IMG/VR virus record: IMGVR_UViG_3300048625_000299
Coordinates: 69,679 to 133,678 of that record
Source of the DNA: a virus
Strand: one strand, 5' to 3'
Length of the DNA: 64,000 bases
Notes under the pieces: generated by a model
Databases searched by the model: none
Told to the model about the DNA's origin: nothing
What the model saw: the letters and a program-made list of their open reading frames with translations, nothing else
Position numbers and translations under genes: made by a program
Shown here: positions 1-64,000 of the stretch, piece after piece
How the letters are laid out: every line of letters begins with the position of its first letter
Numbering within the stretch: position 1 is the first letter of the stretch

Positions 1-1
1 C

Positions 2-1132
2 CCAGGATATGCAGTGGCATATTTCAATCAGCAATGCACTAACAACCCACTATACAACCAATCATGTTCTGGTTATGCGGCTGCATACCTGATACAACAA
101 TGCTCGATCAATCCATTATACAGCACGACGTGTTCGGGATACGATACCGCATACTTCAACCAACAATGTGCCGCTGACCCTCTATATAACAGCCGTTGTC
201 CAGGGTATACACAAGCATATCACGATCAACAGTGCTCAATCAATCCACTATATGCCTCAGACTGTATAGGATATACGCAAGCCTATCATACACAACAATG
301 CACAGCCAACGCTTTGTATGCTACTGACTGTCCGGGGTATCAATCTGCATATAAGACACAACAGTGTTCAATTAACGCTCTATATGCTACTGACTGTCCA
401 GGGTATGACCGAGCATACTTGAATTCTCGTTGTATACAAGACTCGCTCTATAGTCCGCTATGTGAGGGGTATAAGACTGCATATGCAATTAAGTACTTGA
501 CGAATCTCAATCCGGCCGTGACTACCGCCGTCAATCAACAACTGACAGAGACTGTAGAAGTACAGAAGGCTGCTGTAGCAGCTGCTGACCCAGTAAGCAC
601 AGCGACGACGAATACACCAAGCACGACTTCTGCATCGTCGATTTCACCTACTGCTACAATCTCCGCAGTTAGACCAGCGCCGCCTCCTGCTACAGGACCA
701 GTGGCGCAAGCAGAACCGAAGAAGGACGAAAAGAAGGCAGACGATAAACCACAGGGTGGTGGGGGCAGCAGTGAGCAGAAAGCCGATGGTCCAAAACCAA
801 AGACTGCTAGAGAAGAGCTTGCAGCCAAGCGTGAAGAAGCTGCTAAAAAGGAAGCTGTTGCTAAAAGTAAAGACCTTGCTAATCAAATGGGTCAGGCTGC
901 CAACTTAGAAGCCCAAAAGGCTATACAGAACGTCGTTATACAGGCAATGGGGTTCACGCCTGGGTTTGATCAGTATGGTAAGAGTGTAATGCCGGACGCG
1001 CAGTTCTATCGTCCGTTTAGTGTGTATGGTGGCCAGAAGAATATTGATAGTCGTACAGGTCTCCGAATGTTCGGAGGCAGTGATATGGTGCATGAGGAAA
1101 TGATCAATTCACAATATCAAATAGGAAAATAA
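2..1132 (+). CDS. 5'-partial Cys-containing tandem-repeat protein (7+ copies of a 22-aa 'AYxxQQCxxNPLYxxxCxGYxx' unit, then a P/T/A linker, a K/E-rich segment and a C-terminal globular tail); possibly structural
   Basis: Open frame runs off the window's 5' edge, and the track start at 14 is an internal GTG. A 66-nt in-frame periodicity is visible at 17-478, with conserved Cys/Tyr/Pro spacing. Low-complexity PTSASS and KKEAVAK segments follow. Confidence 0.6.
   Translation, partial: PGYAVAYFNQQCTNNPLYNQSCSGYAAAYLIQQCSINPLYSTTCSGYDTAYFNQQCAADPLYNSRCPGYTQAYHDQQCSINPLYASDCIGYTQAYHTQQCTANALYATDCPGYQSAYKTQQCSINALYATDCPGYDRAYLNSRCIQDSLYSPLCEGYKTAYAIKYLTNLNPAVTTAVNQQLTETVEVQKAAVAAADPVSTATTNTPSTTSASSISPTATISAVRPAPPPATGPVAQAEPKKDEKKADDKPQGGGGSSEQKADGPKPKTAREELAAKREEAAKKEAVAKSKDLANQMGQAANLEAQKAIQNVVIQAMGFTPGFDQYGKSVMPDAQFYRPFSVYGGQKNIDSRTGLRMFGGSDMVHEEMINSQYQIGK
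17..478 (+). repeat. Seven tandem in-frame 66-nt (22-codon) repeats inside the first CDS
   Basis: Seen directly in the translation: AYFNQQCTNNPLYNQSCSGYAA / AYLIQQCSINPLYSTTCSGYDT / ... / AYLNSRCIQDSLYSPLCEGYKT. Confidence 0.7.
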
Positions 1133-1133
1133 A

Positions 1134-1940
1134 ATGTCAGAAGAAAATAACAAACCAGACGAAGAGCTGGATGATGATGCTGAAGGTACTTCGGAAGATC
1201 AAGTCGAAGATGAAGCTGTAGGAGAAGAGGCTGCTGAAGAAGAGTCGACTACGAGTGAGATTGCTGGCGCATTAGCTGGTATGGCCGCTGCCGGTGCTGC
1301 CGCGCGCAAGGGCGGTAAGAAGCCAACTAAGGCAACTGGCAAGACTACTAAAGGCAAGGCAGTTGCTAAGCCAAAGGCTGCTCCAGTAGCAAAGACAGCA
1401 GTCGCTAAACCTAAGCCGGTGATGCCAGCTGGTACGATCGACGTCAATGCTGAGGTTGAAAAGCTTCAAGGTCTCGCCGACAAGAACAAGGTATGGACTG
1501 TGGCTGGATACAGCTTCACTCCAGCAAAGCTGATGATTCTTGGAACGATTCTATCTACTGCTCTCGGTAGCTTATATGGTGCGTTTGAAGTGTATAAAGA
1601 CTATCAGGATATGAAAGTCAAGATCGCAAAGTATATTGCGCCTGACCTATCTGAAATCTATAAGAAGGTAGAGATTGCAGAGCAGAACTCTGAGAAGTCG
1701 GTTCAGTATACTCAAGATATTAAGAACGACTTGAAGAGTGATATTCGTCGCTTGGAGAGTGTCGTCGATAGCGTTGAGCGTGGTGCGAAACAATCTGCTC
1801 GTGATTCTGATCTTGCTGTGCGTGAAGTTCAACAAGAGCTTCGTAAGAGTGGTAAGGAAACGGATCAATCGATTAAACAAGTACAACGTGAAGTGGATAT
1901 CAAGATCCAAAAGGCTCTTGATAACCCACTCGCCAAATAA
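1134..1940 (+). CDS. Hypothetical protein with a very acidic N-terminus, a K/A-rich basic segment, one TM helix and a C-terminal coiled coil
   Basis: ATG lies 1 nt after the upstream stop. Composition blocks are visible in the translation (EELDDDAEGTSEDQVEDE..., KPKAAPVAKTAVAKPK, LMILGTILSTALGSLYGAF). Confidence 0.6.
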   Translation: MSEENNKPDEELDDDAEGTSEDQVEDEAVGEEAAEEESTTSEIAGALAGMAAAGAAARKGGKKPTKATGKTTKGKAVAKPKAAPVAKTAVAKPKPVMPAGTIDVNAEVEKLQGLADKNKVWTVAGYSFTPAKLMILGTILSTALGSLYGAFEVYKDYQDMKVKIAKYIAPDLSEIYKKVEIAEQNSEKSVQYTQDIKNDLKSDIRRLESVVDSVERGAKQSARDSDLAVREVQQELRKSGKETDQSIKQVQREVDIKIQKALDNPLAK

Positions 1941-2009
1941 GCTACCGCTTTAAGTTGTAGTTGTTGCCGTCAGCCCTAGCATCTAGGTAGTGGCTGTCGC
2001 TTCTATGAT

Positions 2010-2069
2010 AGAGCTGCTTACTCCACTGACTGTCTTCGGATGGTTTGTGGAAGGCAGCTCTCACTTTTT
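2010..2069 (+). terminator. Possible intrinsic terminator (8-bp stem agagctgc/gcagctct with a structured loop, then a T-run)
   Basis: Inverted repeat at 2010-2017 and 2054-2061 followed by cactttttg. The loop is long, so the call is weak. Confidence 0.3.
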
Positions 2070-2089
2070 GCATAATATAACTGATGAAT

Positions 2090-2182
2090 TTATTCATCTT
2101 GACCTTTGTCGATCCACTCTTTTGATTTGATCAATCCATAGAGTATTCCGCCAACGATGATTATGGACACTATATACCCCAT
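2090..2182 (-). CDS. Small hydrophobic peptide (30 aa, MGYIVSIIIVGGILYGLIKSKEWIDKGQDE), antisense to its neighbours
   Basis: On the minus strand the ATG is preceded by a strong SD (caaAGGAGattaacATG). It is below the ORF-track size cut-off. Single predicted TM helix. Confidence 0.35.
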   Translation of the reverse strand: MGYIVSIIIVGGILYGLIKSKEWIDKGQDE

Positions 2183-2209
2183 GTTAATCTCCTTTGAGTT
2201 ATATAGGTA

Positions 2210-2680
2210 ATGAGTGAAAATAATTGGACATATAATGGTGCATTGTTCGAAGAACCAGATCCTGAGCATTACGGATTTGTGTACTTAATCACGAACACCC
2301 AGACGGGTAAGATGTACATTGGTAAGAAAGTGTTCTGGTTCAAAAAGACCAGACAGGTCAATAAAAAGAAGAAGAAATTCCTTGCCCCAAGCGATTGGAA
2401 AGAGTATTATGGTTCTTCGCCTGCTCTGAATAAAGACATCGCCACATTCGGCCAAGATATATTCAAGCGAGAGATTATACACCTATGCGCCAACAAGGGT
2501 CTTGCGTCATATTACGAAGCTTTGGAGCAATTCCAAAGACAAGTTCTCTTCAATCCAGAAATGTATTATAATGACTGGATCATTCTTAGAGTTCACAGGA
2601 AGCACGTATTAAATGAAACAGCAAAGCGGAGTCCCGTACAATCTTCCAACAATTCCTCCAACACGATCGCTGCATCGTGA
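2210..2680 (+). CDS. GIY-YIG homing endonuclease, catalytic domain only; possibly truncated or frameshifted
   Basis: GFVYLITNTQTGKMYIGKK...YYGSS matches the GIY-(x10)-YIG motif. At 156 aa it is short for a complete free-standing homing endonuclease. An adjacent ORF at 2613-2825 lies in another frame. Confidence 0.7.
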   Translation: MSENNWTYNGALFEEPDPEHYGFVYLITNTQTGKMYIGKKVFWFKKTRQVNKKKKKFLAPSDWKEYYGSSPALNKDIATFGQDIFKREIIHLCANKGLASYYEALEQFQRQVLFNPEMYYNDWIILRVHRKHVLNETAKRSPVQSSNNSSNTIAAS

Positions 2681-2824
2681 GGGGACGACGATCGACATAT
2701 ATCAGCGCATGCATGGATATGAGATCTTCCAAAAGACAAACAACGGAATCCCTCAGCGAATGGTGTTGAGCCAGCAACAAGTTGAAGGGTTTCTCAATCT
2801 ACTAGAGCAAGCAGGGTTTCATTG

Positions 2825-3190
2825 ATGGGCGGGATCGATTTACTGGTTGGGGGCCTAGTCGTATGGTTCTTGGTGAGCTTCCTCGTGAAGTTCGTCAATA
2901 GCTATCAAGAAATTAGTGATGAACGTGAGGCTGAGCAAGCATCTGAATATGTCTGCATGCAGATAGATGTTGAACGAGTAAAAGAATTGTGGTATGGTTG
3001 GTTTATTGATCCTGAAACTAAGAAGGAAGTATTCGTCGCTCAAGGCGAATCTTGTCGGGATGCAATAAGTAATTGCGTGGAGCGGATTAGACAACAGAAT
3101 CCAAACTTCACAATATTATTCAAATTCAGAGTGAAATATGATGAACAACCAAGCATACAAAATCAAACAGAACGTAACGATAGTCAATAA
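2825..3190 (+). CDS. Hypothetical protein with an N-terminal TM helix
   Basis: ORF track. ATG at 2825 follows a TTG. Hydrophobic N-terminus LLVGGLVVWFLVSFLV. Confidence 0.45.
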   Translation: MGGIDLLVGGLVVWFLVSFLVKFVNSYQEISDEREAEQASEYVCMQIDVERVKELWYGWFIDPETKKEVFVAQGESCRDAISNCVERIRQQNPNFTILFKFRVKYDEQPSIQNQTERNDSQ

Positions 3191-3336
3191 GCTATCGGGC
3201 GCCACCGTGCGTGGTGATATTATTAACGAAGACACCATCGATAGTAAAAGTTTTTATGTTATGAAAGTTCCTCCACGCACTGTACCACTTCGGTACTTCA
3301 AAGATGCGTGGTCTATTCAAAAAGGAAAGAAGTGAT

Positions 3337-3615
3337 ATGACTCAACCAGCTATAACCGCTCTCGCCTTGCCAGAGGGCCGAGAGTGGATCAAATCTGCGC
3401 TACGTAGCGGCCCAGTCCATGTTGTGTTCACTAAGGCAGATGGCACAGAACGCACGATGAAGTGTACCTTGCAGGAAGGCGTCGTCGTTCCACATGAAAA
3501 TAAAACTGAACGTGTTAAGGAACCAAATCCTGATGTGCTAGCTGTATGGGATCTCGATAAGAGCGCATGGCGATCATTCAAGCTAGCATCGGTCAAAACA
3601 GTGACGCTCATATAA
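3337..3615 (+). CDS. Hypothetical protein
   Basis: ORF track. The internal ATG at 3337 has the SD aaggaaag. No recognisable motif. Confidence 0.4.
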   Translation: MTQPAITALALPEGREWIKSALRSGPVHVVFTKADGTERTMKCTLQEGVVVPHENKTERVKEPNPDVLAVWDLDKSAWRSFKLASVKTVTLI

Positions 3616-3617
3616 GT

Positions 3618-4046
3618 ATGATTGAAAAGAAACGCACAGGCATCACTTTTGGTGCCTTTGACCTTTGCCATGCCGGCCACGTTGTGATGTTCGCTGACTG
3701 TAAGCAACACTGTGATTATTTGATCGTCGGTCTGCAAGTAGATCCTAGCCTCGAACGAGATAATAAGAACACCCCAGTTCAATCTTTGTATGAGCGGTTC
3801 TTACAACTACAAGCGATCAAGTATATCGACGAGATCATACCATACACATACGAATATGAGATTGAACAAATCCTAGCAACGCGGGACATCAACATCCGGT
3901 TTGTTGGCGCCGATTATATTGGCAAGGAATTTACAGGTAAAGAATACTGTTATTCGAACAATATAGATATCTGCTTTAATAATAGAGCGCATCCATTCAG
4001 CACAACTGAATTGCGCAAGCGAATTCAAAACAACCCTTCGAAATAA
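3618..4046 (+). CDS. Cytidylyltransferase-like nucleotidyltransferase (HxGH family; resembles RfaE domain II / TagD)
   Basis: GITFGAFDLCHAGHVVMF carries the (T/H)xGH signature of the Rossmann nucleotidyltransferases that activate sugar or glycerol phosphates. Confidence 0.7.
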   Translation: MIEKKRTGITFGAFDLCHAGHVVMFADCKQHCDYLIVGLQVDPSLERDNKNTPVQSLYERFLQLQAIKYIDEIIPYTYEYEIEQILATRDINIRFVGADYIGKEFTGKEYCYSNNIDICFNNRAHPFSTTELRKRIQNNPSK

Positions 4047-4048
4047 TT

Positions 4049-5005
4049 ATGAGCTTATTTGCTACTGATGAACTGAGTGCCAAAGCTAATGGCGGCACTG
4101 AATTGATGAAACGTGGACTCGAGCAACGACTCGACCCTGAACTACTCAAGCATTTCCATATTACTGCCAGCCGATATCGTGGCGGCGATCCCAATAAGAT
4201 CAATCTATACTGGTTGCATGATCTGCCAGGCGATCCTGAATCGGCACATTTGGCGAATGGTGGTTGGAACAACTTTGAAAAGTTGATCTTTGTATCCAAC
4301 TGGCAATTCCAAGCATACCAGCTGTATTATGGCCTGCCTTGGTATAAGTGTATCGTTCTGCAGAATGCAATCGAACCGATTCCTGTTGTGGAGAAGTCCA
4401 AGGAAAAGATCAAGCTGATTTATAACACTACACCACATCGTGGTTTGGAAATTCTCGTCCCAGTGTTTGATGCGCTGTGTAAGCGATTTGACAATATCGA
4501 GCTTGATGTATACTCGTCATTCGCTGCATATGGTTGGGAAGAACGTGACGAACCATACAAAGAGTTGTTCGAAGTGTGTAAGACGCATCCGAAGATTAAC
4601 TATCATGGGTACCAGCCAAATGATGTAGTCCGTGCAGCTCTCGCAGACGCACATATTCAAGCATACCCGTCGATCTGGTCTGAGACATCATGCATCGCAT
4701 TGATGGAAGCTATGAGTGCAGGTTGCTTGTGTGTTCATCCAAACTTCGCTGCGTTACCAGAGACATCCGCCAACTGGACATGGATGTATCAGTGGCACCA
4801 AGATAAACGCGATCATGCTAACATGCTGTATGGATACCTTGTCAACGCGATTGAAAACTACTGGACAGAAAGCGTACAAACGCGAGTTGCTGGTCAGAAG
4901 TCATATGCCGATGTGTTTTATGGTTGGGAAATGCGCAAGCACCAATGGAATGCTTTGTTGATGAGCATTCTCCAAGACAAGAAGATTGACTACACTCCGC
5001 AATAA
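4049..5005 (+). CDS. Glycosyltransferase, GT-B fold (family 1/4-like)
   Basis: C-terminal half has the GT1 signature ...GYQPNDVVRAALADAHIQAYPS...ETSCIALMEAMSAGCLCVHPN (E-x7-E-like donor-binding motif). ATG lies 2 nt after the upstream stop. Confidence 0.7.
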   Translation: MSLFATDELSAKANGGTELMKRGLEQRLDPELLKHFHITASRYRGGDPNKINLYWLHDLPGDPESAHLANGGWNNFEKLIFVSNWQFQAYQLYYGLPWYKCIVLQNAIEPIPVVEKSKEKIKLIYNTTPHRGLEILVPVFDALCKRFDNIELDVYSSFAAYGWEERDEPYKELFEVCKTHPKINYHGYQPNDVVRAALADAHIQAYPSIWSETSCIALMEAMSAGCLCVHPNFAALPETSANWTWMYQWHQDKRDHANMLYGYLVNAIENYWTESVQTRVAGQKSYADVFYGWEMRKHQWNALLMSILQDKKIDYTPQ

Positions 5006-5043
5006 TAGTTGACTTCGGTCCGCAGCGGTTGTAGAATGATATA

Positions 5044-5913
5044 ATGATTATTGTTGATATAAACCAAACGATGATTGCTAACCTGATGGTTCAGATTGGC
5101 AATCATACCAATATGGAGTTGCATGAAGACCTCATTCGACATATGGTTCTTAATGCGCTCCGTAGTTATAAGCAGATGTATCCGCTCGAGCGAAATATGC
5201 TGATTGCTTGTGATGATAAGAAGTACTGGCGCCGTCAGGTGTTTCCTGCATACAAAGCAAATCGCAAAAAAGCACGCGAAGAATCTGAACTTGACTGGAA
5301 CCAAATCTTTACAATCCTAAATAAGATCAGAGACGAGCTCAAGGCTCACTCACCTTATAAGGTAATCATGGCTCCTGGAGCTGAGGCTGATGATGTGATT
5401 GGTACACTTTGCATTAAGCATGGTACATTCATTCAAACAGCAAAGACTATGGAATCGATCCACATCTTATCTGGTGATAAAGATTTTGGCCAACTACAAG
5501 TTTATTCTAATGTTCACCAATTTGATCCTGTCCGTAAAAAACAGATCAAGACAATCGATCCATACAAATACCTACGTGAGCACATCCTTAAAGGTGACCG
5601 CGGCGATGGTATTCCTAACATCATGTCTCGTGACAATTGCCTTATGGACGGCGAGCGTCAGAAATCCCTCCCAACGAAACGTATCGAATATTTGTCAGGT
5701 TTTGTCGACTTGTCTAAGGTACTTCCGTCTGACCAATATGCGAACTTCAAACGCAACGAACAGCTGATCGATCTCCACATGATTCCAGAAGATATTACGA
5801 ATGCGATTCTGCACGAATATGAAACGCAAACTCCCAAAGACCTCGAGGTGTTTAGACAATACCTACGTGATCATAAATTGAAAACATTAGAAGAAAGAAT
5901 TAGTGAGTTTTAA
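5044..5913 (+). CDS. rnh: 5'-3' exonuclease / flap endonuclease (T4 RNase H-like)
   Basis: FEN-family motifs YKANRKK, PGAEADDVIGTL and SGDKDFGQL. Length 289 aa. Confidence 0.85.
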   Translation: MIIVDINQTMIANLMVQIGNHTNMELHEDLIRHMVLNALRSYKQMYPLERNMLIACDDKKYWRRQVFPAYKANRKKAREESELDWNQIFTILNKIRDELKAHSPYKVIMAPGAEADDVIGTLCIKHGTFIQTAKTMESIHILSGDKDFGQLQVYSNVHQFDPVRKKQIKTIDPYKYLREHILKGDRGDGIPNIMSRDNCLMDGERQKSLPTKRIEYLSGFVDLSKVLPSDQYANFKRNEQLIDLHMIPEDITNAILHEYETQTPKDLEVFRQYLRDHKLKTLEERISEF

Positions 5914-5914
5914 T

Positions 5915-6361
5915 ATGAGACTTGGTATTTTTCAAATCCTTGAAAAGGCAGCAGAGCAAAAAGCAACCGCTGACAAAATAGCTGTACTGCACGCAAACGC
6001 TGGTCCAGCATTGTATACTATATTGAAGTATGCATATGATCCTAGTATTGTATGGGACTTGCCGGAGGGCGTCCCTCCATATAAGCCATGTCCATTCCCA
6101 GCACAGGAAATGAGACTGATGTCTGAGATTCGTAGATTGTACTTGTTCATCAAGGGTGGCAATCCAAACCTCACTAAGCTCCGCCGTGAGACCTTATTCA
6201 TCGAGTTGTTGGAGTCTGTGCATCCAGATGATGCATTAGTGTTGATCAGCATTAAAGATAAGAAGCTGCCATACAAGGGCCTTACTATCAAGCTGATCAA
6301 AGAAGCGTTCCCAGGGCTGGTCGAGGAGCTACCTGCAAATGTTGAAGACACAAAATCATAA
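5915..6361 (+). CDS. Hypothetical protein
   Basis: ORF track. Start is coupled to the rnh stop. No recognisable motif. Confidence 0.5.
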   Translation: MRLGIFQILEKAAEQKATADKIAVLHANAGPALYTILKYAYDPSIVWDLPEGVPPYKPCPFPAQEMRLMSEIRRLYLFIKGGNPNLTKLRRETLFIELLESVHPDDALVLISIKDKKLPYKGLTIKLIKEAFPGLVEELPANVEDTKS

Positions 6362-6544
6362 AGATAAGTATAAGGTGGACTATCAAGAGAAGTCCGAACA
6401 TGGTGGTCATTACTATAGAAGGCTAAGGACTACCAAGCAAAACAAAGCTAATAATGCTCTTGACCGAGCTTTGAGGCAGCGTGACTTTACTAGGATTCGT
6501 GCAGACGATGATGAGTATGATTATTATTAATATATTAAGGAAAG

Positions 6545-6898
6545 ATGAAAATGTGGAATTCTAAATTTATGGCTTGGGTTGAGCAAAAGATGATTGACCT
6601 CACTAGCATGCTCTACATCAAGCGTAGAGAAGTCACCCCACCAGTTGTTGAGCAAACTACGCCTACGATGGAACCAACACCAGTAGCTCCCGCCGAAACG
6701 GTATCCAAGAAGCGTACGTTCGTTAAGCGCACAGAGCCAAAGCTTACCAAAGCTGCTCCAACAAAGAAGGTAGCTATCAAAGCTCCAAAGCCAGCTGTTA
6801 AGAAGCCTGCTGCTACTAAGAAGGTCGCAAAGCCAGCAGCAAAGGCAACTACTAAGAAGCCAGCAGCAACAACAAAGACACGCAAGGCAGCAAAATAA
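6545..6898 (+). CDS. K/A/P-rich histone H1-like basic protein
   Basis: C-terminal two-thirds consists of KKPAATKK / AKPAAKATTKK repeats. Confidence 0.5.
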   Translation: MKMWNSKFMAWVEQKMIDLTSMLYIKRREVTPPVVEQTTPTMEPTPVAPAETVSKKRTFVKRTEPKLTKAAPTKKVAIKAPKPAVKKPAATKKVAKPAAKATTKKPAATTKTRKAAK

Positions 6899-7216
6899 AT
6901 GCCAATGTACACGTTTAGAGATACGAAGTCCAATGAGATCTTTGATATCTTTCTAAGCCTGCGTGAGTATGATCTTTATAAAGAGGAACATCCAGAGCAT
7001 GAGCGGTACTTTGATGCTGCCAGTGCTCCCTCGTTGGTGTCGGGTGTTTCTGTGACTGACAAGACCTCTGATGGGTTCAGGGAGGTCTTGTCAAAGATCT
7101 CCGAAGCCCACCCTGGGTCTGAGTTAGCTGATAATCATGGACGAAAGTCGATTAAGCAAGTTCAGACAGAACGAGCTGTTCGCAAGTGGAAGAGCACCAC
7201 CGGAGGAATAACTTAA
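6899..7216 (+). CDS. Hypothetical protein
   Basis: ORF track. ATG is immediately after the upstream stop. Confidence 0.45.
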   Translation: MPMYTFRDTKSNEIFDIFLSLREYDLYKEEHPEHERYFDAASAPSLVSGVSVTDKTSDGFREVLSKISEAHPGSELADNHGRKSIKQVQTERAVRKWKSTTGGIT

Positions 7217-7232
7217 CACCAAGGGAGACTTA

Positions 7233-8033
7233 ATGGCGACCAAAAGATCGAACAACAATTTGCAGGTAGTATCTTCTTACGATGAATATGACGCAAAGCC
7301 CCAAAAAGAATCGAAGCGTGAGAACCACAATCACAATGCGCTGAAGATTAAACTCGATCATTTAAACACTTTCGATCCGTTAACTGAGAATCAACGGACA
7401 TTTTATGATGCATATAAAAGAGGAGACTATTTCGTTGCGTTGCACGGAGTAGCCGGTACAGGTAAGACCTTCATTGCTTTGTACAAAGCTCTTGAAGAGG
7501 TACTTGATAAGTCGAATCCATTTAAGAAAATCATCATTGTGCGGTCAGCCGTACAGTCGCGCGAGATGGGACACCTTCCAGGCGATGTTGAAGAAAAGAT
7601 GGAAATTTATCAACAACCATATGTTCAGATTTGCGAAACACTTTTCGACCGAAAGGACGCCTATCAAAGATTATCCGAACAAGGATACATCGAATTTATT
7701 TCCACGTCATTCATTAGAGGTATGTCATTCGACGACGCTATTATCATAGTCGACGAAATGCAGAACCTTAACTTTGAAGAAATTGATACCGTGATGACTC
7801 GAGTTGGTTACCGCTCGAAAATTATCTGGTGTGGTGACTACAGACAAACAGACTTGAAGAAGAATACCGACAAGTCTGGCCTACTGAAGTTTTTTGAAGT
7901 AGCGAATAGAATGAATGCTTTCACTAAGATTGAATTCAAGGTGGAAGACATTGTACGCAGTTCGCTCGTACGCGAATACATTATGGCTAAACTAGATTAT
8001 GAAGACTCAACTGGCAAATCGCTTTCTTCGTGA
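7233..8033 (+). CDS. phoH: PhoH-like ATPase
   Basis: LHGVAGTGKTFIALY (Walker A) and IIIVDEMQNL (PhoH Walker B, 'DEaQN'). Size is typical of phage PhoH. Confidence 0.85.
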   Translation: MATKRSNNNLQVVSSYDEYDAKPQKESKRENHNHNALKIKLDHLNTFDPLTENQRTFYDAYKRGDYFVALHGVAGTGKTFIALYKALEEVLDKSNPFKKIIIVRSAVQSREMGHLPGDVEEKMEIYQQPYVQICETLFDRKDAYQRLSEQGYIEFISTSFIRGMSFDDAIIIVDEMQNLNFEEIDTVMTRVGYRSKIIWCGDYRQTDLKKNTDKSGLLKFFEVANRMNAFTKIEFKVEDIVRSSLVREYIMAKLDYEDSTGKSLSS

Positions 8034-8718
8034 AGAACTTGATGTCGTCGACTTGGACACTGTTTCAATCGACGGCAAGCGATACTACAAAACACCGGAC
8101 GGGAGCATCTACCCGTCCGTCACTACCGTAACTTCTTCCACGAAGAAGGACTACATTGAAGCGTGGAAGAAACGCGTTGGGGAAGCAGAGGCCGCAAAGG
8201 TCTCTCGTCGTGCTGCTGCGCGCGGTACTGATCTCCATACTATTTGTGAGCAGTACACACTAAACAATCCACATCACACAAAAGGCATGATGCCAAACAT
8301 CATCGAATTGTTCACTAAGATCAAGCCGATGATTGACGAAAACGTCGGAACAATCTATGCAAATGAAATTGCACTGTTCTCCCACGAGTTGAAGACTGCT
8401 GGTCGTACTGATATGTTCTGTCAGTTCCAAGGGATCAACACAATCGTCGACTTCAAGACTTCTTCGAAGATTAAAAAAGAAGAGGACATCGAAGACTACT
8501 TCATTCAAGCAACGACATATGCTATGATGTTGGAGGAAATGTTTGAGCATAAGTTGGTTGTACCGCAACTTGCGATTATAATGACAGTCGCTGAACACGG
8601 AGCTCCTGGATTGTTATTTGTCAAACCAACTTACCCGTACCGATCAAAAGTACGCAAGTTGTTTGGCGAATATCACGAAAACAATCCAATGCCAAATTAC
8701 AACCTGTTGACAGAATAA
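7999..8718 (+). CDS. PD-(D/E)xK-type nuclease (RecB/Cas4/lambda-exo-like fold)
   Basis: GRTDMF...IVDFKTS...QATTYAMM gives a D...(D/E)xK arrangement. Overlaps the phoH end by 35 nt. Confidence 0.55.
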   Translation: MKTQLANRFLREELDVVDLDTVSIDGKRYYKTPDGSIYPSVTTVTSSTKKDYIEAWKKRVGEAEAAKVSRRAAARGTDLHTICEQYTLNNPHHTKGMMPNIIELFTKIKPMIDENVGTIYANEIALFSHELKTAGRTDMFCQFQGINTIVDFKTSSKIKKEEDIEDYFIQATTYAMMLEEMFEHKLVVPQLAIIMTVAEHGAPGLLFVKPTYPYRSKVRKLFGEYHENNPMPNYNLLTE

Positions 8719-8782
8719 CTCGTTTGTAGTATAGTGGAAAATATCCAACTAGGATATTAACTTTTATTATGAAGGAATGAGC

Positions 8783-8947
8783 ATGACTGCTACAGTTGCG
8801 AAAAGTGAAAAGAAGGCCAAAGCGTTTGATATCTTTGAAGCAAATAAAGATAAAAAGTCGAGTGACATTGCTCGACTGATCCAAGCGGAGCTTGGCATTA
8901 CGCTCGCGAATGCACAGTACTACGTTACACGCGTTTTCAAGAAGTGA
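8783..8947 (+). CDS. Small protein (54 aa) made of a domain that is also found at the C-terminus of the 13769-14305 product
   Basis: Not in the track (<60 aa). SD gaaggaatgagcATG. ...FDIFEANKDKKSSDIARLIQAELGITLANAQYYVTRVFKK is highly similar to ...LEIFNRETSKGLPNSTIAQTIATELEITLSNAQYYVNRVFVK. Confidence 0.45.
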   Translation: MTATVAKSEKKAKAFDIFEANKDKKSSDIARLIQAELGITLANAQYYVTRVFKK

Positions 8948-8981
8948 TTGGACGGTCCGGCGAAAGCCGGACCACCCTTAT

Positions 8982-9194
8982 ATGAAGATTGTTTTAGAAT
9001 ACAACATCCCCGAAGACTTGCATAGCGCATGGTGCGCATATAATGCACATCATCTTCACCACGCGATCACTGAAATCGAACAGCGGGTGCGTGAAGTGCG
9101 TAAGTATAGTGCTGACCCTACTAAATCATTGAAAGCAATCGAAGACTCGATCAAAGAGCTCTACGCTATTGCTGGCCATCCACTGAATGGCTAA
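8982..9194 (+). CDS. Hypothetical protein
   Basis: ORF track. Internal ATG chosen because upstream codons overlap the small ORF. Start uncertain. Confidence 0.35.
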   Translation: MKIVLEYNIPEDLHSAWCAYNAHHLHHAITEIEQRVREVRKYSADPTKSLKAIEDSIKELYAIAGHPLNG

Positions 9195-9387
9195 GAAACC
9201 AACATTCATATCTCCGAACACGGAGGTAGTGACTGACGATTTGCGTATTGCAATCGTAGACAGTTACACTGGCAATAACGAAGTGGTGGTTCGATTTCAC
9301 ACGCCGCCATGGCCATTTCCAGAGATGGAAATAAAACACATCAGTCAGATAACCAAAATACCTTTTACAGAAGAAGCATTGTTATGA
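9187..9387 (+). CDS. Hypothetical protein
   Basis: ORF track. Start is coupled to the upstream stop. Confidence 0.35.
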   Translation: MAKKPTFISPNTEVVTDDLRIAIVDSYTGNNEVVVRFHTPPWPFPEMEIKHISQITKIPFTEEALL

Positions 9388-9668
9388 CATACGCATCCAT
9401 TGAAAAAACAGTAACTGTCGACGTCAAAGAAGAAGACATTGTTGAAATCAATGAGCATGGTGAGATTTCTCTGGAAGTCTATGTGGATGTAGACTTGTGT
9501 GATTTCGACGATGATGATATTCGCACAGAATACTTCGAACGCTTTGATAGCGACCTCGAAGAGAGCGACTGGAGAAAGTTATACGAACAGCGTCGTGCAT
9601 TGCCTGTTGAGGACTTTTTGAAGATCATTGATAATATGATTATGAATAACACAGGACGCATTCTATGA
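9384..9668 (+). CDS. Hypothetical acidic protein
   Basis: ATGA overlap with the upstream stop. D/E-rich (DVDLCDFDDDDIRTEYFERFDSDLEESD). Confidence 0.45.
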   Translation: MTYASIEKTVTVDVKEEDIVEINEHGEISLEVYVDVDLCDFDDDDIRTEYFERFDSDLEESDWRKLYEQRRALPVEDFLKIIDNMIMNNTGRIL

Positions 9669-10819
9669 GCGATGCAGTAAGTATTCCTCCTTCTCTTAGA
9701 AGGATATTTGGTCCTAATCTTTACCGAGGACGGTCGCGTGGTGCTACAGCTCGAAAGCGCCGACGCAGTCAACGAGTAATTAAGAATTGGGTGTGGGATG
9801 TAAGCGAAATGGACAAACGAAAAATGGAACAAGGCAGTAAAGACGTATTTTTAGGTGCAACAGATGTTGCCGATTTCATTACCAGTGAGTTGCACTTTGC
9901 TCGCAACGAGCAACGACTGGAGACATATCACCGTGAAGTCACTGTGCTTGCGCAGCGTACTGAATGGTTGAAGTTCTTGATCAACGACGGCAGTCGTCTA
10001 GTTCAAATGTCGAGCACAAGTGGATTTTTGATTCAGGATGAGCTGATCTCATTCTTGTCATATGACATTCAATCATCTTCGATTGTCCTCAAACTAACAG
10101 GGGACAAAGAGTGCGTAGCAAGATGGTACGAGTCTATCGTCGAGCTGTTTGAGGAAGTTACAAACACAATTGAGTGGATGTACAGTTCAGATGGCAATAG
10201 CATTGAAGTGCCAATCCGCAGCGACCGTAAACCTATCGATGAGATGTATCCGTTCTTGGGTGAACGTACGCTGGAAAGTTACTACACATCCTTCTTGGAA
10301 TCTAGTGCTTCGATTCTGTTGTTGATTGGCCCTCCAGGTACAGGCAAGACTACGTTCATCCGCGGTCTCTTGCAACACGCAGACACAAGCGCCATGGTAA
10401 CATATGATGCTGGTATCCTGGCCAAGGATTACATCTTCGCTCAATTCATCGAAGGTGATAAGAACATCATGGTGATTGAGGATGCTGATAACTTCTTGGG
10501 TGCGCGCTCAGATGGTAACGACATGATGCATAAGTTCCTGAACGTCGGTGATGGTCTGGTGACCACTAAAGGCAAGAAGCTGATCTTCTCGACTAACCTG
10601 CCTTCAATCAAGGACGTCGATCCTGCGCTGATCCGCCCAGGTCGTTGTTTTGATATTGTTCACTTCGGGCAGATGGATGGCGAGCAGGCTGCGAAGCTGG
10701 CTGAAAAGTTGGGCCTCGAGTATGAAATTAAACTAGATGGTAAGTACAGCGTGGCTGACATCTTCCACAAGCAAGTGGAAGCACCGAAGGCACCCAAACG
10801 TCGCCTGGGCTTTGTATGA
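9665..10819 (+). CDS. AAA+ ATPase of the classic AAA clade (Walker A/B plus second region of homology) with an unknown ~200-aa N-domain
   Basis: LLLIGPPGTGKTT (Walker A), IMVIEDADNF (Walker B), and STNLPSIKDVDPALIRPGRCFDIVHF, which matches the SRH 'TN.p..lDpAllRpGRfD'. Confidence 0.75.
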   Translation: MSDAVSIPPSLRRIFGPNLYRGRSRGATARKRRRSQRVIKNWVWDVSEMDKRKMEQGSKDVFLGATDVADFITSELHFARNEQRLETYHREVTVLAQRTEWLKFLINDGSRLVQMSSTSGFLIQDELISFLSYDIQSSSIVLKLTGDKECVARWYESIVELFEEVTNTIEWMYSSDGNSIEVPIRSDRKPIDEMYPFLGERTLESYYTSFLESSASILLLIGPPGTGKTTFIRGLLQHADTSAMVTYDAGILAKDYIFAQFIEGDKNIMVIEDADNFLGARSDGNDMMHKFLNVGDGLVTTKGKKLIFSTNLPSIKDVDPALIRPGRCFDIVHFGQMDGEQAAKLAEKLGLEYEIKLDGKYSVADIFHKQVEAPKAPKRRLGFV

Positions 10820-10983
10820 TGAGCAACACTGGCTGGACCATTGTTCTGGAGGAAGACGAGAGTGGTGAGTTGATCCTCCCACTTCCTCCAGATCTACTCG
10901 AACAAGCCGGCTGGGTCGAGGGTGACACAATTATATGGAGTGTGCAAGAGGATGGGAGCATCCTCTTGTCGAAGAAGCGATGA
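10816..10983 (+). CDS. Small AbrB/MazE-like (swapped-hairpin) protein, 55 aa
   Basis: Not in the track. ATGA-coupled to the AAA gene. GELILPLPPDLLEQAGWVEGDTIIWSVQEDGSILLSKK resembles the SpoVT/AbrB/MazE pattern (v.iP..l....g...Gd.v.....dg.ill). Confidence 0.45.
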   Translation: MMSNTGWTIVLEEDESGELILPLPPDLLEQAGWVEGDTIIWSVQEDGSILLSKKR

Positions 10984-11189
10984 CAGAAGAATTTTTGAAA
11001 GAAGTGTTCGACACTATTAAGCAAGCCCGGTGCAACAGGGCAGTATACACGACCCACGATCAAGGAATCATGCTCAGTGTGAAAGAAGAGCTGCTCAAGG
11101 AGCTAAAACAAAAATGGCCGCAAGAAGCGGCCATGTTAAGTACGACTGTGGTGAGTCGAGATTTTAGTGGTCGCCTAACCAGTCTTTGA
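10980..11189 (+). CDS. Hypothetical protein (69 aa) coupled to the AbrB-like gene
   Basis: ATGA overlap at 10980. Frame is from the track ORF 10935-11189. Confidence 0.4.
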   Translation: MTEEFLKEVFDTIKQARCNRAVYTTHDQGIMLSVKEELLKELKQKWPQEAAMLSTTVVSRDFSGRLTSL

Positions 11190-11493
11190 AAGAGCGGACT
11201 GGAGTAGTAATGGAGACTTCTTCGTTGGTCTTCTTCTTGCTCTTATCGTTGCTATGGATCCAAGAAGTGAAAGCTTTTGTGCGGCCCCACTTATTACCTT
11301 GAGGTAGTTTGGTTTTTGTACGAGTTTCCTGGCCAGTATTCTTATTGATAGACCAGTGCAATCCTTTTGCATTCTTGTGGCCCTCTTGCGACATCGCTAT
11401 CTGAAGTTTCTCAGCATGGGTATGCTTATGGCCTTCGAAGTTCGACTTGCCGGCCATTGTTCTTGAGATCTTTTTACGTGTTGCTAAATCCAT
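11164..11493 (-). CDS. Hypothetical basic protein on the minus strand
   Basis: A 109-aa ORF antisense to its neighbours in a divergent intergenic context. K/H-rich. No confident motif. Confidence 0.4.
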   Translation of the reverse strand: MDLATRKKISRTMAGKSNFEGHKHTHAEKLQIAMSQEGHKNAKGLHWSINKNTGQETRTKTKLPQGNKWGRTKAFTSWIHSNDKSKKKTNEEVSITTPVRSFKDWLGDH

Positions 11494-11512
11494 GGTATTC
11501 GTCCAAAAGTTG

Positions 11513-11540
11513 TTGTCAGTTGTCCTATATTTAGTATAAT
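11513..11540 (+). promoter_or_regulatory. sigma70-type promoter (TTGTCA-N16-TATAAT) placing the TSS at or near the ATG of the 11548 gene (leaderless-like)
   Basis: Hexamers read directly from the sequence. No SD lies between -10 and ATG. Confidence 0.45.
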
Positions 11541-11547
11541 TCGAATC

Positions 11548-12294
11548 ATGGATATCACATCATCATTACTTCAAGCAGCTTTTGCTACGCTCGCTTCTAC
11601 AACTGTCACATTGACGGATACTGATTCCTATCAGTTTAATCCCAGCATGTCGCAAGTTGAGGGGTGTAAGCGCGCAGAAGAAAAGACCAAAGTTAAGCTG
11701 ATCCAAAAGGTATATGGTCAAGATTTTGGATCAGATTCTTCAATGACTTGTCGGGAAACTGACAGACACCAGTGCTCGTCTTTAACTAATACGTACGAGA
11801 ATTCGCGTGGTTACATTCAGGCGATCAAATCACGCACGGAAAAGGTTGAAGGTTGGACGTGTACAGTCAGCATCACTGCGGATGTCAACGTAATCAAGAA
11901 GACTAAGTCGAATATTGATGCATCAGCACAACTCGATCGCGTAGTGTATTTGCCAACGGATGCAGCAGACATCACTGTGAAGACCAACACCAAAGGTTTG
12001 GTTAGTGTATTCCAGTACGATCCAGTTGAAGATGTAGTAACCAAAGTGTTCCCAGCAGGTCGTAGTGGTCGCACGTGGACATACTTCGACCAGCCACTCA
12101 ATGTCCGTGTATCCCTGCAAGGTCTGCAAGAGCGAGACATGCCATATTACTTCTTCATCACAGTCACCGATGTCCCAATCGATATGCTAGACCAATATCG
12201 TTTGCACAATTTCTACCAGATGTGGGATAATCAGCCAAACAAAGACAAATCCCTTGTTCGTAAATCATTTAACATTGCTAGGAGCAAATTGTGA
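11548..12294 (+). CDS. Hypothetical protein
   Basis: ORF track, 248 aa. No recognisable motif. Confidence 0.55.
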   Translation: MDITSSLLQAAFATLASTTVTLTDTDSYQFNPSMSQVEGCKRAEEKTKVKLIQKVYGQDFGSDSSMTCRETDRHQCSSLTNTYENSRGYIQAIKSRTEKVEGWTCTVSITADVNVIKKTKSNIDASAQLDRVVYLPTDAADITVKTNTKGLVSVFQYDPVEDVVTKVFPAGRSGRTWTYFDQPLNVRVSLQGLQERDMPYYFFITVTDVPIDMLDQYRLHNFYQMWDNQPNKDKSLVRKSFNIARSKL

Positions 12295-12995
12295 AGAAAA
12301 TTTTATCATGCCTCGCCCTGATTGCATTAGTCGGTTGTTCATCGACCGGCGTTAAGATCGCAGAAGGCAACAAAACAATCGAAACTACCAAACCACCGAC
12401 GGTCGATATGCCAGCATGGTATCTCGAGGTGCCTCGTGAGGATGGTGCGATCTATGCAACAGCGACTGAGACATCCACAGACTTGCAGTTCAGTATCGAC
12501 CGCGCATTGATGTCTGCTAAGCGTGAGATCGCATTTAAGCTCGAGAACGAAGTTTCTCAAAAGTTCCGCGACTACACTGCTGAGACTGGCAGTGGCGAAT
12601 CTGAAACGATTACCAAGGACACTGAGCGCTTGACAATTTCCAATTCGAAGTTCGTCAACCTCGTTGGAGTTGAACGTATGCGCACTCATGTTGTCCGTGA
12701 AGGCAACCGATATCGTGCATTCGTGATGGTTCGATATGGATTGGATGCATCGAACCGCATTCATGCAAACTATATGGCCAAGCATCGCCAGCGTGATGCG
12801 CGTGAGCGTCTGGACAAGTTCGAAGAAGAGCTGAAGAGCGATAGGGGCAATCCTCAGTCTAAAGCTGAGCCTGCCAAGGCCGATACCAGCACAACATTGA
12901 TCGGTACACAAGTGCAGGATGCTGCAGTACGGGATAGGGTGCAACGCGTCTATAATGATCCTAATGCTGTCGTGATTCGTGATACGGTGCGCTAA
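12291..12995 (+). CDS. Lipoprotein (signal peptide plus lipobox LVGC)
   Basis: MKKILSCLALIALVGCSS. ATGA-coupled to the upstream gene. Confidence 0.6.
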   Translation: MKKILSCLALIALVGCSSTGVKIAEGNKTIETTKPPTVDMPAWYLEVPREDGAIYATATETSTDLQFSIDRALMSAKREIAFKLENEVSQKFRDYTAETGSGESETITKDTERLTISNSKFVNLVGVERMRTHVVREGNRYRAFVMVRYGLDASNRIHANYMAKHRQRDARERLDKFEEELKSDRGNPQSKAEPAKADTSTTLIGTQVQDAAVRDRVQRVYNDPNAVVIRDTVR

Positions 12996-13272
12996 TGGTT
13001 AAAGAGTTCTACTTCTATTTGGACGCGTGGTGGTACTGTAAAGAACACAAGATCAAACCAAGCACAATTCAACGATATGATTGGCGTCGATGGATTGTGG
13101 TGATACCAACCAAACGAAAGAAACCAAATGCAAAACGGGTTTGAGGAATGGGCACATACCTGTATTACTGAGTTGGTAATCAATACAAACTTGACTACCA
13201 ATCAGATTCGTGAATTGTTTTTGAATGCTTTTCCTGAGTATGAATATGTGATGGAAGAGGTCCTTATGGAGA

Positions 13273-13728
13273 ATGGCTATGCTTTGGGAAATTAAAACTG
13301 CTGAGAAAAAGAACGCATATCAACGTACATACTATGATGTACCAGCTGGCCAGCCAGGCGCCGGTAAGCGATTCATCATGGATGAATGGTATCGTTGGGG
13401 TTGGTGTACTGTACGGACGGATGTGGAGCCAAGAGCAGATGGCGACGACCCACATGAGAACCCACTTGACCTAGGCGATTTCGATCTCGAAGACAACAAT
13501 ATGGATGATGGTTGTTCTCTGTCATTTGAGTATCCTGAATCTGAGAATTGGACCGACGAAGAGATTGCATACATCGAAGGCCTGTGGGAACAAGATGGTT
13601 GGCTTGCGTTCGAAGAGAATGGCATTGAGGCTGGCGACTGTGATATTTTATATTACGGCCCTCTCGAAGTTACATGCATCGATGCAACCCCAGAACAACC
13701 AAAGGCCAAAGGCACTTGGCCATTCTAA
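13273..13728 (+). CDS. Highly acidic hypothetical protein (candidate DNA mimic)
   Basis: 151 aa with long D/E runs (ADGDDPHENPLDLGDFDLEDNNMDDG..., ESENWTDEEIAYIEGLWEQDGW). Confidence 0.5.
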   Translation: MAMLWEIKTAEKKNAYQRTYYDVPAGQPGAGKRFIMDEWYRWGWCTVRTDVEPRADGDDPHENPLDLGDFDLEDNNMDDGCSLSFEYPESENWTDEEIAYIEGLWEQDGWLAFEENGIEAGDCDILYYGPLEVTCIDATPEQPKAKGTWPF

Positions 13729-13744
13729 GTTTTTATTGTATAAT
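13716..13744 (+). promoter_or_regulatory. sigma70-type promoter TTGGCC-N17-TATAAT upstream of the 13769 gene
   Basis: Hexamers read directly. Overlaps the end of the upstream CDS. Confidence 0.45.
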
Positions 13745-13768
13745 CGTCGGATTGAATAAAGGAATGCA

Positions 13769-14305
13769 ATGATCGACGCAGTTTATGTTCTTGGTAAGAT
13801 GGGCTTGAAGCCTGGTATGTCTGTTTCACGCGCAATCACGGCTGTCGGGATTGCAATTAATGACAGTTCCGACCAGTTGAAAGCAGCAAACCGAATCATT
13901 GTATCACTTGGTGCGAAGCCAGTCAGCAATACAATCATGGCCGACATCTTTGCCAAGGCATTAGTGGAACAGGCCGTTGTCCAAGGTGCTAGCTATGATG
14001 CTGACGATGCATTTGAGGTTGCGAATGCAAAGTATCTCAAAATCGAACGGACAATGCCATTCGTGTTCGCAGGTAGCGGTGAAAGCACCACGCCAGTATA
14101 TGGCACGCCTGTTGGAAATGGTGGCACTAAGAAGCCAAAACAAACAAACGACAAGAAGACACAAGCTCTTGAAATTTTCAATCGCGAGACCAGTAAGGGG
14201 TTGCCTAATTCCACAATTGCGCAGACAATTGCTACTGAGTTAGAAATCACACTGTCCAACGCCCAATACTACGTCAATCGTGTATTCGTAAAGTACTCCA
14301 AATGA
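13769..14305 (+). CDS. Hypothetical protein whose C-terminal ~45 aa is paralogous to the 8783-8947 product
   Basis: ORF track. Shared C-terminal motif ITLxNAQYYVxRVF. Confidence 0.55.
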   Translation: MIDAVYVLGKMGLKPGMSVSRAITAVGIAINDSSDQLKAANRIIVSLGAKPVSNTIMADIFAKALVEQAVVQGASYDADDAFEVANAKYLKIERTMPFVFAGSGESTTPVYGTPVGNGGTKKPKQTNDKKTQALEIFNRETSKGLPNSTIAQTIATELEITLSNAQYYVNRVFVKYSK

Positions 14306-15642
14306 AAATTCTCAGCATCCTCGACACGTTGGCCAATGATAATGGCCGCAACTTCAAGATTGATTACTTGACAAAGCACAAGGACAATCTCCTGCTCACA
14401 CAAGTAGTGTTCTTGGCACTTGACACATACACACAATTCTTCATTCGCAAGATTCCTGCATATACACGTGGCCCTGACACTGCAAATCTGAAGTGGGCTC
14501 TTGATAAACTATGCGATCTTTCTTCTCGTACTGTGACAGGCAATGCTGCAATCGCTCATCTTGTGAAGATCTTGGAATCTCTTGAACCAGATGATGCTCA
14601 GGTAGTTGAGCGCATCATTGAAAAAGACTTGAAGTGTGGTGTGGCAGCTTCGACCGTCAATAAGGTATGGCCTAATTTGGTCCACGAATACCCATGCATG
14701 CTTGCTAGTCCGTATGAGGAAAAGCTGGTCAACAAGATTCAATTTCCAGCATACGCGCAATTGAAAATGGACGGGATGCGATTCAATGCCATCGTCAAAA
14801 ATGGCAAATGTGAGTTCCGCAGTCGTAATGGTAAATTGATCGACATCCCGTCCGACCTATTCCAACAACCATTCCTCAACATGCATGAGTACTGGGGCAC
14901 CGATATGGTGTTCGATGGTGAGTTGCTTGTTGTCGATGTCGCTGGCAAGCCGCTCGATCGCAAGACTGGCAACGGCATCTTGAACAAAGCTGTTAAGGGC
15001 ACAATGTCTGAGGAAGAAGCTGTTAATGTTCGTGCAACATTGTGGGACGCACTTCCGGTTGAGAATTTTGCGGTTGGCGTATACAAAGAACAGTACATCG
15101 ATCGTATTGCTAAGCTATCTAATGCGTTGTCACATATGCGTAATCAAACGCCTTTTGGTCACTTGGTTGCTCTAGTGAACCACACAGAAGTTCGTACTCC
15201 CGAAGATGCTTCACGTCTATTCCTCCAGTACCTCAAAAAGGGCGAGGAAGGAATCATCTTGAAAGATCGTTTTGGTATTTGGGAAGATAAGCGTGCCAAG
15301 CACCAGATCAAATACAAGGGCGTGTTTGAGTGCGATTTGGTCTGTGTTGGATGGGATGAGGGTACCGGTCAGAACGTAGGTCGCCTTGGTGCATTGCAGC
15401 TGGCTTCGTCATGTGGCAAGCTGACTGTCGGTGTTGGTACTGGTCTTACCGAAGAAGACCGAATCAATATCGGACGTGATGTAATCGGTAAAGTTGTTGC
15501 TGTTGAATTCAACGCAATCATCGACGATAAGAAAAAGGACACTAAGTCGCTATTTCTTCCGGTGTTTATATGTGTGCGACCGGATAAGGACGAAGCAGAC
15601 TCACTCACGACTATCGAGAGTAGTGTAGTAAAACTCCTTTGA
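14302..15642 (+). CDS. ATP-dependent DNA ligase
   Basis: Motif I KMDGMR (KxDG), motif III MVFDGELLV, motif IV EGIILKD, motif V KYKGVFECD. 446 aa. Confidence 0.85.
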   Translation: MKILSILDTLANDNGRNFKIDYLTKHKDNLLLTQVVFLALDTYTQFFIRKIPAYTRGPDTANLKWALDKLCDLSSRTVTGNAAIAHLVKILESLEPDDAQVVERIIEKDLKCGVAASTVNKVWPNLVHEYPCMLASPYEEKLVNKIQFPAYAQLKMDGMRFNAIVKNGKCEFRSRNGKLIDIPSDLFQQPFLNMHEYWGTDMVFDGELLVVDVAGKPLDRKTGNGILNKAVKGTMSEEEAVNVRATLWDALPVENFAVGVYKEQYIDRIAKLSNALSHMRNQTPFGHLVALVNHTEVRTPEDASRLFLQYLKKGEEGIILKDRFGIWEDKRAKHQIKYKGVFECDLVCVGWDEGTGQNVGRLGALQLASSCGKLTVGVGTGLTEEDRINIGRDVIGKVVAVEFNAIIDDKKKDTKSLFLPVFICVRPDKDEADSLTTIESSVVKLL

Positions 15643-16266
15643 TCTAGTCTTGAGCCAGTAGTTCATGGTACCATGCACCACACCATAGTCAATCGCAGCC
15701 GATTTTACTGAGGGATATTTGCCGCGCGGGGTCATTATAGGGCGACGCTTCTTTAAGCCTTCTGATCTAATGTCGTGTCTTGTGAAGGCCTTGGACGATT
15801 TCCGCTTAGCCCATGGTTTTGAAGGGTCCTTCATCCAATTGTGGATTGTTGTTATGTCGACGCCATAATGTTTGGCTGCAGCTTTGCGAGATTCGAACAC
15901 GATACCATCTGGCGAGATGAGTTGTTTTACTGGACCTCTACTACCTAACGCATACCGATTGCCAATTGCTGTTGGTGGCTTAGTTCCACCTTTGTTGATA
16001 TTCCAACCGATGCATGGATGCGGCCTTAGCTGCTCCTCAAACGCATAGCATTCGTGTTCTGGTCCTTCTTTGATATACTCTATAATGAGGTCTTCGTCGA
16101 TATTATATGCTCGTTGAAAGTGAAGGTTGTCATGCTTGCCATTGCGTAGCTTAGTTTTGTGGTTTGCAATCCGTCTGGTTGGATTGTTCGTTACGCCAAT
16201 ATACCCCTCCGTCATAAAATCTGACATATTGGTGTGGCGTATCCAGTATACGTAGTGGTTTGTCAT
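15601..16266 (-). CDS. GIY-YIG homing endonuclease with C-terminal NUMOD/HTH-like repeats (free-standing, antisense to flanking genes)
   Basis: YVYWIRHTNMSDFMTEGYIGVT (GIY-YIG). Two HYGVDITTIHNWMK / IDYGVVHGTMNYWLK repeats. Overlaps the ligase 3' end convergently by 42 nt. Confidence 0.8.
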   Translation of the reverse strand: MTNHYVYWIRHTNMSDFMTEGYIGVTNNPTRRIANHKTKLRNGKHDNLHFQRAYNIDEDLIIEYIKEGPEHECYAFEEQLRPHPCIGWNINKGGTKPPTAIGNRYALGSRGPVKQLISPDGIVFESRKAAAKHYGVDITTIHNWMKDPSKPWAKRKSSKAFTRHDIRSEGLKKRRPIMTPRGKYPSVKSAAIDYGVVHGTMNYWLKTRSKEFYYTTLDSRE

Positions 16267-16284
16267 TGCAGTTCTCCTTGTGAA

Positions 16285-16292
16285 TATTTATA
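16285..16292 (-). promoter_or_regulatory. T4-type late promoter element TATAAATA (minus strand) upstream of the homing endonuclease
   Basis: Minus strand reads ttttATAAATAttcacAAGGAGAactgcaATG, i.e. TATAAATA, then an SD, then ATG. Confidence 0.5.
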
Positions 16293-16365
16293 AAACATAG
16301 AAGTGCGAGAAGACAAGACCACTGCTGATGCGCTAGAAGACATCCAAACATTCAGTCCAAAGATG

Positions 16366-16393
16366 TTGTAATATTTCGTTTTTGTGGTATAAT
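16366..16393 (+). promoter_or_regulatory. sigma70-type promoter TTGTAA-N16-TGgTATAAT (extended -10) restarting + strand transcription after the homing endonuclease insertion
   Basis: Hexamers and the TGn extension read directly. ATG of the next gene is at 16417. Confidence 0.5.
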
Positions 16394-16416
16394 AATCACA
16401 TCGAAAGGAAAACGCA

Positions 16417-16917
16417 ATGTCTCATACACTGTTTAAAGTCTCTGGTCCAAACACGAAGCTCGTATACTACGGCTATGCAAAAACCGGAAACGAACAAGCA
16501 ACGTTCATGGGTGGTTGTTTGCGTACAGACAATGAAAAGCGTGGCGATGCTCGTTTGCTCGAAGCGAATGATAATGATGCTGCGTCTTTGGAATTCACCA
16601 TGCTCTGTGAGTATGAGGAAGAATTCGAAGCGTGGACTGCTCGCAACGACAATCGTGCTGCTGATGCATGTTCGATCACTGGTCCAACAATGTTTCCAAT
16701 CGAAAGCGCTCGCCGTGCCGCCAAAGAGTTCCCAGAAGTACTCAGCGCTTGGAAGCTTCGCATGAAACAAAAGGAAGCGAAGACTGCGTTGGAAGCATAC
16801 CAGCTTGGCGCATATACGTTCCCTCAAATCAAAGAGTTGAACGCAAAGCATGCTGGTGTGATGAAGCAAATGGAAGTACTGACTCCATTGGAATTTGCGA
16901 ATCTCTATGGGATTTAA
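16417..16917 (+). CDS. Hypothetical protein
   Basis: ORF track, 166 aa. Confidence 0.55.
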   Translation: MSHTLFKVSGPNTKLVYYGYAKTGNEQATFMGGCLRTDNEKRGDARLLEANDNDAASLEFTMLCEYEEEFEAWTARNDNRAADACSITGPTMFPIESARRAAKEFPEVLSAWKLRMKQKEAKTALEAYQLGAYTFPQIKELNAKHAGVMKQMEVLTPLEFANLYGI

Positions 16918-17041
16918 GGAATGGTTGGAGTCGCTACAGCCACGCAGAGAACATACGTCAGGCGAAGATCTGGCGGACTCTATCGCGTTGTTTGTGATAT
17001 GTGGTCTGCTGTATTTGTGTATATTTCTATAAGGAATCTGT

Positions 17042-17329
17042 ATGTCAGGATGGCGTAAGAATCAAATCGCTGATCAAGTCAATAAGGACAATGTTGTTGA
17101 CCTCGGCGCGGTGCTGAGAGCGAAGCTTGAGAAGGCTATTGAGGATGAGGAACGCAAGAAGAAGATCCTTCGTCCAAAATACATGACCAAACAACAGATC
17201 ATGGATATGCACCCCCTTGATGTGTATATGAATATACGCAGTGGTGAGTGGGCAATTGAAGATTTTGTTGCTTGGGTTGTTGTTTGTGAAAATGCCGCAT
17301 ACATCGCCGGCGCAGAGGATACATTATGA
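17042..17329 (+). CDS. Hypothetical protein
   Basis: ORF track. Confidence 0.45.
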   Translation: MSGWRKNQIADQVNKDNVVDLGAVLRAKLEKAIEDEERKKKILRPKYMTKQQIMDMHPLDVYMNIRSGEWAIEDFVAWVVVCENAAYIAGAEDTL

Positions 17330-17454
17330 AAACATTCATCATCGGTACAGTGTTTGGGATTGTTCTAACTACTGTTGGATTTTCTGGTCTCGCTCGAATC
17401 TTCGACAATGGTGTCGTTAAAGTCCAACAAGTAACTAAAGAAGCTGCACAATGA
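17326..17454 (+). CDS. Small membrane protein (42 aa)
   Basis: ATGA-coupled. MKTFIIGTVFGIVLTTVGFSGLARIF. Below the track cut-off. Confidence 0.35.
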   Translation: MKTFIIGTVFGIVLTTVGFSGLARIFDNGVVKVQQVTKEAAQ

Positions 17455-17651
17455 AATCTGGAATTGACCTTGAACTGAGCCTGGAACAGACGGGCGTAGT
17501 TGTTGTGGAAGAGTTGAAAGTGACTGTTGAAATCAACAGCACATATGAAGACCAACGATCGAAGGATATCGTCAAAGCAGCTGAGCTGTTGCTCAGCTAT
17601 TATATGGCGCCAGACGAACACCGAAAGTACTTGGAACAAAAATCCAGTTGA
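17451..17651 (+). CDS. Hypothetical protein
   Basis: ORF track. ATGA-coupled. Confidence 0.4.
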   Translation: MKSGIDLELSLEQTGVVVVEELKVTVEINSTYEDQRSKDIVKAAELLLSYYMAPDEHRKYLEQKSS

Positions 17652-17676
17652 CTTCGTAGCACGGACCCTATATAAT
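17648..17676 (+). promoter_or_regulatory. Consensus sigma70 promoter TTGACT-N17-TATAAT upstream of natV
   Basis: Exact hexamers read directly. Confidence 0.55.
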
Positions 17677-17683
17677 TAACCCA

Positions 17684-17706
17684 CTGCTAAAGATAGACTT
17701 TAGCAG
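17684..17706 (+). promoter_or_regulatory. 5'-UTR stem-loop (9-bp stem ctgctaaag/ctttagcag, loop ATAGA) at the predicted transcript 5' end
   Basis: Perfect inverted repeat seen directly. Lies 8 nt after the -10 hexamer. Confidence 0.5.
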
Positions 17707-17730
17707 GCCAACTATTCAAAGGAGCTTTGA

Positions 17731-18750
17731 ATGTCAAAAAAATACGACACTCTCGTCCTCATCGGACGCTTTCAACCGTTTCATAACGCTCACCTTGAGA
17801 TCATCAAGCGTAGCACTGCGCTCTGTAATAAACTGATTGTTATTACGGGCAGCGCAAAACAGCCTCGCACATACAAGAATCCGTTCACCAGCTTTGAACG
17901 CGAGATGATGATCAAGCGTGCGACTGCAGGTCTCGCATTGACTATCAATGTCGTCGAAAACATCGACACAATCTACAACGACCAAGCCTGGGCTGTCCGG
18001 ATACAATCCATCGTGAACACATTGGCATGCGACGGTGATAAGATCGGCATCATCGGCCACAAGAAAGATGACAGCTCATTCTACTTGGATATGTTTCCGC
18101 AATGGGGATATGAGAACGTCGAAGAGATTGCACCGCTGAGTGCTGTCAATATTCGCGACCTGTACTTCAAGCGCAACTGTAATCTCGAATTCATTCGCGG
18201 GGTGGTACCTCAAACTACTTTCGAAATCTTGCTGGACTTCAAGCAAAGCGAAGAGTATGAACAAATCATCCGTGAGCGCGAGTTCGTAGAGAACTACAAA
18301 AAGCAGTACGCATCGCTTCCATATCCTCCAATCTTCAGTACTGCTGATGCTGTAGTGATCCAATCCGGCCATGTGCTGATGATTCGTCGTCGTGCTGAGC
18401 CAGGCAAAGGGTTGTGGGCGCTTCCCGGCGGATATGTGAACGCAAATACCGACAAGTCTGTTGAAGCTGCAATGCTCCGAGAGCTCCGCGAAGAAACAAA
18501 GATCAAAGTTCCCGAGCCAGTCCTGCGTGGTAATATCGTTCGCAGTAAGGTGTTCGATGCTGTCGATCGTAGTCCTCGTGGCCGCATTATCACTCATGCA
18601 TTCCACATTCAGTTGCCAGACGGCGAGCTGCCAAAGGTCAAAGGATCTGATGATGCTGAAAAGGCACGTTGGGTTCCGATTGCTGAAGTGAAGAGCGAAG
18701 ACTGCTTCGAAGACCACTTTGAAATTCTCCAACACTTTTTGGGAGCTTAA
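17731..18750 (+). CDS. natV: Bifunctional NMN adenylyltransferase / Nudix (ADP-ribose pyrophosphatase-type) protein, NadM/NatV-like
   Basis: N-terminal LVLIGRFQPFHNAHLEII (HxGH nucleotidyltransferase). C-terminal Nudix box GGYVNANTDKSVEAAMLRELREETKIKV. Confidence 0.85.
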   Translation: MSKKYDTLVLIGRFQPFHNAHLEIIKRSTALCNKLIVITGSAKQPRTYKNPFTSFEREMMIKRATAGLALTINVVENIDTIYNDQAWAVRIQSIVNTLACDGDKIGIIGHKKDDSSFYLDMFPQWGYENVEEIAPLSAVNIRDLYFKRNCNLEFIRGVVPQTTFEILLDFKQSEEYEQIIREREFVENYKKQYASLPYPPIFSTADAVVIQSGHVLMIRRRAEPGKGLWALPGGYVNANTDKSVEAAMLRELREETKIKVPEPVLRGNIVRSKVFDAVDRSPRGRIITHAFHIQLPDGELPKVKGSDDAEKARWVPIAEVKSEDCFEDHFEILQHFLGA

Positions 18751-18751
18751 A

Positions 18752-18904
18752 ATGTCAGACGGACTAGATCGTTCGGGGCTAGAATGGTTCAATGAACGTG
18801 GCTATTGGGTAATCCGAAAGGTCCCCAATACCAAAGACCAATTCTATGTTGCTAGTACAGCAATTCCACCAGACAATGTTCTGAAAATTTATGGGATATT
18901 GTGA
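18752..18904 (+). CDS. Small hypothetical protein (50 aa)
   Basis: ATG 1 nt after the natV stop. Frame from the track. Confidence 0.3.
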   Translation: MSDGLDRSGLEWFNERGYWVIRKVPNTKDQFYVASTAIPPDNVLKIYGIL

Positions 18905-18906
18905 TG

Positions 18907-19071
18907 GGATGGACTGACTGGAATTGGATTAACGTTGCGCTTGTCTTCGTGAATGGAGCAGTAGCGTATGATTGTTTCGCTGATAAGGACGTCGATCGTT
19001 CTTTCGGTGGTTGGGTGAACGTGGTTGCTAGTTCTATGAACACTGCAATGATTGCAATAAAGGTTTTGTAA
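18907..19071 (+). CDS. Small membrane protein (54 aa)
   Basis: GTGATG at 18904. WNWINVALVFVNGAVAY. Below the track cut-off. Confidence 0.3.
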   Translation, partial: GWTDWNWINVALVFVNGAVAYDCFADKDVDRSFGGWVNVVASSMNTAMIAIKVL

Positions 19072-19265
19072 TGGTACGAATTATCGATGCAACACCACAT
19101 CAGAGTGTGGTCAAAAAGAAGGTCTGCCGTCACTGTGGCGTGACGTTGGAGTATGTTCCTAACGACATTCAAGAACGACGAGTTACTGATTATGATGGCA
19201 GTAGCGAGCTGATCAAGTACATCGAGTGTCCTGCTTGCAAAACACACGTTGATGTGAGGTACTAA
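19071..19265 (+). CDS. Small zinc-ribbon protein (CxxC...CxxC)
   Basis: CRHCGVTLEY...CPACKTHV. Confidence 0.45.
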   Translation: MVRIIDATPHQSVVKKKVCRHCGVTLEYVPNDIQERRVTDYDGSSELIKYIECPACKTHVDVRY

Positions 19266-19266
19266 T

Positions 19267-20211
19267 ATGTGGAAAAATGTAAACGTCTTTGAAGATGAAA
19301 AAGAGCACGTTAAGAAGTATGTTTTCGAGAAAGATGACATCGCTATCGAGTCCGTTCTTTATCGTTATCCTACTTACGATGAACGCACTGTTCTCTGCAT
19401 TAGTACCATGTGCGGATGTCCAATGGGCTGTCGCTTTTGTGGAACTGGTGATTATTTTGTTCGTAGCCTTACTGCGGATGAAATTGTAGGCCAAGCTGAA
19501 TACATCCTCGAAACACAAATCGGCGGACTGAATCCTCGTGACATCAAGAAGTTGCAGATCATGGTGATGAGTATGGGCGAGCCTGCTTTGAACAAAGCTC
19601 TGGAAGAAGCATTCGATCGTCTGTATGCAAAGTACCCAAATGCAGCACTGCTGATTAGCTCAAGCGGTCCTAAGGTTAGCTACCAATGGATCATCGAAAT
19701 GAGCAAGCGGATTCCGACTGTCGGTTTGCAATTCAGCATTCACGAGAGTACAGACGAAGCACGCGACAAGTTGATTCCATTCGATAAGAAGTTGAACCTG
19801 CAAGAGATTGCTGATGTTGGCGTTCGCTGGCACTTGGATACTGGCCGTAAGCCATATTTCAACTATTGCGCTCACGAGGGCAACGATAAAGATGAGGACG
19901 TCCAACGACTACTCAAGTTGTACCATCCACGCATCTGGGAAGCGACTGTCTCTGTCATTTGTGAACGCGATGCTCATGCAGAAGCAACGAACGACAAGCA
20001 ACGCAACTTGGCTATTGAATTTGGTAACAAGCTGCTTGCTGAAGGTTACAACGTCCGTGTGTTCGATCCGGCTGGTCAGGATACAATCGGTGGTGGTTGT
20101 GGTCAGTTGTGGTATGTTCAAGACTGGATGAAGGACCATCCAGAGCACGTCAAGCCATCTGTTGGTTGTGGTATGCAAAAGGTCCACACACCAAAAGAAT
20201 GGAACGTATGA
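19267..20211 (+). CDS. Radical SAM enzyme of the RlmN/Cfr methyltransferase family, minimal form lacking the N-terminal RNA-binding extension
   Basis: VLCISTMCGCPMGCRFCGTG aligns with RlmN LCVSSQVGCALECKFCSTA (CxxxCxxC plus the upstream mechanistic Cys). IMVMSMGEPALN matches VVMMGMGEPLLN. ISSSGP matches LSTSG. FSIHESTDEARDKLIPFDKK matches [20 protein letters not shown]. C-terminal GGGCGQL matches AACGQL (the second mechanistic Cys). Confidence 0.75.
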   Translation: MWKNVNVFEDEKEHVKKYVFEKDDIAIESVLYRYPTYDERTVLCISTMCGCPMGCRFCGTGDYFVRSLTADEIVGQAEYILETQIGGLNPRDIKKLQIMVMSMGEPALNKALEEAFDRLYAKYPNAALLISSSGPKVSYQWIIEMSKRIPTVGLQFSIHESTDEARDKLIPFDKKLNLQEIADVGVRWHLDTGRKPYFNYCAHEGNDKDEDVQRLLKLYHPRIWEATVSVICERDAHAEATNDKQRNLAIEFGNKLLAEGYNVRVFDPAGQDTIGGGCGQLWYVQDWMKDHPEHVKPSVGCGMQKVHTPKEWNV

Positions 20212-20999
20212 AGTTTTTGATCCAATACAATCTAATGGCAGAGTCGCAACTCGAAGCAGTTAAGTCTGCAGCTCTGCCATATCCTCACCAGTATGTTGGA
20301 GTGATTCCGTTTTCAAATGAGATCACCGCAGCAGAGGGTGAAGAGATTGTTGGTACCGATTACATTCCATATGGGTCAACGCTGATGTCGACGATTGGCC
20401 TAGATTTGGGATGGAAGGGATTGCACTTCGATCTCGAACAGTTCAATTACGAAGCTGCAGTCGCCAATCGGGATGATATGCTGAATGATGGCGATATTAT
20501 GACTGTCGAAGAGACTATCGATTTCATGCGCGCCAGCACTCAAGAACAATGGTTCATCCGTCCTTCACTCGATCTGAAGCATTTTGCTGGGCAGGTAATC
20601 GAACGCATAGAGTGTGTGAAGTGGTTAACACAAGCACTCGGTTGTTCATCATCTGAGACGAAACGGATGTACAAAGACATGAAGATTGTCGTTGCAACAC
20701 CACAAAACATTCAAGCCGAATGGCGTTGGTTTGTGGTCGGAGGCAAAGTGGTCGATGGGTCAATGTACCGCTCACATGGTCAATTGATCAAGCTGCATGA
20801 GACTGATCCAAAAGTAATCGCTGAAGCACAAACGTTTGCTGATAAGTGGTTGCCAAACCAAAACGTCGTGATGGACTTGGCGCTTGTCGATGATGAATTG
20901 AAGGTAATTGAATTCAACTGTATCAACTGCAGTGGGTTCTACAATCACGATGTTCGTAAAATATTTGATGCACTGTATATGGAGAGTACAAAATGCTAA
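20208..20999 (+). CDS. ATP-grasp family enzyme
   Basis: ATGA-coupled start, chosen because the track's longer start overlaps the upstream gene. AEWRWFVVGGKVVDGSMYR and LKVIEFNCINCSGF resemble the ATP-grasp central and C-terminal motifs. Confidence 0.55.
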   Translation: MKFLIQYNLMAESQLEAVKSAALPYPHQYVGVIPFSNEITAAEGEEIVGTDYIPYGSTLMSTIGLDLGWKGLHFDLEQFNYEAAVANRDDMLNDGDIMTVEETIDFMRASTQEQWFIRPSLDLKHFAGQVIERIECVKWLTQALGCSSSETKRMYKDMKIVVATPQNIQAEWRWFVVGGKVVDGSMYRSHGQLIKLHETDPKVIAEAQTFADKWLPNQNVVMDLALVDDELKVIEFNCINCSGFYNHDVRKIFDALYMESTKC

Positions 21000-21478
21000 A
21001 GCATGTAAAAGGCAACTTACTCGATCTAGCTGAGGCTGGTCATTTTGATGTGGTTGTTCAAGGCTGCAATTGCTTCAACGCAATGGGCGGAGGGATCGCA
21101 CGTGAGATTCGCGAGCGCTATCCAGTAGCCGCGGCCGCTGACAATAAGACTGTTAAGGGCGATTACAATAAGCTGGGCAATTGGACCAGCTGCCCAATAA
21201 TTGTCGGAGACTTGGGCTATGTTTCTAGCTTCGTTATCATCAACGCATACACTCAATATAATATGAGCACTGGTCAAGATGTGTTCGAGTATGCAGCGTT
21301 TGAGCTGATCCTCCAAAAGCTACTCTACACGTATGGAGATAAGCGAATTGGATTTCCGTTCATTGGTATGGGCCTTGCCCGTGGTGATAAGCAACGAATC
21401 ATCGGAATGCTTGAATGGTTTGCAGATGAAATTGAGAAGCGTGGCGGTAGTGCAACGCTAGTGGAATTCCAGCCATGA
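20993..21478 (+). CDS. Macro domain protein (ADP-ribose-binding/processing)
   Basis: GCNCFNAMGGGIAREIRERYP (Gly-rich ADP-ribose-binding loop) and FPFIGMGLARG (second Macro loop). Confidence 0.7.
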   Translation: MLKHVKGNLLDLAEAGHFDVVVQGCNCFNAMGGGIAREIRERYPVAAAADNKTVKGDYNKLGNWTSCPIIVGDLGYVSSFVIINAYTQYNMSTGQDVFEYAAFELILQKLLYTYGDKRIGFPFIGMGLARGDKQRIIGMLEWFADEIEKRGGSATLVEFQP

Positions 21479-21972
21479 ACATAGTCAAGTCCCCAAACGA
21501 GTATACCACTCGCAATAAATTCTCAATCTTCCTTGCTGGATCAATTGAGATGGGCATGGCGGTAGATTGGCAACAATCGATCGCTGATGCGTTGTATGGC
21601 ATTGATGGAATACAGCTACTGAACCCACGTCGTGATGATTGGGATTCTAGCTGGGCACAAACGATCGAGAATCCACAATTTGCTGAGCAAGTAAGATGGG
21701 AGCTGACAGCACTCGAACGATCTGATTTGATCATCTACTACTTTGCACCAGGCACACAAAGTCCAATCTCGTTGCTTGAGCTGGGACTCTATGCAAACCA
21801 TACAAAGAACATCTGGGTGTGTTGTCCAGAAGGATTCTGGCGTAAGGGCAATATCGAGATCGTCTGCCAACGATACATGATTCCATTCTTTGATGATTTA
21901 GATCACATGGTGGACGATCTGAGGTACTATCTTCCGATTTGGACGGAAGATGGATATGAGCAGTTGACATAA
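21475..21972 (+). CDS. Nucleoside 2-deoxyribosyltransferase-like (SLOG/Rossmann) protein
   Basis: SIFLAGSIE...RSDLIIYYFAPGTQSPISLLELGLYANHTKNIWVCC matches the NDT/Rcl-family pattern (Y.AGP ... D.GT.fElG.a...gKpv). ATGA-coupled. Confidence 0.55.
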   Translation: MNIVKSPNEYTTRNKFSIFLAGSIEMGMAVDWQQSIADALYGIDGIQLLNPRRDDWDSSWAQTIENPQFAEQVRWELTALERSDLIIYYFAPGTQSPISLLELGLYANHTKNIWVCCPEGFWRKGNIEIVCQRYMIPFFDDLDHMVDDLRYYLPIWTEDGYEQLT

Positions 21973-21992
21973 CAATGGGGTTATGCTATACT
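21964..21992 (+). promoter_or_regulatory. Consensus sigma70 promoter TTGACA-N17-TGcTATACT upstream of nadV
   Basis: Hexamers read directly. The -35 overlaps the upstream stop codon. Confidence 0.55.
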
Positions 21993-22002
21993 GTAATCAA
22001 GC

Positions 22003-22021
22003 CCTCGCGATAGACGTGAGG
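22003..22021 (+). promoter_or_regulatory. 5'-UTR stem-loop (cctcgcg/cgtgagg with one G-U pair, loop ATAGA), the same loop as the natV hairpin
   Basis: Seen directly. Lies about 10 nt after the -10 hexamer. Confidence 0.45.
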
Positions 22022-22046
22022 CATTTTAACTGTTAAGGAGATTAAC

Positions 22047-23444
22047 ATGAAACTGAGCAAAAACATTCTACTGAACACAGACAGCTACAAAGTGTCAATG
22101 TGGAAGCAATACCCTGTTGGAACAACTGGCGTATTTTCTTACATCGAATCGCGTGGCGGTCGTTATGATCAAACAGTGATGTTTGGTCTGCAAGCGTTCA
22201 TCAAGGAGTACTTACTTGACCCCATTACACAGTCCGACATCGATATCGCCGAAGAGATTCTTCTCGCACACGGAGAGCCATTTAATCGTAGCGGCTGGCA
22301 GTATATCCTCGACAAGCACGACGGATATCTCCCCGTCGTCATCCGAGCAGTCCCCGAGGGTACTGTGGTACCGGTTAAGAATGTCCTCGCAACCATCGAG
22401 AACACAGATCCCAACGTACCGTGGCTGACTACATGGCTCGAGACTCCCTTGCTTCGTGCGATCTGGTATCCAACTACTGTGGCAACACAGAGCTGGTCGA
22501 TTCGCAAAGTGATTTTGGATTATTTGGAGAAGACTGGTGACCCTGCTCTTATCGATTTTAAGTTACACGACTTTGGTGCTCGCGGTGTTAGTTCCCTTGA
22601 GTCCGCTGGCATTGGCGGCGCCGCGCACCTCGTTAATTTCATGGGTACCGATACTGTTACCGGTTTGTTGTATGCTCGTGAGTATTACAACGCTGGTATT
22701 AGTGGGTTTTCAATTCCTGCAGCCGAGCACAGCACAATCACAAGTTGGGGCCGTGACGGAGAAGTCGACGCCTACCGAAACATGCTTACAAATTTCGCTC
22801 GGCCCGGGTCCATTGTTGCAGTCGTTTCCGACAGCTACGATGTATTCAATGCCGCTAGCAAATTGTGGGGAGAAGAGCTCCGTCAGCAAGTGATTGATAG
22901 CGGTGCTACTGTAGTGATTCGTCCTGATAGTGGTGACCCTGTTGAAGTCAACCGCAAGTTGATTGAGATCTTAGGAGAAAAGTTTGGATACACTACAAAC
23001 GCCAAAGGATTCAAAGTCCTCAATAATGTTCGCCTCATCCAGGGGGACGGTGTCAATGAGTTATCCATCCGCAGTATCCTTGGGGCACTCATGGCAATGG
23101 GATGGTCGGCAGATAATATTGCATTCGGTATGGGCGGTGCCTTGCTCCAGCAAGTTGACCGAGATACCCAGAAGTTTGCAATGAAATGTTCTTCTGCGAA
23201 GATCAATGACGTGTGGGTCGATGTACAAAAAGATCCAGTCACTGATAGTGGCAAGAAGTCGAAGGCAGGTCGAGTGACTCTTTGGAAGAGTGGCGGCGAA
23301 TGGATCAGTAGCGTTGAAAAGCCAGCTGGCTGGCACGATAAAGCAACTGGTGAGTTTGTTGAAGTGCTGGAAACAGTATACGCTAACGGAAAGTTGATTA
23401 ACGAATATACATTCGACAACATCCGAGCAAGAGCTCGCAAATAA
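22047..23444 (+). CDS. nadV: Nicotinamide phosphoribosyltransferase (NAMPT/NadV)
   Basis: HDFGARGVSSLESAGIGGAAHLVNFMGTDTV is the NAMPT signature. 465 aa, typical length. Confidence 0.85.
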   Translation: MKLSKNILLNTDSYKVSMWKQYPVGTTGVFSYIESRGGRYDQTVMFGLQAFIKEYLLDPITQSDIDIAEEILLAHGEPFNRSGWQYILDKHDGYLPVVIRAVPEGTVVPVKNVLATIENTDPNVPWLTTWLETPLLRAIWYPTTVATQSWSIRKVILDYLEKTGDPALIDFKLHDFGARGVSSLESAGIGGAAHLVNFMGTDTVTGLLYAREYYNAGISGFSIPAAEHSTITSWGRDGEVDAYRNMLTNFARPGSIVAVVSDSYDVFNAASKLWGEELRQQVIDSGATVVIRPDSGDPVEVNRKLIEILGEKFGYTTNAKGFKVLNNVRLIQGDGVNELSIRSILGALMAMGWSADNIAFGMGGALLQQVDRDTQKFAMKCSSAKINDVWVDVQKDPVTDSGKKSKAGRVTLWKSGGEWISSVEKPAGWHDKATGEFVEVLETVYANGKLINEYTFDNIRARARK

Positions 23445-23447
23445 GGG

Positions 23448-23474
23448 AAGGCCACTCCGGTGGCCTTTTTCTTT
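23448..23474 (+). terminator. Rho-independent terminator after nadV
   Basis: aggccac-tccg-gtggcct followed by tttttcttt. Confidence 0.65.
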
Positions 23475-23516
23475 GGACTGTTGTATAATTGTTCCTATCA
23501 ACTTAGGAATAACATC

Positions 23517-23978
23517 ATGTTCAAATGGCCTTGGAAACGCGAACGACGAATTGCTTTCATTGATGGTGACCAATCGCTGCCAGATGTACTTCGAGCACAT
23601 CAGAAGTACATCGTTGGCACAAACACCGAAACACACTTGGTTCGACTGATAACTCCTCAGAAGGATAGAGACGCTGAGCCCCGAATCCTACGTAACCTTG
23701 TTGGCATCAACAAGATCTACCTTGGTGGATTCTCTACTGGCAAAGAAGTGACTGATAAGTTTATTGGTGCTTATATCCAAAAAGCAATCAATGATGGTTA
23801 TACACACATCTCTGTCATTTCGAGCGACTACGATTTCATCGACATTTTCAAATTGGCCATTGTGTTGGATGAGCGCGCAAAGCAGTTGACGTTTCGAATG
23901 ATCGTGCCAACGAAAGCAAGCAAGAAATTGAACGAGATGCCAGACCGATTATTGAACATCGAGATTGTGAGAGACTAA
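23517..23978 (+). CDS. Hypothetical protein (possible PIN/NYN-like fold)
   Basis: ATG at 23517 preferred over the track start. RIAFIDGDQ is weakly NYN-like. Fold assignment is low confidence. Confidence 0.45.
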   Translation: MFKWPWKRERRIAFIDGDQSLPDVLRAHQKYIVGTNTETHLVRLITPQKDRDAEPRILRNLVGINKIYLGGFSTGKEVTDKFIGAYIQKAINDGYTHISVISSDYDFIDIFKLAIVLDERAKQLTFRMIVPTKASKKLNEMPDRLLNIEIVRD

Positions 23979-23979
23979 G

Positions 23980-24174
23980 ATGGAATACACATTAGTGATT
24001 TGGACAGTTGTTGCTGCATTTGGTACAGGAGCTGGCACATATAGGCCGCAAGAGTATCGAGATTGGCGACCGCTAGCCGTTTTCAATAACGGTGGCGCTC
24101 AATCAATGAACCAGTGTCAGGCAGCCGCTGAACAATTAAAGCTGCAAAAGTTTGAATGTATCAGAACCAAGTGA
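23980..24174 (+). CDS. Small membrane protein with a C-terminal Cys pair (member of a three-gene family in this window)
   Basis: N-terminal TM helix LVIWTVVAAFGTGAG, then ...QCQAAAEQLK...FECI. Compare 47441-47606 and 47822-47998. Confidence 0.4.
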   Translation: MEYTLVIWTVVAAFGTGAGTYRPQEYRDWRPLAVFNNGGAQSMNQCQAAAEQLKLQKFECIRTK

Positions 24175-24184
24175 AGGAAAGAAA

Positions 24185-25225
24185 ATGCGTAAACTTGCAT
24201 CCATTCGTCGGATCGACGAACTGAACCCTATTGAGGGTGCCGACAAAATCGAAGTAGCAACCGTTGGTGGTTGGAAAGTCGTGTGTCAAAAAGGTCTCTA
24301 TAATGTCGGAGATCTTGCTGTGTACTTCGAGATCGACTCGTGGATTCCATCTGCTGTTGCTCCGTTTCTGACAAAGGACGGCCACTTCCCCAAAGTGTTC
24401 GAGGGTGTTGAAGGTGAACGTCTAAAGACAATCCGCTTGCGCGGACAATTGTCTCAAGGTCTGTTGATGCCTATACACAACGACAAGACTGGCACATATT
24501 TGATGGTCTACACAGATGAAACTGGTGAATATTCGCTGACTGTAGCCGAAGGTGATGATGTATCTGAGCCTCTTGGTATCCTGAAATGGGAGAAGGCAAT
24601 CCCTGCTCAGCTCGCTGGCATTTCTCGTGGCAACTTCCCAACTTTGATTCCAAAGACCGACCAAGAGCGTGTGCAAAACTTGAAGAAAGAGATTGCTGCT
24701 GCTCAAGGACAAGTCTACGAAGTGACGGAAAAGCTGGAAGGCTCATCGATGACTTGCTATGTAATTGATGGTGAGTTCGGAGTATGCTCCCGTAACCTCA
24801 ACCTCAAGGAAACTGAGGGCAACTCATTCTGGAATGCAGCTCGCGACAATGACCTCGAGCAAAAAATGCTTGCTCGTCAGTACGACTTTGCAATCCAAGG
24901 TGAGTTGATTGGTCCTGGCGTTCAAGGTAATATCTACAAATTGACAAAGCCTGAGTTCTATGTGTTTGACATCTATGATGTTAAGGACGGCGAGTATATG
25001 AATCCAGCTGCACGTCGTCAATTGGTTGAGTCTCTTGGCCTGAAGCATGTACCGATTCTGGACGATATGTATGTCCTTAACGATGATGTAGAACAACTGT
25101 TGACGTTAGCCGAAGGCAAGTCTAGAATGTTTGATACAGAACGAGAAGGCATCGTGTTCAAACAGAATGACGGTGGCATGACGTTCAAAGCGATCTCGAA
25201 CAAGTACCTATTAAACGAGAAGTGA
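24185..25225 (+). CDS. ATP-dependent RNA ligase, Rnl2/Rnl5-like (nick-sealing type with an N-terminal OB-like domain)
   Basis: Motif I TEKLEGSS (cf. T4 Rnl2 EKIHGTN), motif IV EGIVFKQ, motif V FKAISNKYL. The N-terminal ~70 aa resembles the OB module of Rnl5-type ligases. SD aaggaaagaaaATG at 24185. Confidence 0.7.
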   Translation: MRKLASIRRIDELNPIEGADKIEVATVGGWKVVCQKGLYNVGDLAVYFEIDSWIPSAVAPFLTKDGHFPKVFEGVEGERLKTIRLRGQLSQGLLMPIHNDKTGTYLMVYTDETGEYSLTVAEGDDVSEPLGILKWEKAIPAQLAGISRGNFPTLIPKTDQERVQNLKKEIAAAQGQVYEVTEKLEGSSMTCYVIDGEFGVCSRNLNLKETEGNSFWNAARDNDLEQKMLARQYDFAIQGELIGPGVQGNIYKLTKPEFYVFDIYDVKDGEYMNPAARRQLVESLGLKHVPILDDMYVLNDDVEQLLTLAEGKSRMFDTEREGIVFKQNDGGMTFKAISNKYLLNEK

Positions 25226-25245
25226 TTTAAGTTTTCTCCCCTTTG

Positions 25246-25270
25246 CGCCGGCTTGACCGGCGTTCTTTTT
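25246..25270 (+). terminator. Rho-independent terminator
   Basis: cgccgg-cttga-ccggcg followed by ttcttttt. Confidence 0.6.
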
Positions 25271-25624
25271 ATGAACAATCCATTACTATTCATCACAGAC
25301 ATGCTCGCCGCAGCAAAGAAGTCGTTTCAGGCTGCTGTGGAAGAGCGTAAAAAGAGAGAGCTCAATGCTGAGCGCAATCTCATCGCAAAGCATTTCAACA
25401 ACTACTACACATACCGCCACCGGTTCGATACATCAAGTAATGAGCGTTTGGATGGAACTGGGATGTGGGGGTTCACACCATTAAAAGGAAATGCGTGGAT
25501 GTGTCCGACGTGCAATAAAATCCACTTGGCATCAAGCTGTAGTGCATTTTCCGGTTTACAATATCCACATTGCTGTGAGTATAGATCACACCACAGGCTA
25601 TACAACGACATCAGAACGCAATGA
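25271..25624 (+). CDS. Hypothetical Cys-rich protein
   Basis: ATG directly after the terminator T-run. CPTCNKIHLASSC...HCCEY. Confidence 0.45.
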   Translation: MNNPLLFITDMLAAAKKSFQAAVEERKKRELNAERNLIAKHFNNYYTYRHRFDTSSNERLDGTGMWGFTPLKGNAWMCPTCNKIHLASSCSAFSGLQYPHCCEYRSHHRLYNDIRTQ

Positions 25625-26148
25625 CGCCACTATCGGAACACCTCAGACGACGACACTTGGATATTGAGCTCCACCGTCCAGTGATAGACGAGGTGGATAG
25701 AATTGCTACGTTCTATTTGTGGAACCTCAGCGGTGCGATTGTAGGATTCCAGCAATACCGTCCAGAGGGCGAAAAGAAGATCAACAACAATCCCAAAGAA
25801 GGCAAGTACTACACCTATAAGAAGCAACCTACGATTGCAGTATGGGGCGTAGAATCGCTTTACCTCTCACCGCACGTAGTGTTTATTACGGAAGGTGTAT
25901 TCGACGCTGCTAGGCTGACTGAACGAGGATATAGCGCGTTGGCAATGTTGACTAATAATCCAACATCAGACTACCGCAATTGGTTGACATTCTTGAACAG
26001 AACTGTTGTTGCAGTATGTGATAATGATAAGGCTGGCAAGAAGCTAGCAGCATTTGGTGATGTTGCAATCTTCACCGAAGACAAAGACCTTGGTGATAGT
26101 GATGATGAATATGTCACCAACTTGCTATTGCCATACAAATTGGACTAA
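25621..26148 (+). CDS. Standalone Toprim-domain protein
   Basis: VVFITEGVFDA (catalytic Glu) ... VVAVCDNDKAGKK (DxD). ATGA-coupled. Confidence 0.65.
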   Translation: MTPLSEHLRRRHLDIELHRPVIDEVDRIATFYLWNLSGAIVGFQQYRPEGEKKINNNPKEGKYYTYKKQPTIAVWGVESLYLSPHVVFITEGVFDAARLTERGYSALAMLTNNPTSDYRNWLTFLNRTVVAVCDNDKAGKKLAAFGDVAIFTEDKDLGDSDDEYVTNLLLPYKLD

Positions 26149-26156
26149 AGGATAAT

Positions 26157-26723
26157 ATGGTTATGAAAACATTTATTACAAGCGATATCCATTTCGGACA
26201 CAAGAACATTATGAGCTTCTGTCCAGTATCACGTGCTCGCTTCAAGGGCGACGTGGACTACATGAACGCTCAGATCATCCAAGACTGGAACAATATGATT
26301 GGTCCAGACGACTTGGTGTATATCTTGGGCGACGTTGCATTCTGCTCATGGGAGAAGGCTGTTGGCTTCTTGCGTTCGATGAACGGTCGCAAGATTTTGA
26401 TCAAGGGTAACCATGACAGCAAGCTCGTCAAGAGTCCAGAGTTCGTTGCCTGCTTCGAAAGCATTCACGACTACTTGACAATCACATACAATGGCACTCG
26501 AGTGTCGATGTTCCACTATCCAATTGCTGAGTGGGATCAGATGCATCGAGGTGCTGTCCACTTCTATGGTCACTTGCATGGTGGCACTAGCGGATTGGAA
26601 AAGTACCGAGCAATCGATGTTGGTATGGATGGCAATATGTGCTACCCACATGACATGGATGTTGCTGTGGCAACTGCATTGAAAGGTGAAATCAAAAAGC
26701 ACCATGACAAATATGGGAACTAA
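26157..26723 (+). CDS. Calcineurin-like metallophosphoesterase (2',3'-phosphoesterase candidate of an RNA repair Pnkp)
   Basis: DIHFGH, ILGDVAF and KGNHDSK match the metallophosphatase motifs I-III. Confidence 0.75.
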   Translation: MVMKTFITSDIHFGHKNIMSFCPVSRARFKGDVDYMNAQIIQDWNNMIGPDDLVYILGDVAFCSWEKAVGFLRSMNGRKILIKGNHDSKLVKSPEFVACFESIHDYLTITYNGTRVSMFHYPIAEWDQMHRGAVHFYGHLHGGTSGLEKYRAIDVGMDGNMCYPHDMDVAVATALKGEIKKHHDKYGN

Positions 26724-26724
26724 T

Positions 26725-27195
26725 ATGAGCAAATTAAAATGCATTCAATTGGTTGGCGTGCCTGGATCAGGAAAGTCAACGTGGATTAAAACACAAACGA
26801 TGATCGACAACTTCGTTGTTGCGTCTACGGACAACTTTGTTGAGCAGCATGCTGCTAGCGAAGGTAAGACGTATAACGAAGTGTTCAAGGATTACATGCC
26901 GATTGCTGTAAGGTTGATGGCGAATCAGGTGTTAGTTGCGCAAGCGAATAACAAGAACATCATCTGGGATCAGACGTCCATGAGCGTTGCATCTCGTAAG
27001 AAGAAGTTCAACACGATTCCTAACTACGAGCACATCGCTGTTGTGTTCCCTGTTCCTGGTGAGGAAGAGCTGGCACGTCGCTTGGCAAGCCGTCCAGGAA
27101 AGTTGATTCCAGATCACGTTATGAAAAGCATGATCGATAGCTTTGAGATGCCGACCCTCGAAGAAGGGTTCACTGAAGTTCACGTGTTGCTGTAA
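26725..27195 (+). CDS. P-loop polynucleotide 5'-kinase (T4 Pnk kinase-domain-like)
   Basis: IQLVGVPGSGKSTWIK resembles the T4 Pnk N-terminal GCPGSGKST. ATG lies 2 nt after the upstream stop (track start 26686 rejected). Confidence 0.65.
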   Translation: MSKLKCIQLVGVPGSGKSTWIKTQTMIDNFVVASTDNFVEQHAASEGKTYNEVFKDYMPIAVRLMANQVLVAQANNKNIIWDQTSMSVASRKKKFNTIPNYEHIAVVFPVPGEEELARRLASRPGKLIPDHVMKSMIDSFEMPTLEEGFTEVHVLL

Positions 27196-27206
27196 GGAGT
27201 ATTGAA

Positions 27207-27467
27207 ATGGTGGTGTTTCCAAAGGAGTTCGTTGCGATTCGTTATCCAGGATACTTCTGGCACACAGTCGAGAAGCGCTTGTACACGATTAAAGTGTCTG
27301 GCGAACTCCGTCCATTGAAATTCTGCCGTGGTGGTACGTTCTATGGCAAAACAATTGAGCCTGGTTATCGTGTAAGTGTGCAAGGTGTACGTAAGAAAGT
27401 ATCGATGACCTATCTGGGTAGCATTGGCAACTCATGGGTACAACAAGAGATTCCATATGAAAGTTAA
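27207..27467 (+). CDS. Hypothetical protein
   Basis: ORF track. Confidence 0.4.
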   Translation: MVVFPKEFVAIRYPGYFWHTVEKRLYTIKVSGELRPLKFCRGGTFYGKTIEPGYRVSVQGVRKKVSMTYLGSIGNSWVQQEIPYES

Positions 27468-28344
27468 TTCAGCATCACTGAAGAAGTTCGTTGAAGAAAA
27501 TCCAAAGCTGGTATCTCGTCGTCCAGCCGGTGATGGCATCTACGTCCTGAAATACAAAAAGACTGTATTCTATGATGGTCTGTGGAACGATTACTTAGAA
27601 GAGTGTCGTGGTACGATTGTGGATGAAGATTACAACATCGTGTCATACCCATTCACGAAGGTATACAACTATGGCGTAGAAGCGAAGTCCCCTGTACTAG
27701 ATGGCAGTACGAAGATCAAAGCATACCGTAAAGTTAATGGCTTTATGGTCGCTGTAACGTGGCATAAAGACGATATCCTTGTGTCAACTACAGGATCAAC
27801 GGACTCCGATTATGTAAAAATGGCTCGTGAGTTTATCGATCGTGATTTGGATCTATACCGTGCTTGGTGTAAGGAATATTCGACATACACATTCATGTTT
27901 GAATGTGTCCATAAGGATGATCCGCACATCATTCCAGAAGTGGAAGGGATGTATTTGCTAGGACACCGTCCAAAGTTCTTTGGTTCACCAATTGGTGTGT
28001 CTGACGATATGCATAAGGCATTCAACTGCCATTCGGTTGAAGCAATTGAGTGTACGTTAGATACACTACGTTCGTTAGCTAAGACAGTGAAACACGAAGG
28101 GTTTGTATTATATACGTTGGACGGCATGATAGGCTCTAAGATCAAGAGTCCACATTACCTAGTGTCTAAGTTTGTTGCTCGTAATCCACGAACTGACAAA
28201 TTGATGCGTCCAGATGTGAAGAAGTCACTCGATGAGGAGTATTATCCATTAATCGATGCCATCCAAGCGAACATCGATGCGTATACTGCTATGGACGAAC
28301 AGACGCGATTAGCGTGGGTGAGGGAGTTTCTTTCAACTCAATGA
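27457..28344 (+). CDS. ATP-dependent RNA ligase, Rnl1-like
   Basis: Motif I RKVNGFMV (KxNG), motif IV EGFVLYT, motif V GSKIKSPHY. ATG with SD aagaga preferred over the track's TTG at 27424. Confidence 0.65.
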   Translation: MKVNSASLKKFVEENPKLVSRRPAGDGIYVLKYKKTVFYDGLWNDYLEECRGTIVDEDYNIVSYPFTKVYNYGVEAKSPVLDGSTKIKAYRKVNGFMVAVTWHKDDILVSTTGSTDSDYVKMAREFIDRDLDLYRAWCKEYSTYTFMFECVHKDDPHIIPEVEGMYLLGHRPKFFGSPIGVSDDMHKAFNCHSVEAIECTLDTLRSLAKTVKHEGFVLYTLDGMIGSKIKSPHYLVSKFVARNPRTDKLMRPDVKKSLDEEYYPLIDAIQANIDAYTAMDEQTRLAWVREFLSTQ

Positions 28345-28993
28345 GGATTCTTCTAGCAAGAGCGTTTCGCGATGCTTTGCTAGGGGAGCCAAGAATCACG
28401 ATGATGTGTTCGTTGGTCGTCATTGCGATACACCAACCTGCAGCATTAGTGAATCCAGTCTTTGACCCAGTAATATGGGTAAACTCTTTTAACAGAGCAT
28501 AGTTGGTATTTTGAATGAGGGCCAGATGAGCCCTCTTTCCTTTGGGCTCTATAACTTGAACAGTGGGTGCTGCTGCCGCTCTTATTTCTGCATACTTGGT
28601 AGCATGTGCTATTAAGATAGCGATGTCGACTGCTGTAGAAGTGTTCATGCCGAGCCCAGACGGATCGACGAACTTTGTATCATTCATTCCAAGCTGCTTT
28701 GCTTTGAAATTCATCAGATGGATGAATTGTGGTCTGCCATAGATTGCAGCCAACTTCTCGGCGGATTTGTTGTTGCTTTGTACGAGCATTGTGTCGATTA
28801 AGTAGCGATCATCGATGCCAAGTTCGATTGCTATGATTGCTGTCATCAGCTTCGTGATACTAGCTAGCGGACGTTGTGATGATTCATCTTGCTTCGCTAC
28901 TACCCGATTGTGCTTCATATCAAACACAAACACTGACTCCTTAGCGAACGCTGGCGCAGCAAGCAGCAGTAGAGTGAGTAGTAGTTTCTTCAT
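28289..28993 (-). CDS. Secreted low-molecular-weight penicillin-binding-protein-like DD-peptidase (PBP7/PbpG-like, peptidase S11 core)
   Basis: Signal peptide MKKLLLTLLLLAAPAFA. Motifs SITK (SxxK), SNN (SxN) and KTGFT (KTG). Confidence 0.75.
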   Translation of the reverse strand: MKKLLLTLLLLAAPAFAKESVFVFDMKHNRVVAKQDESSQRPLASITKLMTAIIAIELGIDDRYLIDTMLVQSNNKSAEKLAAIYGRPQFIHLMNFKAKQLGMNDTKFVDPSGLGMNTSTAVDIAILIAHATKYAEIRAAAAPTVQVIEPKGKRAHLALIQNTNYALLKEFTHITGSKTGFTNAAGWCIAMTTNEHIIVILGSPSKASRNALARRILIELKETPSPTLIASVRP

Positions 28994-29101
28994 ATATTAG
29001 TACCCCGTTTATGTCCTCCCACCTGGCGTAGTGGGATGTAGTAGGACGGGGTCACTCCTTTTACACCTGTCGTAAGTTTAACGGTCCTAAGGCAGGTATG
29101 T

Positions 29102-30766
29102 TTATAGTGCAATCTGCGACACAGTCACAATTACAGACGGAATTGCAGGACAGAAGGCAGTTGCTGCAGGAGCCGCTATGAACGCTCCAAGGTTACTGAC
29201 AGCCCACATAAGCTCAAAGTAATCGTTGGTGTTCATCGATACTTGGAAGTTCCAAGATGGAACCTTATACTCTTCGTTGCCTGTAATGGTGAGTATCGAT
29301 GCTGTGTTGGGAATATCAGCGCCATTCTTTCTCGCCCATATGTATATTTCCTTTTTAGATGCTGTTTGCGAGGTAACCTGCAATGAAAACTTATAGTCGT
29401 AGAATCCAGACGCTTCTGCTACTATTCTCGTTTCATTGATGATGTGGTGTCCATTAGAGATGTCAGGAGTGCGCATCTTCACAGCATATGGAGTGTTTAT
29501 TACGGCTGCTGTCTGGCTGAGTACATCTAAGAAGGTTCCATAATACAAACGTGGATATATCGTTGGGCGAACCAGTAATATACCATCCCCACTACCTACG
29601 TGGAGTACAGCAGCAATGCTTACTACTATATTTGGTGCGTATGGTTTGACCTTTGTTAGTTTGCCAGCCATAGTCGGGTGGACGTAGAGCAAGTCGCCTT
29701 TTACCCATACTTCTCCAACGCTCGAGCCAGTCGTATCCATATCATGCACTTTACCGTTCCATGTAGCACGACCAGTGGTATTGTTTGGTAAATCGTTTGT
29801 CAATACGCCAACAGTATACAATCCATGCACAGTACCGTTAGCGATGTGTGGGACTACGATCGGTTCGTGTGCATTAGCTTCATATACGCCAGCAAACCTA
29901 ACAACAGTACCATTAGGCATAGTAGTACCGCTCTCGTTGCGGACGCGTATGTAGTGCTCCAGACCTGTTTGTAATGTGGATCCATCAGCGTGGTGAATGT
30001 CCAAACAATCCTCATCAGGATTCCAAGCAACTTGACCTGCAACAAGACTGACGTCTGGTCCTATAGTATTGTATCTTGTTGTCTTGATTGGTCCTATATC
30101 TTCGGTGAACTGTACTTTCTTAGTCGCAGCGTCATATTCCAATACCCAGTTATCATTTGTGGTATTCATTGTGCCACGATTAACATCATCGAGGTAGCGG
30201 AATAGTACCTCACCGCCGCCAGGGCCAGCCATGCTGATTTTGCTAACCCATCCTTCAAGCAATTTCAACTTGTTTTGGATTGCCTGGATGTCCCTACCCG
30301 TAGCAGCGGGCTCTGGTTGTACGAACATCGAAGGTGCAGTTGTGTCTGTCAGTCTCTTTGCTGCTGCATCCGCCAACGATGGTGTTTCGGGCGGAGCAAG
30401 TATTGCAGACTTCTCGACCAACTCATCGAACTGTTGATCCTCAACCACTTCTTCAGTTATAGTCACTTGTCGATCATCGGATTCCGGCTTTATGGATTCA
30501 ATGTGTTCTAGGACATTGGTAAAGCGGTCAAGCAGTGCCTGCTCTTCTTCTGTTTTCTTTTTGTCTTCTGCGACGAGCTTATTGATGTCCTTAGCGAGGT
30601 CTGTGAACAGCGATTTGAACGCTGTCTTGCGCTCCTCCTGCATCGCAAGCTGTCTATCCTCTTTCAGCTGCTCTGCAGCGATTTGGTCATAGATTGACTG
30701 CTCAGTTTGTACGCCGAGCTTTTCATTCATCTTGACTATTAATCGTAATTCTTTTAGCTTATTCAT
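29102..30766 (-). CDS. Large protein with an N-terminal coiled coil and a C-terminal beta-rich domain (candidate virion fibre or adhesin)
   Basis: 554 aa. Residues 1-120 are heptad-like and charged. The C-terminal 350 aa are G/T/N/V-rich. No catalytic motif recognised. Confidence 0.5.
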   Translation of the reverse strand: MNKLKELRLIVKMNEKLGVQTEQSIYDQIAAEQLKEDRQLAMQEERKTAFKSLFTDLAKDINKLVAEDKKKTEEEQALLDRFTNVLEHIESIKPESDDRQVTITEEVVEDQQFDELVEKSAILAPPETPSLADAAAKRLTDTTAPSMFVQPEPAATGRDIQAIQNKLKLLEGWVSKISMAGPGGGEVLFRYLDDVNRGTMNTTNDNWVLEYDAATKKVQFTEDIGPIKTTRYNTIGPDVSLVAGQVAWNPDEDCLDIHHADGSTLQTGLEHYIRVRNESGTTMPNGTVVRFAGVYEANAHEPIVVPHIANGTVHGLYTVGVLTNDLPNNTTGRATWNGKVHDMDTTGSSVGEVWVKGDLLYVHPTMAGKLTKVKPYAPNIVVSIAAVLHVGSGDGILLVRPTIYPRLYYGTFLDVLSQTAAVINTPYAVKMRTPDISNGHHIINETRIVAEASGFYDYKFSLQVTSQTASKKEIYIWARKNGADIPNTASILTITGNEEYKVPSWNFQVSMNTNDYFELMWAVSNLGAFIAAPAATAFCPAIPSVIVTVSQIAL

Positions 30767-30823
30767 AGCAATTATTTATCTGTTGCCAAACACACTGGTC
30801 TACGATACAATTATTCCCATCAC

Positions 30824-30831
30824 TATAAATC
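30824..30831 (+). promoter_or_regulatory. Late-promoter-like element TATAAATC, 13 nt upstream of the 30844 ATG
   Basis: cacTATAAATcAAGGAGttttcaATG. One mismatch to the T4 late consensus TATAAATA. Confidence 0.3.
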
Positions 30832-30843
30832 AAGGAGTTTTCA

Positions 30844-31218
30844 ATGTTTTTTTTCAATTGCCGCGCAGAGCTTGATCAAGCGTTGTACGAAAACAAATGT
30901 CTTAAAGAGAAGGTCGAGCGCCTCGAGAACCGAATCATCCAGATCAATAAAGATCTCGCTGATGCTGAGAAGGCTGATGTCACCTCATCGACGTTCACAA
31001 TCGATTTCAACAAGATGGACGTGTTCTCGATCGAACGCCATATTAAAGGCGACAAAGCTGTGACTATCGTTGGCCACTTCTTGCAAGAACCTGTCAAAGT
31101 AAACAACGACGTCTTCACATTGAACAAAATCACACGCGAGTGGAATCTGTCGTGCAGCCAAGAACAGCACGAGCGCTTGGTCAAAGATTTCACTGAATTC
31201 AAGAAGAAGCAAAAATGA
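30844..31218 (+). CDS. Hypothetical coiled-coil protein
   Basis: ORF track. Confidence 0.5.
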   Translation: MFFFNCRAELDQALYENKCLKEKVERLENRIIQINKDLADAEKADVTSSTFTIDFNKMDVFSIERHIKGDKAVTIVGHFLQEPVKVNNDVFTLNKITREWNLSCSQEQHERLVKDFTEFKKKQK

Positions 31219-31391
31219 TTAGAATGATCCTGACCTTCGTGGTCCTGTTTGGTTGTTTCTTCTTCGGAATCAACGCAGTACGCCACATGAGTGGCAAAGA
31301 CCAACTTGAGTTGGCAAAGTTGATCGCACACAGTACAATGTGCTCTGTGCTTACGGTAATGGTCCTTATTGGATTCGTTATCTTGTTTTAA
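31215..31391 (+). CDS. Small two-TM membrane protein (58 aa)
   Basis: ATGA-coupled. MIRMILTFVVLFGCFFFGI ... VLTVMVLIGFVILF. Below the track cut-off. Confidence 0.4.
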   Translation: MIRMILTFVVLFGCFFFGINAVRHMSGKDQLELAKLIAHSTMCSVLTVMVLIGFVILF

Positions 31392-31409
31392 CTACCATAA
31401 AGGTATCAT

Positions 31410-31595
31410 ATGAAATATTTGGTTTTGATTCTCGCTGCAGCAGCTTTGACTGGCTGTGGTAAGATTGACCGCATGTTCGCATCATTCACTGGTGATGCAT
31501 CGAAGACGTGTGTCGATGGTGTTACGTATCTCCAGTTCACATCTGGTGCTGCTCCTCAATACACAATTGACGGCAAACTTGTTTCTTGCAAGTGA
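31410..31595 (+). CDS. Small lipoprotein
   Basis: MKYLVLILAAAALTGCGK (lipobox). Confidence 0.5.
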   Translation: MKYLVLILAAAALTGCGKIDRMFASFTGDASKTCVDGVTYLQFTSGAAPQYTIDGKLVSCK

Positions 31596-31606
31596 AAGGC
31601 AAATAA

Positions 31607-32398
31607 ATGAAACGCATTTTTATTTTGGCTACGATTTTGTTCGGGATGTTCCTGACAGGTTGTACACGTATCGAAACTGGTACAGTCGGCTTGCGTGTCG
31701 ATATGTCACGCCAGATTCAAGGCAACGAGCTGCAGCCTGGCACTTGGAACCAAACATTGATCGGTAGTGTGCTTGAATTTCAAGTACGATCGATTCCAAC
31801 AGGTTGGGAAAACCTAACCCCACAAACTGCAGACAACTCTACATTGAAAGATTTCGACGTCAACATTGTGTATGAGATCAATCCATCATCTGTCTCTGAA
31901 TTGTGGACTACACAATCACGAAGCTTTCACACATATGAGCATGGCGATTATATGTTGATGCGCAATTATATGTCTCAAGTACTGAGCTCTGCTGCAGCTA
32001 AAGCTGTCCGCAAGTACAAAGCATTGGAAGTTGCTGACAATCGTGAGAACATCGAGAAGTCGATTCACGACATCATGGTCAACATGCTAACGGAAGAAAA
32101 GCTCGAGAAAGCTCTTACTATTAGTCAGGTTCGTGTGACGAGCGCAACGCCAGCTGATGACATTGTGGCATCTGCTAATAACGCTGTCCGTGCTCAGAAC
32201 GACTTGAAGACAAAGCAAGTTGAAGTACAGATCGCTCAACAAGAAGCGATTCGTATCCAGACTCTGAACAGCAATTCGCAAGCTATTCCATACATGAACG
32301 CAATGGCTCAGATGGAAATCGCTAAAGCTATCCGTGAAGGAAAGGTACACACAATCGTCGTACCTCAAGACTTCAAGGGTATCGTGAACGTCAAGTAA
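31607..32398 (+). CDS. SPFH/band-7 (stomatin/prohibitin-like) lipoprotein
   Basis: Lipobox FLTGC. GTVGLRVDMSR...TADNSTLKDFDVNIVYEI matches the SPFH core (TkDn..v.vd..v.y.i). C-terminal coiled coil. Confidence 0.6.
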   Translation: MKRIFILATILFGMFLTGCTRIETGTVGLRVDMSRQIQGNELQPGTWNQTLIGSVLEFQVRSIPTGWENLTPQTADNSTLKDFDVNIVYEINPSSVSELWTTQSRSFHTYEHGDYMLMRNYMSQVLSSAAAKAVRKYKALEVADNRENIEKSIHDIMVNMLTEEKLEKALTISQVRVTSATPADDIVASANNAVRAQNDLKTKQVEVQIAQQEAIRIQTLNSNSQAIPYMNAMAQMEIAKAIREGKVHTIVVPQDFKGIVNVK

Positions 32399-32415
32399 AC
32401 AACAACGAGGTCGAT

Positions 32416-33150
32416 ATGAATCAAAATGTATTCCGTGCGGTATTTGGTCTGGGGGCAGTTGCAATTCTTGCAATCCTTGCTCCAATCATCTGGGCCGCGG
32501 CAAGCGCTGGCGTTGGACTGATTGCACTCGGTGTTATCGGCCTCGTTGGTATGGGCTTCATCCAAGCAATCCCATTGTTTGGACAGAAGATTGAAAACCG
32601 AATCCTTAAAGCTCGCAAGGCTGAGGCTCGTGAGAATCCGATCGAACAGTTACAAAACTTCTTGCGCCAAAAGGCTCAACAGGTTGCAGACTTTAAAACT
32701 GCAGTGACGTCGATTAACGCTCAGATCAAATCGTTGCAAGACATGGTTGCGCAGCGTAAGAAGGAACGTCCTGGATATGACGCATCTGCTCAAGAGAAGT
32801 CAATCCAAGCGATGATCGAAGCATACAATGCATTGAAACAAAAGTACGTTAACGCTGAGAATGCTCTTGCTGAATTGAAGATTGCAATTCAGGATAAGGA
32901 ATTTGAATGGAAGTTTAGCCAAGCTGGCCAAGCAGCAATGCAAAGCCTGAGTGCTTCGTCCGGTAAGGACTTGATGGAAGCGATGTTGGCAGACGAAGCA
33001 TTGAGCTCTGTGACGTCTAACTTCAACCAAGTATTCGCTGAATTAGAAATGGAAGCGCAAAACTTGACCAGTGCAAAGCAACTGAGCTTTGATTCTGGAA
33101 TGACGATCGATGTATCCGCAATTAACCTGTCAGCAAAGGTGCCAGCATGA
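32416..33150 (+). CDS. Inner-membrane protein (two N-terminal TM helices) with a long coiled-coil domain
   Basis: AVFGLGAVAILAILAPIIWAAASAGVGLIALGVIGLVGMGFIQAI, then heptad-rich sequence. Confidence 0.55.
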   Translation: MNQNVFRAVFGLGAVAILAILAPIIWAAASAGVGLIALGVIGLVGMGFIQAIPLFGQKIENRILKARKAEARENPIEQLQNFLRQKAQQVADFKTAVTSINAQIKSLQDMVAQRKKERPGYDASAQEKSIQAMIEAYNALKQKYVNAENALAELKIAIQDKEFEWKFSQAGQAAMQSLSASSGKDLMEAMLADEALSSVTSNFNQVFAELEMEAQNLTSAKQLSFDSGMTIDVSAINLSAKVPA

Positions 33151-33434
33151 ACGTATTGAAACCATTCTTAGTATTTTGGGTCCTAGTTGCCTTGTCCGTT
33201 GCTGCCTTCGCTAAAGGCGGAGGTGGCGGAGGTGGTCATGGGGGTGGTGGGCATAGTAGTGGCAGCCACGCAAGCAGCCATTCATCTAGCAGCCACACGA
33301 CATCTACAGCAAAGTCAGCACCCGCTCCAGCTCCTGTTGTAGTTCAACCAGTCCGTCCAACTCCGGTTGCCGTTCCACCAGCACGTGGGGGACAATCGGA
33401 AGAAGAAAAACGCAAGAAGCAACAAGCAAAGTAA
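33147..33434 (+). CDS. Secreted Gly/His/Ser-rich, Pro-rich low-complexity protein
   Basis: Signal/TM LVFWVLVALSVAAFA, then GGGGGGGHGGGGHSSGSHASSHSSSSH and PAPAPVVVQPVRPTPVAVPP. ATGA-coupled. Confidence 0.5.
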   Translation: MNVLKPFLVFWVLVALSVAAFAKGGGGGGGHGGGGHSSGSHASSHSSSSHTTSTAKSAPAPAPVVVQPVRPTPVAVPPARGGQSEEEKRKKQQAK

Positions 33435-33587
33435 AGGTGTAGCATGGACTTCTATAAAGTGTTAAAATATACGCTGTCGGTAGTGTTCATCATTATCGTT
33501 GGCTTAGCGATGGCAAGCATCGACGATGGCGCATCGCAACCAGTTTCTCAACAACCTCAAACCAAGTTCAACTTCTAAGGAACAAAC

Positions 33588-34508
33588 ATGAAAAAGTATG
33601 TAATTGCAACATTGCTCGCTTTGAGCACACTTGGTGCATGTGCCGCACCAGCCAACGACGCTCCTGCTGCTGATTGCGATGGCGTCAAGTTCGCGACTGG
33701 TCCTAAGGGCAAAGGCTACTCCACTCTGTATGCAGACTTGAATAAGCTGCTTGGTGGCAAGGTCGCGATGTGTGAATTGAACACAACTGGTGGTCTGGAC
33801 AACTTGAACGCATTGTCGACCAAAGATGCTGACATCGGCATCGTTCAAATCGATACATGGAACGACATGAAGAATGGCGACGAAAACATCGCCAACCTGC
33901 AAGCAGTGATGCCATTGAATAGCAACTACTTGCACATCGTTACATCAGTTAATGGTATCCAAGGTGAAAAGAAATTCGGCTTGATCAAGGGCGACGTCAA
34001 GATGATCAACCGCTTCAGCGATCTTCGCGGTCAACGAGTAGCAGTTGTTGGTTCTGCCCAATTGCTTGGCCGTAAGCTCGAGAAATCTGTTGGCTATGGT
34101 ATGCAGTTCATTGACTCTAAGTCTGATGCTGAAGCGTTCGACATGGTCCGCAAGGGTCAAGTTGCGGCAGCAATGACCGTCAGCGGCTGGCCTTCTGGCA
34201 CCGTCAAGCAACTGAGCCAAGCTGATGGTCTGACTCTGGTACCGTTTGATGCTCCTATCGGTGAGCCATACAAAGTGAAAGCGCTGAACTACAAGAACAT
34301 CGCTGTGTATAACAACAACTCACTGGCAATCCCTAACGTGTTGGTTTCTCGTTCATTCTCTGGTCAACGTGCAGCAAATGTTGCAGCAATCCAAGCTGGC
34401 ATCGTACGTAACCTGACTGAATTGAAAGAAGGCAACTACCAACCAGCTTGGAACGAAGTCAACCCGAATGCAGCCATCAACGGTATGGCTAAGTTCAAGG
34501 CAAAGTAA
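33588..34508 (+). CDS. TAXI-family (TRAP-associated) periplasmic solute-binding lipoprotein
   Basis: Lipobox TLGAC. CELNTTGGLDNLNALSTKDADIGIVQIDTW resembles the TAXI signature (TGGtgG.y...g.....ADla.vQ.D). Confidence 0.55.
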   Translation: MKKYVIATLLALSTLGACAAPANDAPAADCDGVKFATGPKGKGYSTLYADLNKLLGGKVAMCELNTTGGLDNLNALSTKDADIGIVQIDTWNDMKNGDENIANLQAVMPLNSNYLHIVTSVNGIQGEKKFGLIKGDVKMINRFSDLRGQRVAVVGSAQLLGRKLEKSVGYGMQFIDSKSDAEAFDMVRKGQVAAAMTVSGWPSGTVKQLSQADGLTLVPFDAPIGEPYKVKALNYKNIAVYNNNSLAIPNVLVSRSFSGQRAANVAAIQAGIVRNLTELKEGNYQPAWNEVNPNAAINGMAKFKAK

Positions 34509-34682
34509 GATAACCCCCGCAGTGTGCGTAAGGGCAACGTCAATAAGTCCCTTCCGATAATATGCAAGGAATCTTAATCTCAATTGGTCTGATCACGTTT
34601 GCAACCGTATTCGTGATTTCCGCATATAAGTCAGTCGCTAAGCTGACTGAACAACACAACCAAAGCACAAGAGCAGAATAAC

Positions 34683-35639
34683 ATGGAACAAAAAGTGAAA
34701 CGTGGCTTCAAGCGCAAGACGATCGAACAAACAATCCGCAACAAAATGAAGGGTTGGTTTGCATCGATTGACGATATTGAGTTGCGTGACGAATTGAAGA
34801 AGCACTACATCGTCACTGGTGGCGCAATCACTTCGATGTTGCTTGGTGATTTGCCTAACGACTACGATGTGTATATCGATAATGTCGACACAGCAGCAAA
34901 GCTCGCAAACTACTACGTCAGCCGTTTGCCATCGTCTGACAACGAATGCACGAAGACTCCAATCGTCTCTGTTCCACCAGAAGGTGGTCGTGTCGAGATT
35001 AAGGTCCAATCTGCTGGCATTGCTGGTGAAGAAATCGACCAAGATGGATATGAGTACTTCGAGATGTATCCAGACGCGACTAGTCGCACCATGGCATACC
35101 TGGAAGGCGCTGCAGCGAAGAGCACAGGCAAATATACTGCACTTGCAATCACAACAAACGCAATTACGCTGTCTGATCAAGTTCAAGTGATCTTGCGGTT
35201 CGTTGGTCCTGCAAATGAGATCCACAAGAACTACGACTTTGTCCATACGACAAACTACTTCACTGAAGAAGAAGGCGTTATGTTCCAACAGGATGCATTG
35301 GAATCTATCCTTGCTCGTGAATTGAAGTATGTTGGTAGCCGCTATCCAATCTGCTCATTGTTCCGCATCAAGAAGTTCATCAAGCGTGGTTGGACAATCA
35401 CTGCTGGTGAAATGTTGAAGATCGCATATGATGTTGCGAAGCTCGACCTCGACAATCCAGTTGTGTTGCAAGATCAACTGACTGGCGTTGATGCTGCATA
35501 CTTTAATCAGATCCTCCGACTGATCAAAGAAGAGAACAAGCCGATCGAACGTACATACTTGTTCGAATTGATTAACCGTGTATTCGATGAAGACGACGAC
35601 ATCGATGCAGCTGCAGAAGGAACGACAGATGTTCAATAA
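34683..35639 (+). CDS. Pol-beta-superfamily nucleotidyltransferase of the CCA-adding / poly(A)-polymerase head-domain type (PF01743-like)
   Basis: IVTGGAITSMLLGDLPNDYDVYI matches the class-II tRNA-NT motif (vGGaVRD.LLG....D.D). ALAITTNAI resembles the RRDFTINA motif. Confidence 0.6.
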   Translation: MEQKVKRGFKRKTIEQTIRNKMKGWFASIDDIELRDELKKHYIVTGGAITSMLLGDLPNDYDVYIDNVDTAAKLANYYVSRLPSSDNECTKTPIVSVPPEGGRVEIKVQSAGIAGEEIDQDGYEYFEMYPDATSRTMAYLEGAAAKSTGKYTALAITTNAITLSDQVQVILRFVGPANEIHKNYDFVHTTNYFTEEEGVMFQQDALESILARELKYVGSRYPICSLFRIKKFIKRGWTITAGEMLKIAYDVAKLDLDNPVVLQDQLTGVDAAYFNQILRLIKEENKPIERTYLFELINRVFDEDDDIDAAAEGTTDVQ

Positions 35640-36102
35640 GAACCTAGCACCGATCGTCGACTTGATGATCAATTCGTTGGGTGAGCATAGCAATGAGTTC
35701 CGTGCTCAATTTGGTCGCGATCGATACTCATCGTTCATTCGTGAGTATCGGACGGTCGATCTCCGCGTGCCCCGTCAAACGGGCAAGACGTCAATCCTGA
35801 TCAATAAGATGATGGAGCAGCCATCGATCATGTTTGTCCATAACGTCATGGCGCGCGAACGCCTGCGTCCAATCGAGCACCTCTGGGGAAGCAATGTCCA
35901 TACTCGTCCAGAGTTGGATTACCTCGATCGCATCCGAGCGAAGTATTATTCTAGACTTGAACTGCAGTTTGAATGCTTGATGGTAGATGAGCCCGCTTTC
36001 CACACCAAAGCGCAAGAAAGCAACTTGAACGAATTCATCGATTTCTTACACGGCCGTCAATTGGTCGCAGATAAATTTTATGTATTGAAGCTCGGCACAT
36101 GA
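35629..36102 (+). CDS. Hypothetical protein
   Basis: Internal ATG with SD gaagga. Overlaps the upstream stop by 11 nt. Confidence 0.5.
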   Translation: MFNKNLAPIVDLMINSLGEHSNEFRAQFGRDRYSSFIREYRTVDLRVPRQTGKTSILINKMMEQPSIMFVHNVMARERLRPIEHLWGSNVHTRPELDYLDRIRAKYYSRLELQFECLMVDEPAFHTKAQESNLNEFIDFLHGRQLVADKFYVLKLGT

Positions 36103-36383
36103 ACATTTCCTTAGACTACGACAACACATACACGCGCGATCCTGTGATGTGGGATGCGATCGTCGATATGATGAAGCGCTATGGCCACACTGTGTATGTT
36201 GTCACGATGCGTTACCCAAGCGAAGGTGCAGAGGTAGAGAAGTATCTTGCCGATAAGGTCGAGCGAATCATCTATACATCGCGCAAAGGTAAGATGGACT
36301 ATGTCCAACAACAGTTGCTGTCAATCGACATTTGGATAGATGATATGCCATGGTTCATTGTTAATGATGCAAAGATGGCATGA
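36099..36383 (+). CDS. Hypothetical protein
   Basis: ORF track. ATGA-coupled. Confidence 0.45.
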   Translation: MNISLDYDNTYTRDPVMWDAIVDMMKRYGHTVYVVTMRYPSEGAEVEKYLADKVERIIYTSRKGKMDYVQQQLLSIDIWIDDMPWFIVNDAKMA

Positions 36384-36664
36384 AGTACTTTTACTACTGT
36401 AATAGCTGGGAAAAGTCCGAGCCTGACGGTGGAGAGTATCTGTTCAGCGTCGAACATGCAGCATGTGATGATCAATGGGAATATGATTGGTTAGTCGAGA
36501 AATGTGCTGAGGACTACTATAGTAACCACGATGGATGGGAGCACCGGTCGTGGCCCAATAACTATATTGAATTCTGGTTGTATGATGAAAACAAAAAGAT
36601 GATTGGCACATATAATGTATACCTCGAATATGAGCCGTCATTCTCAGCACATAAACAAAAATGA
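36380..36664 (+). CDS. Hypothetical protein
   Basis: ORF track. ATGA-coupled. Confidence 0.45.
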   Translation: MKYFYYCNSWEKSEPDGGEYLFSVEHAACDDQWEYDWLVEKCAEDYYSNHDGWEHRSWPNNYIEFWLYDENKKMIGTYNVYLEYEPSFSAHKQK

Positions 36665-36882
36665 AAACACGATTGTTAGAAAAATGGAATGCAATCCCAG
36701 TTCATCTGAAGCTGTGGACAGTATTACTAGCTCAGATCTGGTTCTGGCCACAGTGCTACGACCAACACATGCCCGGAGGTATTGGTATTTCATTATTCAT
36801 TACTAACTGCATATTCGTAATTGCTAATGTGATCAAGTTGGTAAATTCATACGATGAGCCTGTGAAAGACGATCGTTGGTAA
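36661..36882 (+). CDS. Small membrane protein
   Basis: ORF track. Hydrophobic core. Confidence 0.45.
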   Translation: MKTRLLEKWNAIPVHLKLWTVLLAQIWFWPQCYDQHMPGGIGISLFITNCIFVIANVIKLVNSYDEPVKDDRW

Positions 36883-36883
36883 T

Positions 36884-37243
36884 ATGAAAGCATTCTTACA
36901 TGGAAAGATTCATGCCAAGAAGTACGGTGGGCATCCAGACGATTATGCAGACATCGATGACTTCATCGACTCGACCAAACAAGCAGTTGCTGATGTTAGA
37001 CACCGAGCAATCCTACACTCAGCTTTTGGGTGCTTTCTTGTTGAACGAATGTTTGGACGAACTCGTATTAACTCAGAGGGTAAGGAATACTCCCCCCGAG
37101 ATGTGGCTGAAGACCACATTCAGCAAGACCTAGGATTCATTCCTACGATGGAGCAGTACCTGAACTGTATGAGCATCGAGCCATGGATGTCGGGTACCGA
37201 AAAGAAGAACAACGCACGCAAATATATTTCACTTGAGGACTAA
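36884..37243 (+). CDS. Hypothetical protein
   Basis: ORF track. Confidence 0.45.
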   Translation: MKAFLHGKIHAKKYGGHPDDYADIDDFIDSTKQAVADVRHRAILHSAFGCFLVERMFGRTRINSEGKEYSPRDVAEDHIQQDLGFIPTMEQYLNCMSIEPWMSGTEKKNNARKYISLED

Positions 37244-37673
37244 TATGAAAATTGAAAGCATTAGCATCATTCCTATGATTAAGGAAACAATTTTTGAAGA
37301 GCCAACACTACCAACGCCTGATGAGACGTTCAATGTTGTCGATACTTTTGAAGAGTGGGTTGAGCAGTATGCGAAAGTCACTAATGCGATGATCGGCAAC
37401 GATCATGTTGTCAACATTGATTTGGCCGCAGTTATCAGCCCATATGCAGCGCGCTACATGATGGCTCCTGTTGCTTTGTATAAGGGTCAATCGCTGATGG
37501 CCAAGTCGCGTGGGTGCGCAGATGTCCAAGAAGCGATTGATGAGTTCAAAAAACTTAACGAAGAAGGATATGATGTAGTATTATACACGTGCTCTAATAT
37601 GAGAGTTGATACACACGCTGGCGATCACAAGACATCGCACATTGTCCGTTACGCAGAATTGAAAAGAGATTAA
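37233..37673 (+). CDS. Hypothetical protein
   Basis: ORF track. Confidence 0.45.
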   Translation: MRTNMKIESISIIPMIKETIFEEPTLPTPDETFNVVDTFEEWVEQYAKVTNAMIGNDHVVNIDLAAVISPYAARYMMAPVALYKGQSLMAKSRGCADVQEAIDEFKKLNEEGYDVVLYTCSNMRVDTHAGDHKTSHIVRYAELKRD

Positions 37674-37674
37674 T

Positions 37675-38091
37675 ATGAACACAATCATTCCAGCTGGCTA
37701 TCGCATCGAATGTAATACATGGGAAAATGACGCCGACAACTACCGAACGAATTACGCAGAGGGGTTGACGAAAGAAGAAGCCAAGCTCACCGTCGACTTG
37801 CTGTTGTTGCTAGACGGAGAGCACGGCAATATGTACGAGCCATCTGAAACTGAGCTTGACAACTTTGCAGACGCTATCAAGAAAGTGCTCGCCAAGCATG
37901 CTGGCCATGCTGATCTTGGGGATCTGGACCTGGACAACAATGATGAGGTCACCGACTTCTTCCATGAGTATACGTACGATCTTACTGGTAGCAGCGAGCA
38001 CTACTATACGCGTGTGTTGGACTCTTTCAAAGTCAACTACATTCCACAACAAATCGAGATGATCGATGTAACAGGAGAATTTGGTGTCTAA
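37675..38091 (+). CDS. Hypothetical acidic protein
   Basis: ORF track. Confidence 0.45.
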   Translation: MNTIIPAGYRIECNTWENDADNYRTNYAEGLTKEEAKLTVDLLLLLDGEHGNMYEPSETELDNFADAIKKVLAKHAGHADLGDLDLDNNDEVTDFFHEYTYDLTGSSEHYYTRVLDSFKVNYIPQQIEMIDVTGEFGV

Positions 38092-38323
38092 GATTACAAG
38101 CGAACAACTGAAGAAGCTCGATGATGCATACATTAACATCATGATGAGTGCTGAACTTGGCTGGGAAGTTACCATTGGAGGTAATGGCTACAATTCACAT
38201 GAAGCTGCTGGGGTGATCAGTGGCGTATATGACCTTCTTGGATTAACAGAGCCGGAATATTCCGAAGAAGAATTGAAACAATTCGTCATTGATTGTGGCG
38301 AAGATCCAGATGATTATCTTTAA
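38081..38323 (+). CDS. Hypothetical protein
   Basis: ORF track (non-ATG start possible). Confidence 0.35.
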   Translation: MVSKITSEQLKKLDDAYINIMMSAELGWEVTIGGNGYNSHEAAGVISGVYDLLGLTEPEYSEEELKQFVIDCGEDPDDYL

Positions 38324-38338
38324 ACTGAAAGGCAAACT

Positions 38339-38845
38339 ATGAGCGACCTCCAAACAGCATTCGATAAATTGATCGAAGAACAAAACGAATTGACCAAGCG
38401 TTTCCAAGAAACAGCACAAAGTCTGTTCAAGGAAACAACGAAAGAATTCTTTGCGAAGAACCCAGGCGTCACTGCAGTCGTGTGGACACAATATACGCCA
38501 TACTTCAATGATGGTGAGGCTTGTGAATTCAGCGTACATGAACCATACTTCACAAACGCTACTGCTGAGCAATTTGAAGACATCAGCAATTGGGGTGAGT
38601 ATGACGGCGACGATGAAACTGTGTGGTCTGAAACAGATTGGATCTTGTGTGGTGAATCCGACTACTGCAAAGAGCGTCGTGGCAATATGAAGCTGGACGG
38701 TATCGACTCGTCAACAATCCAACACTTCTCAAAGATGATCCAATCGTCTGAAATGGAAGACGTGATGGAAGCTATGTTTGGCGATCACGTACGAATCGTT
38801 GCTACACGCGAAGGATTCGAAGTCGACGACTACAGCCACGATTGA
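38339..38845 (+). CDS. Hypothetical protein
   Basis: ORF track. Confidence 0.5.
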   Translation: MSDLQTAFDKLIEEQNELTKRFQETAQSLFKETTKEFFAKNPGVTAVVWTQYTPYFNDGEACEFSVHEPYFTNATAEQFEDISNWGEYDGDDETVWSETDWILCGESDYCKERRGNMKLDGIDSSTIQHFSKMIQSSEMEDVMEAMFGDHVRIVATREGFEVDDYSHD

Positions 38846-38876
38846 TATTTTGGCTGGACAGTAGTATACTCGGCGT

Positions 38877-39149
38877 ATGAAAACATTTCACCGCGAAACA
38901 ATTGAACAAGGCACGATGCTGACACCAGCACGTATTGGATTCCATAAGATCATGGACCGATATGTTGAGGATTGTCCAGTTGGATATGTCCTTGCCATTC
39001 GTCTTCCTATCAACCGATGGAAGACGTGGTATTGTGTTGAAACGCACCAAGAGAAGCAAGGAATGGCCGAGTATACTGCATACTTCATTTACTATAATTG
39101 GCCGCGAAAGTTTGTACGTAAGGTGTACTGGGAGCCAGTAGGTGTGTGA
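38877..39149 (+). CDS. Hypothetical protein
   Basis: ORF track. Confidence 0.4.
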   Translation: MKTFHRETIEQGTMLTPARIGFHKIMDRYVEDCPVGYVLAIRLPINRWKTWYCVETHQEKQGMAEYTAYFIYYNWPRKFVRKVYWEPVGV

Positions 39150-39286
39150 GCCATTTGTTGATGATATGGGTAGTTTGATATATCCATACACTCTAGGTGT
39201 AGGAACATTTCGTTCACGATTGTTCTTCCACCGATCACTAGAAGGCGCTTGCTCAATGGCAACTGCATATATGTTGGAATTTGGAA

Positions 39287-39808
39287 ATGACTAAAAGAAT
39301 TTTCGTTGATATGGATGGAGTGTTGACCAACTTCAACCTCCGCTATACAGAACGATTTGGTATCACGCCGGCCGAAGTGCGTAAGTCCGCTGACCGTAAG
39401 CTGTATTCCAAATATTGGAATCAGTTTGTCGATGGACGAGAGTTTACAACACTTGACAGCTTTCCGGGCGTCAACGATATGCTCAACTTTATTCGCGATC
39501 AGCGCGATAAGCACAAAGCACAAGTAATGATCCTCACTTCGAGTGGTGGATATGAGCGTCACACCGATGTGCAAGAGCAAAAGCTGATATGGCTTAAAAA
39601 GCACGGAATTGAATTTCCAGCCATCGTTGTGCCTGGCCGTGGATTTAAGTCTGGCTTTGCAAGCTCATCATCATTCATCATTGATGATACTACAGATGTC
39701 GTTGAGAACTTCATTGCAAAGGGTGGGTTCGGCATCATCCACACCACAACGGAAAAATGGAACACATGCTATACGCTAGAGCGTTGGTTGGAAGGCAAAC
39801 ATGAGTGA
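39287..39808 (+). CDS. HAD-superfamily 5'(3')-deoxyribonucleotidase-like phosphatase
   Basis: RIFVDMDGVLTNFN matches the NT5C-type HAD motif I (vlvDmDGVladf). Confidence 0.6.
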   Translation: MTKRIFVDMDGVLTNFNLRYTERFGITPAEVRKSADRKLYSKYWNQFVDGREFTTLDSFPGVNDMLNFIRDQRDKHKAQVMILTSSGGYERHTDVQEQKLIWLKKHGIEFPAIVVPGRGFKSGFASSSSFIIDDTTDVVENFIAKGGFGIIHTTTEKWNTCYTLERWLEGKHE

Positions 39809-40241
39809 TGAGTATGATGACAATTTTGATGAAAACGGCTCGTTCATTGTCAACCTAGAGCAGATCATCGCGAGTAAGGATATCCTTGCAGTCACTAAGA
39901 TGACTGCGTTGGAAATCAAAGCAGATGGATACCTTACCGTAGGTAGATACTTGCAACGTCTGTCGGACTTCGACCTGCACGACTTGATGTCAATATGTGA
40001 GAATGTTAAAGATGAGCAGAATGATCAAATTGGCGATGTGTTGTTGATTGCTGAAATGCTCGCAACTGCTGAAGGTCTCGAGCCAGGTACGCCAGCAGGG
40101 ATTGCTCAACGAATGAATGCATTTATTATGCTACTGACAATCGAATCGCTCCATCGCAAAGGTCTCGTGAAAGCACACCACAACAATATGTCGCTCGGCG
40201 AAGATGCTGGTAATAAAGTGATCGTGGAGAAAATCAAATGA
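39801..40241 (+). CDS. Hypothetical protein
   Basis: ORF track. Confidence 0.45.
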   Translation: MSDEYDDNFDENGSFIVNLEQIIASKDILAVTKMTALEIKADGYLTVGRYLQRLSDFDLHDLMSICENVKDEQNDQIGDVLLIAEMLATAEGLEPGTPAGIAQRMNAFIMLLTIESLHRKGLVKAHHNNMSLGEDAGNKVIVEKIK

Positions 40242-40468
40242 GCATCCTAGAATTCCTTAATAGAGCAGTGTCGTTCCTTGGATCGATCCTGCCATATGGA
40301 TTTGGATTGCTTATGATACTGACTATCTGGGGGTATATGTCCCAAGAAGAATATAACGACGACGAAATTACATTTACTGTATCTTGTAAGACTGTGTTGA
40401 GTGATATGGATCACTATCCGAATTATGTGTTGAATTATTGTATGGATCGAAGGAGTGAGTTGAAATGA
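40238..40468 (+). CDS. Small membrane protein
   Basis: ORF track. ATGA-coupled. Confidence 0.4.
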   Translation: MSILEFLNRAVSFLGSILPYGFGLLMILTIWGYMSQEEYNDDEITFTVSCKTVLSDMDHYPNYVLNYCMDRRSELK

Positions 40469-40650
40469 GTAACGCTTGGAATTATATGGTGGATCAGTTG
40501 TCTGGGGACCTCGACTTCCTCAAAGAAAAAGATGACAAATATGTATCGGATGCCACGTCGATTATCGTAGAGAGCGTATTGTTGTCGCCCGACTCAATCA
40601 TCTCATATACTCCTATTCAGTGGAGCAAGACACAGTCAGAAGGTGTTTGA
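40465..40650 (+). CDS. Hypothetical protein
   Basis: ORF track. ATGA-coupled. Confidence 0.35.
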   Translation: MSNAWNYMVDQLSGDLDFLKEKDDKYVSDATSIIVESVLLSPDSIISYTPIQWSKTQSEGV

Positions 40651-41015
40651 TGAGTGTACTAACATCTGCTGCTAAGAAGACAGCTAAAGAGATTGGACAA
40701 GCGGTATTGTTCTTGTCTGCGATTGCATCATTCATTGTGGTTTCATTAGTATCGCCTGGATGGGCTGCAATCTTATTGATAACAGTATTAGTACTAGGAA
40801 CATTCTATGGCAACTACAAAGAAGCCCGCCGTGAAGAAGAGCTCGAAGAAGCCCGCGCCCACAACAAAAAGCGTATCGAAGACATCTGGGCCCGCGTCGA
40901 AGAAACTGGCAACGTCTTCGAAACCGGTAGCTCCCCCAAAGCCGGCAGTGAAGTCAAAATCAGCTGCACCGGTACCGGTGGTCGTTCCGGATGTGGAGAT
41001 AAGTCCACCGTTTGA
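40650..41015 (+). CDS. Membrane protein (2-3 TM); its 3' half overlaps the next ORF out of frame
   Basis: TGATG-coupled start. LFLSAIASFIVVSLVSPGWAAILLITVLVLGTF. Confidence 0.4.
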   Translation: MSVLTSAAKKTAKEIGQAVLFLSAIASFIVVSLVSPGWAAILLITVLVLGTFYGNYKEARREEELEEARAHNKKRIEDIWARVEETGNVFETGSSPKAGSEVKISCTGTGGRSGCGDKSTV

Positions 41016-41172
41016 AATCACGGCCAAGTGGACGTTCAAAAGCAATGATGAACTGGTGACACAGGCCGTATATGAGTCTATAATGAAGGACCATGATGCA
41101 TGGATCATCGAGCAAGCAACTGCTGCTAAGATCGCTGACATGCCTGAGAAGAAGACAAGGAAAAAGAAATGA
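40807..41172 (+). CDS. K/P/A-rich histone-H1-like protein with a C-terminal globular tail
   Basis: TTKKPAVKKSSKKPAPTTK... with SD aggaa. Overlaps 40650-41015 by ~200 nt in another frame. Confidence 0.45.
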   Translation: MATTKKPAVKKSSKKPAPTTKSVSKTSGPASKKLATSSKPVAPPKPAVKSKSAAPVPVVVPDVEISPPFEITAKWTFKSNDELVTQAVYESIMKDHDAWIIEQATAAKIADMPEKKTRKKK

Positions 41173-41411
41173 CAAAGTTGTATACAGTGCGCGTATCGTA
41201 TGATTATGTTGTACTTGCTGATAGTGTCAATGATGCATATGCCGTAGGTCAGAGCTACATCAAAGAAGCATTGAGCGATATGCCAATCCATGATGTTGAT
41301 GTTGACATTATCGAAGGCGTAAGTGCATATGGTTGGGATAATGAATGTATCCCATATGGCGGCGACGGTAACACTCGCACAGGCGAATATTTGAAGGAGC
41401 AAGTAAAATGA
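41169..41411 (+). CDS. Hypothetical protein
   Basis: ORF track. ATGA-coupled. Confidence 0.4.
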   Translation: MTKLYTVRVSYDYVVLADSVNDAYAVGQSYIKEALSDMPIHDVDVDIIEGVSAYGWDNECIPYGGDGNTRTGEYLKEQVK

Positions 41412-41713
41412 AATCTATTACTATTATTTTTGGAACGATCGCTTTTGTCGTTGCAAGCATTCTCTTCCGCGCATGGGCATTAACTGTGTTGTGGGCATGG
41501 TTCCTCGTACCGCTTGGTATGGTTGCGTTGTCAATCTCGAGCGCAATCGGCATCTCGATCATTGTCGGCATGTTTACACAGCATCTTGCAAAAGAATCGA
41601 AGGATGAGAAGGCAAAAGACACATATGAATTGATCGGCGATATTGCTGGTCGTGCAATCGGTGCGCCTCTGCTGTCGTTGTTCTTTGGTTGGATCGTAAC
41701 TCTGTTCATGTAA
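41408..41713 (+). CDS. Membrane protein
   Basis: ORF track. Three hydrophobic helices. Confidence 0.45.
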   Translation: MKSITIIFGTIAFVVASILFRAWALTVLWAWFLVPLGMVALSISSAIGISIIVGMFTQHLAKESKDEKAKDTYELIGDIAGRAIGAPLLSLFFGWIVTLFM

Positions 41714-41714
41714 T

Positions 41715-41924
41715 ATGTGCGAATGTTCTGTCTGCAAGTATAGCAAATTGGTTAGGCCAATGCTATTGCAACTCGACGAAGAGCAACGGCAGTTCTTCGA
41801 ACAGATGTATGAATCATTGATCGAGACTCAATACGATCTCGACTACTACAAAGCAATCGTAGATGGTTCATGGCCGATGGCAGATGAAATTATCGCACGC
41901 AAACGCAGGAAAGAAACTGAATGA
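41715..41924 (+). CDS. Hypothetical protein
   Basis: ORF track. Confidence 0.4.
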   Translation: MCECSVCKYSKLVRPMLLQLDEEQRQFFEQMYESLIETQYDLDYYKAIVDGSWPMADEIIARKRRKETE

Positions 41925-42436
41925 AAGTAATTATTGCAGGCGGACGCGATGTGTTTGACTTTGATGTTGTAAGTGAAGCAGTAAAGAAGTCGCACTATGC
42001 AATTTCTGAGGTTGTATCGGGTGGCGCTCAGGGCGCTGACCATCTCGGTGAGATATATGCTGCTGAAAACAATATCCCTGTCAAGGTGTTTCCTGCCAAC
42101 TGGGATAAGCATGGCCGCTCAGCTGGGCCGATTCGTAATGGCGAGATGGCTGAGTATGCAGATGCACTGATCGCAATTTGGGATGGTCAGTCTCGTGGCA
42201 CGAAGAATATGATTGAACAGGCGACCGAAAGGGGGTTGCAGGTCTACGTCTATCCTGTATCTAAGCCTCGGTGGTTTGTTGGTGTGACTGCAGATAACAG
42301 AACATACATCCAAGACGAAGACTTCAAGCATGATGCTAGATTATATGTCGATGGAGACTTCTACACCGGCAAGCAAAAGATGGCATACGTCAGAATGATA
42401 TGTGAGATATTAAATGAACACAACGACAGAAAATGA
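41921..42436 (+). CDS. SLOG-superfamily Rossmann protein (DprA/LOG/YpsA-like; DUF2493-like)
   Basis: KVIIAGGRD...VVSGGAQGADHLGEIYA...GPIRNGEMAEYADALIAIWDGQSRGT matches the SLOG glycine-rich pattern. Confidence 0.5.
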   Translation: MKVIIAGGRDVFDFDVVSEAVKKSHYAISEVVSGGAQGADHLGEIYAAENNIPVKVFPANWDKHGRSAGPIRNGEMAEYADALIAIWDGQSRGTKNMIEQATERGLQVYVYPVSKPRWFVGVTADNRTYIQDEDFKHDARLYVDGDFYTGKQKMAYVRMICEILNEHNDRK

Positions 42437-42558
42437 TTTGTTAGCCGTCGACAAGACAGCATTCGATATTGCAATTATGAAAGCAATGGTGCTTTCAGTG
42501 CAAAATCTTGCACGCCAGGTTGAGCAGTTGACTAAACGTGTTGAGCGTCTAGAAGGAA

Positions 42559-43317
42559 ATGATGATGGAAAAGATATTTCGCAGTAAGTGGGCCAAGCTG
42601 ACCATCAGCCGGTACACACACTGGACTGTTAAGTATGAAGTGCCTTCCGACGATTGTGATTCGTGGGAATGGGACAACGAGCGACCCCACGGCCAACGTG
42701 CAATTCATCGCGCATGGATTATCATTGGCATCAGGCGTTTGTTTTTCCAACTGTACTTGTGGAAGGTAACACCATTCGAAGGCAGCTGGGATGGTGATAA
42801 TACGAAGCAATATGGCATTACATACTTCGAACGATCGCTCCATGTTCATTGGGGCCGCACTAAGGTTTATTGGTTGCCTTGGGATTGGAAGATCGTCCGT
42901 CACGACTTGCTCCATATGGATGGCAGTCTCTACTATCGCAACTCATACCCAATCAAGAAGAGATCATATTCTTGGTATGAAGTATTGGAGATGAAAGAAT
43001 CGCCATTCCCTAAGTCGGATGTTCAAACACAAGTTGCAGATTACGTTGAACTCACTCACTACACTAAGGATGGTCGCAAGCAAGTAGCAAAGATCCGACT
43101 CGTCGGTGAAGAGCGCGAATGGAGATGGCGTTGGTTTAGCTGGCTGCCATGGCCAAGACAAATCAGTCGAGTTGTTGATTGTTCGTCTGACGTTGAGCTC
43201 GGCGAAAGGGCTGGCTCGTGGAAGGGTGGAATGATGGGTTGGAGTGCCCCCTTAGAAAAGGGACAGTCTTTGAGAGAAGCATTCTATGCATGGTACAGGA
43301 AGTGGGACGGCCGATGA
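42559..43317 (+). CDS. Hypothetical Trp-rich protein
   Basis: ORF track, 252 aa. Confidence 0.5.
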   Translation: MMMEKIFRSKWAKLTISRYTHWTVKYEVPSDDCDSWEWDNERPHGQRAIHRAWIIIGIRRLFFQLYLWKVTPFEGSWDGDNTKQYGITYFERSLHVHWGRTKVYWLPWDWKIVRHDLLHMDGSLYYRNSYPIKKRSYSWYEVLEMKESPFPKSDVQTQVADYVELTHYTKDGRKQVAKIRLVGEEREWRWRWFSWLPWPRQISRVVDCSSDVELGERAGSWKGGMMGWSAPLEKGQSLREAFYAWYRKWDGR

Positions 43318-43700
43318 AACTGGATAAAGAAGGAAACCGAGCATTCTGGATGGATGTATATCCAGATGGTTGGACTGCCGAGCGCCTCGAAAATGAGATG
43401 CATGATTATATGCAGCTGCTTGACGGATTGGATGTGTTGTATATGCACATTACTAATGGCCAGTGCTCAAAACCAATGACAAGCAAGTCTGTCGTAATGG
43501 CTTTGCATGATGATGCTGTTACAGAAATAGTTGACCAAGCAATCAAAGACCACTTCGATGATCGCTATGGTTTCAACGAAGACCTGCGTAAGTTGACTAT
43601 CTCTGTATTATCGGAGAAAGTGGTGTCGCTAAAAGGTAAGAATGGAACTGAGTTTACCCAAGCTCAGTTGTGTAAGATTATTGACTTATTGGATGTGTGA
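43314..43700 (+). CDS. Hypothetical protein
   Basis: ATGA-coupled start (track N-extension rejected). Confidence 0.45.
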   Translation: MKLDKEGNRAFWMDVYPDGWTAERLENEMHDYMQLLDGLDVLYMHITNGQCSKPMTSKSVVMALHDDAVTEIVDQAIKDHFDDRYGFNEDLRKLTISVLSEKVVSLKGKNGTEFTQAQLCKIIDLLDV

Positions 43701-43701
43701 T

Positions 43702-43926
43702 ATGAACAAGACTCAAAAACGTGTAGTTAAAGTGCTCGAGCGAATGATCGATCTCGCCAAAGAGAATGAAGATGACGCAGATATGTTCAGTGAAGAACTC
43801 GAATACATGCTCGACGGCATCGCAGAGAATGATGGTTTTGGCACTGAGCGTACAACCGATCCACGAGGCGACTTCCGCGACTATGGTGGTTGGTCTATGA
43901 CACGTGTCCAAGGGGTGGACAAATGA
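43702..43926 (+). CDS. Hypothetical protein
   Basis: ATG 1 nt after the upstream stop. Confidence 0.4.
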   Translation: MNKTQKRVVKVLERMIDLAKENEDDADMFSEELEYMLDGIAENDGFGTERTTDPRGDFRDYGGWSMTRVQGVDK

Positions 43927-44183
43927 GTATCAGTTGGGAAGTTGAAGAGCTTGCAGCAGTAATGACTGGCGCAAAGGATGATGATGCTGTTGAGAAAGTA
44001 ATCAACGAAGGGACTGCCGATCGACGCTTGTATGACAAATACGAAATCTCGTTGGAGCAGTTCGAGCACATCGTCGAAGACTTGATGAAGTTTGTTCCCA
44101 AACTAACATCCCCACTCACAAAGAAGCAATATCATGCTTTGATGTGGAATGACTCCGCAATTGTTAAGGTAGAAGCAAAATGA
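43923..44183 (+). CDS. Hypothetical protein
   Basis: ATGA-coupled. Confidence 0.4.
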   Translation: MSISWEVEELAAVMTGAKDDDAVEKVINEGTADRRLYDKYEISLEQFEHIVEDLMKFVPKLTSPLTKKQYHALMWNDSAIVKVEAK

Positions 44184-44476
44184 AACACAAAGTCCGCGTC
44201 ACGATGCATTATGTGGTTGAAGTAGAATTCAACCCATCACAAGATATGCAAGAAACACTCAAAGAATTTAACGAGTGTATGTTCTCATGTGAGAGTGAAG
44301 AAGAACTCGCAAAGTTTACTGCTACGCAAGTAGCTCGTAATGGTGGCAGCGGCTTTGTTGAGGGCGTTGGCAAATGTGGTGAAGCGTATTGGGATACGTT
44401 CGCTGATGATCCCGCTCCTGATGCACTGGTCAGCATCGAAGTTGAAGAAGTAGAATCGGAGATTGTAAATGAATGA
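44180..44476 (+). CDS. Hypothetical acidic protein
   Basis: ORF track. ATGA-coupled. Confidence 0.4.
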   Translation: MKHKVRVTMHYVVEVEFNPSQDMQETLKEFNECMFSCESEEELAKFTATQVARNGGSGFVEGVGKCGEAYWDTFADDPAPDALVSIEVEEVESEIVNE

Positions 44477-44834
44477 TACTCTACTATTAGTCACGTTGCT
44501 TTTCACTAAGCATTTCATCGTTGACTTCCCGTTGCAGGGACCATTTCAATGGATGAATAAGGGGACGTATATGCACCCAGGCGGGTTGTTACATGCCGCC
44601 CTGCACGGACTTACTACGATGTTGTGTTTCTGGTGGTATGCGCCGTTAGCATGCGTCTGGATCGGCTTCTTCGATGCATTGATCCACTACCACATCGATT
44701 GGGCTAAGATGAATCTCAATGCGTGGTATGGTTGGAAACCAGACACCAGCGAAAAGTTCTGGTGGTTGCTCGGACTCGACCAGTACCTCCATGCATTGAC
44801 GTACATCGGTTTGATAGCACTGGTGACAGCATGA
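44469..44834 (+). CDS. Membrane protein (Trp-rich)
   Basis: ORF track. Confidence 0.45.
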   Translation: MNDTLLLVTLLFTKHFIVDFPLQGPFQWMNKGTYMHPGGLLHAALHGLTTMLCFWWYAPLACVWIGFFDALIHYHIDWAKMNLNAWYGWKPDTSEKFWWLLGLDQYLHALTYIGLIALVTA

Positions 44835-45082
44835 AGTATTTGATTATTATTGCTGCGCTGTTTCTTACAGCATGCGATGTGAAGGAGCGGACTGTTGATA
44901 ATCCTCCACCAAAACCTAACTGGCAGAACGCTGCAACCGAATACAAGTGCACGGCCGACCAAATGACAAAGGTACAGGCTGAGCATGTATTCTGTAAAGA
45001 GAATACATCTTATTTTACTAGCTATTGTTATAACAGTGCGATCATCCGCAACTGTGCTAAGATTGTTGGAGATACAAAATAA
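44831..45082 (+). CDS. Small lipoprotein
   Basis: ATGA-coupled. MKYLIIIAALFLTACDVK (lipobox). Confidence 0.45.
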   Translation: MKYLIIIAALFLTACDVKERTVDNPPPKPNWQNAATEYKCTADQMTKVQAEHVFCKENTSYFTSYCYNSAIIRNCAKIVGDTK

Positions 45083-45315
45083 TGTTCTACGGAAAAACTG
45101 AAGAAGAAGCAATCGCCGCTGGCGTCAAGCATTGTGAAGAGTATGGTTCAATCGACTTTGATGGTATGAATTGTGCTGATGCTTGGGACGAAGGCGAACA
45201 CTGTATGGGCTGGGATGGCGTCGAACGTCGTTGCGACTGCGGCAATCGTCGCGTCAGTTGGGAAACGACTCAGATGGCAGATGGCACATTCATGGCTTAC
45301 GGATCGGCATACTAA
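45082..45315 (+). CDS. Small Cys-rich protein
   Basis: CEEYGSIDFDGMNCADAWDEGEHCMGWDGVERRCDCGNRR. Confidence 0.4.
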   Translation: MFYGKTEEEAIAAGVKHCEEYGSIDFDGMNCADAWDEGEHCMGWDGVERRCDCGNRRVSWETTQMADGTFMAYGSAY

Positions 45316-45662
45316 TGAAGCCATACTTTGAAAAATTTCAACTGACAGAAGACCACATCAAGCTGTTGCAGAAGATGTACTGCAGCTTCCGCACCGATGC
45401 ATATGATGGCGCACCTGAGATCGATGCCAAACGTCCATATGGCAATTCGGATGTTGCTGGTGATGTCAATGAGATCGTCTTCCAAGAAGAGTTCGACGAA
45501 GATGATGATATGCCTGAAGAGTTGTATGAGCGTTGTATGGCTCTTCACAAAGAGACTGGCAAGGCATTGCAGATCTGCTTGTCTACAACATCATTCAAGC
45601 CTGGATTGTATGGACGACCAACATCATATAACACACAAACGTGGGAATGGATTTCAGAATGA
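45315..45662 (+). CDS. Hypothetical protein
   Basis: ATGA-coupled start (track N-extension rejected). Confidence 0.45.
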   Translation: MKPYFEKFQLTEDHIKLLQKMYCSFRTDAYDGAPEIDAKRPYGNSDVAGDVNEIVFQEEFDEDDDMPEELYERCMALHKETGKALQICLSTTSFKPGLYGRPTSYNTQTWEWISE

Positions 45663-45913
45663 CATACGATGTACAGATGCTACAAAAGCATATGGAGCAG
45701 CTGCAGGACACTGTTGATACGATCGCTCGTGCGGTTGATGTGAAGTCTGCAGACGGTGTGGTTTGGGATGATCTCAGACGCATTGCACAACAAGCAGTCA
45801 AGCGACAAAGCGTTCGACGCAACTTTAATCAAGCAGCTCATAAGCATACAGAGCTCCGTGCTGCTCTTGCAGAACTGGAAGCCGACTATCCAAAGTTAAG
45901 GAACCTACCATGA
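45641..45913 (+). CDS. Hypothetical protein
   Basis: ORF track. Confidence 0.4.
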   Translation: MGMDFRMTYDVQMLQKHMEQLQDTVDTIARAVDVKSADGVVWDDLRRIAQQAVKRQSVRRNFNQAAHKHTELRAALAELEADYPKLRNLP

Positions 45914-46317
45914 GATGTGATAATACAGATGTAGCATCGGTCGGATTGCAGCCAAGTGGTCGCACATATACAGCTGAATGCTTGAAAGAAGCAGTCGACA
46001 AGATCAATGCTGGGTCGGGGGAGCTGCTAGGATCATTCCAGGGGGTCGAAGAACCATTTGTTATTGAGCGAGCAACACACATCTGTCGTAACTTTACATT
46101 CAAGGACGGGTACATTAAGTGTGATGTTGAAATTCTCAACACGCCGGATGGCGAGCACCTGAAGATGATACTAGAAGACGGCCGTGTACCGATGAAGATG
46201 AACGTATCTGGGAGAGGGTATGTTGATGAAAATGGCATCGTGTCTGATTTTGAAATTTTATATGTGAATGCGGGGTTGTCTGATGGACCAGTATCAGAAC
46301 GTATTGACGCTAATTGA
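45910..46317 (+). CDS. Hypothetical protein
   Basis: ORF track. ATGA-coupled. Confidence 0.45.
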   Translation: MRCDNTDVASVGLQPSGRTYTAECLKEAVDKINAGSGELLGSFQGVEEPFVIERATHICRNFTFKDGYIKCDVEILNTPDGEHLKMILEDGRVPMKMNVSGRGYVDENGIVSDFEILYVNAGLSDGPVSERIDAN

Positions 46318-46633
46318 TAAGCGAATTGCAGAGAAGCAAGCTATCATGGATAGCATGGCACCTTCCGGTAAGGAAGGTTTTGCTATTTTAAACTTCATGC
46401 TTAGCATGTATATCGTTGAGATGACAGAAGTCAAAGAACAACTGATTGAAGCAGCTAAAATGGCTCCAGTCGTTTGCAAAGACGATGATGGACACACATA
46501 CGAAGTGCCGTCCATCCTTGTTGCCAGATTCAATCAACTGATGGATGATATCTGGAATTCAGAACCACGATCAGATGAACGATATGATGCCTACGATAGG
46601 CTCAATGAGGAGTTTGGTCAGTATCAACGATAG
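46283..46633 (+). CDS. Hypothetical protein
   Basis: ORF track frame. Start uncertain (46268 or 46283). Confidence 0.4.
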   Translation: MDQYQNVLTLIDKRIAEKQAIMDSMAPSGKEGFAILNFMLSMYIVEMTEVKEQLIEAAKMAPVVCKDDDGHTYEVPSILVARFNQLMDDIWNSEPRSDERYDAYDRLNEEFGQYQR

Positions 46634-46641
46634 GAGTTGCT

Positions 46642-46875
46642 ATGGCGATCAAGAAAAAGCAAGCAAAGAAATTCGTCTACGGTGTTGGGCATTACTGGGA
46701 AGGCGAAAGCGGTTCAGTGGGCTTGTATGCCTATGGCAACGAGCTATTCCATGGTACAATGGAACAAGCACGAAGTTTCCGTGAGTACATACGAGGGTGT
46801 GAAGTTCGAGACAAGAAAAAGAAAGCCGATCGTCGTGATTGGCGCATCTTCCAATTGATCGAGGTTCCAGAATGA
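46642..46875 (+). CDS. Hypothetical basic protein
   Basis: ORF track. Confidence 0.4.
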   Translation: MAIKKKQAKKFVYGVGHYWEGESGSVGLYAYGNELFHGTMEQARSFREYIRGCEVRDKKKKADRRDWRIFQLIEVPE

Positions 46876-47216
46876 CCGAAAATGAAGAACGCTATTTGTG
46901 GTTGCGTGACAATAGGTCTCGATATCACGACGCGCCATATGTGCTGAATCAACGAAAGTCGGTTCTATATGCAATGGCACGTTTACGTGATGAGGAGTTA
47001 GATATTGCACTCGATCACGACATCTTCGATAACAAGTTGCAAGAGCTTCACGATGCAAATGAAATCGTCGAGCGTGGATTGTTGCCCGAAGGCGCATCAC
47101 GTTGGGATTTTGAAGGTCCGTATGTTGAAGCGCTGATAAAGCTAACTCACCAAGAGTTGGGGTGGAGCGATGAGCGAGTAGCAAGGATAATGCCAGATGA
47201 AAGGTATGGAGTATGA
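46872..47216 (+). CDS. Hypothetical protein
   Basis: ATGA-coupled start. Confidence 0.45.
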   Translation: MTENEERYLWLRDNRSRYHDAPYVLNQRKSVLYAMARLRDEELDIALDHDIFDNKLQELHDANEIVERGLLPEGASRWDFEGPYVEALIKLTHQELGWSDERVARIMPDERYGV

Positions 47217-47440
47217 GTAAGGTAACAAATTCTTATTGGTTTAACAGCAATGGCCGCACAATCGGTATCATTGAAGTTGAAACCGAGTATGATGGATTGA
47301 AGTACTACATCGGTATTCCGAAGCGTGAAGGTGGTTCTCAGAAGGACGATGAGCTTGAGATTTCTGAATGGGGATCTATGTTCCCTAAAGCAGCAGCTCA
47401 GACGTTGTTCTATGGTGCACCCTTGAAGGAATCAACGTAA
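47213..47440 (+). CDS. Hypothetical protein
   Basis: ORF track. ATGA-coupled. Confidence 0.4.
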   Translation: MSKVTNSYWFNSNGRTIGIIEVETEYDGLKYYIGIPKREGGSQKDDELEISEWGSMFPKAAAQTLFYGAPLKEST

Positions 47441-47606
47441 TGTGGTATTACTTAATCATAATCCAGCTGACTGCAAACGCACATGCTATTGCATCAAACC
47501 TCGGTGAGTATAAGGGCAAAGAAGCATGCATGGCTGCAGCTACAGCAGTCACTCAATCATCCAACAACTTGAATGGCAAGGCTCTTTGTGTGCCTAAGGG
47601 AAGCTG
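47441..47606 (+). CDS. Small membrane protein with a C-terminal Cys pair (family member)
   Basis: TAATG-coupled. MWYYLIIIQLTANAHAIA...KEACMAAATAV...KALCVPKGS. Below the track cut-off. Confidence 0.35.
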
Positions 47607-47825
47607 ATGAAATTCTTTGCAATGGCACATAGCGACGGCTCGTTTCATGCCGTCTATAAGATTCCTGGCAGCGAGATGCTATCGAGCGTCGCTCGTTGTT
47701 TGACACTTCGCGCAGCTCAAGAGATTGCAAGGGAAGAGAACAGAGCTCGACCAGAAACCAAGTACGTCGATCCATACGATCGAGCGATTCCGAAAGGATT
47801 CTATACAGATGAGGATGCAGCATGA
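47607..47825 (+). CDS. Hypothetical protein
   Basis: ORF track. Confidence 0.4.
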   Translation: MKFFAMAHSDGSFHAVYKIPGSEMLSSVARCLTLRAAQEIAREENRARPETKYVDPYDRAIPKGFYTDEDAA

Positions 47826-47998
47826 CTGAGTGGATTTTGTTTGTAATGATGTGTACACGTGGTTGTGCACCGCAGTATGCTGTTGTGTATCCGTCCAAGG
47901 CTGCATGCGAGCAAGCTGCTAAGCCGACTGTCAACAACTGGACAAGCTCAACGTCTGTGTATTGTGTACCGAGAGTGATGTTGGAGGACAAGCGATGA
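47822..47998 (+). CDS. Small membrane protein with a C-terminal Cys pair (family member)
   Basis: ATGA-coupled. MTEWILFVMMCTRGCA...KAACEQAAKPTV...VYCVPRVM. Below the track cut-off. Confidence 0.35.
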   Translation: MTEWILFVMMCTRGCAPQYAVVYPSKAACEQAAKPTVNNWTSSTSVYCVPRVMLEDKR

Positions 47999-48087
47999 GA
48001 GAAGGATTCTTGTGGGCTGTTGCTAACTTTGCTGTTGGTGCACTATTTGCCATCGTTATATTATTGCTGCAGAAAGCATTCGCATGA
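47995..48087 (+). CDS. Small TM peptide (30 aa)
   Basis: ATGA-coupled. FLWAVANFAVGALFAIVILLL. Confidence 0.3.
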   Translation: MREGFLWAVANFAVGALFAIVILLLQKAFA

Positions 48088-48260
48088 ATGAAGAAGATTT
48101 GGTCTATCGCCTAAGAAAGCGAGCAGAGATCAGAAGACAAATCCCTGGACGCAAAAGCGTAGAAGAAGGGACACCCGACCGCATTGCTAATATTTTAGAA
48201 GAAGCTGCGGACGAGATTGAACAATTAAGAAAGAAATTAGATGGCAACACCCAGTCCTGA
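48084..48260 (+). CDS. Small hypothetical protein (58 aa)
   Basis: ATGA-coupled. Charged and helical. Confidence 0.3.
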   Translation: MNEEDLVYRLRKRAEIRRQIPGRKSVEEGTPDRIANILEEAADEIEQLRKKLDGNTQS

Positions 48261-48705
48261 GATTACAAAAGAGATGCGCGAGCAGTGGCGAGTGGAACAT
48301 GCACGCAAGCGTGCCGCTGAAAAGGTTATCGTCGATACTCTGCTTGCTAAGGGCGACTTCACCGATGATGATGGATACCCTACCGACGATGCTCTAACGA
48401 TCGTTGAGCTGTGGCCATGGGAAGATGAAAAAGGTTGGTTCAAATTCATCGAAAGCATTTGGTGGATGAAGAGTTGGGGCTTCAATGAAGGCTGGACTGC
48501 GCACGATTGGGACGAGACGAAAGAAGTATACATCTACGAGATCTCAACTGCTGGATGGTCTGGCAATGAGAGCGTAATTCGATCAATGCAAAAGAATGAC
48601 ATGCTATGGAACACAACATGGGTACAGAGTCGACGTGGTGGACACTTTATTTTCGAATTAAGAGACGAATTGAGGGACAAGAATGGATCGGAACAAAGCC
48701 AATGA
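48241..48705 (+). CDS. Hypothetical protein
   Basis: ORF track. Confidence 0.45.
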   Translation: MATPSPEITKEMREQWRVEHARKRAAEKVIVDTLLAKGDFTDDDGYPTDDALTIVELWPWEDEKGWFKFIESIWWMKSWGFNEGWTAHDWDETKEVYIYEISTAGWSGNESVIRSMQKNDMLWNTTWVQSRRGGHFIFELRDELRDKNGSEQSQ

Positions 48706-49175
48706 GTGAAGGTTTTAATTGGAGAGAGTTTGTTGGGTTGCAGCCACTCCCTGCACAGGCAGGAATGTGTTTCTATATGGAAGCACGAGTAGATGGTGCT
48801 GTACAGGATGAGCCTGCTGCCAACCAAATCACAATTAGCGTTCTCAAGTGTGCAATTGAATGTACGATGACTGAACAAGAGGTCAGCGAAAAGGTCGAAG
48901 ACATGCTTCAACAATTTCCGATCGCCCGAAGCAAGTGCACACAATACAACACAACCGACATAGAACAAGCACATAAGATCGAAATTCAAATGCACAGCAA
49001 CAACGTCGCGCGGCTGACGCATCGTGGTTTTGCCAACAAGCAGCATGGCAATACACATCTATATGTTGGTACATCAGCAATGGATGCTCCTATCATTGTT
49101 GCTCAATTTGAGGATAAATTTGGTATCTTCAAACATCCCAAATTTGATAACTATGGATTCAATTTCAAACCATGA
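48702..49175 (+). CDS. Hypothetical protein
   Basis: ATGA-coupled start. Confidence 0.45.
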   Translation: MSEGFNWREFVGLQPLPAQAGMCFYMEARVDGAVQDEPAANQITISVLKCAIECTMTEQEVSEKVEDMLQQFPIARSKCTQYNTTDIEQAHKIEIQMHSNNVARLTHRGFANKQHGNTHLYVGTSAMDAPIIVAQFEDKFGIFKHPKFDNYGFNFKP

Positions 49176-49474
49176 GAATGTACATCGCGATTAAAGAACA
49201 TCTGCCAATCGGCCACGTTCTTAATACTGCTGCACATGCAGGGCTTGCTTGCTACCTGAAGTATAAGCATTTGCCTGACATGCAGATCTGGACTATGAAG
49301 AGCTTCAAGAAAGTGACATGCTCCGTTACTGATGAAGAGTTCGAAGCCTTAAAGGCAATTCCAAACCATGTTGTTCTAACTGAAAGTCGGTTAGATAATA
49401 TGGAGACAGCTATTGTATTGGCTCCTCGTCCCGAGTGGCCATCTAACGTAAAAGCATTGAGGCTATGGAAATGA
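49172..49474 (+). CDS. Hypothetical protein
   Basis: ORF track. ATGA-coupled. Confidence 0.4.
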   Translation: MRMYIAIKEHLPIGHVLNTAAHAGLACYLKYKHLPDMQIWTMKSFKKVTCSVTDEEFEALKAIPNHVVLTESRLDNMETAIVLAPRPEWPSNVKALRLWK

Positions 49475-49878
49475 TGACAATCAAATTAAACAAGTCGTGG
49501 CACTTCTGGTTGGCCAATTTTGGCGACAAGCGGATCTACGCTGAGTGCACCACAAACATCTGCGAATATACGCGCGCCGTGATGATTGGTTCATTTTGGG
49601 CATTCGTGTCGTTGTTCTTCGCTTGCGTATTTGGTGGCTGGGTTCTTGCCTCGCTGATCAACATTGTTCAGTGGGTGTTCATGGACGTTGAGATTGAAAA
49701 GTACACCGTGATGTTCCTGGGCATTGTGTTGTTGTTCGGTGGTGCCATCGCGATCTTTATGTATAAAGAGTGGCTGGCCAATCGACCGAAGAAAGATACG
49801 CCACCAACATTTGTCGGCAGTGCATATCGTAAGTTCAAGGACAAGACCTGCTTCCGTGTCGAATTTAACCAAGAGTAA
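49465..49878 (+). CDS. Membrane protein
   Basis: ORF track. Two or more TM helices. Confidence 0.45.
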   Translation: MEMMTIKLNKSWHFWLANFGDKRIYAECTTNICEYTRAVMIGSFWAFVSLFFACVFGGWVLASLINIVQWVFMDVEIEKYTVMFLGIVLLFGGAIAIFMYKEWLANRPKKDTPPTFVGSAYRKFKDKTCFRVEFNQE

Positions 49879-49881
49879 TAC

Positions 49882-50082
49882 ATGATTACAATTGAACTGC
49901 TGAGTAAAGTGCTGATGACGGAGTCGGCATGGGTACTGTTCCTTGCATTATTGTCGGCTATGTTGTATAAGGATGTGTCACTACAACCTCGTTGGTTTTA
50001 CCGTCTCGGTGTTGGTAGTATCTTCGCAATGCTAGCCACACTTCTTGGCGCAGCGTTCTATACAATCTGGTACATAGTGTAA
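49882..50082 (+). CDS. Small membrane protein
   Basis: ORF track. Confidence 0.4.
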   Translation: MITIELLSKVLMTESAWVLFLALLSAMLYKDVSLQPRWFYRLGVGSIFAMLATLLGAAFYTIWYIV

Positions 50083-50474
50083 TGTTTGATCGAGTACAAG
50101 TAACGCATCTCACGCCTCCCGGCTATCAGTATGTCAATGTGACGGAGAAGCGTGCACCTACTGATGAGTCTGTCCGTCTTCTGAAAGAGATGGAGCAGAA
50201 GGCACGCGACAATATCATTGCGTCGATCGAGCTCGACTCTAACCTAGTGAAGGGTCGAGTATTTGTGATGAAAGAATGGTTGTCTGGTAAGAACAACTTC
50301 GCTGTGTTGATGGATATCAATGGCAAGCGCGTTGAAATCAAAGTATCGACTGATGAGTACAACTCTGTGGAATCACAAATGCAACGGATCTACGAAGAAA
50401 TCGGCAAGCGAATCGCTGTCGAAGTGATGCCAGCCGTATTTGATGAAGCAAAGAAAGCTGCGTTGTTCAAATGA
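50082..50474 (+). CDS. Hypothetical protein
   Basis: ORF track. Confidence 0.45.
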   Translation: MFDRVQVTHLTPPGYQYVNVTEKRAPTDESVRLLKEMEQKARDNIIASIELDSNLVKGRVFVMKEWLSGKNNFAVLMDINGKRVEIKVSTDEYNSVESQMQRIYEEIGKRIAVEVMPAVFDEAKKAALFK

Positions 50475-50665
50475 CACCAGAGATGATCAGTTCGATTGTT
50501 AACAAGGCAAGTAGCATCGCTACAAACCATGCGATGCACGGAACACCATTGGCTGCTATGGCATGGATTCCTCCTCGCACACCGACTGACGACCCAGAAG
50601 GAATGTTTGCTATTAAGTATGCCGAACCATTTTCAGCTGCAGATACACCACCATGGCTAAAATAA
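50471..50665 (+). CDS. Hypothetical protein
   Basis: ORF track. ATGA-coupled. Confidence 0.35.
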   Translation: MTPEMISSIVNKASSIATNHAMHGTPLAAMAWIPPRTPTDDPEGMFAIKYAEPFSAADTPPWLK

Positions 50666-50964
50666 GTTTAAAAGACCAAGCATTGATTGAAGCACGCGAG
50701 TCGCTTGCTATTATGTTCGATAATGCTCGGTATGAAGAAGACATTGAAATAATCGCAGAGCGAATTGAGATGATCGATCGTGCTCTGGCTGAGAAGCCAA
50801 AGTATGAGACATTCGAAGACTGGCTCAATGAGATTGAGAACTATGGCACTCGTGCTGAGCGTTTTTATGAGTCGCTAGAAGGTTTCCAATCGGAGCTTGG
50901 AAAGATATCAAACGGCTTGTTGTGGCTGAAGGCTGCATTTGATGTTGGTAGGAACGATTTATAA
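50653..50964 (+). CDS. Hypothetical protein
   Basis: ORF track. Confidence 0.4.
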   Translation: MAKISLKDQALIEARESLAIMFDNARYEEDIEIIAERIEMIDRALAEKPKYETFEDWLNEIENYGTRAERFYESLEGFQSELGKISNGLLWLKAAFDVGRNDL

Positions 50965-51392
50965 TGGCGAAATTGATAGCACCTGGTCCGCTCGACTTCA
51001 ACGAAGAAGCGACGTTCCACTTTAAAGAGCGAGTACTCGACCGTCAGGCGTTCTCTGTCGACTTTACTCTTCCTCCTGAAGCAATCCGATACAATACTGA
51101 TGAATTGTTTGGCGAGGGCCTTGCGAGAGTGACGGCTTATGTATATGGTGAAGACTTAGGCACACGCAGAGTCGTGTTGTCGCAGCCAGCTACATGGTGG
51201 GATCACTTCAAGAAAGATCATATGCCAGAATGGTTCTGTGAGCGATTCCCAATCAAATGGCACTATCAAAGATATGTGTTTGATGCGAAAGCATTGTATC
51301 CACACTACAGGCCGCTTAATGGGTATAGCCAACCAAGATATGTTGTCCGAGAAATTGGATTAGAGGAATATGATGATGAATTCGATTCGTAA
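50964..51392 (+). CDS. Hypothetical protein
   Basis: ORF track. Confidence 0.45.
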   Translation: MAKLIAPGPLDFNEEATFHFKERVLDRQAFSVDFTLPPEAIRYNTDELFGEGLARVTAYVYGEDLGTRRVVLSQPATWWDHFKKDHMPEWFCERFPIKWHYQRYVFDAKALYPHYRPLNGYSQPRYVVREIGLEEYDDEFDS

Positions 51393-51726
51393 TTGGTTTC
51401 GTGGCTCGCCAACAAAAGATGCATACTACGGTCTGCTTAGTGACTATGAGACGCTCGTTCGTCTTGCTCGTCGATGTGCATATGATCTGAGACATACGGT
51501 CGACCAAATACCAGCTGACCACTTCTACATCAAAAAGATGAAGATGGACGAAGCAGCTCAGTATTGGGTAGGTCTGTTTGCAAAGGGCAATCCTGGCAAA
51601 GACTATCGCCTGAAGTTGCATAGCCAGATCGTGGACCTTGAAACAAAGAACGAAAAGCTCAAGCAGCTTTGTCTGGATAATGGCATCAGCATTTCAGAGG
51701 TATACAAAGATGATATCCCATTTTAA
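51370..51726 (+). CDS. Hypothetical protein
   Basis: ORF track. Confidence 0.45.
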   Translation: MMMNSIRNWFRGSPTKDAYYGLLSDYETLVRLARRCAYDLRHTVDQIPADHFYIKKMKMDEAAQYWVGLFAKGNPGKDYRLKLHSQIVDLETKNEKLKQLCLDNGISISEVYKDDIPF

Positions 51727-51919
51727 ATTTTTGGAATTCAATCCTATCCGCCATTCGCGCGGTGCTCCTGCAGCACGCGTTGAAGTGTGGGAGAACGATC
51801 GTGGCGTTATCAGCGCATGTGATTGGTTGTGGATGACTAAGAGCGACATCAAGAAGAATATTCTTGAATGGGGTGAAGATCCTGGACTGTTAGAGGCATT
51901 GAGTCATTATGAGCGATAA
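51710..51919 (+). CDS. Hypothetical protein
   Basis: Internal ATG overlapping the upstream stop (track N-extension rejected). Confidence 0.35.
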   Translation: MISHFKFLEFNPIRHSRGAPAARVEVWENDRGVISACDWLWMTKSDIKKNILEWGEDPGLLEALSHYER

Positions 51920-52088
51920 ACTAACGCCATGCGCATGCGTCGGTCCGCTCGGTAGCGGCCCACACTGCCCTTGCGTAATGAAACAAATGGGCCTCACGCC
52001 GACTGATATTTGGACAGATGAAGCGAAACAACAATTCGCAGAAGCACTCAATAAGATATTCAAGAAAGATGACAATGAGAACAAATAA
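51909..52088 (+). CDS. Small Cys-rich protein (59 aa)
   Basis: PCACVGPLGSGPHCPCVM. Below the track cut-off. Confidence 0.35.
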   Translation: MSDKLTPCACVGPLGSGPHCPCVMKQMGLTPTDIWTDEAKQQFAEALNKIFKKDDNENK

Positions 52089-52308
52089 TCCAATTCCATA
52101 CACTGGTTTGTATGTGACTCCTACAGATCAAACACATTTGGTTGATATTATCAGTGGTATGTACTCTGGTCCCGAGCGTGCAGCAGCAATGGCTGGAGCA
52201 TGTATGGCTTTGAACCTAGCATACACATTGGTCGAGGAGAACTACGACACATCAGTATTTGCTGTTCCTAATGCCGTAGACGAAGCACGAGCAGCTGCAC
52301 GAGCATGA
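52069..52308 (+). CDS. Hypothetical protein
   Basis: ORF track frame. Internal ATG. Confidence 0.35.
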   Translation: MTMRTNNPIPYTGLYVTPTDQTHLVDIISGMYSGPERAAAMAGACMALNLAYTLVEENYDTSVFAVPNAVDEARAAARA

Positions 52309-52694
52309 GAACAAAAGACGCTGGCGTAGTCTTCCTGTTTGAAGGTGACAGCGCTCTGTGGATTACACGCTTGAAATATGGTGATAGCGGAATCCGCGGA
52401 TATGTCATCAACGGCAATTGGTATTTTGAATATGATGGCACGCATGTAAAGGCATGTAGGGCAACCACCACAATGGTTGACGACCCAACACAATGGGGTG
52501 GGTGGAACTGGAAGCAAACGATTCATTGGGACGATCCTGTTTCAGTAGTAGAGAAGAAAATCGTTGCACAGATTCCCATTCCTCAGAGCATGGTCGAACA
52601 CTACTCTGAGGAATATTATTGGCACCATTATAATGAAATGATTGAATATGCAAGAAATGAATACAAGCATACTGGACAAGCGGTTGGTGTCTGA
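52305..52694 (+). CDS. Hypothetical protein
   Basis: ORF track. ATGA-coupled. Confidence 0.45.
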   Translation: MRTKDAGVVFLFEGDSALWITRLKYGDSGIRGYVINGNWYFEYDGTHVKACRATTTMVDDPTQWGGWNWKQTIHWDDPVSVVEKKIVAQIPIPQSMVEHYSEEYYWHHYNEMIEYARNEYKHTGQAVGV

Positions 52695-52956
52695 TACCAA
52701 CCTGTCGGAAGAAACACGAGCACGGATCGAAGCAATCCAACGTCGAATGGAAGAGCAAGGTGTGACGAATGTCCGCTTCTCCTGGAATTACGAGAAGCTA
52801 TTGGAAGATAAGCCAATGCTGGAGACAGTAGCACGCACATTGTGTGATGTTATGGAGAAGGATCTCAGTGGTGAGGACTTTGAAGAAGTTGTGTTCGACG
52901 ATACGCCAGACATCCCAACAGACGTACAAGAGATCATCAACAATACAACACTATGA
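52642..52956 (+). CDS. Hypothetical acidic protein
   Basis: ORF track. True start uncertain (possibly GTG near 52686). Confidence 0.35.
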   Translation: MNMQEMNTSILDKRLVSDTNLSEETRARIEAIQRRMEEQGVTNVRFSWNYEKLLEDKPMLETVARTLCDVMEKDLSGEDFEEVVFDDTPDIPTDVQEIINNTTL

Positions 52957-53156
52957 GCAAAACATATTTCCTCACAAATGCTGATGATGACATCATGTGC
53001 TGTTGGAGCGGCGATGCGTCACGTACAAACATCATCGAATTCAAACGCAACCACCCATACTCACCACAGGACGTCGTTCGTCTCATGAACAAGGCATTCC
53101 GTCTTGGCTGTGAAGATAAGGCAGAAGAAATTAGAAACGTATTGGGGGTCAAATGA
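52953..53156 (+). CDS. Hypothetical protein
   Basis: ORF track. ATGA-coupled. Confidence 0.4.
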   Translation: MSKTYFLTNADDDIMCCWSGDASRTNIIEFKRNHPYSPQDVVRLMNKAFRLGCEDKAEEIRNVLGVK

Positions 53157-53386
53157 TTAAGTATGTTGTTGGTTTATTTGTACTGGTTGCTATGATCGGT
53201 TGCTCACCCAGTGCGCGTCGCAAGGAATATCCTATACTGCCAGTTGAATTGAAGGATTGTGTATTCTTCCGTCTGATGGACGAAGATGGTGCAAGTATTA
53301 CTGTTGCACGGTGTCCTAACAGTACAACGACCGTACGCCAGAGCGATAAGCCTGGAACCACAGCAGTGGTTATCGACGGCAAGTAA
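53153..53386 (+). CDS. Small lipoprotein
   Basis: MIKYVVGLFVLVAMIGCSPS (lipobox). Confidence 0.45.
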   Translation: MIKYVVGLFVLVAMIGCSPSARRKEYPILPVELKDCVFFRLMDEDGASITVARCPNSTTTVRQSDKPGTTAVVIDGK

Positions 53387-53393
53387 TAGCTAG

Positions 53394-53422
53394 TTGGCCG
53401 AATGATTGGACTGTCTTATAAT
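53394..53422 (+). promoter_or_regulatory. sigma70-type promoter TTGGCC-N17-TATAAT embedded in an 11-bp-arm inverted repeat (ccgaatgattg ... caatcattcgg, 53398-53444)
   Basis: Hexamers and the perfect 11-bp inverted repeat read directly. Confidence 0.45.
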
Positions 53423-53451
53423 AGAGGCATAAACAATCATTCGGAGTAGTT

Positions 53452-53673
53452 ATGGAAATCATTGGATTTATAGCCTGCGTTGTCATTTTGATATATGTGA
53501 CATTCGTATGGTTTTTCTGCGCTCCATTCACGATGGGGAAGTGGAATATGGGCGGCGTTCCTAACACATGGACGGATCGCCTAATGATGTTGGTGTTCCT
53601 TGCTGTCATCGCCATGGGGTGGTATATGGCATTCGCTAACGCTCCGTTCACAATTGTGGTGACAAAGGTATGA
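53452..53673 (+). CDS. Small membrane protein
   Basis: ORF track. Confidence 0.4.
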   Translation: MEIIGFIACVVILIYVTFVWFFCAPFTMGKWNMGGVPNTWTDRLMMLVFLAVIAMGWYMAFANAPFTIVVTKV

Positions 53674-53843
53674 GTGATGTTATTGTAGGTAGCACACCAG
53701 GCATGCCCACCGAAGCATTGAATGAGTTGAAAGATCTAATCGCTCGGCTGAATGAGCAGTTCTATTTCAAGAATGGTGCTACTGCTGCGTACTGGCATTT
53801 GGCTATTGCATTGAGCGAACACATCGGAGAGGGACGAGAATGA
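53670..53843 (+). CDS. Small hypothetical protein (57 aa)
   Basis: ATGA-coupled. Below the track cut-off. Confidence 0.3.
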   Translation: MSDVIVGSTPGMPTEALNELKDLIARLNEQFYFKNGATAAYWHLAIALSEHIGEGRE

Positions 53844-54118
53844 ACTTAGATACGTTACGTGACAATCTGAAGAACACGATTGCTGGCAAGGAAAGATTGT
53901 ATCAATCCTACTGCAGCGATAAGGACTATGCTTCAATGGCAGAAGTGTTTGTTATCAATGCCAAGTTGGAGTTCATCCAAATCAACATCGACGAACTCAA
54001 GAAGATCTTGGCTGATGTTGAGCTGTGTATCAACCACGCTGCAGCAAATAGCTGGGCTGGCTGCGTAGACCGCCAAAGTGGCGCATTCGATGAATCTGAA
54101 ATGCCTGTATGGAGATGA
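53840..54118 (+). CDS. Hypothetical protein
   Basis: ORF track. ATGA-coupled. Confidence 0.4.
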   Translation: MNLDTLRDNLKNTIAGKERLYQSYCSDKDYASMAEVFVINAKLEFIQINIDELKKILADVELCINHAAANSWAGCVDRQSGAFDESEMPVWR

Positions 54119-54119
54119 C

Positions 54120-54320
54120 ATGACGACACAATCTGCATTGGTTCGTAACTTTCTGGTAGTAGAGAGTCGTGCTGAAGAACATGACCATACAATTTCAGCC
54201 CTAGGCGATTCGTTCTATGTCTATGATGAGAATGGCGCTACTGTATGTGGTACCACCTCGATTGAAGGATTGGCTTGCTACTTCGATGCGCTCGACAACG
54301 TAAAGAGGAAATCCAAATGA
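54120..54320 (+). CDS. Hypothetical protein
   Basis: ATG 1 nt after the upstream stop. Confidence 0.35.
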   Translation: MTTQSALVRNFLVVESRAEEHDHTISALGDSFYVYDENGATVCGTTSIEGLACYFDALDNVKRKSK

Positions 54321-54454
54321 CAATCGAATGCTGGGACAACCCACTTTACACAACTGAAGATCGACTTGAGATGGCAAAGGGTAGAATCAAATTCCGTGAT
54401 GGTGGTGTAAGATTATCACTTCAAGAATGGAAGATTAAAAATGGCAAGAGTTGA
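54317..54454 (+). CDS. Small hypothetical protein (45 aa)
   Basis: ATGA-coupled. Below the track cut-off. Confidence 0.25.
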   Translation: MTIECWDNPLYTTEDRLEMAKGRIKFRDGGVRLSLQEWKIKNGKS

Positions 54455-54659
54455 GCATAAAACTACCTATCGCGTAGACATCATTGAGAGTGAGCGTGGT
54501 TGGGGCCAAAAGGTTGACGAGAGTGTATACTTCGATAATGCTGAAGAGGCGATCGAGTATGCAAACGCGTATAACGAAAAGTTTAACCCACCTTTAAAAG
54601 CAGGCGAAGGTGTGCCAGATTGGTACATGGTCGCACGATACGCAGGAGCAGTACGATAA
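54441..54659 (+). CDS. Hypothetical protein
   Basis: ORF track. Confidence 0.4.
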   Translation: MARVEHKTTYRVDIIESERGWGQKVDESVYFDNAEEAIEYANAYNEKFNPPLKAGEGVPDWYMVARYAGAVR

Positions 54660-54826
54660 TGGAATACAAATGGATTTGCATCATGGCCGCCGTTGTCATG
54701 GGATCAGCATCGATCGGACATATGTTCGAAGAACGAGCAAGATCAGAATGCCGCATCGAAGCAATTAAAGCCGCTGGTGCTGCCAAACTCAACGTTGATG
54801 AAATTGCAAAGGTATGTGACAAATGA
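54659..54826 (+). CDS. Small membrane protein (55 aa)
   Basis: TAATG-coupled. WICIMAAVVMGSASIG. Confidence 0.3.
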   Translation: MEYKWICIMAAVVMGSASIGHMFEERARSECRIEAIKAAGAAKLNVDEIAKVCDK

Positions 54827-54978
54827 TGCAAGAAAAGATTGAAATTCCTAGAAAAGAATATGACCAGTTGCTGCGCGACGCTCATTTGTTGAACTGCTTG
54901 CGCAATGCTGGCGTTGATAATTGGGATGGCTGGGACTTCGCGATTGAAGAATTCATGTCACAATACGGCGACGAGTAA
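54823..54978 (+). CDS. Small hypothetical protein (51 aa)
   Basis: ATGA-coupled. Confidence 0.3.
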   Translation: MMQEKIEIPRKEYDQLLRDAHLLNCLRNAGVDNWDGWDFAIEEFMSQYGDE

Positions 54979-55211
54979 TGTTCTTCGGTGGCCTCAATGG
55001 AGACGGGTTCGCTGACGAGTCGGACTATGACTATGGCAGCTACAGTGAAGGACCACAATACAACCGCACTGGTCCGAGCAAGATAATTCGGTGCCATGGA
55101 TGTGGTTGCTATGACTTTATGTGGAAACACACCAAATTCGGTTGGCGTTTGGCATATAGTGGTGGTATACTAGAAGGCAAGATTCACGCATGCCCGTCTG
55201 AAGGAGAATGA
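54978..55211 (+). CDS. Small Cys-containing protein
   Basis: ORF track. CHGCGCYDF...HACPSEGE. Confidence 0.4.
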   Translation: MFFGGLNGDGFADESDYDYGSYSEGPQYNRTGPSKIIRCHGCGCYDFMWKHTKFGWRLAYSGGILEGKIHACPSEGE

Positions 55212-55432
55212 AAATGGGATTCGCAAATAGCACTGAGATTACTGTCTATGCAGATGATGCATACCATTACAGCGTCGTCGCAGAAGACATGGGTTGCTGT
55301 ATTAACTACTACGAGCAAGGCAAGCCTGCACCATTCACGCATATTACCTTCGGCAATATGAAGGAGATGGAAGCAGTCGCAAAAGCAATGTTGCAAGCTG
55401 TCAACACGTACCGCACGATGTTGAATGGCTGA
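55208..55432 (+). CDS. Hypothetical protein
   Basis: ORF track. ATGA-coupled. Confidence 0.4.
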   Translation: MKMGFANSTEITVYADDAYHYSVVAEDMGCCINYYEQGKPAPFTHITFGNMKEMEAVAKAMLQAVNTYRTMLNG

Positions 55433-55622
55433 TACTGAACAAACGTGGCGAGGAACGGAGATTGAGCTAGAGTATCTCAAATCCGTTTTCGTTCGCCTAC
55501 ACGAAATCGGCGAGAAGAATTGGAACGACTCACAACGTCAGCGGGCAAAAGATACTCGCAGGCGTTGTGTTGAGTTGTGTGAGTATCGCTACTACCTATT
55601 GAGAAAAAAGACCGATGTTTAG
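55425..55622 (+). CDS. Hypothetical protein
   Basis: ORF track. Confidence 0.4.
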   Translation: MADTEQTWRGTEIELEYLKSVFVRLHEIGEKNWNDSQRQRAKDTRRRCVELCEYRYYLLRKKTDV

Positions 55623-55772
55623 GACAGTCAAATCATACCTGACGCTCAAGTACGTCAGACATGCATTCAACGATCCGATTGGAGGTTGTGCAGTCAATGT
55701 GTACGTCGACTGTTATGGCGAACAATGGTTGAAGGATAGTCGCTGGGCATTTTTTAGAGTGAGGACAGGTGG

Positions 55773-56018
55773 ATGAGATCGCATGAATTAGCAAAACTCC
55801 TATTGGAGAATCCAGACGTTGAGCTGGTCCTTCAGGATGACCCTGAAGGTAATGGGTATCGTGCATTGCAAGGAGCAGACTTCGATGTCTTGTGGGATGA
55901 GTGTCAAGAGACAGTGCTCAGCACAGACTGGTCAGCTGATGATGCTGATATGGACGATGATGAGTGGGAAAAATTGAAAGCTCAACAGTCTGGTAAGATC
56001 GCCGTATTGTATCCATAA
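55773..56018 (+). CDS. Hypothetical acidic protein
   Basis: ORF track. Confidence 0.4.
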   Translation: MRSHELAKLLLENPDVELVLQDDPEGNGYRALQGADFDVLWDECQETVLSTDWSADDADMDDDEWEKLKAQQSGKIAVLYP

Positions 56019-56027
56019 GGAACTGCA

Positions 56028-56219
56028 ATGCCATGGTTCGATAACATGCGCAATGCTGGTGAATATCCTCGTAAAGGGTATGGCTGGCAGAGCGAAGAAC
56101 AACAACGTGAAGAGATCCAACGCAAGATCAACAAGGGTTGGGATGAGCCTTGGGTGTTGAAAGAAGCTGCTAAGTTTGGCATCACTCGCCAAGAAGTAGA
56201 CACGACTCAAGGTTATTGA
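56028..56219 (+). CDS. Hypothetical protein
   Basis: ORF track. Confidence 0.4.
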   Translation: MPWFDNMRNAGEYPRKGYGWQSEEQQREEIQRKINKGWDEPWVLKEAAKFGITRQEVDTTQGY

Positions 56220-56220
56220 T

Positions 56221-56490
56221 ATGACACCATATGACCGTCTAGTCGCGTTGCAGGATAGGGAGATTGCGGCCGCCCAAGCTGCAGGGGAAGAGTTCTTCCT
56301 CGATCTTCCTGATGCATGGTATGAACCACGACCAACTTATGGTTGCGAAAGCGGTCACATATCGCACAGATACCTCAAGAGCGAAGCTCAAATGAGAAGT
56401 CTATGTCTAGACTGTCACAAACCGCTTGTGTTGTTGCCTGGACGATATACAGACGAAACACTAACAGCTGCGCTAGCAGTAATAGAGTAA
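56221..56490 (+). CDS. Hypothetical protein (possible zinc-binding: CxSGH...CLDCH)
   Basis: ORF track. Confidence 0.4.
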   Translation: MTPYDRLVALQDREIAAAQAAGEEFFLDLPDAWYEPRPTYGCESGHISHRYLKSEAQMRSLCLDCHKPLVLLPGRYTDETLTAALAVIE

Positions 56491-56493
56491 GAT

Positions 56494-56883
56494 ATGACAG
56501 AAGAACAAAAGGCACTAGAACTAGCACGTGATGTGCTCGAGCGTACACGCAACGGTCTCGAATGGTACCAAGATAGCTATCCAGAAACGTGTGATGGTAG
56601 CGATGATGAGACATTAGCAGAGATTGAAAAAGCAATCCGTGCGATCAATGTAATACTGACATCACGTAAAGACCCAATCACAGGACTAGCAATCAAGGCT
56701 GGATTGATTTCAGATCAACAAAACGGGTTCGACCGTACACGGCTAGCTCCTACCGAACAGCGATTTGCTGAGCTGATTATTGAGCGTTGCGTAGAGGTTG
56801 TGATGGAAGGCGATCGCTATCGTCGCGACTACTTCGCTGCTAAGATTAAACAACACTTTGGAGTAGAAGATGGCAAGAGTTAG
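56494..56883 (+). CDS. Hypothetical protein
   Basis: ORF track. Confidence 0.45.
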   Translation: MTEEQKALELARDVLERTRNGLEWYQDSYPETCDGSDDETLAEIEKAIRAINVILTSRKDPITGLAIKAGLISDQQNGFDRTRLAPTEQRFAELIIERCVEVVMEGDRYRRDYFAAKIKQHFGVEDGKS

Positions 56884-57256
56884 AGAAGGATGCGACTGTG
56901 GTTGCAACGATCCAGTCGCGCGCACACCAGAAAAGATGTTGCGGTTCCTCAAATATCGCTTCGAGATGGCTGGTGTGGCGGAATCTGTTGCTGACATCTA
57001 CGCCCATGATATTGGTCTGATCCTCGATGAGTACTACGACACTCCAAAGGAGTTGATTCTCTACGCCGTCGAATATACAGATTGCATCTATGAGTCTGGA
57101 TACTCTGTCGTGTCGTTGCACAGAACAGAAGAAGGTGCAAACAAGGCACTAGAAGAAGGTAAGGCCAAGAAGCTTGCCGAATGGAAAGAATTGGATCACG
57201 ATGGACCACCTGATTGGGAGCTGTGGCGAATCCGCAATGTCGAAGTCCTGAAATAA
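56870..57256 (+). CDS. Hypothetical protein
   Basis: ORF track. Confidence 0.45.
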   Translation: MARVREGCDCGCNDPVARTPEKMLRFLKYRFEMAGVAESVADIYAHDIGLILDEYYDTPKELILYAVEYTDCIYESGYSVVSLHRTEEGANKALEEGKAKKLAEWKELDHDGPPDWELWRIRNVEVLK

Positions 57257-57316
57257 GTTGTTGTAAACGTGGTTTGGATGTACAATCTATTCATAGCAAT
57301 AGATCGGAGTATGTCG

Positions 57317-57546
57317 TGAACAAGCAAGTTAAAGAACTAGCAATTGAAGCTGGTGCCACGGAACGCAGTATGTGTTACGGTCATGGCGACTATCGCACTG
57401 AGCTCGTGATGACCGGCGAAGCAATCGAATTATTTGCCAAGTTGGTTGCTGGCGAATGTGCTTCGCTATTTCCACATCAGTTCACCGATGAGCAGTACCA
57501 ACGCAGAATCGATAAGACTATTATGAACCACTTCGAGGCCGAATAA
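57317..57546 (+). CDS. Hypothetical protein (GTG start proposed)
   Basis: The track's longer start crosses an AT-rich intergenic stretch. A GTG with SD gatcggag lies at 57317. Confidence 0.35.
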
Positions 57547-57557
57547 AGGAAACACCA

Positions 57558-57974
57558 ATGACACTAATGGAACAAATTAAAGTACAACAGATCGCTGCTC
57601 GTAAGGCTGGTGCACTACAGTCGCGCGAGGCGAGCTTGCTGACGACGTTGCTCGGTGAGGCTGCAATTGTTGGCAAGAATGCTGGCCGTGAAACTTCCGA
57701 CCAAGAGGTTGTTGCTGTCATCAAGAAGTTCATCAAGAACATCGATGAGACTGAAAAGGCATTGCATGCACGCAATCTCGAAACAAGTACTTGCATGTAT
57801 GAACGTGGTATCTTGGAGAAATTCCTACCAGCACAACTGTCTGGCGAGGATCTCGGTAAGATTGCGCTGGAATTCACATCGATGCCAGAGTACATGAAGC
57901 ACTTGAAAGAGAACTATACTGGTCAATATGACGGCAAAGTCGCTTCTACAATCGCTAAGACGGTGTTCCAGTAA
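57558..57974 (+). CDS. GatB/YqeY-domain protein
   Basis: 138 aa. The overall pattern (helical, ...LLGEAAIVGKNAGRE...VVAVIKKFIKN...) resembles the YqeY family. Motif match is moderate. Confidence 0.5.
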   Translation: MTLMEQIKVQQIAARKAGALQSREASLLTTLLGEAAIVGKNAGRETSDQEVVAVIKKFIKNIDETEKALHARNLETSTCMYERGILEKFLPAQLSGEDLGKIALEFTSMPEYMKHLKENYTGQYDGKVASTIAKTVFQ

Positions 57975-58462
57975 TGTTACTCCGCGACGAAAGCGATTTC
58001 ATTCGCGCTGCGAATATGTCATATGATCTAGCTGCGATCGTAACGACATATTTGAAGTTGTTCCGCAAACATACCAACGGGTGGGGTGATGTGTGGATGC
58101 CGGACGATTCGTTCGCGGTTGTCCACATCCCATCAAAGATCGAAGGTATGGTTTGCGTTGACGTGTTGTGGAAGCACAACTACTCTGTGACCACACCAAC
58201 ATACTATGATGTCGATGACGACAATTTCAGCGAGAGCTGGGGGTCGTCAAACGTCAGCGGTGAGGAAACGAGTTTTCACGAATCGAATCAGTGCAAGCGA
58301 ATTCATATTCCGATACGCCAATTAATGATGGCGGAGCAGACGATGATCGACTTCTTCGTCAATAAAGAAAAAGAACTCAAGCGTGCCAAGGCAATGGCTG
58401 AAACTGCAGAAGAGATTGCACAGCTAGAGAAACGTCTGACGGAGCTTAAAAATGGAAGTTAA
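57974..58462 (+). CDS. Hypothetical protein
   Basis: ORF track. TAATG-coupled. Confidence 0.45.
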   Translation: MLLRDESDFIRAANMSYDLAAIVTTYLKLFRKHTNGWGDVWMPDDSFAVVHIPSKIEGMVCVDVLWKHNYSVTTPTYYDVDDDNFSESWGSSNVSGEETSFHESNQCKRIHIPIRQLMMAEQTMIDFFVNKEKELKRAKAMAETAEEIAQLEKRLTELKNGS

Positions 58463-58697
58463 AGAACTAAAGCTGACACCTAGCTGCAAGCTCACTTATA
58501 CTAACTACGAAAACATCTTCGTAAAGGACGTATGCTTGGAGTATGTTGAGCACTCATCTGATCATTGGCACAGCGATAGCGAGACGAGCATCGATATTGA
58601 TCGAAAGATGGCGATCGATATCATTAAGTTTTTGATGATGGCACACGAAATTAGAGGAACGATATCATGGAAAAGTCAGAGTTGTTCGCAGGAATGA
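58452..58697 (+). CDS. Hypothetical protein
   Basis: ORF track. Confidence 0.4.
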   Translation: MEVKELKLTPSCKLTYTNYENIFVKDVCLEYVEHSSDHWHSDSETSIDIDRKMAIDIIKFLMMAHEIRGTISWKSQSCSQE

Positions 58698-58829
58698 CGA
58701 TTGGAGGACTAATTGTCCTTATCATTACAGCATTGCCATTTTCAGACGCAGCAAGATATCGTAAAGCAATCGATGAATGTGAGCGCACACTACCCCGTAA
58801 CGTCCAATGTAAAGTGGTAGGAGTACCAA

Positions 58830-59084
58830 ATGTCTGAACAATACTTCAAAGCAAATCGTGCATTGATGCAGCGATTCAAGATCAATGACAATGTCGTGGT
58901 GATGTGGCCAGCTGGAACTGATGAATTCGAAAGAGAGTTCGCAAAGCCCCCACAACTCGGTACTGTGGTTGGATACCAGCAGTATGGTGAGGGTAAGTTT
59001 GCACTGAAGATTTACATCATCGATAAAGATACGCACTACGTCATCGATCCAAATAATCGAATGTCTCCTGTGGAGCATGTATGA
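58830..59084 (+). CDS. Hypothetical protein
   Basis: ORF track. Confidence 0.4.
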   Translation: MSEQYFKANRALMQRFKINDNVVVMWPAGTDEFEREFAKPPQLGTVVGYQQYGEGKFALKIYIIDKDTHYVIDPNNRMSPVEHV

Positions 59085-59329
59085 CGTGCAAGAGATGTGG
59101 GAAAGACCACTCTAACGATCCTCCATACAATGAGGAGGAAGCGTTATCGCGTGCAGGCGATGAGATAGCACGTGAAATTGATAAGGAAGTGTTACTCCAA
59201 GCTGGTGCCATGATGTCAGATAAGGGGTATAGTGAAGGATCATATGATCATCCAGGTTATAAAGAAACTCAAGCTCGCTGGCATGCGCTTTTTGCTCAGC
59301 TGGCCAAGGAAAGTAGAAATGGCAAATGA
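59081..59329 (+). CDS. Hypothetical protein
   Basis: ORF track. ATGA-coupled. Confidence 0.4.
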   Translation: MTCKRCGKDHSNDPPYNEEEALSRAGDEIAREIDKEVLLQAGAMMSDKGYSEGSYDHPGYKETQARWHALFAQLAKESRNGK

Positions 59330-59591
59330 AAATCTAGTTGGATTGAGGAAATTGTTTCTCGATGCGCCCGCAGAACAACTCGACCCTGCGTTGGTTGAAC
59401 TGGTCAAGAAGTGGGACGACGCTCCTACTGCATTGCAGATCTTGGAAGTGCTTGATAAGGCAATCTTCTGGGGTGCTGCTAGTGGGTTTGCTGTAACAGC
59501 ACTGCAAGTGATGCTCGGAGCTGCAATGACAGACGAAGGAGTCACACTTGAGCAGTTAACGGAGAAAGCAGTATGGCGAAACGTGCCCTAA
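59319..59591 (+). CDS. Hypothetical protein
   Basis: Internal ATG with SD aaggaaag (track N-extension rejected). Confidence 0.4.
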   Translation: MANENLVGLRKLFLDAPAEQLDPALVELVKKWDDAPTALQILEVLDKAIFWGAASGFAVTALQVMLGAAMTDEGVTLEQLTEKAVWRNVP

Positions 59592-59773
59592 CACTCGACT
59601 TTGATATTGCCGATCAGACTACCGTCCTTAGCCTCAAGGATGCTCGCAAGCTATTGAAAGAGCAACTGAAGGAACATAAGAATGGAAAGTACTTACATCC
59701 AGAAGATGTTGGTGAAAACTACATTATCTTGGATGCTATCACTAAAGTACTGAACTACTATGGACATAAGTGA
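59573..59773 (+). CDS. Hypothetical protein
   Basis: ORF track. Confidence 0.4.
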   Translation: MAKRALTLDFDIADQTTVLSLKDARKLLKEQLKEHKNGKYLHPEDVGENYIILDAITKVLNYYGHK

Positions 59774-60000
59774 TGCAAATATTCGAACAACAGGTTGAAC
59801 GTAAGCGCAAATTAATCGCTAAGCACAACAAAGAGTTGCGAGAGTTGCTTGCAACTTGTCCCCACGAACGTGTAGAAGAGAAGTCTCGTTACTTTAGCGG
59901 CAGCTATTACGATCAAGCACACACGACCTATTGGAATGAGTGCATGGTATGTGGAGCGAAGTCGGAAGACACAGTCAAAGAACATAGTTGGTATGGATAA
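59770..60000 (+). CDS. Hypothetical protein (Cys pairs: CPHE...CMVCG)
   Basis: ORF track. ATGA-coupled. Confidence 0.4.
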   Translation: MMQIFEQQVERKRKLIAKHNKELRELLATCPHERVEEKSRYFSGSYYDQAHTTYWNECMVCGAKSEDTVKEHSWYG

Positions 60001-60392
60001 TGAGAAAATCAAAACTGATTGAGTTGCTCAATGCAATTGAGGGCAATCCAGACATTAAGTTGTGGAACGGATATGTCGGCGATTATATGGACATCGAATC
60101 TGAACTGGTTCCCACACGTCTTGTTAAGATGACAGAAGCCCATATGTTGGAGATGGTCCGTCTTGAGCAAGCGTTGCACGGTGGCGCTGACCCAAAGACG
60201 TTCAAAATGTCGAGTGACGAAGAAGAACATACGCGCGCTTGCTATAAGAAGTACCATGAGTGGGAACATAATCAGTTTGTTACTGATGGAGATATCAAAG
60301 CAAAGCGGTATATGAAGAAAGACATTTGGATTTTGTCTGCTAAGCTGCGTGGCAAGACATTCGGCGATCGTGTTGGTACAATGGGCTACTAG
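60000..60392 (+). CDS. Hypothetical protein
   Basis: ATGA-coupled start. Confidence 0.45.
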   Translation: MRKSKLIELLNAIEGNPDIKLWNGYVGDYMDIESELVPTRLVKMTEAHMLEMVRLEQALHGGADPKTFKMSSDEEEHTRACYKKYHEWEHNQFVTDGDIKAKRYMKKDIWILSAKLRGKTFGDRVGTMGY

Positions 60393-60401
60393 GAGTATTA
60401 A

Positions 60402-60614
60402 ATGGATTGGTTATCTTGGGCGTTGTTGTTTATCGGTACGTGCAGCTGGGCAGGGCTCGTTGATTGGCGTGGTGATCAGGATTGTGTACGTTGGCCGCCA
60501 TCATACTGCGCATTTGTGTTGCTCGTTGCTGCAGCTTGTTTGGGGCTCGTAATGGCAGAGATCGTCGTTCGGCTGGTTTCGCTTGGTGGCCTTGGTGTTA
60601 GAGATTTGGACTGA
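60402..60614 (+). CDS. Small membrane protein
   Basis: ORF track. Confidence 0.4.
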   Translation: MDWLSWALLFIGTCSWAGLVDWRGDQDCVRWPPSYCAFVLLVAAACLGLVMAEIVVRLVSLGGLGVRDLD

Positions 60615-60616
60615 TT

Positions 60617-60853
60617 ATGAGTGAACATGGACATTGCCCGAATTGTGGTGTAGACTTCGATGGTGGGTCTATTTGGGAACACTTCTTCAAAGAGACAGGA
60701 AGTGAGAGTGAGGCTGACCGCATTGCTGAGCAGTATGGAGCTACGCGAGAGAAAGGCCAATGGGGCAGACAGATCGGCATCTATGATATGGAAACCGATC
60801 GCATACGTCAATGGCAATGTCCAGACTGCAATCACATCTGGGGTAGAAAATGA
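60617..60853 (+). CDS. Small zinc-ribbon protein
   Basis: CPNCGVDF...CPDCNHIW. Confidence 0.4.
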   Translation: MSEHGHCPNCGVDFDGGSIWEHFFKETGSESEADRIAEQYGATREKGQWGRQIGIYDMETDRIRQWQCPDCNHIWGRK

Positions 60854-61086
60854 ACGAACGAATTACAGAACTCATCGAACAACACAGTATCAACATCACT
60901 ATTGATGGGCTTGGCTATGGCGAAGGCAACGTCGAAGGTCTCGCTGAGGCGATTGTGTTAGAATGCATCAAAGTATTCAGCAAAGATATGCCAGACCCAA
61001 TAAGCCCAAACTACACAATCGGCAGTCTCGTGGAGATTGTCAATCGTACGTGCAATGTTGCAGATCATTTCGGAGTTGAGCAATGA
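60850..61086 (+). CDS. Hypothetical protein
   Basis: ORF track. ATGA-coupled. Confidence 0.4.
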   Translation: MNERITELIEQHSINITIDGLGYGEGNVEGLAEAIVLECIKVFSKDMPDPISPNYTIGSLVEIVNRTCNVADHFGVEQ

Positions 61087-61604
61087 ACGTCAAACAGTCA
61101 GTTGAGTACAGCTTAGTTGCTGCTCATTATGGCAAACGTCATGCTCAGCGGAGCCAAGTGCCGTTGATTAATCATATCGATGAAGGACTGACTGTACTTG
61201 ATCACATCGGCGCGACGAATGAAGCTAAGTTGGCGTTCTGCATCCACCCATTGGTGCAGAATGATACTGATCTAATGTTCTTCCATGATATTGTTGTCAA
61301 TATGTGTTATCCACGCGTCATTATGTTGGCAATGGAGTACCGTAGTGTAGCAAATGAGTATCTCAGCGAAGATGTTTGGGATGGTGGCGATATTCGTCTG
61401 AGCCCATTGAAAGATGTCAATGATATGTTGATCGCTGACAAGGTACAGAACCGTAAAGATTACATCACATACCACCAAGGGACACACTCGAAGTCTAACA
61501 TTTTGGACATATACTTCGGCGAATGGTTGGATGTGCTGGGCGTAACAGAAGAAGCATATCAAGCATACTGTAGGATTATCGATGACGGAAAAGGAACTGA
61601 TTGA
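61083..61604 (+). CDS. HD-domain phosphohydrolase of the SpoT/MESH1 (alarmone hydrolase) type
   Basis: AAHYGKRHAQRSQVPLINHIDEG resembles A..aH.gQ.RksGePYi.H. FFHDIVVNM supplies the HD dyad. Confidence 0.55.
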   Translation: MNVKQSVEYSLVAAHYGKRHAQRSQVPLINHIDEGLTVLDHIGATNEAKLAFCIHPLVQNDTDLMFFHDIVVNMCYPRVIMLAMEYRSVANEYLSEDVWDGGDIRLSPLKDVNDMLIADKVQNRKDYITYHQGTHSKSNILDIYFGEWLDVLGVTEEAYQAYCRIIDDGKGTD

Positions 61605-61833
61605 GTATTGGCAGCAGAAGAAGGCTGAGCTCCCAGTCGAGCGTCCTGTCGAGCGTCCTGCTGTGTGGACAAAAGAAGAAGCGATGTGTAAGATCCTCAC
61701 ATACCTGGCATACTACCACAACCGCAGTGAGGACTTCAATACACTAATGAAGTGCAGTATGATCATCACAAAAGGTCACACAATCCCTGCATGGGTGAAA
61801 GAAGCCGTCGAGGCTTGGAAAGAAGCAACATGA
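61582..61833 (+). CDS. Hypothetical protein
   Basis: ORF track. Confidence 0.4.
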   Translation: MTEKELIEYWQQKKAELPVERPVERPAVWTKEEAMCKILTYLAYYHNRSEDFNTLMKCSMIITKGHTIPAWVKEAVEAWKEAT

Positions 61834-62219
61834 AAATTTATCTAACTGGTGACCAATTCGTTAATCTGTTTTGGGAACTATATGGGCGGAAGATGGATAG
61901 CATCCACACCAAGACTGCTAGTCAGTGTGATCATGTCCTGTGGAGCTTGTTTGAAGTGTATGAGAAAGACGTGAAGGAAACGCTCGAAGGGGCGATGTGG
62001 GGGATCGAGGATTTCAATAGCGAAAGACCTAGTGAACTGATTGGATACCAATTCCACAAGAGCTTCCGCCAAGTTGATGTGATTCCAACCAAGCACATTG
62101 ACCAAATTATCTGGATGTGTTTGCAAGATGCGCCAGTGTTCTGGAAGTGTATGGACAAGGCTTGCATGATTCTCGCAAATGAGAAAGCAGCTGAACTTTA
62201 TGATGATGAGGTGTGGTAA
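61830..62219 (+). CDS. Hypothetical protein
   Basis: ATGA-coupled start. Confidence 0.45.
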   Translation: MKIYLTGDQFVNLFWELYGRKMDSIHTKTASQCDHVLWSLFEVYEKDVKETLEGAMWGIEDFNSERPSELIGYQFHKSFRQVDVIPTKHIDQIIWMCLQDAPVFWKCMDKACMILANEKAAELYDDEVW

Positions 62220-62425
62220 TGAAAATGATCAGATATCAAACACTAAACAAACGATTCGGCCATGAAGCTGGAACGATCGTATATCAGGCTCGTGGACACG
62301 ATTATGGCCTCGCGCGCGACGATACACACTTCACCGGTATAGATCACGTCTCTGTATCTCTGAAGGAAGATGGTGATTATCCATTCTTCACTATTCCTGT
62401 TGACCACTTGGTACAAATAGAATGA
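62213..62425 (+). CDS. Hypothetical protein
   Basis: ORF track. Confidence 0.4.
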   Translation: MVMKMIRYQTLNKRFGHEAGTIVYQARGHDYGLARDDTHFTGIDHVSVSLKEDGDYPFFTIPVDHLVQIE

Positions 62426-62640
62426 GTAAACACTTCGATGATTTGATGTACAATGCCGGACTGACGGCATCTGGCTGCTGGGATCAATTTGATGAGTATG
62501 ATAAGGAAGCAATCATGCGATACAGCAAATTGATAGTACAAGAATGCATCCGTGTTGGCAGAAATGCATTTATCCATGATAATAGCATCCTGCCAGTGTT
62601 CCCTGTGGAACAGATTAAACAACACTTCGGAGTAGAGTAG
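62422..62640 (+). CDS. Hypothetical protein
   Basis: ORF track. ATGA-coupled. Confidence 0.4.
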   Translation: MSKHFDDLMYNAGLTASGCWDQFDEYDKEAIMRYSKLIVQECIRVGRNAFIHDNSILPVFPVEQIKQHFGVE

Positions 62641-62773
62641 TGTATACCGTTATTCCTTTTCTATTTGGTGTCATAGGATGCCTTCTCGCCATCTTGGTCG
62701 TCTTCCTGATGGACGACCTAATCCTCAAGGGACACCTTGCACGTAAGCTACGTCAACGATTAGGGATTGAGTG

Positions 62774-63022
62774 ATGTGGCCATTCAATAAGCCTGAAGTT
62801 AGAGTGTCGCGCAGAAAGTCGATCGACATTACAAAGTTCGATACGCTGGAGCAGCTGACATATTTCCTCAGCAAGGTCAACCTTTTCAGGAATGCTGCTG
62901 TCGATGAAGAGTTTTGGGACGATCCAATGATCAAATGTGCACTAGGTGACAAGATTATCGAAACAACCTATAAGAATGGGTTGTGGGACTCAGAGAAAGA
63001 ATACAATGCATCCAAAGATTAA
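62774..63022 (+). CDS. Hypothetical protein
   Basis: ORF track frame. ATG follows a GTG. Confidence 0.4.
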   Translation: MWPFNKPEVRVSRRKSIDITKFDTLEQLTYFLSKVNLFRNAAVDEEFWDDPMIKCALGDKIIETTYKNGLWDSEKEYNASKD

Positions 63023-63431
63023 ACAAATCGTCGAGAGCCTTGGTGGCGCTGGACGTAATGAAGACGGCGAACAGCTGATTCCTGCGCTTATAGGCAAACA
63101 GATTCAACAGTTTGCTGATATCATTATGAGTGATGCAATCGATGCTGTGTTGTGGACCGATGAGTGCAACACCAGCGATCTTGCTTTTGAACAATTCCGC
63201 GAGAAGAAGCACGCAGCGATCGCCAGGTTTATACAGTTCCGCATGTGGCCCAAACACAAGCCAGGCACACCATTACATCAAATTATCAGAGATGGTGTCT
63301 ATCGCGATTTCACCGACGAACAGATCATGGAAGAAACAAACTATCTCGCCACTCGTGAGATGATTGCCGAAGCACGCTTCGAATGTGACCAAGCAATGGA
63401 GCGAGCCAACTTAATGGATGGAACACTATGA
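63006..63431 (+). CDS. Hypothetical protein
   Basis: Internal ATG overlapping the upstream stop. Confidence 0.4.
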   Translation: MHPKIKQIVESLGGAGRNEDGEQLIPALIGKQIQQFADIIMSDAIDAVLWTDECNTSDLAFEQFREKKHAAIARFIQFRMWPKHKPGTPLHQIIRDGVYRDFTDEQIMEETNYLATREMIAEARFECDQAMERANLMDGTL

Positions 63432-63781
63432 TACCACTACCACCGGTCGAAGGCGACTTGCTGCCGCCAGTCGGATCCAAGGTATTGATCCATCTCAACA
63501 GCCTAAGCAAATGGGTTGAACATGAGGTCGTTGGATACTATGTTTGGGGCAACCTCGGTGATGAGGAGAACCTCCATCGTGTGTTCGTTCGCGTCGTCGA
63601 TGCTGATGGTATCCTGAACGCTCGCTTGTTGTCTGACGTGATACCAGTAACTCGAACATGGGTAGACTTAACAGATCGTGAGCTTCGCGCAATCATCCAT
63701 GACCAAGCCCCAGAAGGTGGTTGGAGAGAGAAAGATCTGTGCTTGCATGTCGCAGGTGCACTACGTAGAAAGAATGCATAA
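63428..63781 (+). CDS. Hypothetical protein
   Basis: ORF track. ATGA-coupled. Confidence 0.45.
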   Translation: MIPLPPVEGDLLPPVGSKVLIHLNSLSKWVEHEVVGYYVWGNLGDEENLHRVFVRVVDADGILNARLLSDVIPVTRTWVDLTDRELRAIIHDQAPEGGWREKDLCLHVAGALRRKNA

Positions 63782-64000
63782 TGAATTTGATTATCGATGA
63801 TGAGATGAAAGAGTTCGGTCGCCAGATGGCGATGATCTTGCGCGACAGCGATGATCGTGAGCTGAAAGCTGTTGGCGATTGGATGCTTGCTGCAGTGGTC
63901 GATCTGACCAACCTGACGGCAGGCCCTGTCGGTGATGGAATGTATTTCATTCAAGACACTCGTTCATATGTCGGCAACTGTGTTGTGTGGTGGGGTAAGG
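63781..64000 (+). CDS. Hypothetical protein, 3'-partial (runs off the window)
   Basis: TAATG-coupled ATG at 63781. Open to the window end. Confidence 0.4.
   Translation, partial: MNLIIDDEMKEFGRQMAMILRDSDDRELKAVGDWMLAAVVDLTNLTAGPVGDGMYFIQDTRSYVGNCVVWWGK

What the first reader, a model, noticed from the sequence alone, without database searches (positions are those of the whole stretch)
28289..34508. Envelope-targeted gene block: secreted PBP7-like DD-peptidase, SPFH lipoprotein, membrane coiled-coil protein, Gly/His/Ser-rich secreted protein and a TAXI solute-binding lipoprotein
Within 6 kb there are at least seven proteins predicted to leave the cytoplasm. The first is a signal-peptide DD-peptidase with the SxxK/SxN/KTG triad, on the minus strand. 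It is accompanied by a large coiled-coil/beta-rich protein, also on the minus strand. The remaining five are on the plus strand: two small lipoproteins, an SPFH/band-7 lipoprotein, a two-TM coiled-coil protein, a GGGHGGGGHSSGSH low-complexity secreted protein, and a TAXI-family substrate-binding lipoprotein with no cognate TRAP permease. SPFH plus a membrane partner resembles bacterial NfeD/stomatin or HflK/C membrane scaffolds. An orphan TAXI binding protein and a peptidoglycan DD-endopeptidase are very unusual cargo for a lytic phage. Possible roles are superinfection exclusion, periplasmic sensing, peptidoglycan remodelling for DNA injection or lysis timing, or hijacking a host TRAP transporter.
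Basis: partly seen in the sequence, partly recalled or inferred. Interest (0 to 1): 0.7.

Follow-up and report, generated by a model that had tools for sequence, protein, structure and literature searches.

The report
Phage envelope genes with captured host cassette
This stretch of a large T4-like phage is not one system: it holds a tail-fibre gene with a secreted cell-wall peptidase, a membrane-scaffold gene pair, and an uncharacterised three-gene cassette (membrane coiled-coil protein, tiny membrane peptide, transporter-less TAXI binding protein) that also sits in Burkholderiales chromosomes and in unrelated giant phages of those bacteria.

Summary
The ORFs are real and the three family assignments hold: Peptidase_S11, SPFH/Band_7 and TAXI. 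Eight of ten consecutive ORFs carry export or membrane signals.

The block is a composite, not one system.
1. Minus strand: a tail-fibre gene (554 aa, not exported) followed by a secreted PBP7-like DD-peptidase. Two relatives show the same order.
2. Plus strand: a 58-aa two-TM protein plus an SPFH lipoprotein. This pair recurs in at least five other phage lineages.
3. Plus strand: a two-TM coiled-coil protein (244 aa), a 44-aa single-TM peptide ending in KFNF, and a TAXI-fold periplasmic protein.

The third unit is the main result. The triad is syntenic in many uncultured phages and in Ralstonia phage RP12, and spread over six genes in phiRSL1. It is also syntenic in 66 of 69 bacterial loci, nearly all Burkholderiales, at host GC and never with a TRAP permease. 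The peptide's C-terminal motif changes with the TAXI clade.

I infer a membrane complex in which the binding protein docks on the peptide tail. Its function is unknown. The "TAXI lipoprotein" and one of the two "small lipoproteins" are not supported. Interest is moderate to high: a new variant of a binding-protein system, with cultured models available.

The parts
28289..28993 (-). Secreted PBP7-like S11 DD-peptidase, 234 aa. Signal peptide MKKLLLTLLLLAAPAFA|KE.
   Evidence: Pfam PF00768 at 1.5e-31. Solved structures 6azi and 6muq at 3e-26, with SITK, SNN and KTG aligned and about 25 aa deleted after residue 63. Motif positions. It follows a fibre gene in L002 and L021 as well.
28994..29101 (-). 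Conserved structured non-coding element between the fibre gene and the S11 gene. It forms two hairpins.
   Evidence: About 75 nt are almost invariant in the window, L003, L002 and L030, although the flanking proteins are only 52-69% identical. Both stems show compensatory changes. There is no Rfam hit. MFE -34.9 kcal/mol, z -2.2.
29102..30766 (-). Tail fibre (receptor-binding) protein, 554 aa. Conserved N-terminal 217 aa with an exchangeable C-terminal half.
   Evidence: PHROG tail fibre at 5.6e-5. The N-terminus is 57% identical to a 1097-aa fibre-like ORF in L002 and 52% to one in L030. The C-terminal half is 53% identical to a Limnohabitans phage DC31 protein and 27-38% to annotated tail fibre or tail proteins (Rollin, Nitrincola 1M3-16, CRP-6, MW202674). 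Separate hits over residues 237-552 carry cerebellin/C1q-like annotation.
30767..30843 (.). 77-bp divergent intergenic region. It holds the best sigma-70-like site of the region (TTGCCA-17-TACAAT, 30783-30811, + strand) and an AAGGAG ribosome-binding site before 30844.
   Evidence: Promoter-like sites in the region are not more frequent than in shuffles, so this is weak evidence.
30844..31218 (+). Cytoplasmic 124-aa protein with an N-terminal coiled coil. First gene of the plus-strand run.
   Evidence: No TM segment or signal. It has 41-42% homologues in L002, before the 59-aa TM protein and SPFH gene, and in L020, directly before the Band_7 gene.
31215..31391 (+). 58-aa two-TM hairpin protein, the conserved partner of the SPFH lipoprotein.
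   Evidence: Homologues lie immediately upstream of SPFH in L002, L003, L004 and L010. A 58-aa protein of the same architecture occupies that position in BUCT-ZZ01 (no sequence match tested). Analogous small TM proteins precede SPFH in phages B23, PhT2 and XC38.
31410..31595 (+). 61-aa lipoprotein (LTGC lipobox, two further conserved Cys). A lineage-specific insert.
   Evidence: phrog_7772 at 2.6e-14. The Cys is kept in L003 (LTAC) and in pf16 gp67 (LAGC, 52% identity). It is absent from L002 and L010.
31607..32398 (+). SPFH/Band-7 lipoprotein, 263 aa, predicted to face the periplasm.
   Evidence: Pfam Band_7 at 8.7e-15 and phrog_200 'lipoprotein' at 4.7e-31. Homologues in 32 phage records. 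Lipobox Cys conserved.
32416..33150 (+). tmcc244: inner-membrane hairpin (two TM, N-in and C-in by the positive-inside rule) with a cytoplasmic helical-hairpin coiled coil. First gene of the cassette.
   Evidence: The family has 643 clusters at 50% identity and no Pfam or NCBIfam family. The AF2 model shows a TM hairpin at 3-56 and helices at 75-117 and 124-178. It is adjacent to TAXI in 66 of 69 bacterial loci.
33147..33434 (+). Gly/His/Ser/Pro-rich secreted or signal-anchored 95-aa protein. A lineage-specific insert inside the cassette.
   Evidence: Signal-like N-terminus ...AAFA|KGGG. Found only in L003, at 72% identity. Absent between tmcc and the peptide in every other locus.
33444..33578 (+). 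tm44: 44-aa single-TM peptide (N-in) with a periplasmic tail ending ...QTKFNF-COOH. Second gene of the cassette.
   Evidence: A peptide of this kind lies between tmcc and TAXI, or before TAXI, in 68 of 81 rows scanned (the window itself and duplicate records of the same contigs included). The C-terminal motif is specific to each clade and follows the TAXI clade.
33588..34508 (+). Orphan TAXI-fold periplasmic binding protein, 306 aa, with two invariant Cys (C30, C62). Third gene of the cassette.
   Evidence: Pfam NMT1_3 at 1.2e-11. TIGR02122 gives 58.9 bits, below its 84.35 cut-off. Foldseek: solved TAXI binding proteins are five of the top seven chains, including the top three. 444 homologues. 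The signal-peptidase-I site is conserved and the lipobox is not.

Best explanation
The 6.2-kb block is a composite of three independent modules in the early region of a roughly 235-kb T4-like phage. The host is probably a freshwater betaproteobacterium.

(i) Late-type cassette on the opposite strand. A tail fibre with a swappable receptor-binding half is followed by a Sec-exported, catalytically intact PBP7-like DD-peptidase. I infer that the peptidase acts on the peptidoglycan of the infected cell, not from the virion.

(ii) Two-gene membrane-scaffold pair. A 58-aa two-TM protein is paired with a periplasm-facing SPFH lipoprotein. The pair is widespread in phages.

(iii) Three-gene cassette: tmcc244, tm44 and TAXI. 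It is shared with Burkholderiales chromosomes and with unrelated large phages of those hosts.

Proposed mechanism for (iii), inferred and not shown. The TAXI-fold protein is exported as a soluble periplasmic protein. It docks on the conserved C-terminal tail of the tm44 peptide, whose free C-terminal carboxylate takes the place of the usual organic-acid ligand. tm44 packs against the TM hairpin of tmcc244, and the cytoplasmic coiled coil of tmcc244 oligomerises. The result is a trans-membrane complex, not a transporter. The phage makes it early, in several lineages next to an SPFH scaffold and in two next to rIIA/rIIB. Its purpose would be to replace or override the host's own version and so control the state of the inner membrane and periplasm during infection.

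Shown: the families, the synteny, the phyletic distribution, the host-like GC of the bacterial copies, and the link between tail motif and TAXI clade. Inferred: topology, physical contacts, timing and physiological role.
For: Composite nature.
- L002 keeps S11, the fibre N-terminus, cc124, tm58 and SPFH, but lacks lpp61, tmcc, GHS95, tm44 and TAXI.
- L004 and BUCT-ZZ01 keep only the small two-TM protein and SPFH.
- L006, L009 and L014 keep only tm44 and TAXI. L007 keeps tmcc, tm44 and TAXI.

Module (i).
- S11 motifs and family.
- S11 lies directly downstream of large fibre-like genes in L002 (1097 aa) and L021 (1440 aa, 2-nt gap).
- Fibre homologies.

Module (ii).
- A small TM protein lies immediately upstream of SPFH in the window, L002, L004, L010, L018, BUCT-ZZ01, B23, PhT2 and XC38.

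Module (iii).
- tmcc, a small TM peptide and TAXI are syntenic in L010, L018, L020, L019, L007 and the distant L024.
- Ralstonia phage RP12 carries them as ORF195-194-193. In phiRSL1 tmcc (ORF096) lies three genes upstream of the peptide-TAXI pair (ORF100/101).
- 66 of 69 bacterial genome loci have the pairing. They include cultured Massilia, Duganella, Paucibacter and Ramlibacter.
- Local GC in the seven loci measured equals host GC (0.59-0.73). In the two loci scanned, the flanks are ordinary chromosomal genes with no permease.
- Peptide tail motifs are KFNF/KNFNF, GT(T/K/Q)GL or AP..(V/I)(R/H), according to TAXI clade. In L019 tmcc has diverged to 28% identity, while TAXI (70%) and the QTKFNF tail are kept.
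- In L025 tmcc is fused in frame to a different secreted partner.
- Every TAXI copy of this cassette that was scanned scores below the TIGR02122 cut-off.
- Three non-orthologous SPFH proteins sit directly upstream of tmcc in different phages.
- rIIA/rIIB lie directly upstream in L018 and L014.
Against: - No physical interaction was tested.
- The link between tail motif and TAXI clade follows clades that are each probably monophyletic. It may therefore reflect shared descent. L019 is the only discordant-rate case.
- The TAXI model is only moderately confident (pLDDT 70, low over residues 202-247). I did not examine ligand-site residues.
- Early or late timing rests on strand and on one promoter-like site. 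Such sites are no more frequent here than in shuffles.
- SPFH is next to the cassette in only about 4 of 10 phage lineages, and never in bacteria.
- L006, L009 and L014 lack an adjacent tmcc.
- The target and timing of the S11 peptidase are unknown.
Confidence: 0.45

Rival explanations
1. Auxiliary metabolic gene. The TAXI protein is a normal solute-binding protein (glutamate or another organic acid). It plugs into a host TAXI-TRAP or GltS-type permease to raise nutrient uptake during infection, as cyanophage PstS does with the host Pst transporter. The neighbouring membrane genes would be unrelated.
For: The TAXI fold is clear and the nearest solved structures bind glutamate. Binding proteins can work with permeases encoded elsewhere, and TAXI can use a non-TRAP partner (PMC12344293). 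The cyanophage PstS precedent is from my own knowledge. NAD-salvage and other metabolic genes lie in the same window.
Against: This TAXI subfamily is flanked by tmcc and the tail peptide in 66 of 69 bacterial loci. No permease was seen next to it in any locus examined. It scores below the TIGR02122 cut-off. The triad survives transfer into three unrelated phage lineages. In L025 and L026 tmcc pairs with a non-binding-protein secreted partner.
Confidence: 0.15
2. Superinfection exclusion or lysis-timing set. The early envelope proteins (lpp61, SPFH pair, tmcc-tm44-TAXI, GHS95) block DNA entry by later-arriving phages, or sense them and delay lysis. This would be analogous to T4 Imm/Sp and RI/rII, or to T5 Llp next to its receptor-binding gene.
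For: These are membrane and periplasmic proteins on the early strand of a T4-like phage. The cassette lies directly after rIIA/rIIB in L018 and L014. A small lipoprotein is transcribed divergently from the fibre gene, as with T5 llp and oad (my knowledge). lpp61 is present with this fibre type (window, L003) and absent in L002, which has a different fibre tip.
Against: The cassette is also a resident chromosomal unit in non-prophage contexts of Burkholderiales, so it has a cellular function. The lpp61 homologue in pf16 is not near a fibre gene. There is no match to known Sie, Imm, Sp or RI families: only one PHROG 'Sie-like' hit at E 0.0078, on the low-complexity protein.
Confidence: 0.2
3. 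Lysis cassette. The 58-aa two-TM protein is a holin, the 61-aa lipoprotein an o-spanin, the 244-aa coiled-coil protein an i-spanin, and the S11 peptidase the endolysin.
For: The sizes and features look superficially right: a small two-TM protein, a small lipoprotein, a TM protein with a coiled coil and a cell-wall hydrolase all lie within 5 kb.
Against: The tmcc coiled coil is predicted to be cytoplasmic, because both flanks of the TM hairpin are positively charged. tmcc is fixed next to TAXI in bacterial chromosomes. tm58 is fixed next to SPFH across phages. lpp61 is not adjacent to tmcc and occurs alone in pf16. S11 is on the other strand, behind the fibre gene.
Confidence: 0.05
4. No functional links at all. 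The block is a hypervariable 'moron' dump in which unrelated accessory genes for exported proteins have accumulated.
For: Gene content between the conserved flanks (RNA ligase, p318) differs strongly between the window and L002. lpp61 and GHS95 are lineage-specific.
Against: Gene pairs and the triad recur across distant phages and bacteria. Conservation is high: TAXI and tmcc are 60-99% identical across the 120 best of 444 and 449 homologues.
Confidence: 0.1

Closest known systems
TAXI-family TRAP solute-binding proteins (VcGluP/VC0430 8s4j and 9ibo; Thermus GluBP 1us4 and 8u79; Ehrlichia 4ddd)
   Same: Same two-lobe fold (Foldseek E 3e-13 to 6e-11, TM about 0.6). Pfam NMT1_3 above its cut-off. 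Sec signal peptide.
   Different: About 17% identity. Below the TIGR02122 cut-off. No TRAP Q/M membrane gene nearby, in phage or bacterial copies. Always paired with a coiled-coil hairpin membrane protein and a tail peptide.
TAXI-GltS system of Bordetella pertussis (PMC12344293)
   Same: A TAXI binding protein from a member of the Burkholderiales that lacks a TRAP membrane partner and is operonic with a different membrane protein.
   Different: There the partner is a bona fide GltS secondary transporter, and the binding protein is an elongated dimer with an extra domain. Here the partners have 2 and 1 TM helices and cannot plausibly be a carrier.
Cyanophage PstS (a phage-borne orphan binding protein that uses the host Pst transporter); recalled from my own knowledge
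   Same: A binding protein carried by a T4-like phage without its permease.
   Different: PstS is a close copy of the host transport protein and needs no phage partners. The present protein comes with two dedicated membrane partners.
SPFH with membrane-partner operons (NfeD-stomatin/QmcA-YbbJ, HflK/HflC)
   Same: An SPFH-domain protein is encoded next to a small membrane protein. Its periplasmic orientation matches that of HflK/C.
   Different: The anchor is a lipid, not a TM helix. The partner is a 58-aa hairpin with no NfeD OB-fold or ClpP domain. There are no NCBIfam or PDB sequence hits.
PspA/Vipp1/ESCRT-III membrane-remodelling proteins
   Different: The scores are not significant. hhalign gives 0.7% probability. 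tmcc has a true TM hairpin in place of an amphipathic helix.
E. coli PBP7 (PbpG) class of S11 DD-endopeptidases (6azi, 6muq)
   Same: The three catalytic motifs. A single domain without the PBP5 C-terminal domain. A signal peptide.
   Different: About 70 residues shorter, with a deletion of about 25 aa. It scores 108 bits against the 294-bit equivalog cut-off. It is phage-encoded and lies behind a tail-fibre gene.
T4 rII/Imm/Sp/RI and T5 Llp envelope proteins (recalled from my own knowledge)
   Same: Small membrane and periplasmic proteins made early by large lytic phages. The cassette is next to rIIA/rIIB in two lineages.
   Different: No sequence or profile similarity was found.

Membership tests
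Peptidase S11 / PBP7-type DD-endopeptidase | Profile match above the family threshold | tested here: met
   Pfam PF00768 gives 110.1 bits against a 27.6 cut-off. Solved structures 6azi and 6muq match at 3e-26 and 1.6e-22.
Peptidase S11 / PBP7-type DD-endopeptidase | Catalytic SxxK, SxN and KTG motifs | tested here: met
   S45ITK48, S73NN75 and K178TG180. They align to the motifs of 6azi and 6muq.
Peptidase S11 / PBP7-type DD-endopeptidase | Equivalog-level identity with PbpG (NCBIfam PRK11669 cut-off) | tested here: not met
   108.5 bits against a 294 cut-off. It is a divergent, shortened relative, not an ortholog.
Peptidase S11 / PBP7-type DD-endopeptidase | DD-peptidase activity and beta-lactam binding | not testable with these tools
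   Needs Bocillin labelling and muropeptide analysis.
SPFH / Band 7 | SPFH domain profile above threshold | tested here: met
   PF01145 gives 55.6 bits against 23.6. phrog_200 at 4.7e-31.
SPFH / Band 7 | Membrane attachment | tested here: met
   Lipobox LTGC. The Cys is conserved in L002, L004, L010, L018, BUCT-ZZ01, PhT2 and XC38. This rests on a regex and hydropathy heuristic only.
NfeD-SPFH or HflK/C operon | NfeD (OB-fold, with or without a ClpP domain) partner, or an HflK/HflC pair | tested here: not met
   No NfeD, HflK or HflC hit for any ORF in the block. The conserved partner is a 58-aa two-TM peptide.
TAXI TRAP solute-binding subunit | Sequence profile | tested here: inconclusive
   Pfam NMT1_3 gives 45.2 bits against 27, which is met. 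TIGR02122 gives 58.9 bits against 84.35, which is not met.
TAXI TRAP solute-binding subunit | Two-lobe TAXI fold | tested here: met
   Solved TAXI binding proteins are five of the top seven Foldseek chains, including the top three (E 3e-13 to 6e-11, TM about 0.6). Model pLDDT is 70.
TAXI TRAP solute-binding subunit | Cognate TRAP (fused Q-M) membrane component in the operon | tested here: not met
   None in the block, and no ORF of 150 aa or more in the window exceeds 554 aa. No permease was seen in any related phage or bacterial locus examined.
TAXI TRAP solute-binding subunit | Binds a small organic acid | not testable with these tools
   Ligand-site residues were not analysed. Binding assays are needed.
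Bacterial lipoprotein (claim for the TAXI protein and the 58-aa ORF) | Conserved lipobox Cys | tested here: not met
   TAXI: the Cys is present only in the window. L003 has Tyr and the other 26 homologues have AxA|AP. tm58: the Cys is absent in four homologues. For lpp61 and SPFH the feature is met.
PspA/Vipp1/ESCRT-III (for tmcc244) | Profile or significant fold similarity | tested here: not met
Phage tail fibre (for the 554-aa protein) | Homology to tail fibres, with a conserved N-terminus and a swapped C-terminus | tested here: met
   phrog_30742 at 5.6e-5. Matches to annotated tail fibre or tail proteins, and separate matches annotated cerebellin/C1q-like. N-terminal 217 aa are 52-57% identical to longer fibre-like ORFs whose C-termini differ.
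Spanin/holin lysis cassette | An i-spanin with a periplasmic coiled coil next to, or embedding, an o-spanin lipoprotein | tested here: not met
   The coiled coil is predicted to be cytoplasmic. The lipoprotein is separated from it by the SPFH gene. Both have other fixed partners.

The most novel reading that the evidence does not exclude
The tmcc, tail-peptide and TAXI triad is a previously undescribed kind of binding-protein-dependent trans-membrane device. The 'ligand' of the TAXI binding protein would be the free C-terminus of a dedicated membrane peptide, or the peptide tail would compete with a periplasmic small molecule. The signal or force would pass to a cytoplasmic, PspA-like coiled coil. 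Burkholderiales would use it for envelope sensing or maintenance. At least three unrelated lineages of large phages (T4-like, phiKZ-like, phiRSL1-like) would have captured it to take over that function. In T4-like phages they placed it beside rIIA/rIIB and SPFH scaffolds, for example to sense superinfection or envelope damage and set lysis timing.
Probability: 0.2. Interest if true: 0.8.

Novelty: new variant of a known kind. Interest (0 to 1): 0.6.

Why it matters
TAXI binding proteins are treated as transporter subunits, and only one non-TRAP partner (GltS) has been described. Here a whole TAXI subfamily is fixed next to two small membrane proteins that cannot form a carrier. That holds for hundreds of phage sequences and dozens of Burkholderiales genome records. 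The fold therefore seems to have been recruited for something other than uptake.

The cassette has entered three unrelated lineages of large phages. This suggests it gives direct control over the host envelope. Its position beside rIIA/rIIB and SPFH scaffolds offers a route into how T4-like phages manage membrane integrity, exclusion and lysis timing.

Cultured systems exist in which it can be tested: Ralstonia phages phiRSL1 and RP12, and Massilia, Duganella and Paucibacter isolates.

The secreted S11 DD-peptidase behind the fibre gene is a second, smaller novelty. It is a cell-wall enzyme class not known among characterised phage lysis or entry proteins.

Tried and rejected
- Megablast of the block against 50,697 phage records found nothing, so this is a novel phage.
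- PADLOC defence models gave only noise-level coiled-coil hits.
- PDB sequence searches for tmcc and SPFH gave nothing significant.
- I tried to learn what Pfam PF27870 'T1-F' is. It appears only as a weak precomputed hit on some tmcc homologues. It is not in the local Pfam copy, and a literature search was uninformative.
The docking hypothesis is therefore untested.
- The T5 Llp-like idea for lpp61 (a lipoprotein beside the receptor-binding gene): its pf16 homologue is not near a fibre gene. Demoted to speculation.
- T4 late-promoter motif TATAAATA: one copy in 64 kb, at chance level and not in the block.
- Rfam on 28000-35000: no hit.
- The AFDB fold library was unavailable.
- Literature searches for phage SPFH and phage TAXI function found only statements that the function is unknown.

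Full report
**What the window is.** The window has no near-identical relative among 50,697 phage records. It nevertheless encodes typical large-phage early functions: ATP-dependent DNA ligase, NAMPT, an NMNAT/Nudix enzyme, two RNA ligases, a Pnk-like kinase and a phosphoesterase. Almost all genes are on the + strand. The block's own TAXI and tmcc proteins occur on metagenomic contigs of 235-238 kb. Related contigs carrying the same genes encode gp45, gp44, RegA, rIIA/rIIB, SegE, RNase H and phage DsbA. The phage is therefore a T4-like, jumbo-sized phage.

The fibre's receptor-binding half is 53% identical to a protein of Limnohabitans phage DC31. The closest bacterial S11 and cassette homologues are betaproteobacterial. 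A freshwater member of the Burkholderiales is the likely host. This is an inference.

**Checking the observation.** The ORFs are as described.
- Pfam supports Peptidase_S11 (1.5e-31), Band_7 (8.7e-15) and NMT1_3/TAXI (1.2e-11), all above their gathering scores.
- The S11 protein carries S45ITK, S73NN and K178TG. These align to the catalytic motifs of solved PBP7-type endopeptidases 6azi and 6muq.
- The TAXI assignment is confirmed by fold. An AF2 model (pLDDT 70) gives solved TAXI binding proteins as five of its top seven Foldseek chains, including the top three.
- A simple hydropathy and lipobox script finds export or membrane signals in 8 of 10 consecutive ORFs. That is improbable by chance (p about 0.002 under an assumed 30% background).

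Three details are wrong.
- The 58-aa ORF is a conserved two-TM hairpin whose 'lipobox' Cys is not conserved.
- The TAXI 'lipobox' is a single Tyr-to-Cys difference from the 99%-identical relative L003. All 26 other aligned homologues have an AxA|AP signal-peptidase-I site.
- The 554-aa protein is a tail fibre without a signal peptide.

**The block is a mosaic.** I compared it with related contigs.
- L003 is 87-99% identical at the protein level for all block genes except the low-complexity GHS95 (72%), and keeps everything.
- L002 keeps S11 (69%), the fibre N-terminus (57%), cc124, tm58 and SPFH (95%). It lacks lpp61, tmcc244, GHS95, tm44 and TAXI.
- L004 and phage BUCT-ZZ01 share only a 58-aa two-TM protein in the same position, plus SPFH.
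- L006, L009 and L014 share only tm44 plus TAXI. L007 shares tmcc plus tm44 plus TAXI.

The block therefore resolves into separable units.

**Unit 1: tail fibre plus secreted DD-peptidase (minus strand).**
- The fibre has a conserved N-terminal 217 residues and an exchangeable C-terminal half. Parts of that half match annotated tail fibre and tail proteins and proteins annotated cerebellin/C1q-like.
- S11 lies directly behind fibre-like genes of 554, 1097 and 1440 aa in three phages.
- Only about 11 close S11 homologues exist. More distant compact S11 proteins (35-38%) occur among early genes of other T4-like and jumbo contigs.
- Cultured phage records have essentially none.
- The protein has a cleavable Sec signal, so it cannot be a virion component. 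I infer that it trims or cleaves peptidoglycan cross-links of the infected cell. Its purpose (lysis aid, cell enlargement, receptor or exclusion effect) is open.

**Unit 2: tm58 plus SPFH lipoprotein.** A small hydrophobic protein (50-90 aa, one or more TM segments) lies immediately upstream of the SPFH gene in every lineage I examined. These are the window, L002, L004, L010, L018, BUCT-ZZ01, 'Synechococcus' phage B23, the T4-like Acinetobacter phage PhT2 and the N4-like XC38. The arrangement resembles the bacterial rule of an SPFH gene with a membrane partner. The partner, however, has no NfeD domain. The literature states that the function of phage SPFH proteins is unknown (PMC7760394).

**Unit 3: the tmcc244, tm44 and TAXI cassette.** This is the main result.
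- Both large proteins belong to big, highly conserved families. TAXI has 444 homologues and tmcc has 449, and the 120 best of each are 60-99% identical to the window proteins. A profile search finds 643 tmcc clusters at 50% identity. tmcc has no Pfam or NCBIfam family.
- The order tmcc, small TM peptide, TAXI recurs in different T4-like contigs (L010, L018, L020, L019, L007). It also recurs in a distant small phage contig (L024, with tmcc at E about 1e-21).
- The phiKZ-like Ralstonia phage RP12 carries it as ORF195-194-193. In Ralstonia phage phiRSL1 tmcc (ORF096) lies three genes upstream of the peptide-TAXI pair (ORF100/101).
- A scan of one genome per bacterial species found 69 loci. Nearly all are Burkholderiales, including cultured Massilia, Duganella, Paucibacter and Ramlibacter. 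In 66 of them tmcc is adjacent to a TAXI homologue.
- In the seven bacterial loci measured the cassette has host GC (0.59-0.73). In the two loci scanned, the flanks are ordinary and variable chromosomal genes, with no phage genes and no TRAP permease.
- A 41-66 aa single-TM peptide lies between tmcc and TAXI, or before TAXI, in 68 of 81 rows scanned; these include the window itself and duplicate records of the same contigs. It begins M.FW+.L+W in the bacterial copies and M(D/N/Q)F(Y/W/H).. in most phage copies. It ends in a clade-specific motif: K(K/N)FN(F/L) or TKFNF, then GT(T/K/Q)GL, then AP..(V/I)(R/H). The motif changes with the TAXI clade.
- In L019 tmcc has diverged to 28% identity, while TAXI (70%) and the QTKFNF tail are retained.
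- In L026 and L025 a distant tmcc is paired with, or fused in frame to, a different secreted beta-rich protein.
- Every TAXI copy of the cassette that was scanned falls below the TIGR02122 cut-off.

**Mechanistic reading of unit 3.**
- By the positive-inside rule both ends of tmcc are cytoplasmic. Its confident helical hairpin (75-117 and 124-178) therefore lies in the cytoplasm.
- tm44 is N-in, with a periplasmic tail of about 15-40 residues. TAXI is a soluble periplasmic protein with two invariant Cys.
- The only sizeable periplasmic partner for the conserved tail is TAXI, and TAXI and TRAP binding proteins are carboxylate binders. I therefore propose that TAXI docks on the peptide's C-terminus, giving a trans-membrane complex with tmcc. 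This is an inference.
- Two membrane partners with 2 and 1 TM helices are unlikely to form a carrier. TAXI genes are normally operonic with TRAP membrane genes, and the one described exception uses GltS (PMC12344293). The transport reading is therefore weakened but not excluded.
- The resemblance of tmcc to PspA, Vipp1 or ESCRT-III is not statistically supported.

**Links between units in phages.**
- Three non-orthologous SPFH proteins sit directly upstream of tmcc in different phages. They are the window-type lipoprotein, a 27%-identical lipoprotein in L018, and a 447-aa flotillin-like protein in L020 with an N-terminal TM helix and a predicted cytoplasmic orientation.
- cc124 homologues also accompany them.
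- In L018 and L014 the cassette follows rIIA/rIIB.
- These juxtapositions suggest a shared theme of inner-membrane organisation. They occur in only about 4 of 10 phage lineages and not in bacteria.

**Lineage-specific inserts.** lpp61 is a true small lipoprotein. It has homologues in Pseudomonas phage pf16 and in Campylobacter CP220-like phages. The Gly/His/Ser-rich protein is found only here and in L003.

**Expression.** The plus-strand genes are spaced -4 to +18 nt apart. They are preceded by the best sigma-70-like site of the region, in the 77-bp divergent gap. Such sites are no more frequent here than in shuffles, so timing remains inferred.

**Verdict.** The ordinary parts are a tail fibre, an SPFH pair of a known PHROG family, and a small lipoprotein. 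The notable parts are a conserved, unannotated cassette that re-uses the TAXI fold without a transporter and is shared between Burkholderiales and three unrelated phage lineages, and a secreted S11 DD-peptidase coupled to a fibre gene.

Noticed in passing
window 28994-29101 (- strand); also L002 3278-3392, L003 about 4776-4890, L030 about 2060-2200: A non-coding element of about 100 nt lies between the tail-fibre stop and the next gene. It is almost invariant (about 75 nt) across four phages whose flanking proteins are only 52-69% identical. It folds into two hairpins with compensatory changes in both stems. In L030 the downstream gene is not S11, so the element goes with the 3' end of the fibre gene. 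No Rfam match. It can also be read as a 21-codon upstream ORF overlapping the S11 start (ATGA), but that frame is broken in L002.
   Followed up: partly
window 42559-43317 (+): A 252-aa protein matches Pfam Acb3, a CBASS inhibitor, at 5.4e-29. It is a likely anti-defence gene.
   Followed up: no
window 26157-28344 (+) and 24152-25225 (+): An RNA-repair set: a calcineurin-like phosphoesterase, an AAA_33 (Pnk-like) kinase, a T4 Rnl1-type RNA ligase and a second RNA ligase. The S11 gene's 3' end overlaps the convergent RNA ligase gene by 56 nt (28289-28344).
   Followed up: no
window 17731-18750 and 22047-23444 (+): An NAD salvage pair, NMNAT/Nudix and NAMPT. The NAMPT is 60% identical to those of Acidovorax phage ACP17 and Ralstonia phage RsoM2USA. 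The same pair lies just downstream of the TAXI cassette in phiRSL1.
   Followed up: partly
window 16285-16292 (-), upstream of ORF 15601-16266 (-): The only exact T4 late-promoter consensus (TATAAATA) in the 64 kb lies 18 nt upstream of another isolated minus-strand ORF (221 aa). One match is what chance predicts.
   Followed up: no
L010 9879-11111 (NCBI JACCDG011823158.1): In a related phage, two ClpP-like protease genes lie two genes downstream of the SPFH, tmcc, tm and TAXI run. One has a weak NfeD1b_N hit. A Bax1-I family membrane protein lies further on. This may be relevant to SPFH and NfeD biology.
   Followed up: no
L025 620-2323 and L026 5001-7344: Distant tmcc homologues are paired with, and in L025 fused in frame to, a secreted beta-rich protein of about 350 aa that has no Pfam family, in place of a TAXI protein. 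This suggests the periplasmic partner of tmcc is exchangeable.
   Followed up: partly
L101 3909-5434 (Ralstonia phage RP12 ORF192 and ORF191): Immediately after the RP12 cassette lie a protein that looks like a secreted ABC-type binding protein and a multi-TM protein that looks like a permease. This is judged from the sequences and from the published annotation 'ABC transporter subunits'. No profile search was run.
   Followed up: no
window 31410-31595 (+); L027 4001-4183: The 61-aa lipoprotein family (three conserved Cys) occurs sporadically in unrelated T4-like phages: Pseudomonas pf16 gp67 at 52% identity and the Campylobacter CP220 group at 33%. Its function is unknown.
   Followed up: partly

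Follow-up and report, generated by a model that had tools for sequence, protein, structure and literature searches.

The gene described here lies in a 64-kb stretch of DNA (the window) from a phage genome of about 237 kb, for which INPHARED held no close relative. It stands in a long run of accessory genes that all lie on one strand. The reading frame is complete from ATG to stop and encodes 318 amino acids, as the earlier note had it. The ATG start is supported by conservation of the N-terminus among homologs. In a 47-sequence family alignment R7, G8, F9, K10, K12, T13 and I14 are each at least 90% conserved, and 12 of residues 1-41 of the window protein are lysine or arginine. A scan for promoters and terminators around the gene gave nothing above shuffled expectation. 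A second ORF of 318 aa in the window (4049-5005), suspected of being a paralog, encodes an unrelated GT1 glycosyltransferase. The features of the gene and its main neighbors are collected in Table 1.

Table 1. Features of the gene and of neighboring genes (positions in the 64-kb window)
Feature	Position	Strand	Basis or remark
Short-form Gad2-family (PF26128) nucleotidyltransferase, 318 aa plus stop	34683-35639	+	BLASTP and hhalign versus founder Gad2; phrog_4400
Basic helical N-terminal extension, residues 1-41, kept in close relatives	34683-34805	+	Model helices 11-27 and 32-41, pLDDT >90
Pol-beta / class-II motif A, TGGAITS...NDYDVY	34806-34880	+	G46, G47, D60, D62, Y64 invariant (104/104)
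Variable head-domain insertion, residues ~80-152, missing from founder Gad2	34920-35138	+	pLDDT 53-69; hhalign gap opposite Gad2
Conserved head-domain strands, (T/S)xNAITLSD...Q168...R172-F173-x-G175	35139-35207	+	Model strands 153-156, 160-163 and 167-174
Class-II motif B relic, H181-K-N-Y-D185-F-V-H188	35223-35264	+	D185 104/104, H188 103/104; RR and N-A gone
Neck helix, Y216-x-G-S-x-Y-P222-I-C-S-L-F-R228-I-K-K231-F232-I-K-R235-G-W	35328-35396	+	Model helix 222-234
Family-specific neck motif, L262-x-D-Q265-L-x-G268-V-D270-x-A-Y-F	35466-35504	+	Q265, G268 104/104; D270 102/104
ATP-dependent DNA ligase	14302-15642		
NMNAT-Nudix	17731-18750		NARP2-type NAD-salvage pair with NAMPT
NAMPT	22047-23444		NARP2-type NAD-salvage pair with NMNAT-Nudix
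RNA ligase	24152-25225		
AAA_33 kinase (P-loop)	26686-27195		
Rnl1-family ligase (RNA ligase)	27424-28344		
YAcAr SLOG protein	41921-42436		
CBASS inhibitor Acb3	42559-43317		102 bits

A search of 5.8 billion proteins returned 2,850 homologs, and all 120 of these that were listed carry a precomputed match to PF26128 (PF26128.2, 'Gad2'). The same match is found in a 318-aa protein (P0001) that is 99% identical to the window protein. Among PHROGs, the window protein matched phrog_4400 ('unknown function') over its full length with E = 1.9e-53, and two nucleotidyltransferase PHROGs through the head motif only (E ~0.06). Local copies of Pfam-A (at E <= 10), NCBIfam and PADLOC gave no match to the window protein. 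The Pfam version used does not contain PF26128, and the missing match reflects this library version, since founder Gad2 likewise gave none. HMMER searches of PDB sequences, with the protein and with the 47-sequence profile, revealed no meaningful relative and no CCA enzyme.

The sequence of founder Gad2 was taken from Supplementary Table 7 of bioRxiv 10.1101/2023.05.01.538930. BLASTP aligned residues 166-304 of the window protein with Gad2 residues 86-226 (E = 3e-10) and, separately, the head motif (E = 2e-4). With the 47-sequence family alignment, hhalign extended the match to 220 columns, pairing window residues 19-307 with Gad2 residues 7-242 (probability 97.2%, E = 3.7e-11). These alignments place the gene among the short-form (~300 aa) members of the Gad2 family (PF26128); its homology with Gad2 extends over the first 240 residues of the latter. 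It is a new, divergent member of an already known family.

The family is large and consists almost exclusively of viral stand-alone nucleotidyltransferases. Searched exhaustively with HMMER (E <= 1e-3), 1.84 billion cluster representatives yielded 1,768 family clusters, mostly of 260-380 aa, so the short form is the common one; the median family length is 310 aa, and IMG/VR holds more than 351 family loci. When 104 diverse members, founder Gad2 included, are aligned, mean column identity is only 24%. Nevertheless, 11 positions are invariant (G46, G47, D60, D62, Y64, Q168, D185, P222, R228, Q265 and G268), and all of them are identical in the window protein, in founder Gad2 and in the homolog from Bacillus phage SBSphiC. 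Further positions are almost as constant, both in the head strands (N159 in 103 of the 104 members, A160 in 101, Q168 in all, R172 in 102, F173 in 103) and in the neck helix, where P222 and R228 are found in every sequence, K231 in 103 and F232 in 101.

Gabija, a defence system, has been reported from more than 15% of the prokaryotic genomes sequenced, but few phage proteins are validated as its inhibitors. One of them is Gad2 (Gabija anti-defence 2). It is a 400-aa protein, the product of ORF_159 of Bacillus phage SPbetaL7. Deletion of gad2 makes SPbetaL7 fully Gabija-sensitive, and a 394-aa homolog from a Brevibacillus prophage blocks Gabija when co-expressed. Gad2 is toxic alone and has an AlphaFold-predicted nucleotidyltransferase domain (bioRxiv 10.1101/2023.05.01.538930). 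As late as February 2026 it was listed without an elucidated mechanism (PMC12904381).

The window protein resembles Gad2 across the whole nucleotidyltransferase module. Both are phage-encoded and stand-alone, and they share the head motif GGAITS...ND.D.Y, the neck motifs P..S..R..K and DQ..G, and the 11 invariant residues. They differ in that identity is about 25%, in that the head of the window protein is enlarged by a variable insertion of ~70 residues, where the consensus of the 104-member alignment is mostly 'x', and in that the C-terminal domain of Gad2 (~160 aa, residues ~243-400) is absent from the window protein. Probably this domain is specific to a lineage and does not define the family, and the commonest natural form is a stand-alone protein of ~300 aa without it. 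It could be the determinant of Gabija specificity. Anti-Gabija activity has been shown for the 400-aa founder and the 394-aa Brevibacillus homolog only. Bacillus phage SBSphiC has a short form of 361 aa that is intact, yet this phage is listed among those restricted by Gabija from B. cereus VD045, the system that Gad2 counters (PMC10568477). Thus at least one carrier of such a short form is sensitive to Gabija, and the anti-Gabija function cannot safely be transferred to the short forms. Either the Gad2 C-terminal domain is needed, or short forms target other Gabija variants, or their core activity is a more general one.

How much of a CCA-adding enzyme is retained in this module? The earlier note had recognized class-II motif A in the head of the protein. 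This motif is IVTGGAITSMLLGDLPNDYDVYI (residues 43-65), and hhalign pairs VTGGAITSMLLGDLPNDYDV with motif A of E. coli Cca (GGAVRD...DRD). Against Cca as a single sequence, only this head motif of 20-23 residues was aligned (E = 0.35 and 0.059), and tblastn queries with PcnB of E. coli and with the CCA enzyme of a Vibrio phage led to positions 34794-34877 of the window with E ~0.08. Judged on sequence alone the match is therefore marginal (E 0.06-0.35), and it is backed by fold searches. The proposal stands for G46, G47, D60 and D62, which are invariant and aligned with Cca, and fails for V-R-D, which is replaced.

The comparison at the level of profiles used nine class-II sequences: E. coli Cca, PcnB and seven phage CCA enzymes, the shortest of 243 aa. 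The family profile aligned with this set collinearly over 253 columns (E = 0.013), and the alignment covers Cca residues 1 to ~215 only. Since the sequence link is weak, the motif equivalences that follow are of low confidence, although collinear. Motif A falls on motif A; G-G...G...DxD is kept and V-R-D becomes I-[ATV]-S ('GGxVRD' to 'GGxIxS'), so that the pattern GGxVRDxLLG-x4-5-DxD is matched in its catalytic residues only. Motif B reads RRD[LF]T[IMV]N[AS] in all nine authentic enzymes and N[YF]D[FY]xH[CAT]T in the family, which retains only the D. Here hhalign sets D185 on the D of RRD and continues for 38 ungapped collinear residues. The relic is easier to recognize in relatives, with FDFTVCMGAF in Gad2 and VDFTINMGAF in protein peg95 of E. 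coli phage TH18. The stretch ALAITTNAI, which had earlier been likened to RRDFTINA, is not motif B: the counterpart of the latter is NYDFVHTTN (183-191), and N159-A160-I161 forms a motif of its own, conserved in the family, which lies on another strand and is aligned with the TLEDDL region of Cca.

Motif D differs as well. The authentic enzymes have [ED]D[PG][LV]R..R..RF (9/9), and at the position given by the same low-confidence alignment (E = 0.013) the family has [YF]Px[CA]S..RxxKF. R228-x-x-K231-F232 lies on LRxxRF and the EDP falls in a gap; the neck helix is thus the counterpart of the 'EDPLRxLRxxRF' region of Cca without the templating D and R. The second neck motif (L262-D270) is common to Gad2 (DQMGGMYGINY), and no counterpart of it was identified in CCA enzymes. 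In class-II enzymes the RR of motif B serves in ribose sensing, and the EDxxR of motif D is the amino-acid template for CTP and ATP. At the level of motifs, then, the family appears to have kept the catalytic carboxylates and replaced the residues that read ribose and base.

The earlier note had proposed a structural comparison with CCA enzymes. The AF2 model of the window protein (pLDDT 78, pTM 0.77) has the predicted fold of class-II CCA-adding/poly(A) polymerase enzymes in their head plus neck part. In both model and alignment the last neck helix ends 15 residues before the C-terminus, which leaves no body or tail to hold the acceptor/T-arm of a tRNA. The earlier description as a minimal or repurposed enzyme came close to the truth. 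The class-II enzymes (PF01743 head, PF12627; PDB 1MIV, 3H37, 3AQL) differ from the window protein in having the RR/N-A of motif B, the EDxxR of motif D, the body and the tail. The profile search with PF01743 and PF12627, also proposed earlier, gave no match to the window protein at E <= 10; E. coli Cca as a control scored 69.8 and 54.8 bits, and this makes the absence meaningful. These comparisons narrow the enzymatic module of Gad2 to a class-II head plus neck with invariant catalytic carboxylates and replaced nucleotide- and ribose-reading residues. The pI of the window protein is 4.8. We dropped acidity as an argument against RNA binding, since authentic CCA enzymes are equally acidic in their head plus neck.

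Among other nucleotidyltransferases, the TENT5/FAM46 non-canonical poly(A) polymerases (PDB 6JYJ) resemble the model, but they are eukaryotic, share 10% identity with the protein and have no detectable relationship to it at the sequence level; the resemblance may reflect only a shared Pol-beta core plus helical lobe. None of the CD-NTase (CBASS cyclase), MenT-AbiEii or KNTase types was the closest fold or profile match. The match is to a family different from the CCA enzymes, namely PF26128, which formally contradicts the first reading of the gene.

The surroundings of the gene suggest counter-defence, as they include Acb3 and the NARP2-type pair along with both RNA ligases and the P-loop kinase. 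In a survey of Erwinia phages gad2 and NARP2 are reported to co-occur perfectly (PMC13480210). The RNA-repair genes mentioned in the earlier note are indeed present, as the RNA ligase, AAA_33 kinase and Rnl1-family ligase 6-10 kb upstream. The GatB/YqeY protein placed downstream was not recovered in a non-exhaustive scan of 10 downstream ORFs. The 64-kb window has no tRNA genes, and tblastn found no genuine CCA enzyme in it; as it covers 64 kb of the ~237-kb genome, the phage may encode one elsewhere.

It is useful to compare this setting with that of other family members. The neighbor census drew on 80 IMG/VR loci and compared 76 viral loci in 56 dereplicated lineages. There was no conserved partner gene across the 56 lineages and no neighbor family in more than six of them, a situation typical of single-gene accessory functions. 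The recurrent neighbors are RNA ligase (6/56 lineages), SSB, DNA ligase, PhoH, clamp loader and ERF annealase, the last immediately downstream in three lineages. Only 8 of 80 viral loci have a tRNA gene at a distance of 5 kb or less. The homolog of Sulfitobacter phage NYA-2014a (42 kb) has a Rad52-type annealase on one side and an exonuclease on the other, with SSB following; that of a 339-kb phage has PTH2, RF-1-domain and TROVE/Ro-like genes as its neighbors. One lineage (L014) has PNKP near the homolog; another (L013) has PTH2, RF-1, TROVE and RNA ligase. The census indicates that the gene is a stand-alone module found in nucleic-acid transaction or accessory regions. The recurrent RNA ligase, DNA ligase, SSB and ERF/Rad52 annealases fit a housekeeping part in the metabolism of phage RNA/DNA ends as well as counter-defence.

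The protein is probably a counter-defence, template-independent nucleotidyltransferase of the Gad2 family, catalytically active and not engaged in rebuilding tRNA CCA ends; we hold this with moderate confidence. G46, G47, D60 and D62, which make up the metal-binding G-G...DxD signature, and the additional acid D185 are likely catalytic, being present in 104 of 104 members at 24% mean column identity, and it is the invariance of the carboxylates that suggests catalytic competence. To judge from the phenotype of the founder and the genomic setting, the phage would deploy the protein as an accessory counter-defence function. Its activity would be template-independent nucleotidyl transfer with substrate and nucleotide specificity unlike that of CCA enzymes. 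The acceptor is most likely a nucleic-acid 3'-OH end, RNA or DNA, with a small molecule or a protein as other options. The leading specific possibility is that it blocks a Gabija/OLD-type nuclease system. We rank such a counter-defence transferase acting on a nucleic-acid 3' end before general RNA tailing, and the latter before a recombination-linked DNA-end transferase; neither a true CCA-adding enzyme nor a dead scaffold is likely.

The first proposal for this gene was a minimal class-II enzyme that adds CCA or repairs tRNA 3' ends after immune trimming, together with the RNA ligases and kinase of the phage. The head-and-neck fold, the motif A match and the ligases and kinase upstream agree with this, as does the recurrence of RNA-repair genes near family members (RNA ligase in 6/56 lineages, PNKP in L014; PTH2, RF-1, TROVE and RNA ligase in L013). 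Some GenBank homologs are even named 'tRNA nucleotidyltransferase' or 'pcnB', but such names are automatic and untested. Against it, PF01743 and PF12627 are absent while the control is positive, body and tail are lacking, and motif B RR and motif D EDxxR are replaced in 104/104 members, yet kept in 9/9 authentic enzymes, including phage CCA enzymes of 243-312 aa. tRNA genes are rarely adjacent. Moreover, family members occur alongside genuine CCA enzymes: g061 of Yersinia phage fHe-Yen9-03 and peg95 of TH18 score 148 and 91 bits against the family HMM and have the GGAITS...ND.D.YF head of bona fide members, and each of these genomes also encodes an annotated Cca-homologous tRNA nucleotidyltransferase elsewhere. 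We consider this proposal quite improbable, and the protein would not rebuild tRNA CCA ends. For annotation, genes of this family should not be called 'tRNA nucleotidyltransferase' or 'pcnB', as they are in several GenBank records. It is very improbable, too, that the protein is a catalytically dead scaffold inhibiting a host protein through binding alone. The classical third Pol-beta carboxylate was not identified, and Gad1, the other Gabija inhibitor, works by binding; however, G-G, DxD and D185 are conserved without exception in the 104 members, whose mean column identity is 24%, and this is difficult to account for unless the protein is a catalyst.

There is a modest chance that the protein acts as a non-templated polymerase, similar to poly(A)/poly(N) polymerases, tailing RNAs of the host or phage or fragments of cleaved tRNAs, so that host transcripts are destabilized or RNA is repaired with no defence system as direct target. 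PcnB, however, retains RRD and EDxxR, which are missing from the family; an RNA-binding domain could not be detected, linkage to RNA repair is not conserved (at most 6/56 lineages), and the sole known phenotype of the founder is directed against Gabija, which is described as DNA-targeting. Alternatively, a terminal transferase directed at DNA ends could add nucleotides to 3' ends of phage DNA in recombination or replication and in this way also hide the ends from defences that sense them, such as Gabija. The arrangement in NYA-2014a, the ERF annealase directly downstream in three lineages and the recurrence of SSB and DNA ligase are consistent with such a role, and in current models Gabija acts on the ends of phage DNA if RecBCD is kept out (PMC12904381, PMC12407980); we regard it as doubtful. 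Doubtful, too, is the idea that the Gad2 family branched off, in viruses, from tRNA/RNA 3'-end nucleotidyltransferases and that RNA is what it really acts on. Nucleases of the OLD family (ABC-ATPase plus TOPRIM) were shown of late to be tRNases: P2 Old cuts tRNA anticodon arms (PMC12445682) and has been described as an abortive tRNase (bioRxiv 10.64898/2026.07.10.737580). GajA of Gabija belongs to the same family. A transferase derived from CCA enzymes could therefore neutralize Gabija through nucleotidylation of tRNA or other RNA, which would protect or mask the in-vivo substrate or activator of the nuclease. In that case Gabija would have an unrecognized RNA dimension, the short form in the window would be ancestral and general-purpose, and the C-terminal domain of Gad2 would be a later add-on.

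Small stand-alone Pol-beta enzymes are known from phage-host conflict in another form, the MenT/AbiEii toxins, which nucleotidylate tRNA acceptor ends and, like founder Gad2, are toxic on expression.

The gene of the Gad2 family is not the only candidate counter-defence gene in the window (see the table below). A gene 7 kb downstream of it, matched by the profile of the CBASS inhibitor Acb3, is a putative second one. Phages are known to counter NAD-depleting defences by reconstituting NAD+ through a NARP2-type pathway, and the fusion protein and the NAMPT encoded in the window look, by their domains, like such a pathway. The three genes standing between this pair, coding for radical SAM, ATP-grasp and deoxyribosyltransferase-like proteins, may be part of a pathway that modifies nucleotides or DNA. 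The two RNA ligases and the kinase form an RNA-repair set, which is probably directed against anticodon nucleases.

Coordinates of features in the window and of longer Gad2-family members in other phages
Feature	Location	Remark
GT1-family glycosyltransferase	window 4049-5005	318 aa; same length as Gad2-family protein by coincidence
ATP-dependent DNA ligase	window 14302-15642	
NMN adenylyltransferase-like (CTP_transf_like) plus NUDIX fusion	window 17731-18750	
Radical SAM protein	window 19267-20211	between two NAD-salvage genes
ATP-grasp R2K-clade protein	window 20097-20999	between two NAD-salvage genes
Nucleoside 2-deoxyribosyltransferase-like protein	window 21475-21972	between two NAD-salvage genes
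NAMPT	window 22047-23444	PF04095 + PF18127
RNA ligase with PHA02142 OB domain	window 24152-25225	RNA-repair set
AAA_33 P-loop kinase	window 26686-27195	RNA-repair set
T4 Rnl1-family ligase	window 27424-28344	RNA-repair set
95-aa secreted-looking protein	window 33147-33434	adjoins NMT1_3 gene
NMT1_3 (periplasmic solute-binding-like) protein with signal peptide	window 33588-34508	directly upstream of Gad2-family gene
157-aa ORF	window 35629-36102	overlaps 3' end of Gad2-family gene by 11 nt
YAcAr (YspA/cpYpsA-related SLOG) domain protein	window 41921-42436	
Protein matching PF25187, 'CBASS inhibitor Acb3'	window 42559-43317	252 aa; profile match, 102 bits
Yersinia phage fHe-Yen9-03 g061	L100 1198-2262	354 aa; C-terminal extension
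Escherichia phage vB_EcoM_TH18 peg95	L101 1009-2346	445 aa; C-terminal extension

The overlapping 157-aa ORF, possibly translationally coupled with the Gad2-family gene, has a Walker-A-like PRQTGKTS and a Walker-B-like LMVDEP, has no match in Pfam, and is not a conserved neighbour in the comparison across the family. On the upstream side, an NMT1_3 protein with a signal peptide is unusual for a phage, and the 95-aa protein next to it contains a low-complexity stretch rich in Gly, His and Ser, GGGGGGHGGGGHSSGSHASSHSSSSH.

On a 339-kb metagenomic phage contig (L013 2240-8735), genes for an RF-1-domain protein and PTH2 (peptidyl-tRNA hydrolase) precede the family member, a 563-aa TROVE (Ro60-like) plus VWA protein follows it immediately, and an RNA ligase lies 4 kb beyond; together they make up a cluster for quality control of RNA and translation. 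In Vibrio phage 141E35-1 a 'SLOG family protein' (L018 4591-4929) is encoded directly upstream of the Gad2-family gene. Together with the YAcAr protein of the window, this could be a recurring association or a coincidence.

Family members carry the names 'tRNA nucleotidyltransferase' or 'pcnB: poly(A) polymerase I' in GenBank (MZ568826.1, OX241556.1, OX241427.1, OX241563.1, PP179332.1). These are probably over-annotations, because the motifs are missing in the Gad2 family. Of the family members seen here, TH18 peg95 shows the clearest remnant of class-II motif B, having kept 'VDFTINMGAF'. Many giant-virus proteins in BFVD (Klosneuvirus, Hokovirus, Pithovirus, Pandoravirus and others) have the head plus neck fold of the model, frequently in fusion with VWFA, ankyrin, BTB or F-box domains. 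This suggests that class-II-like transferases have radiated more widely among viruses.
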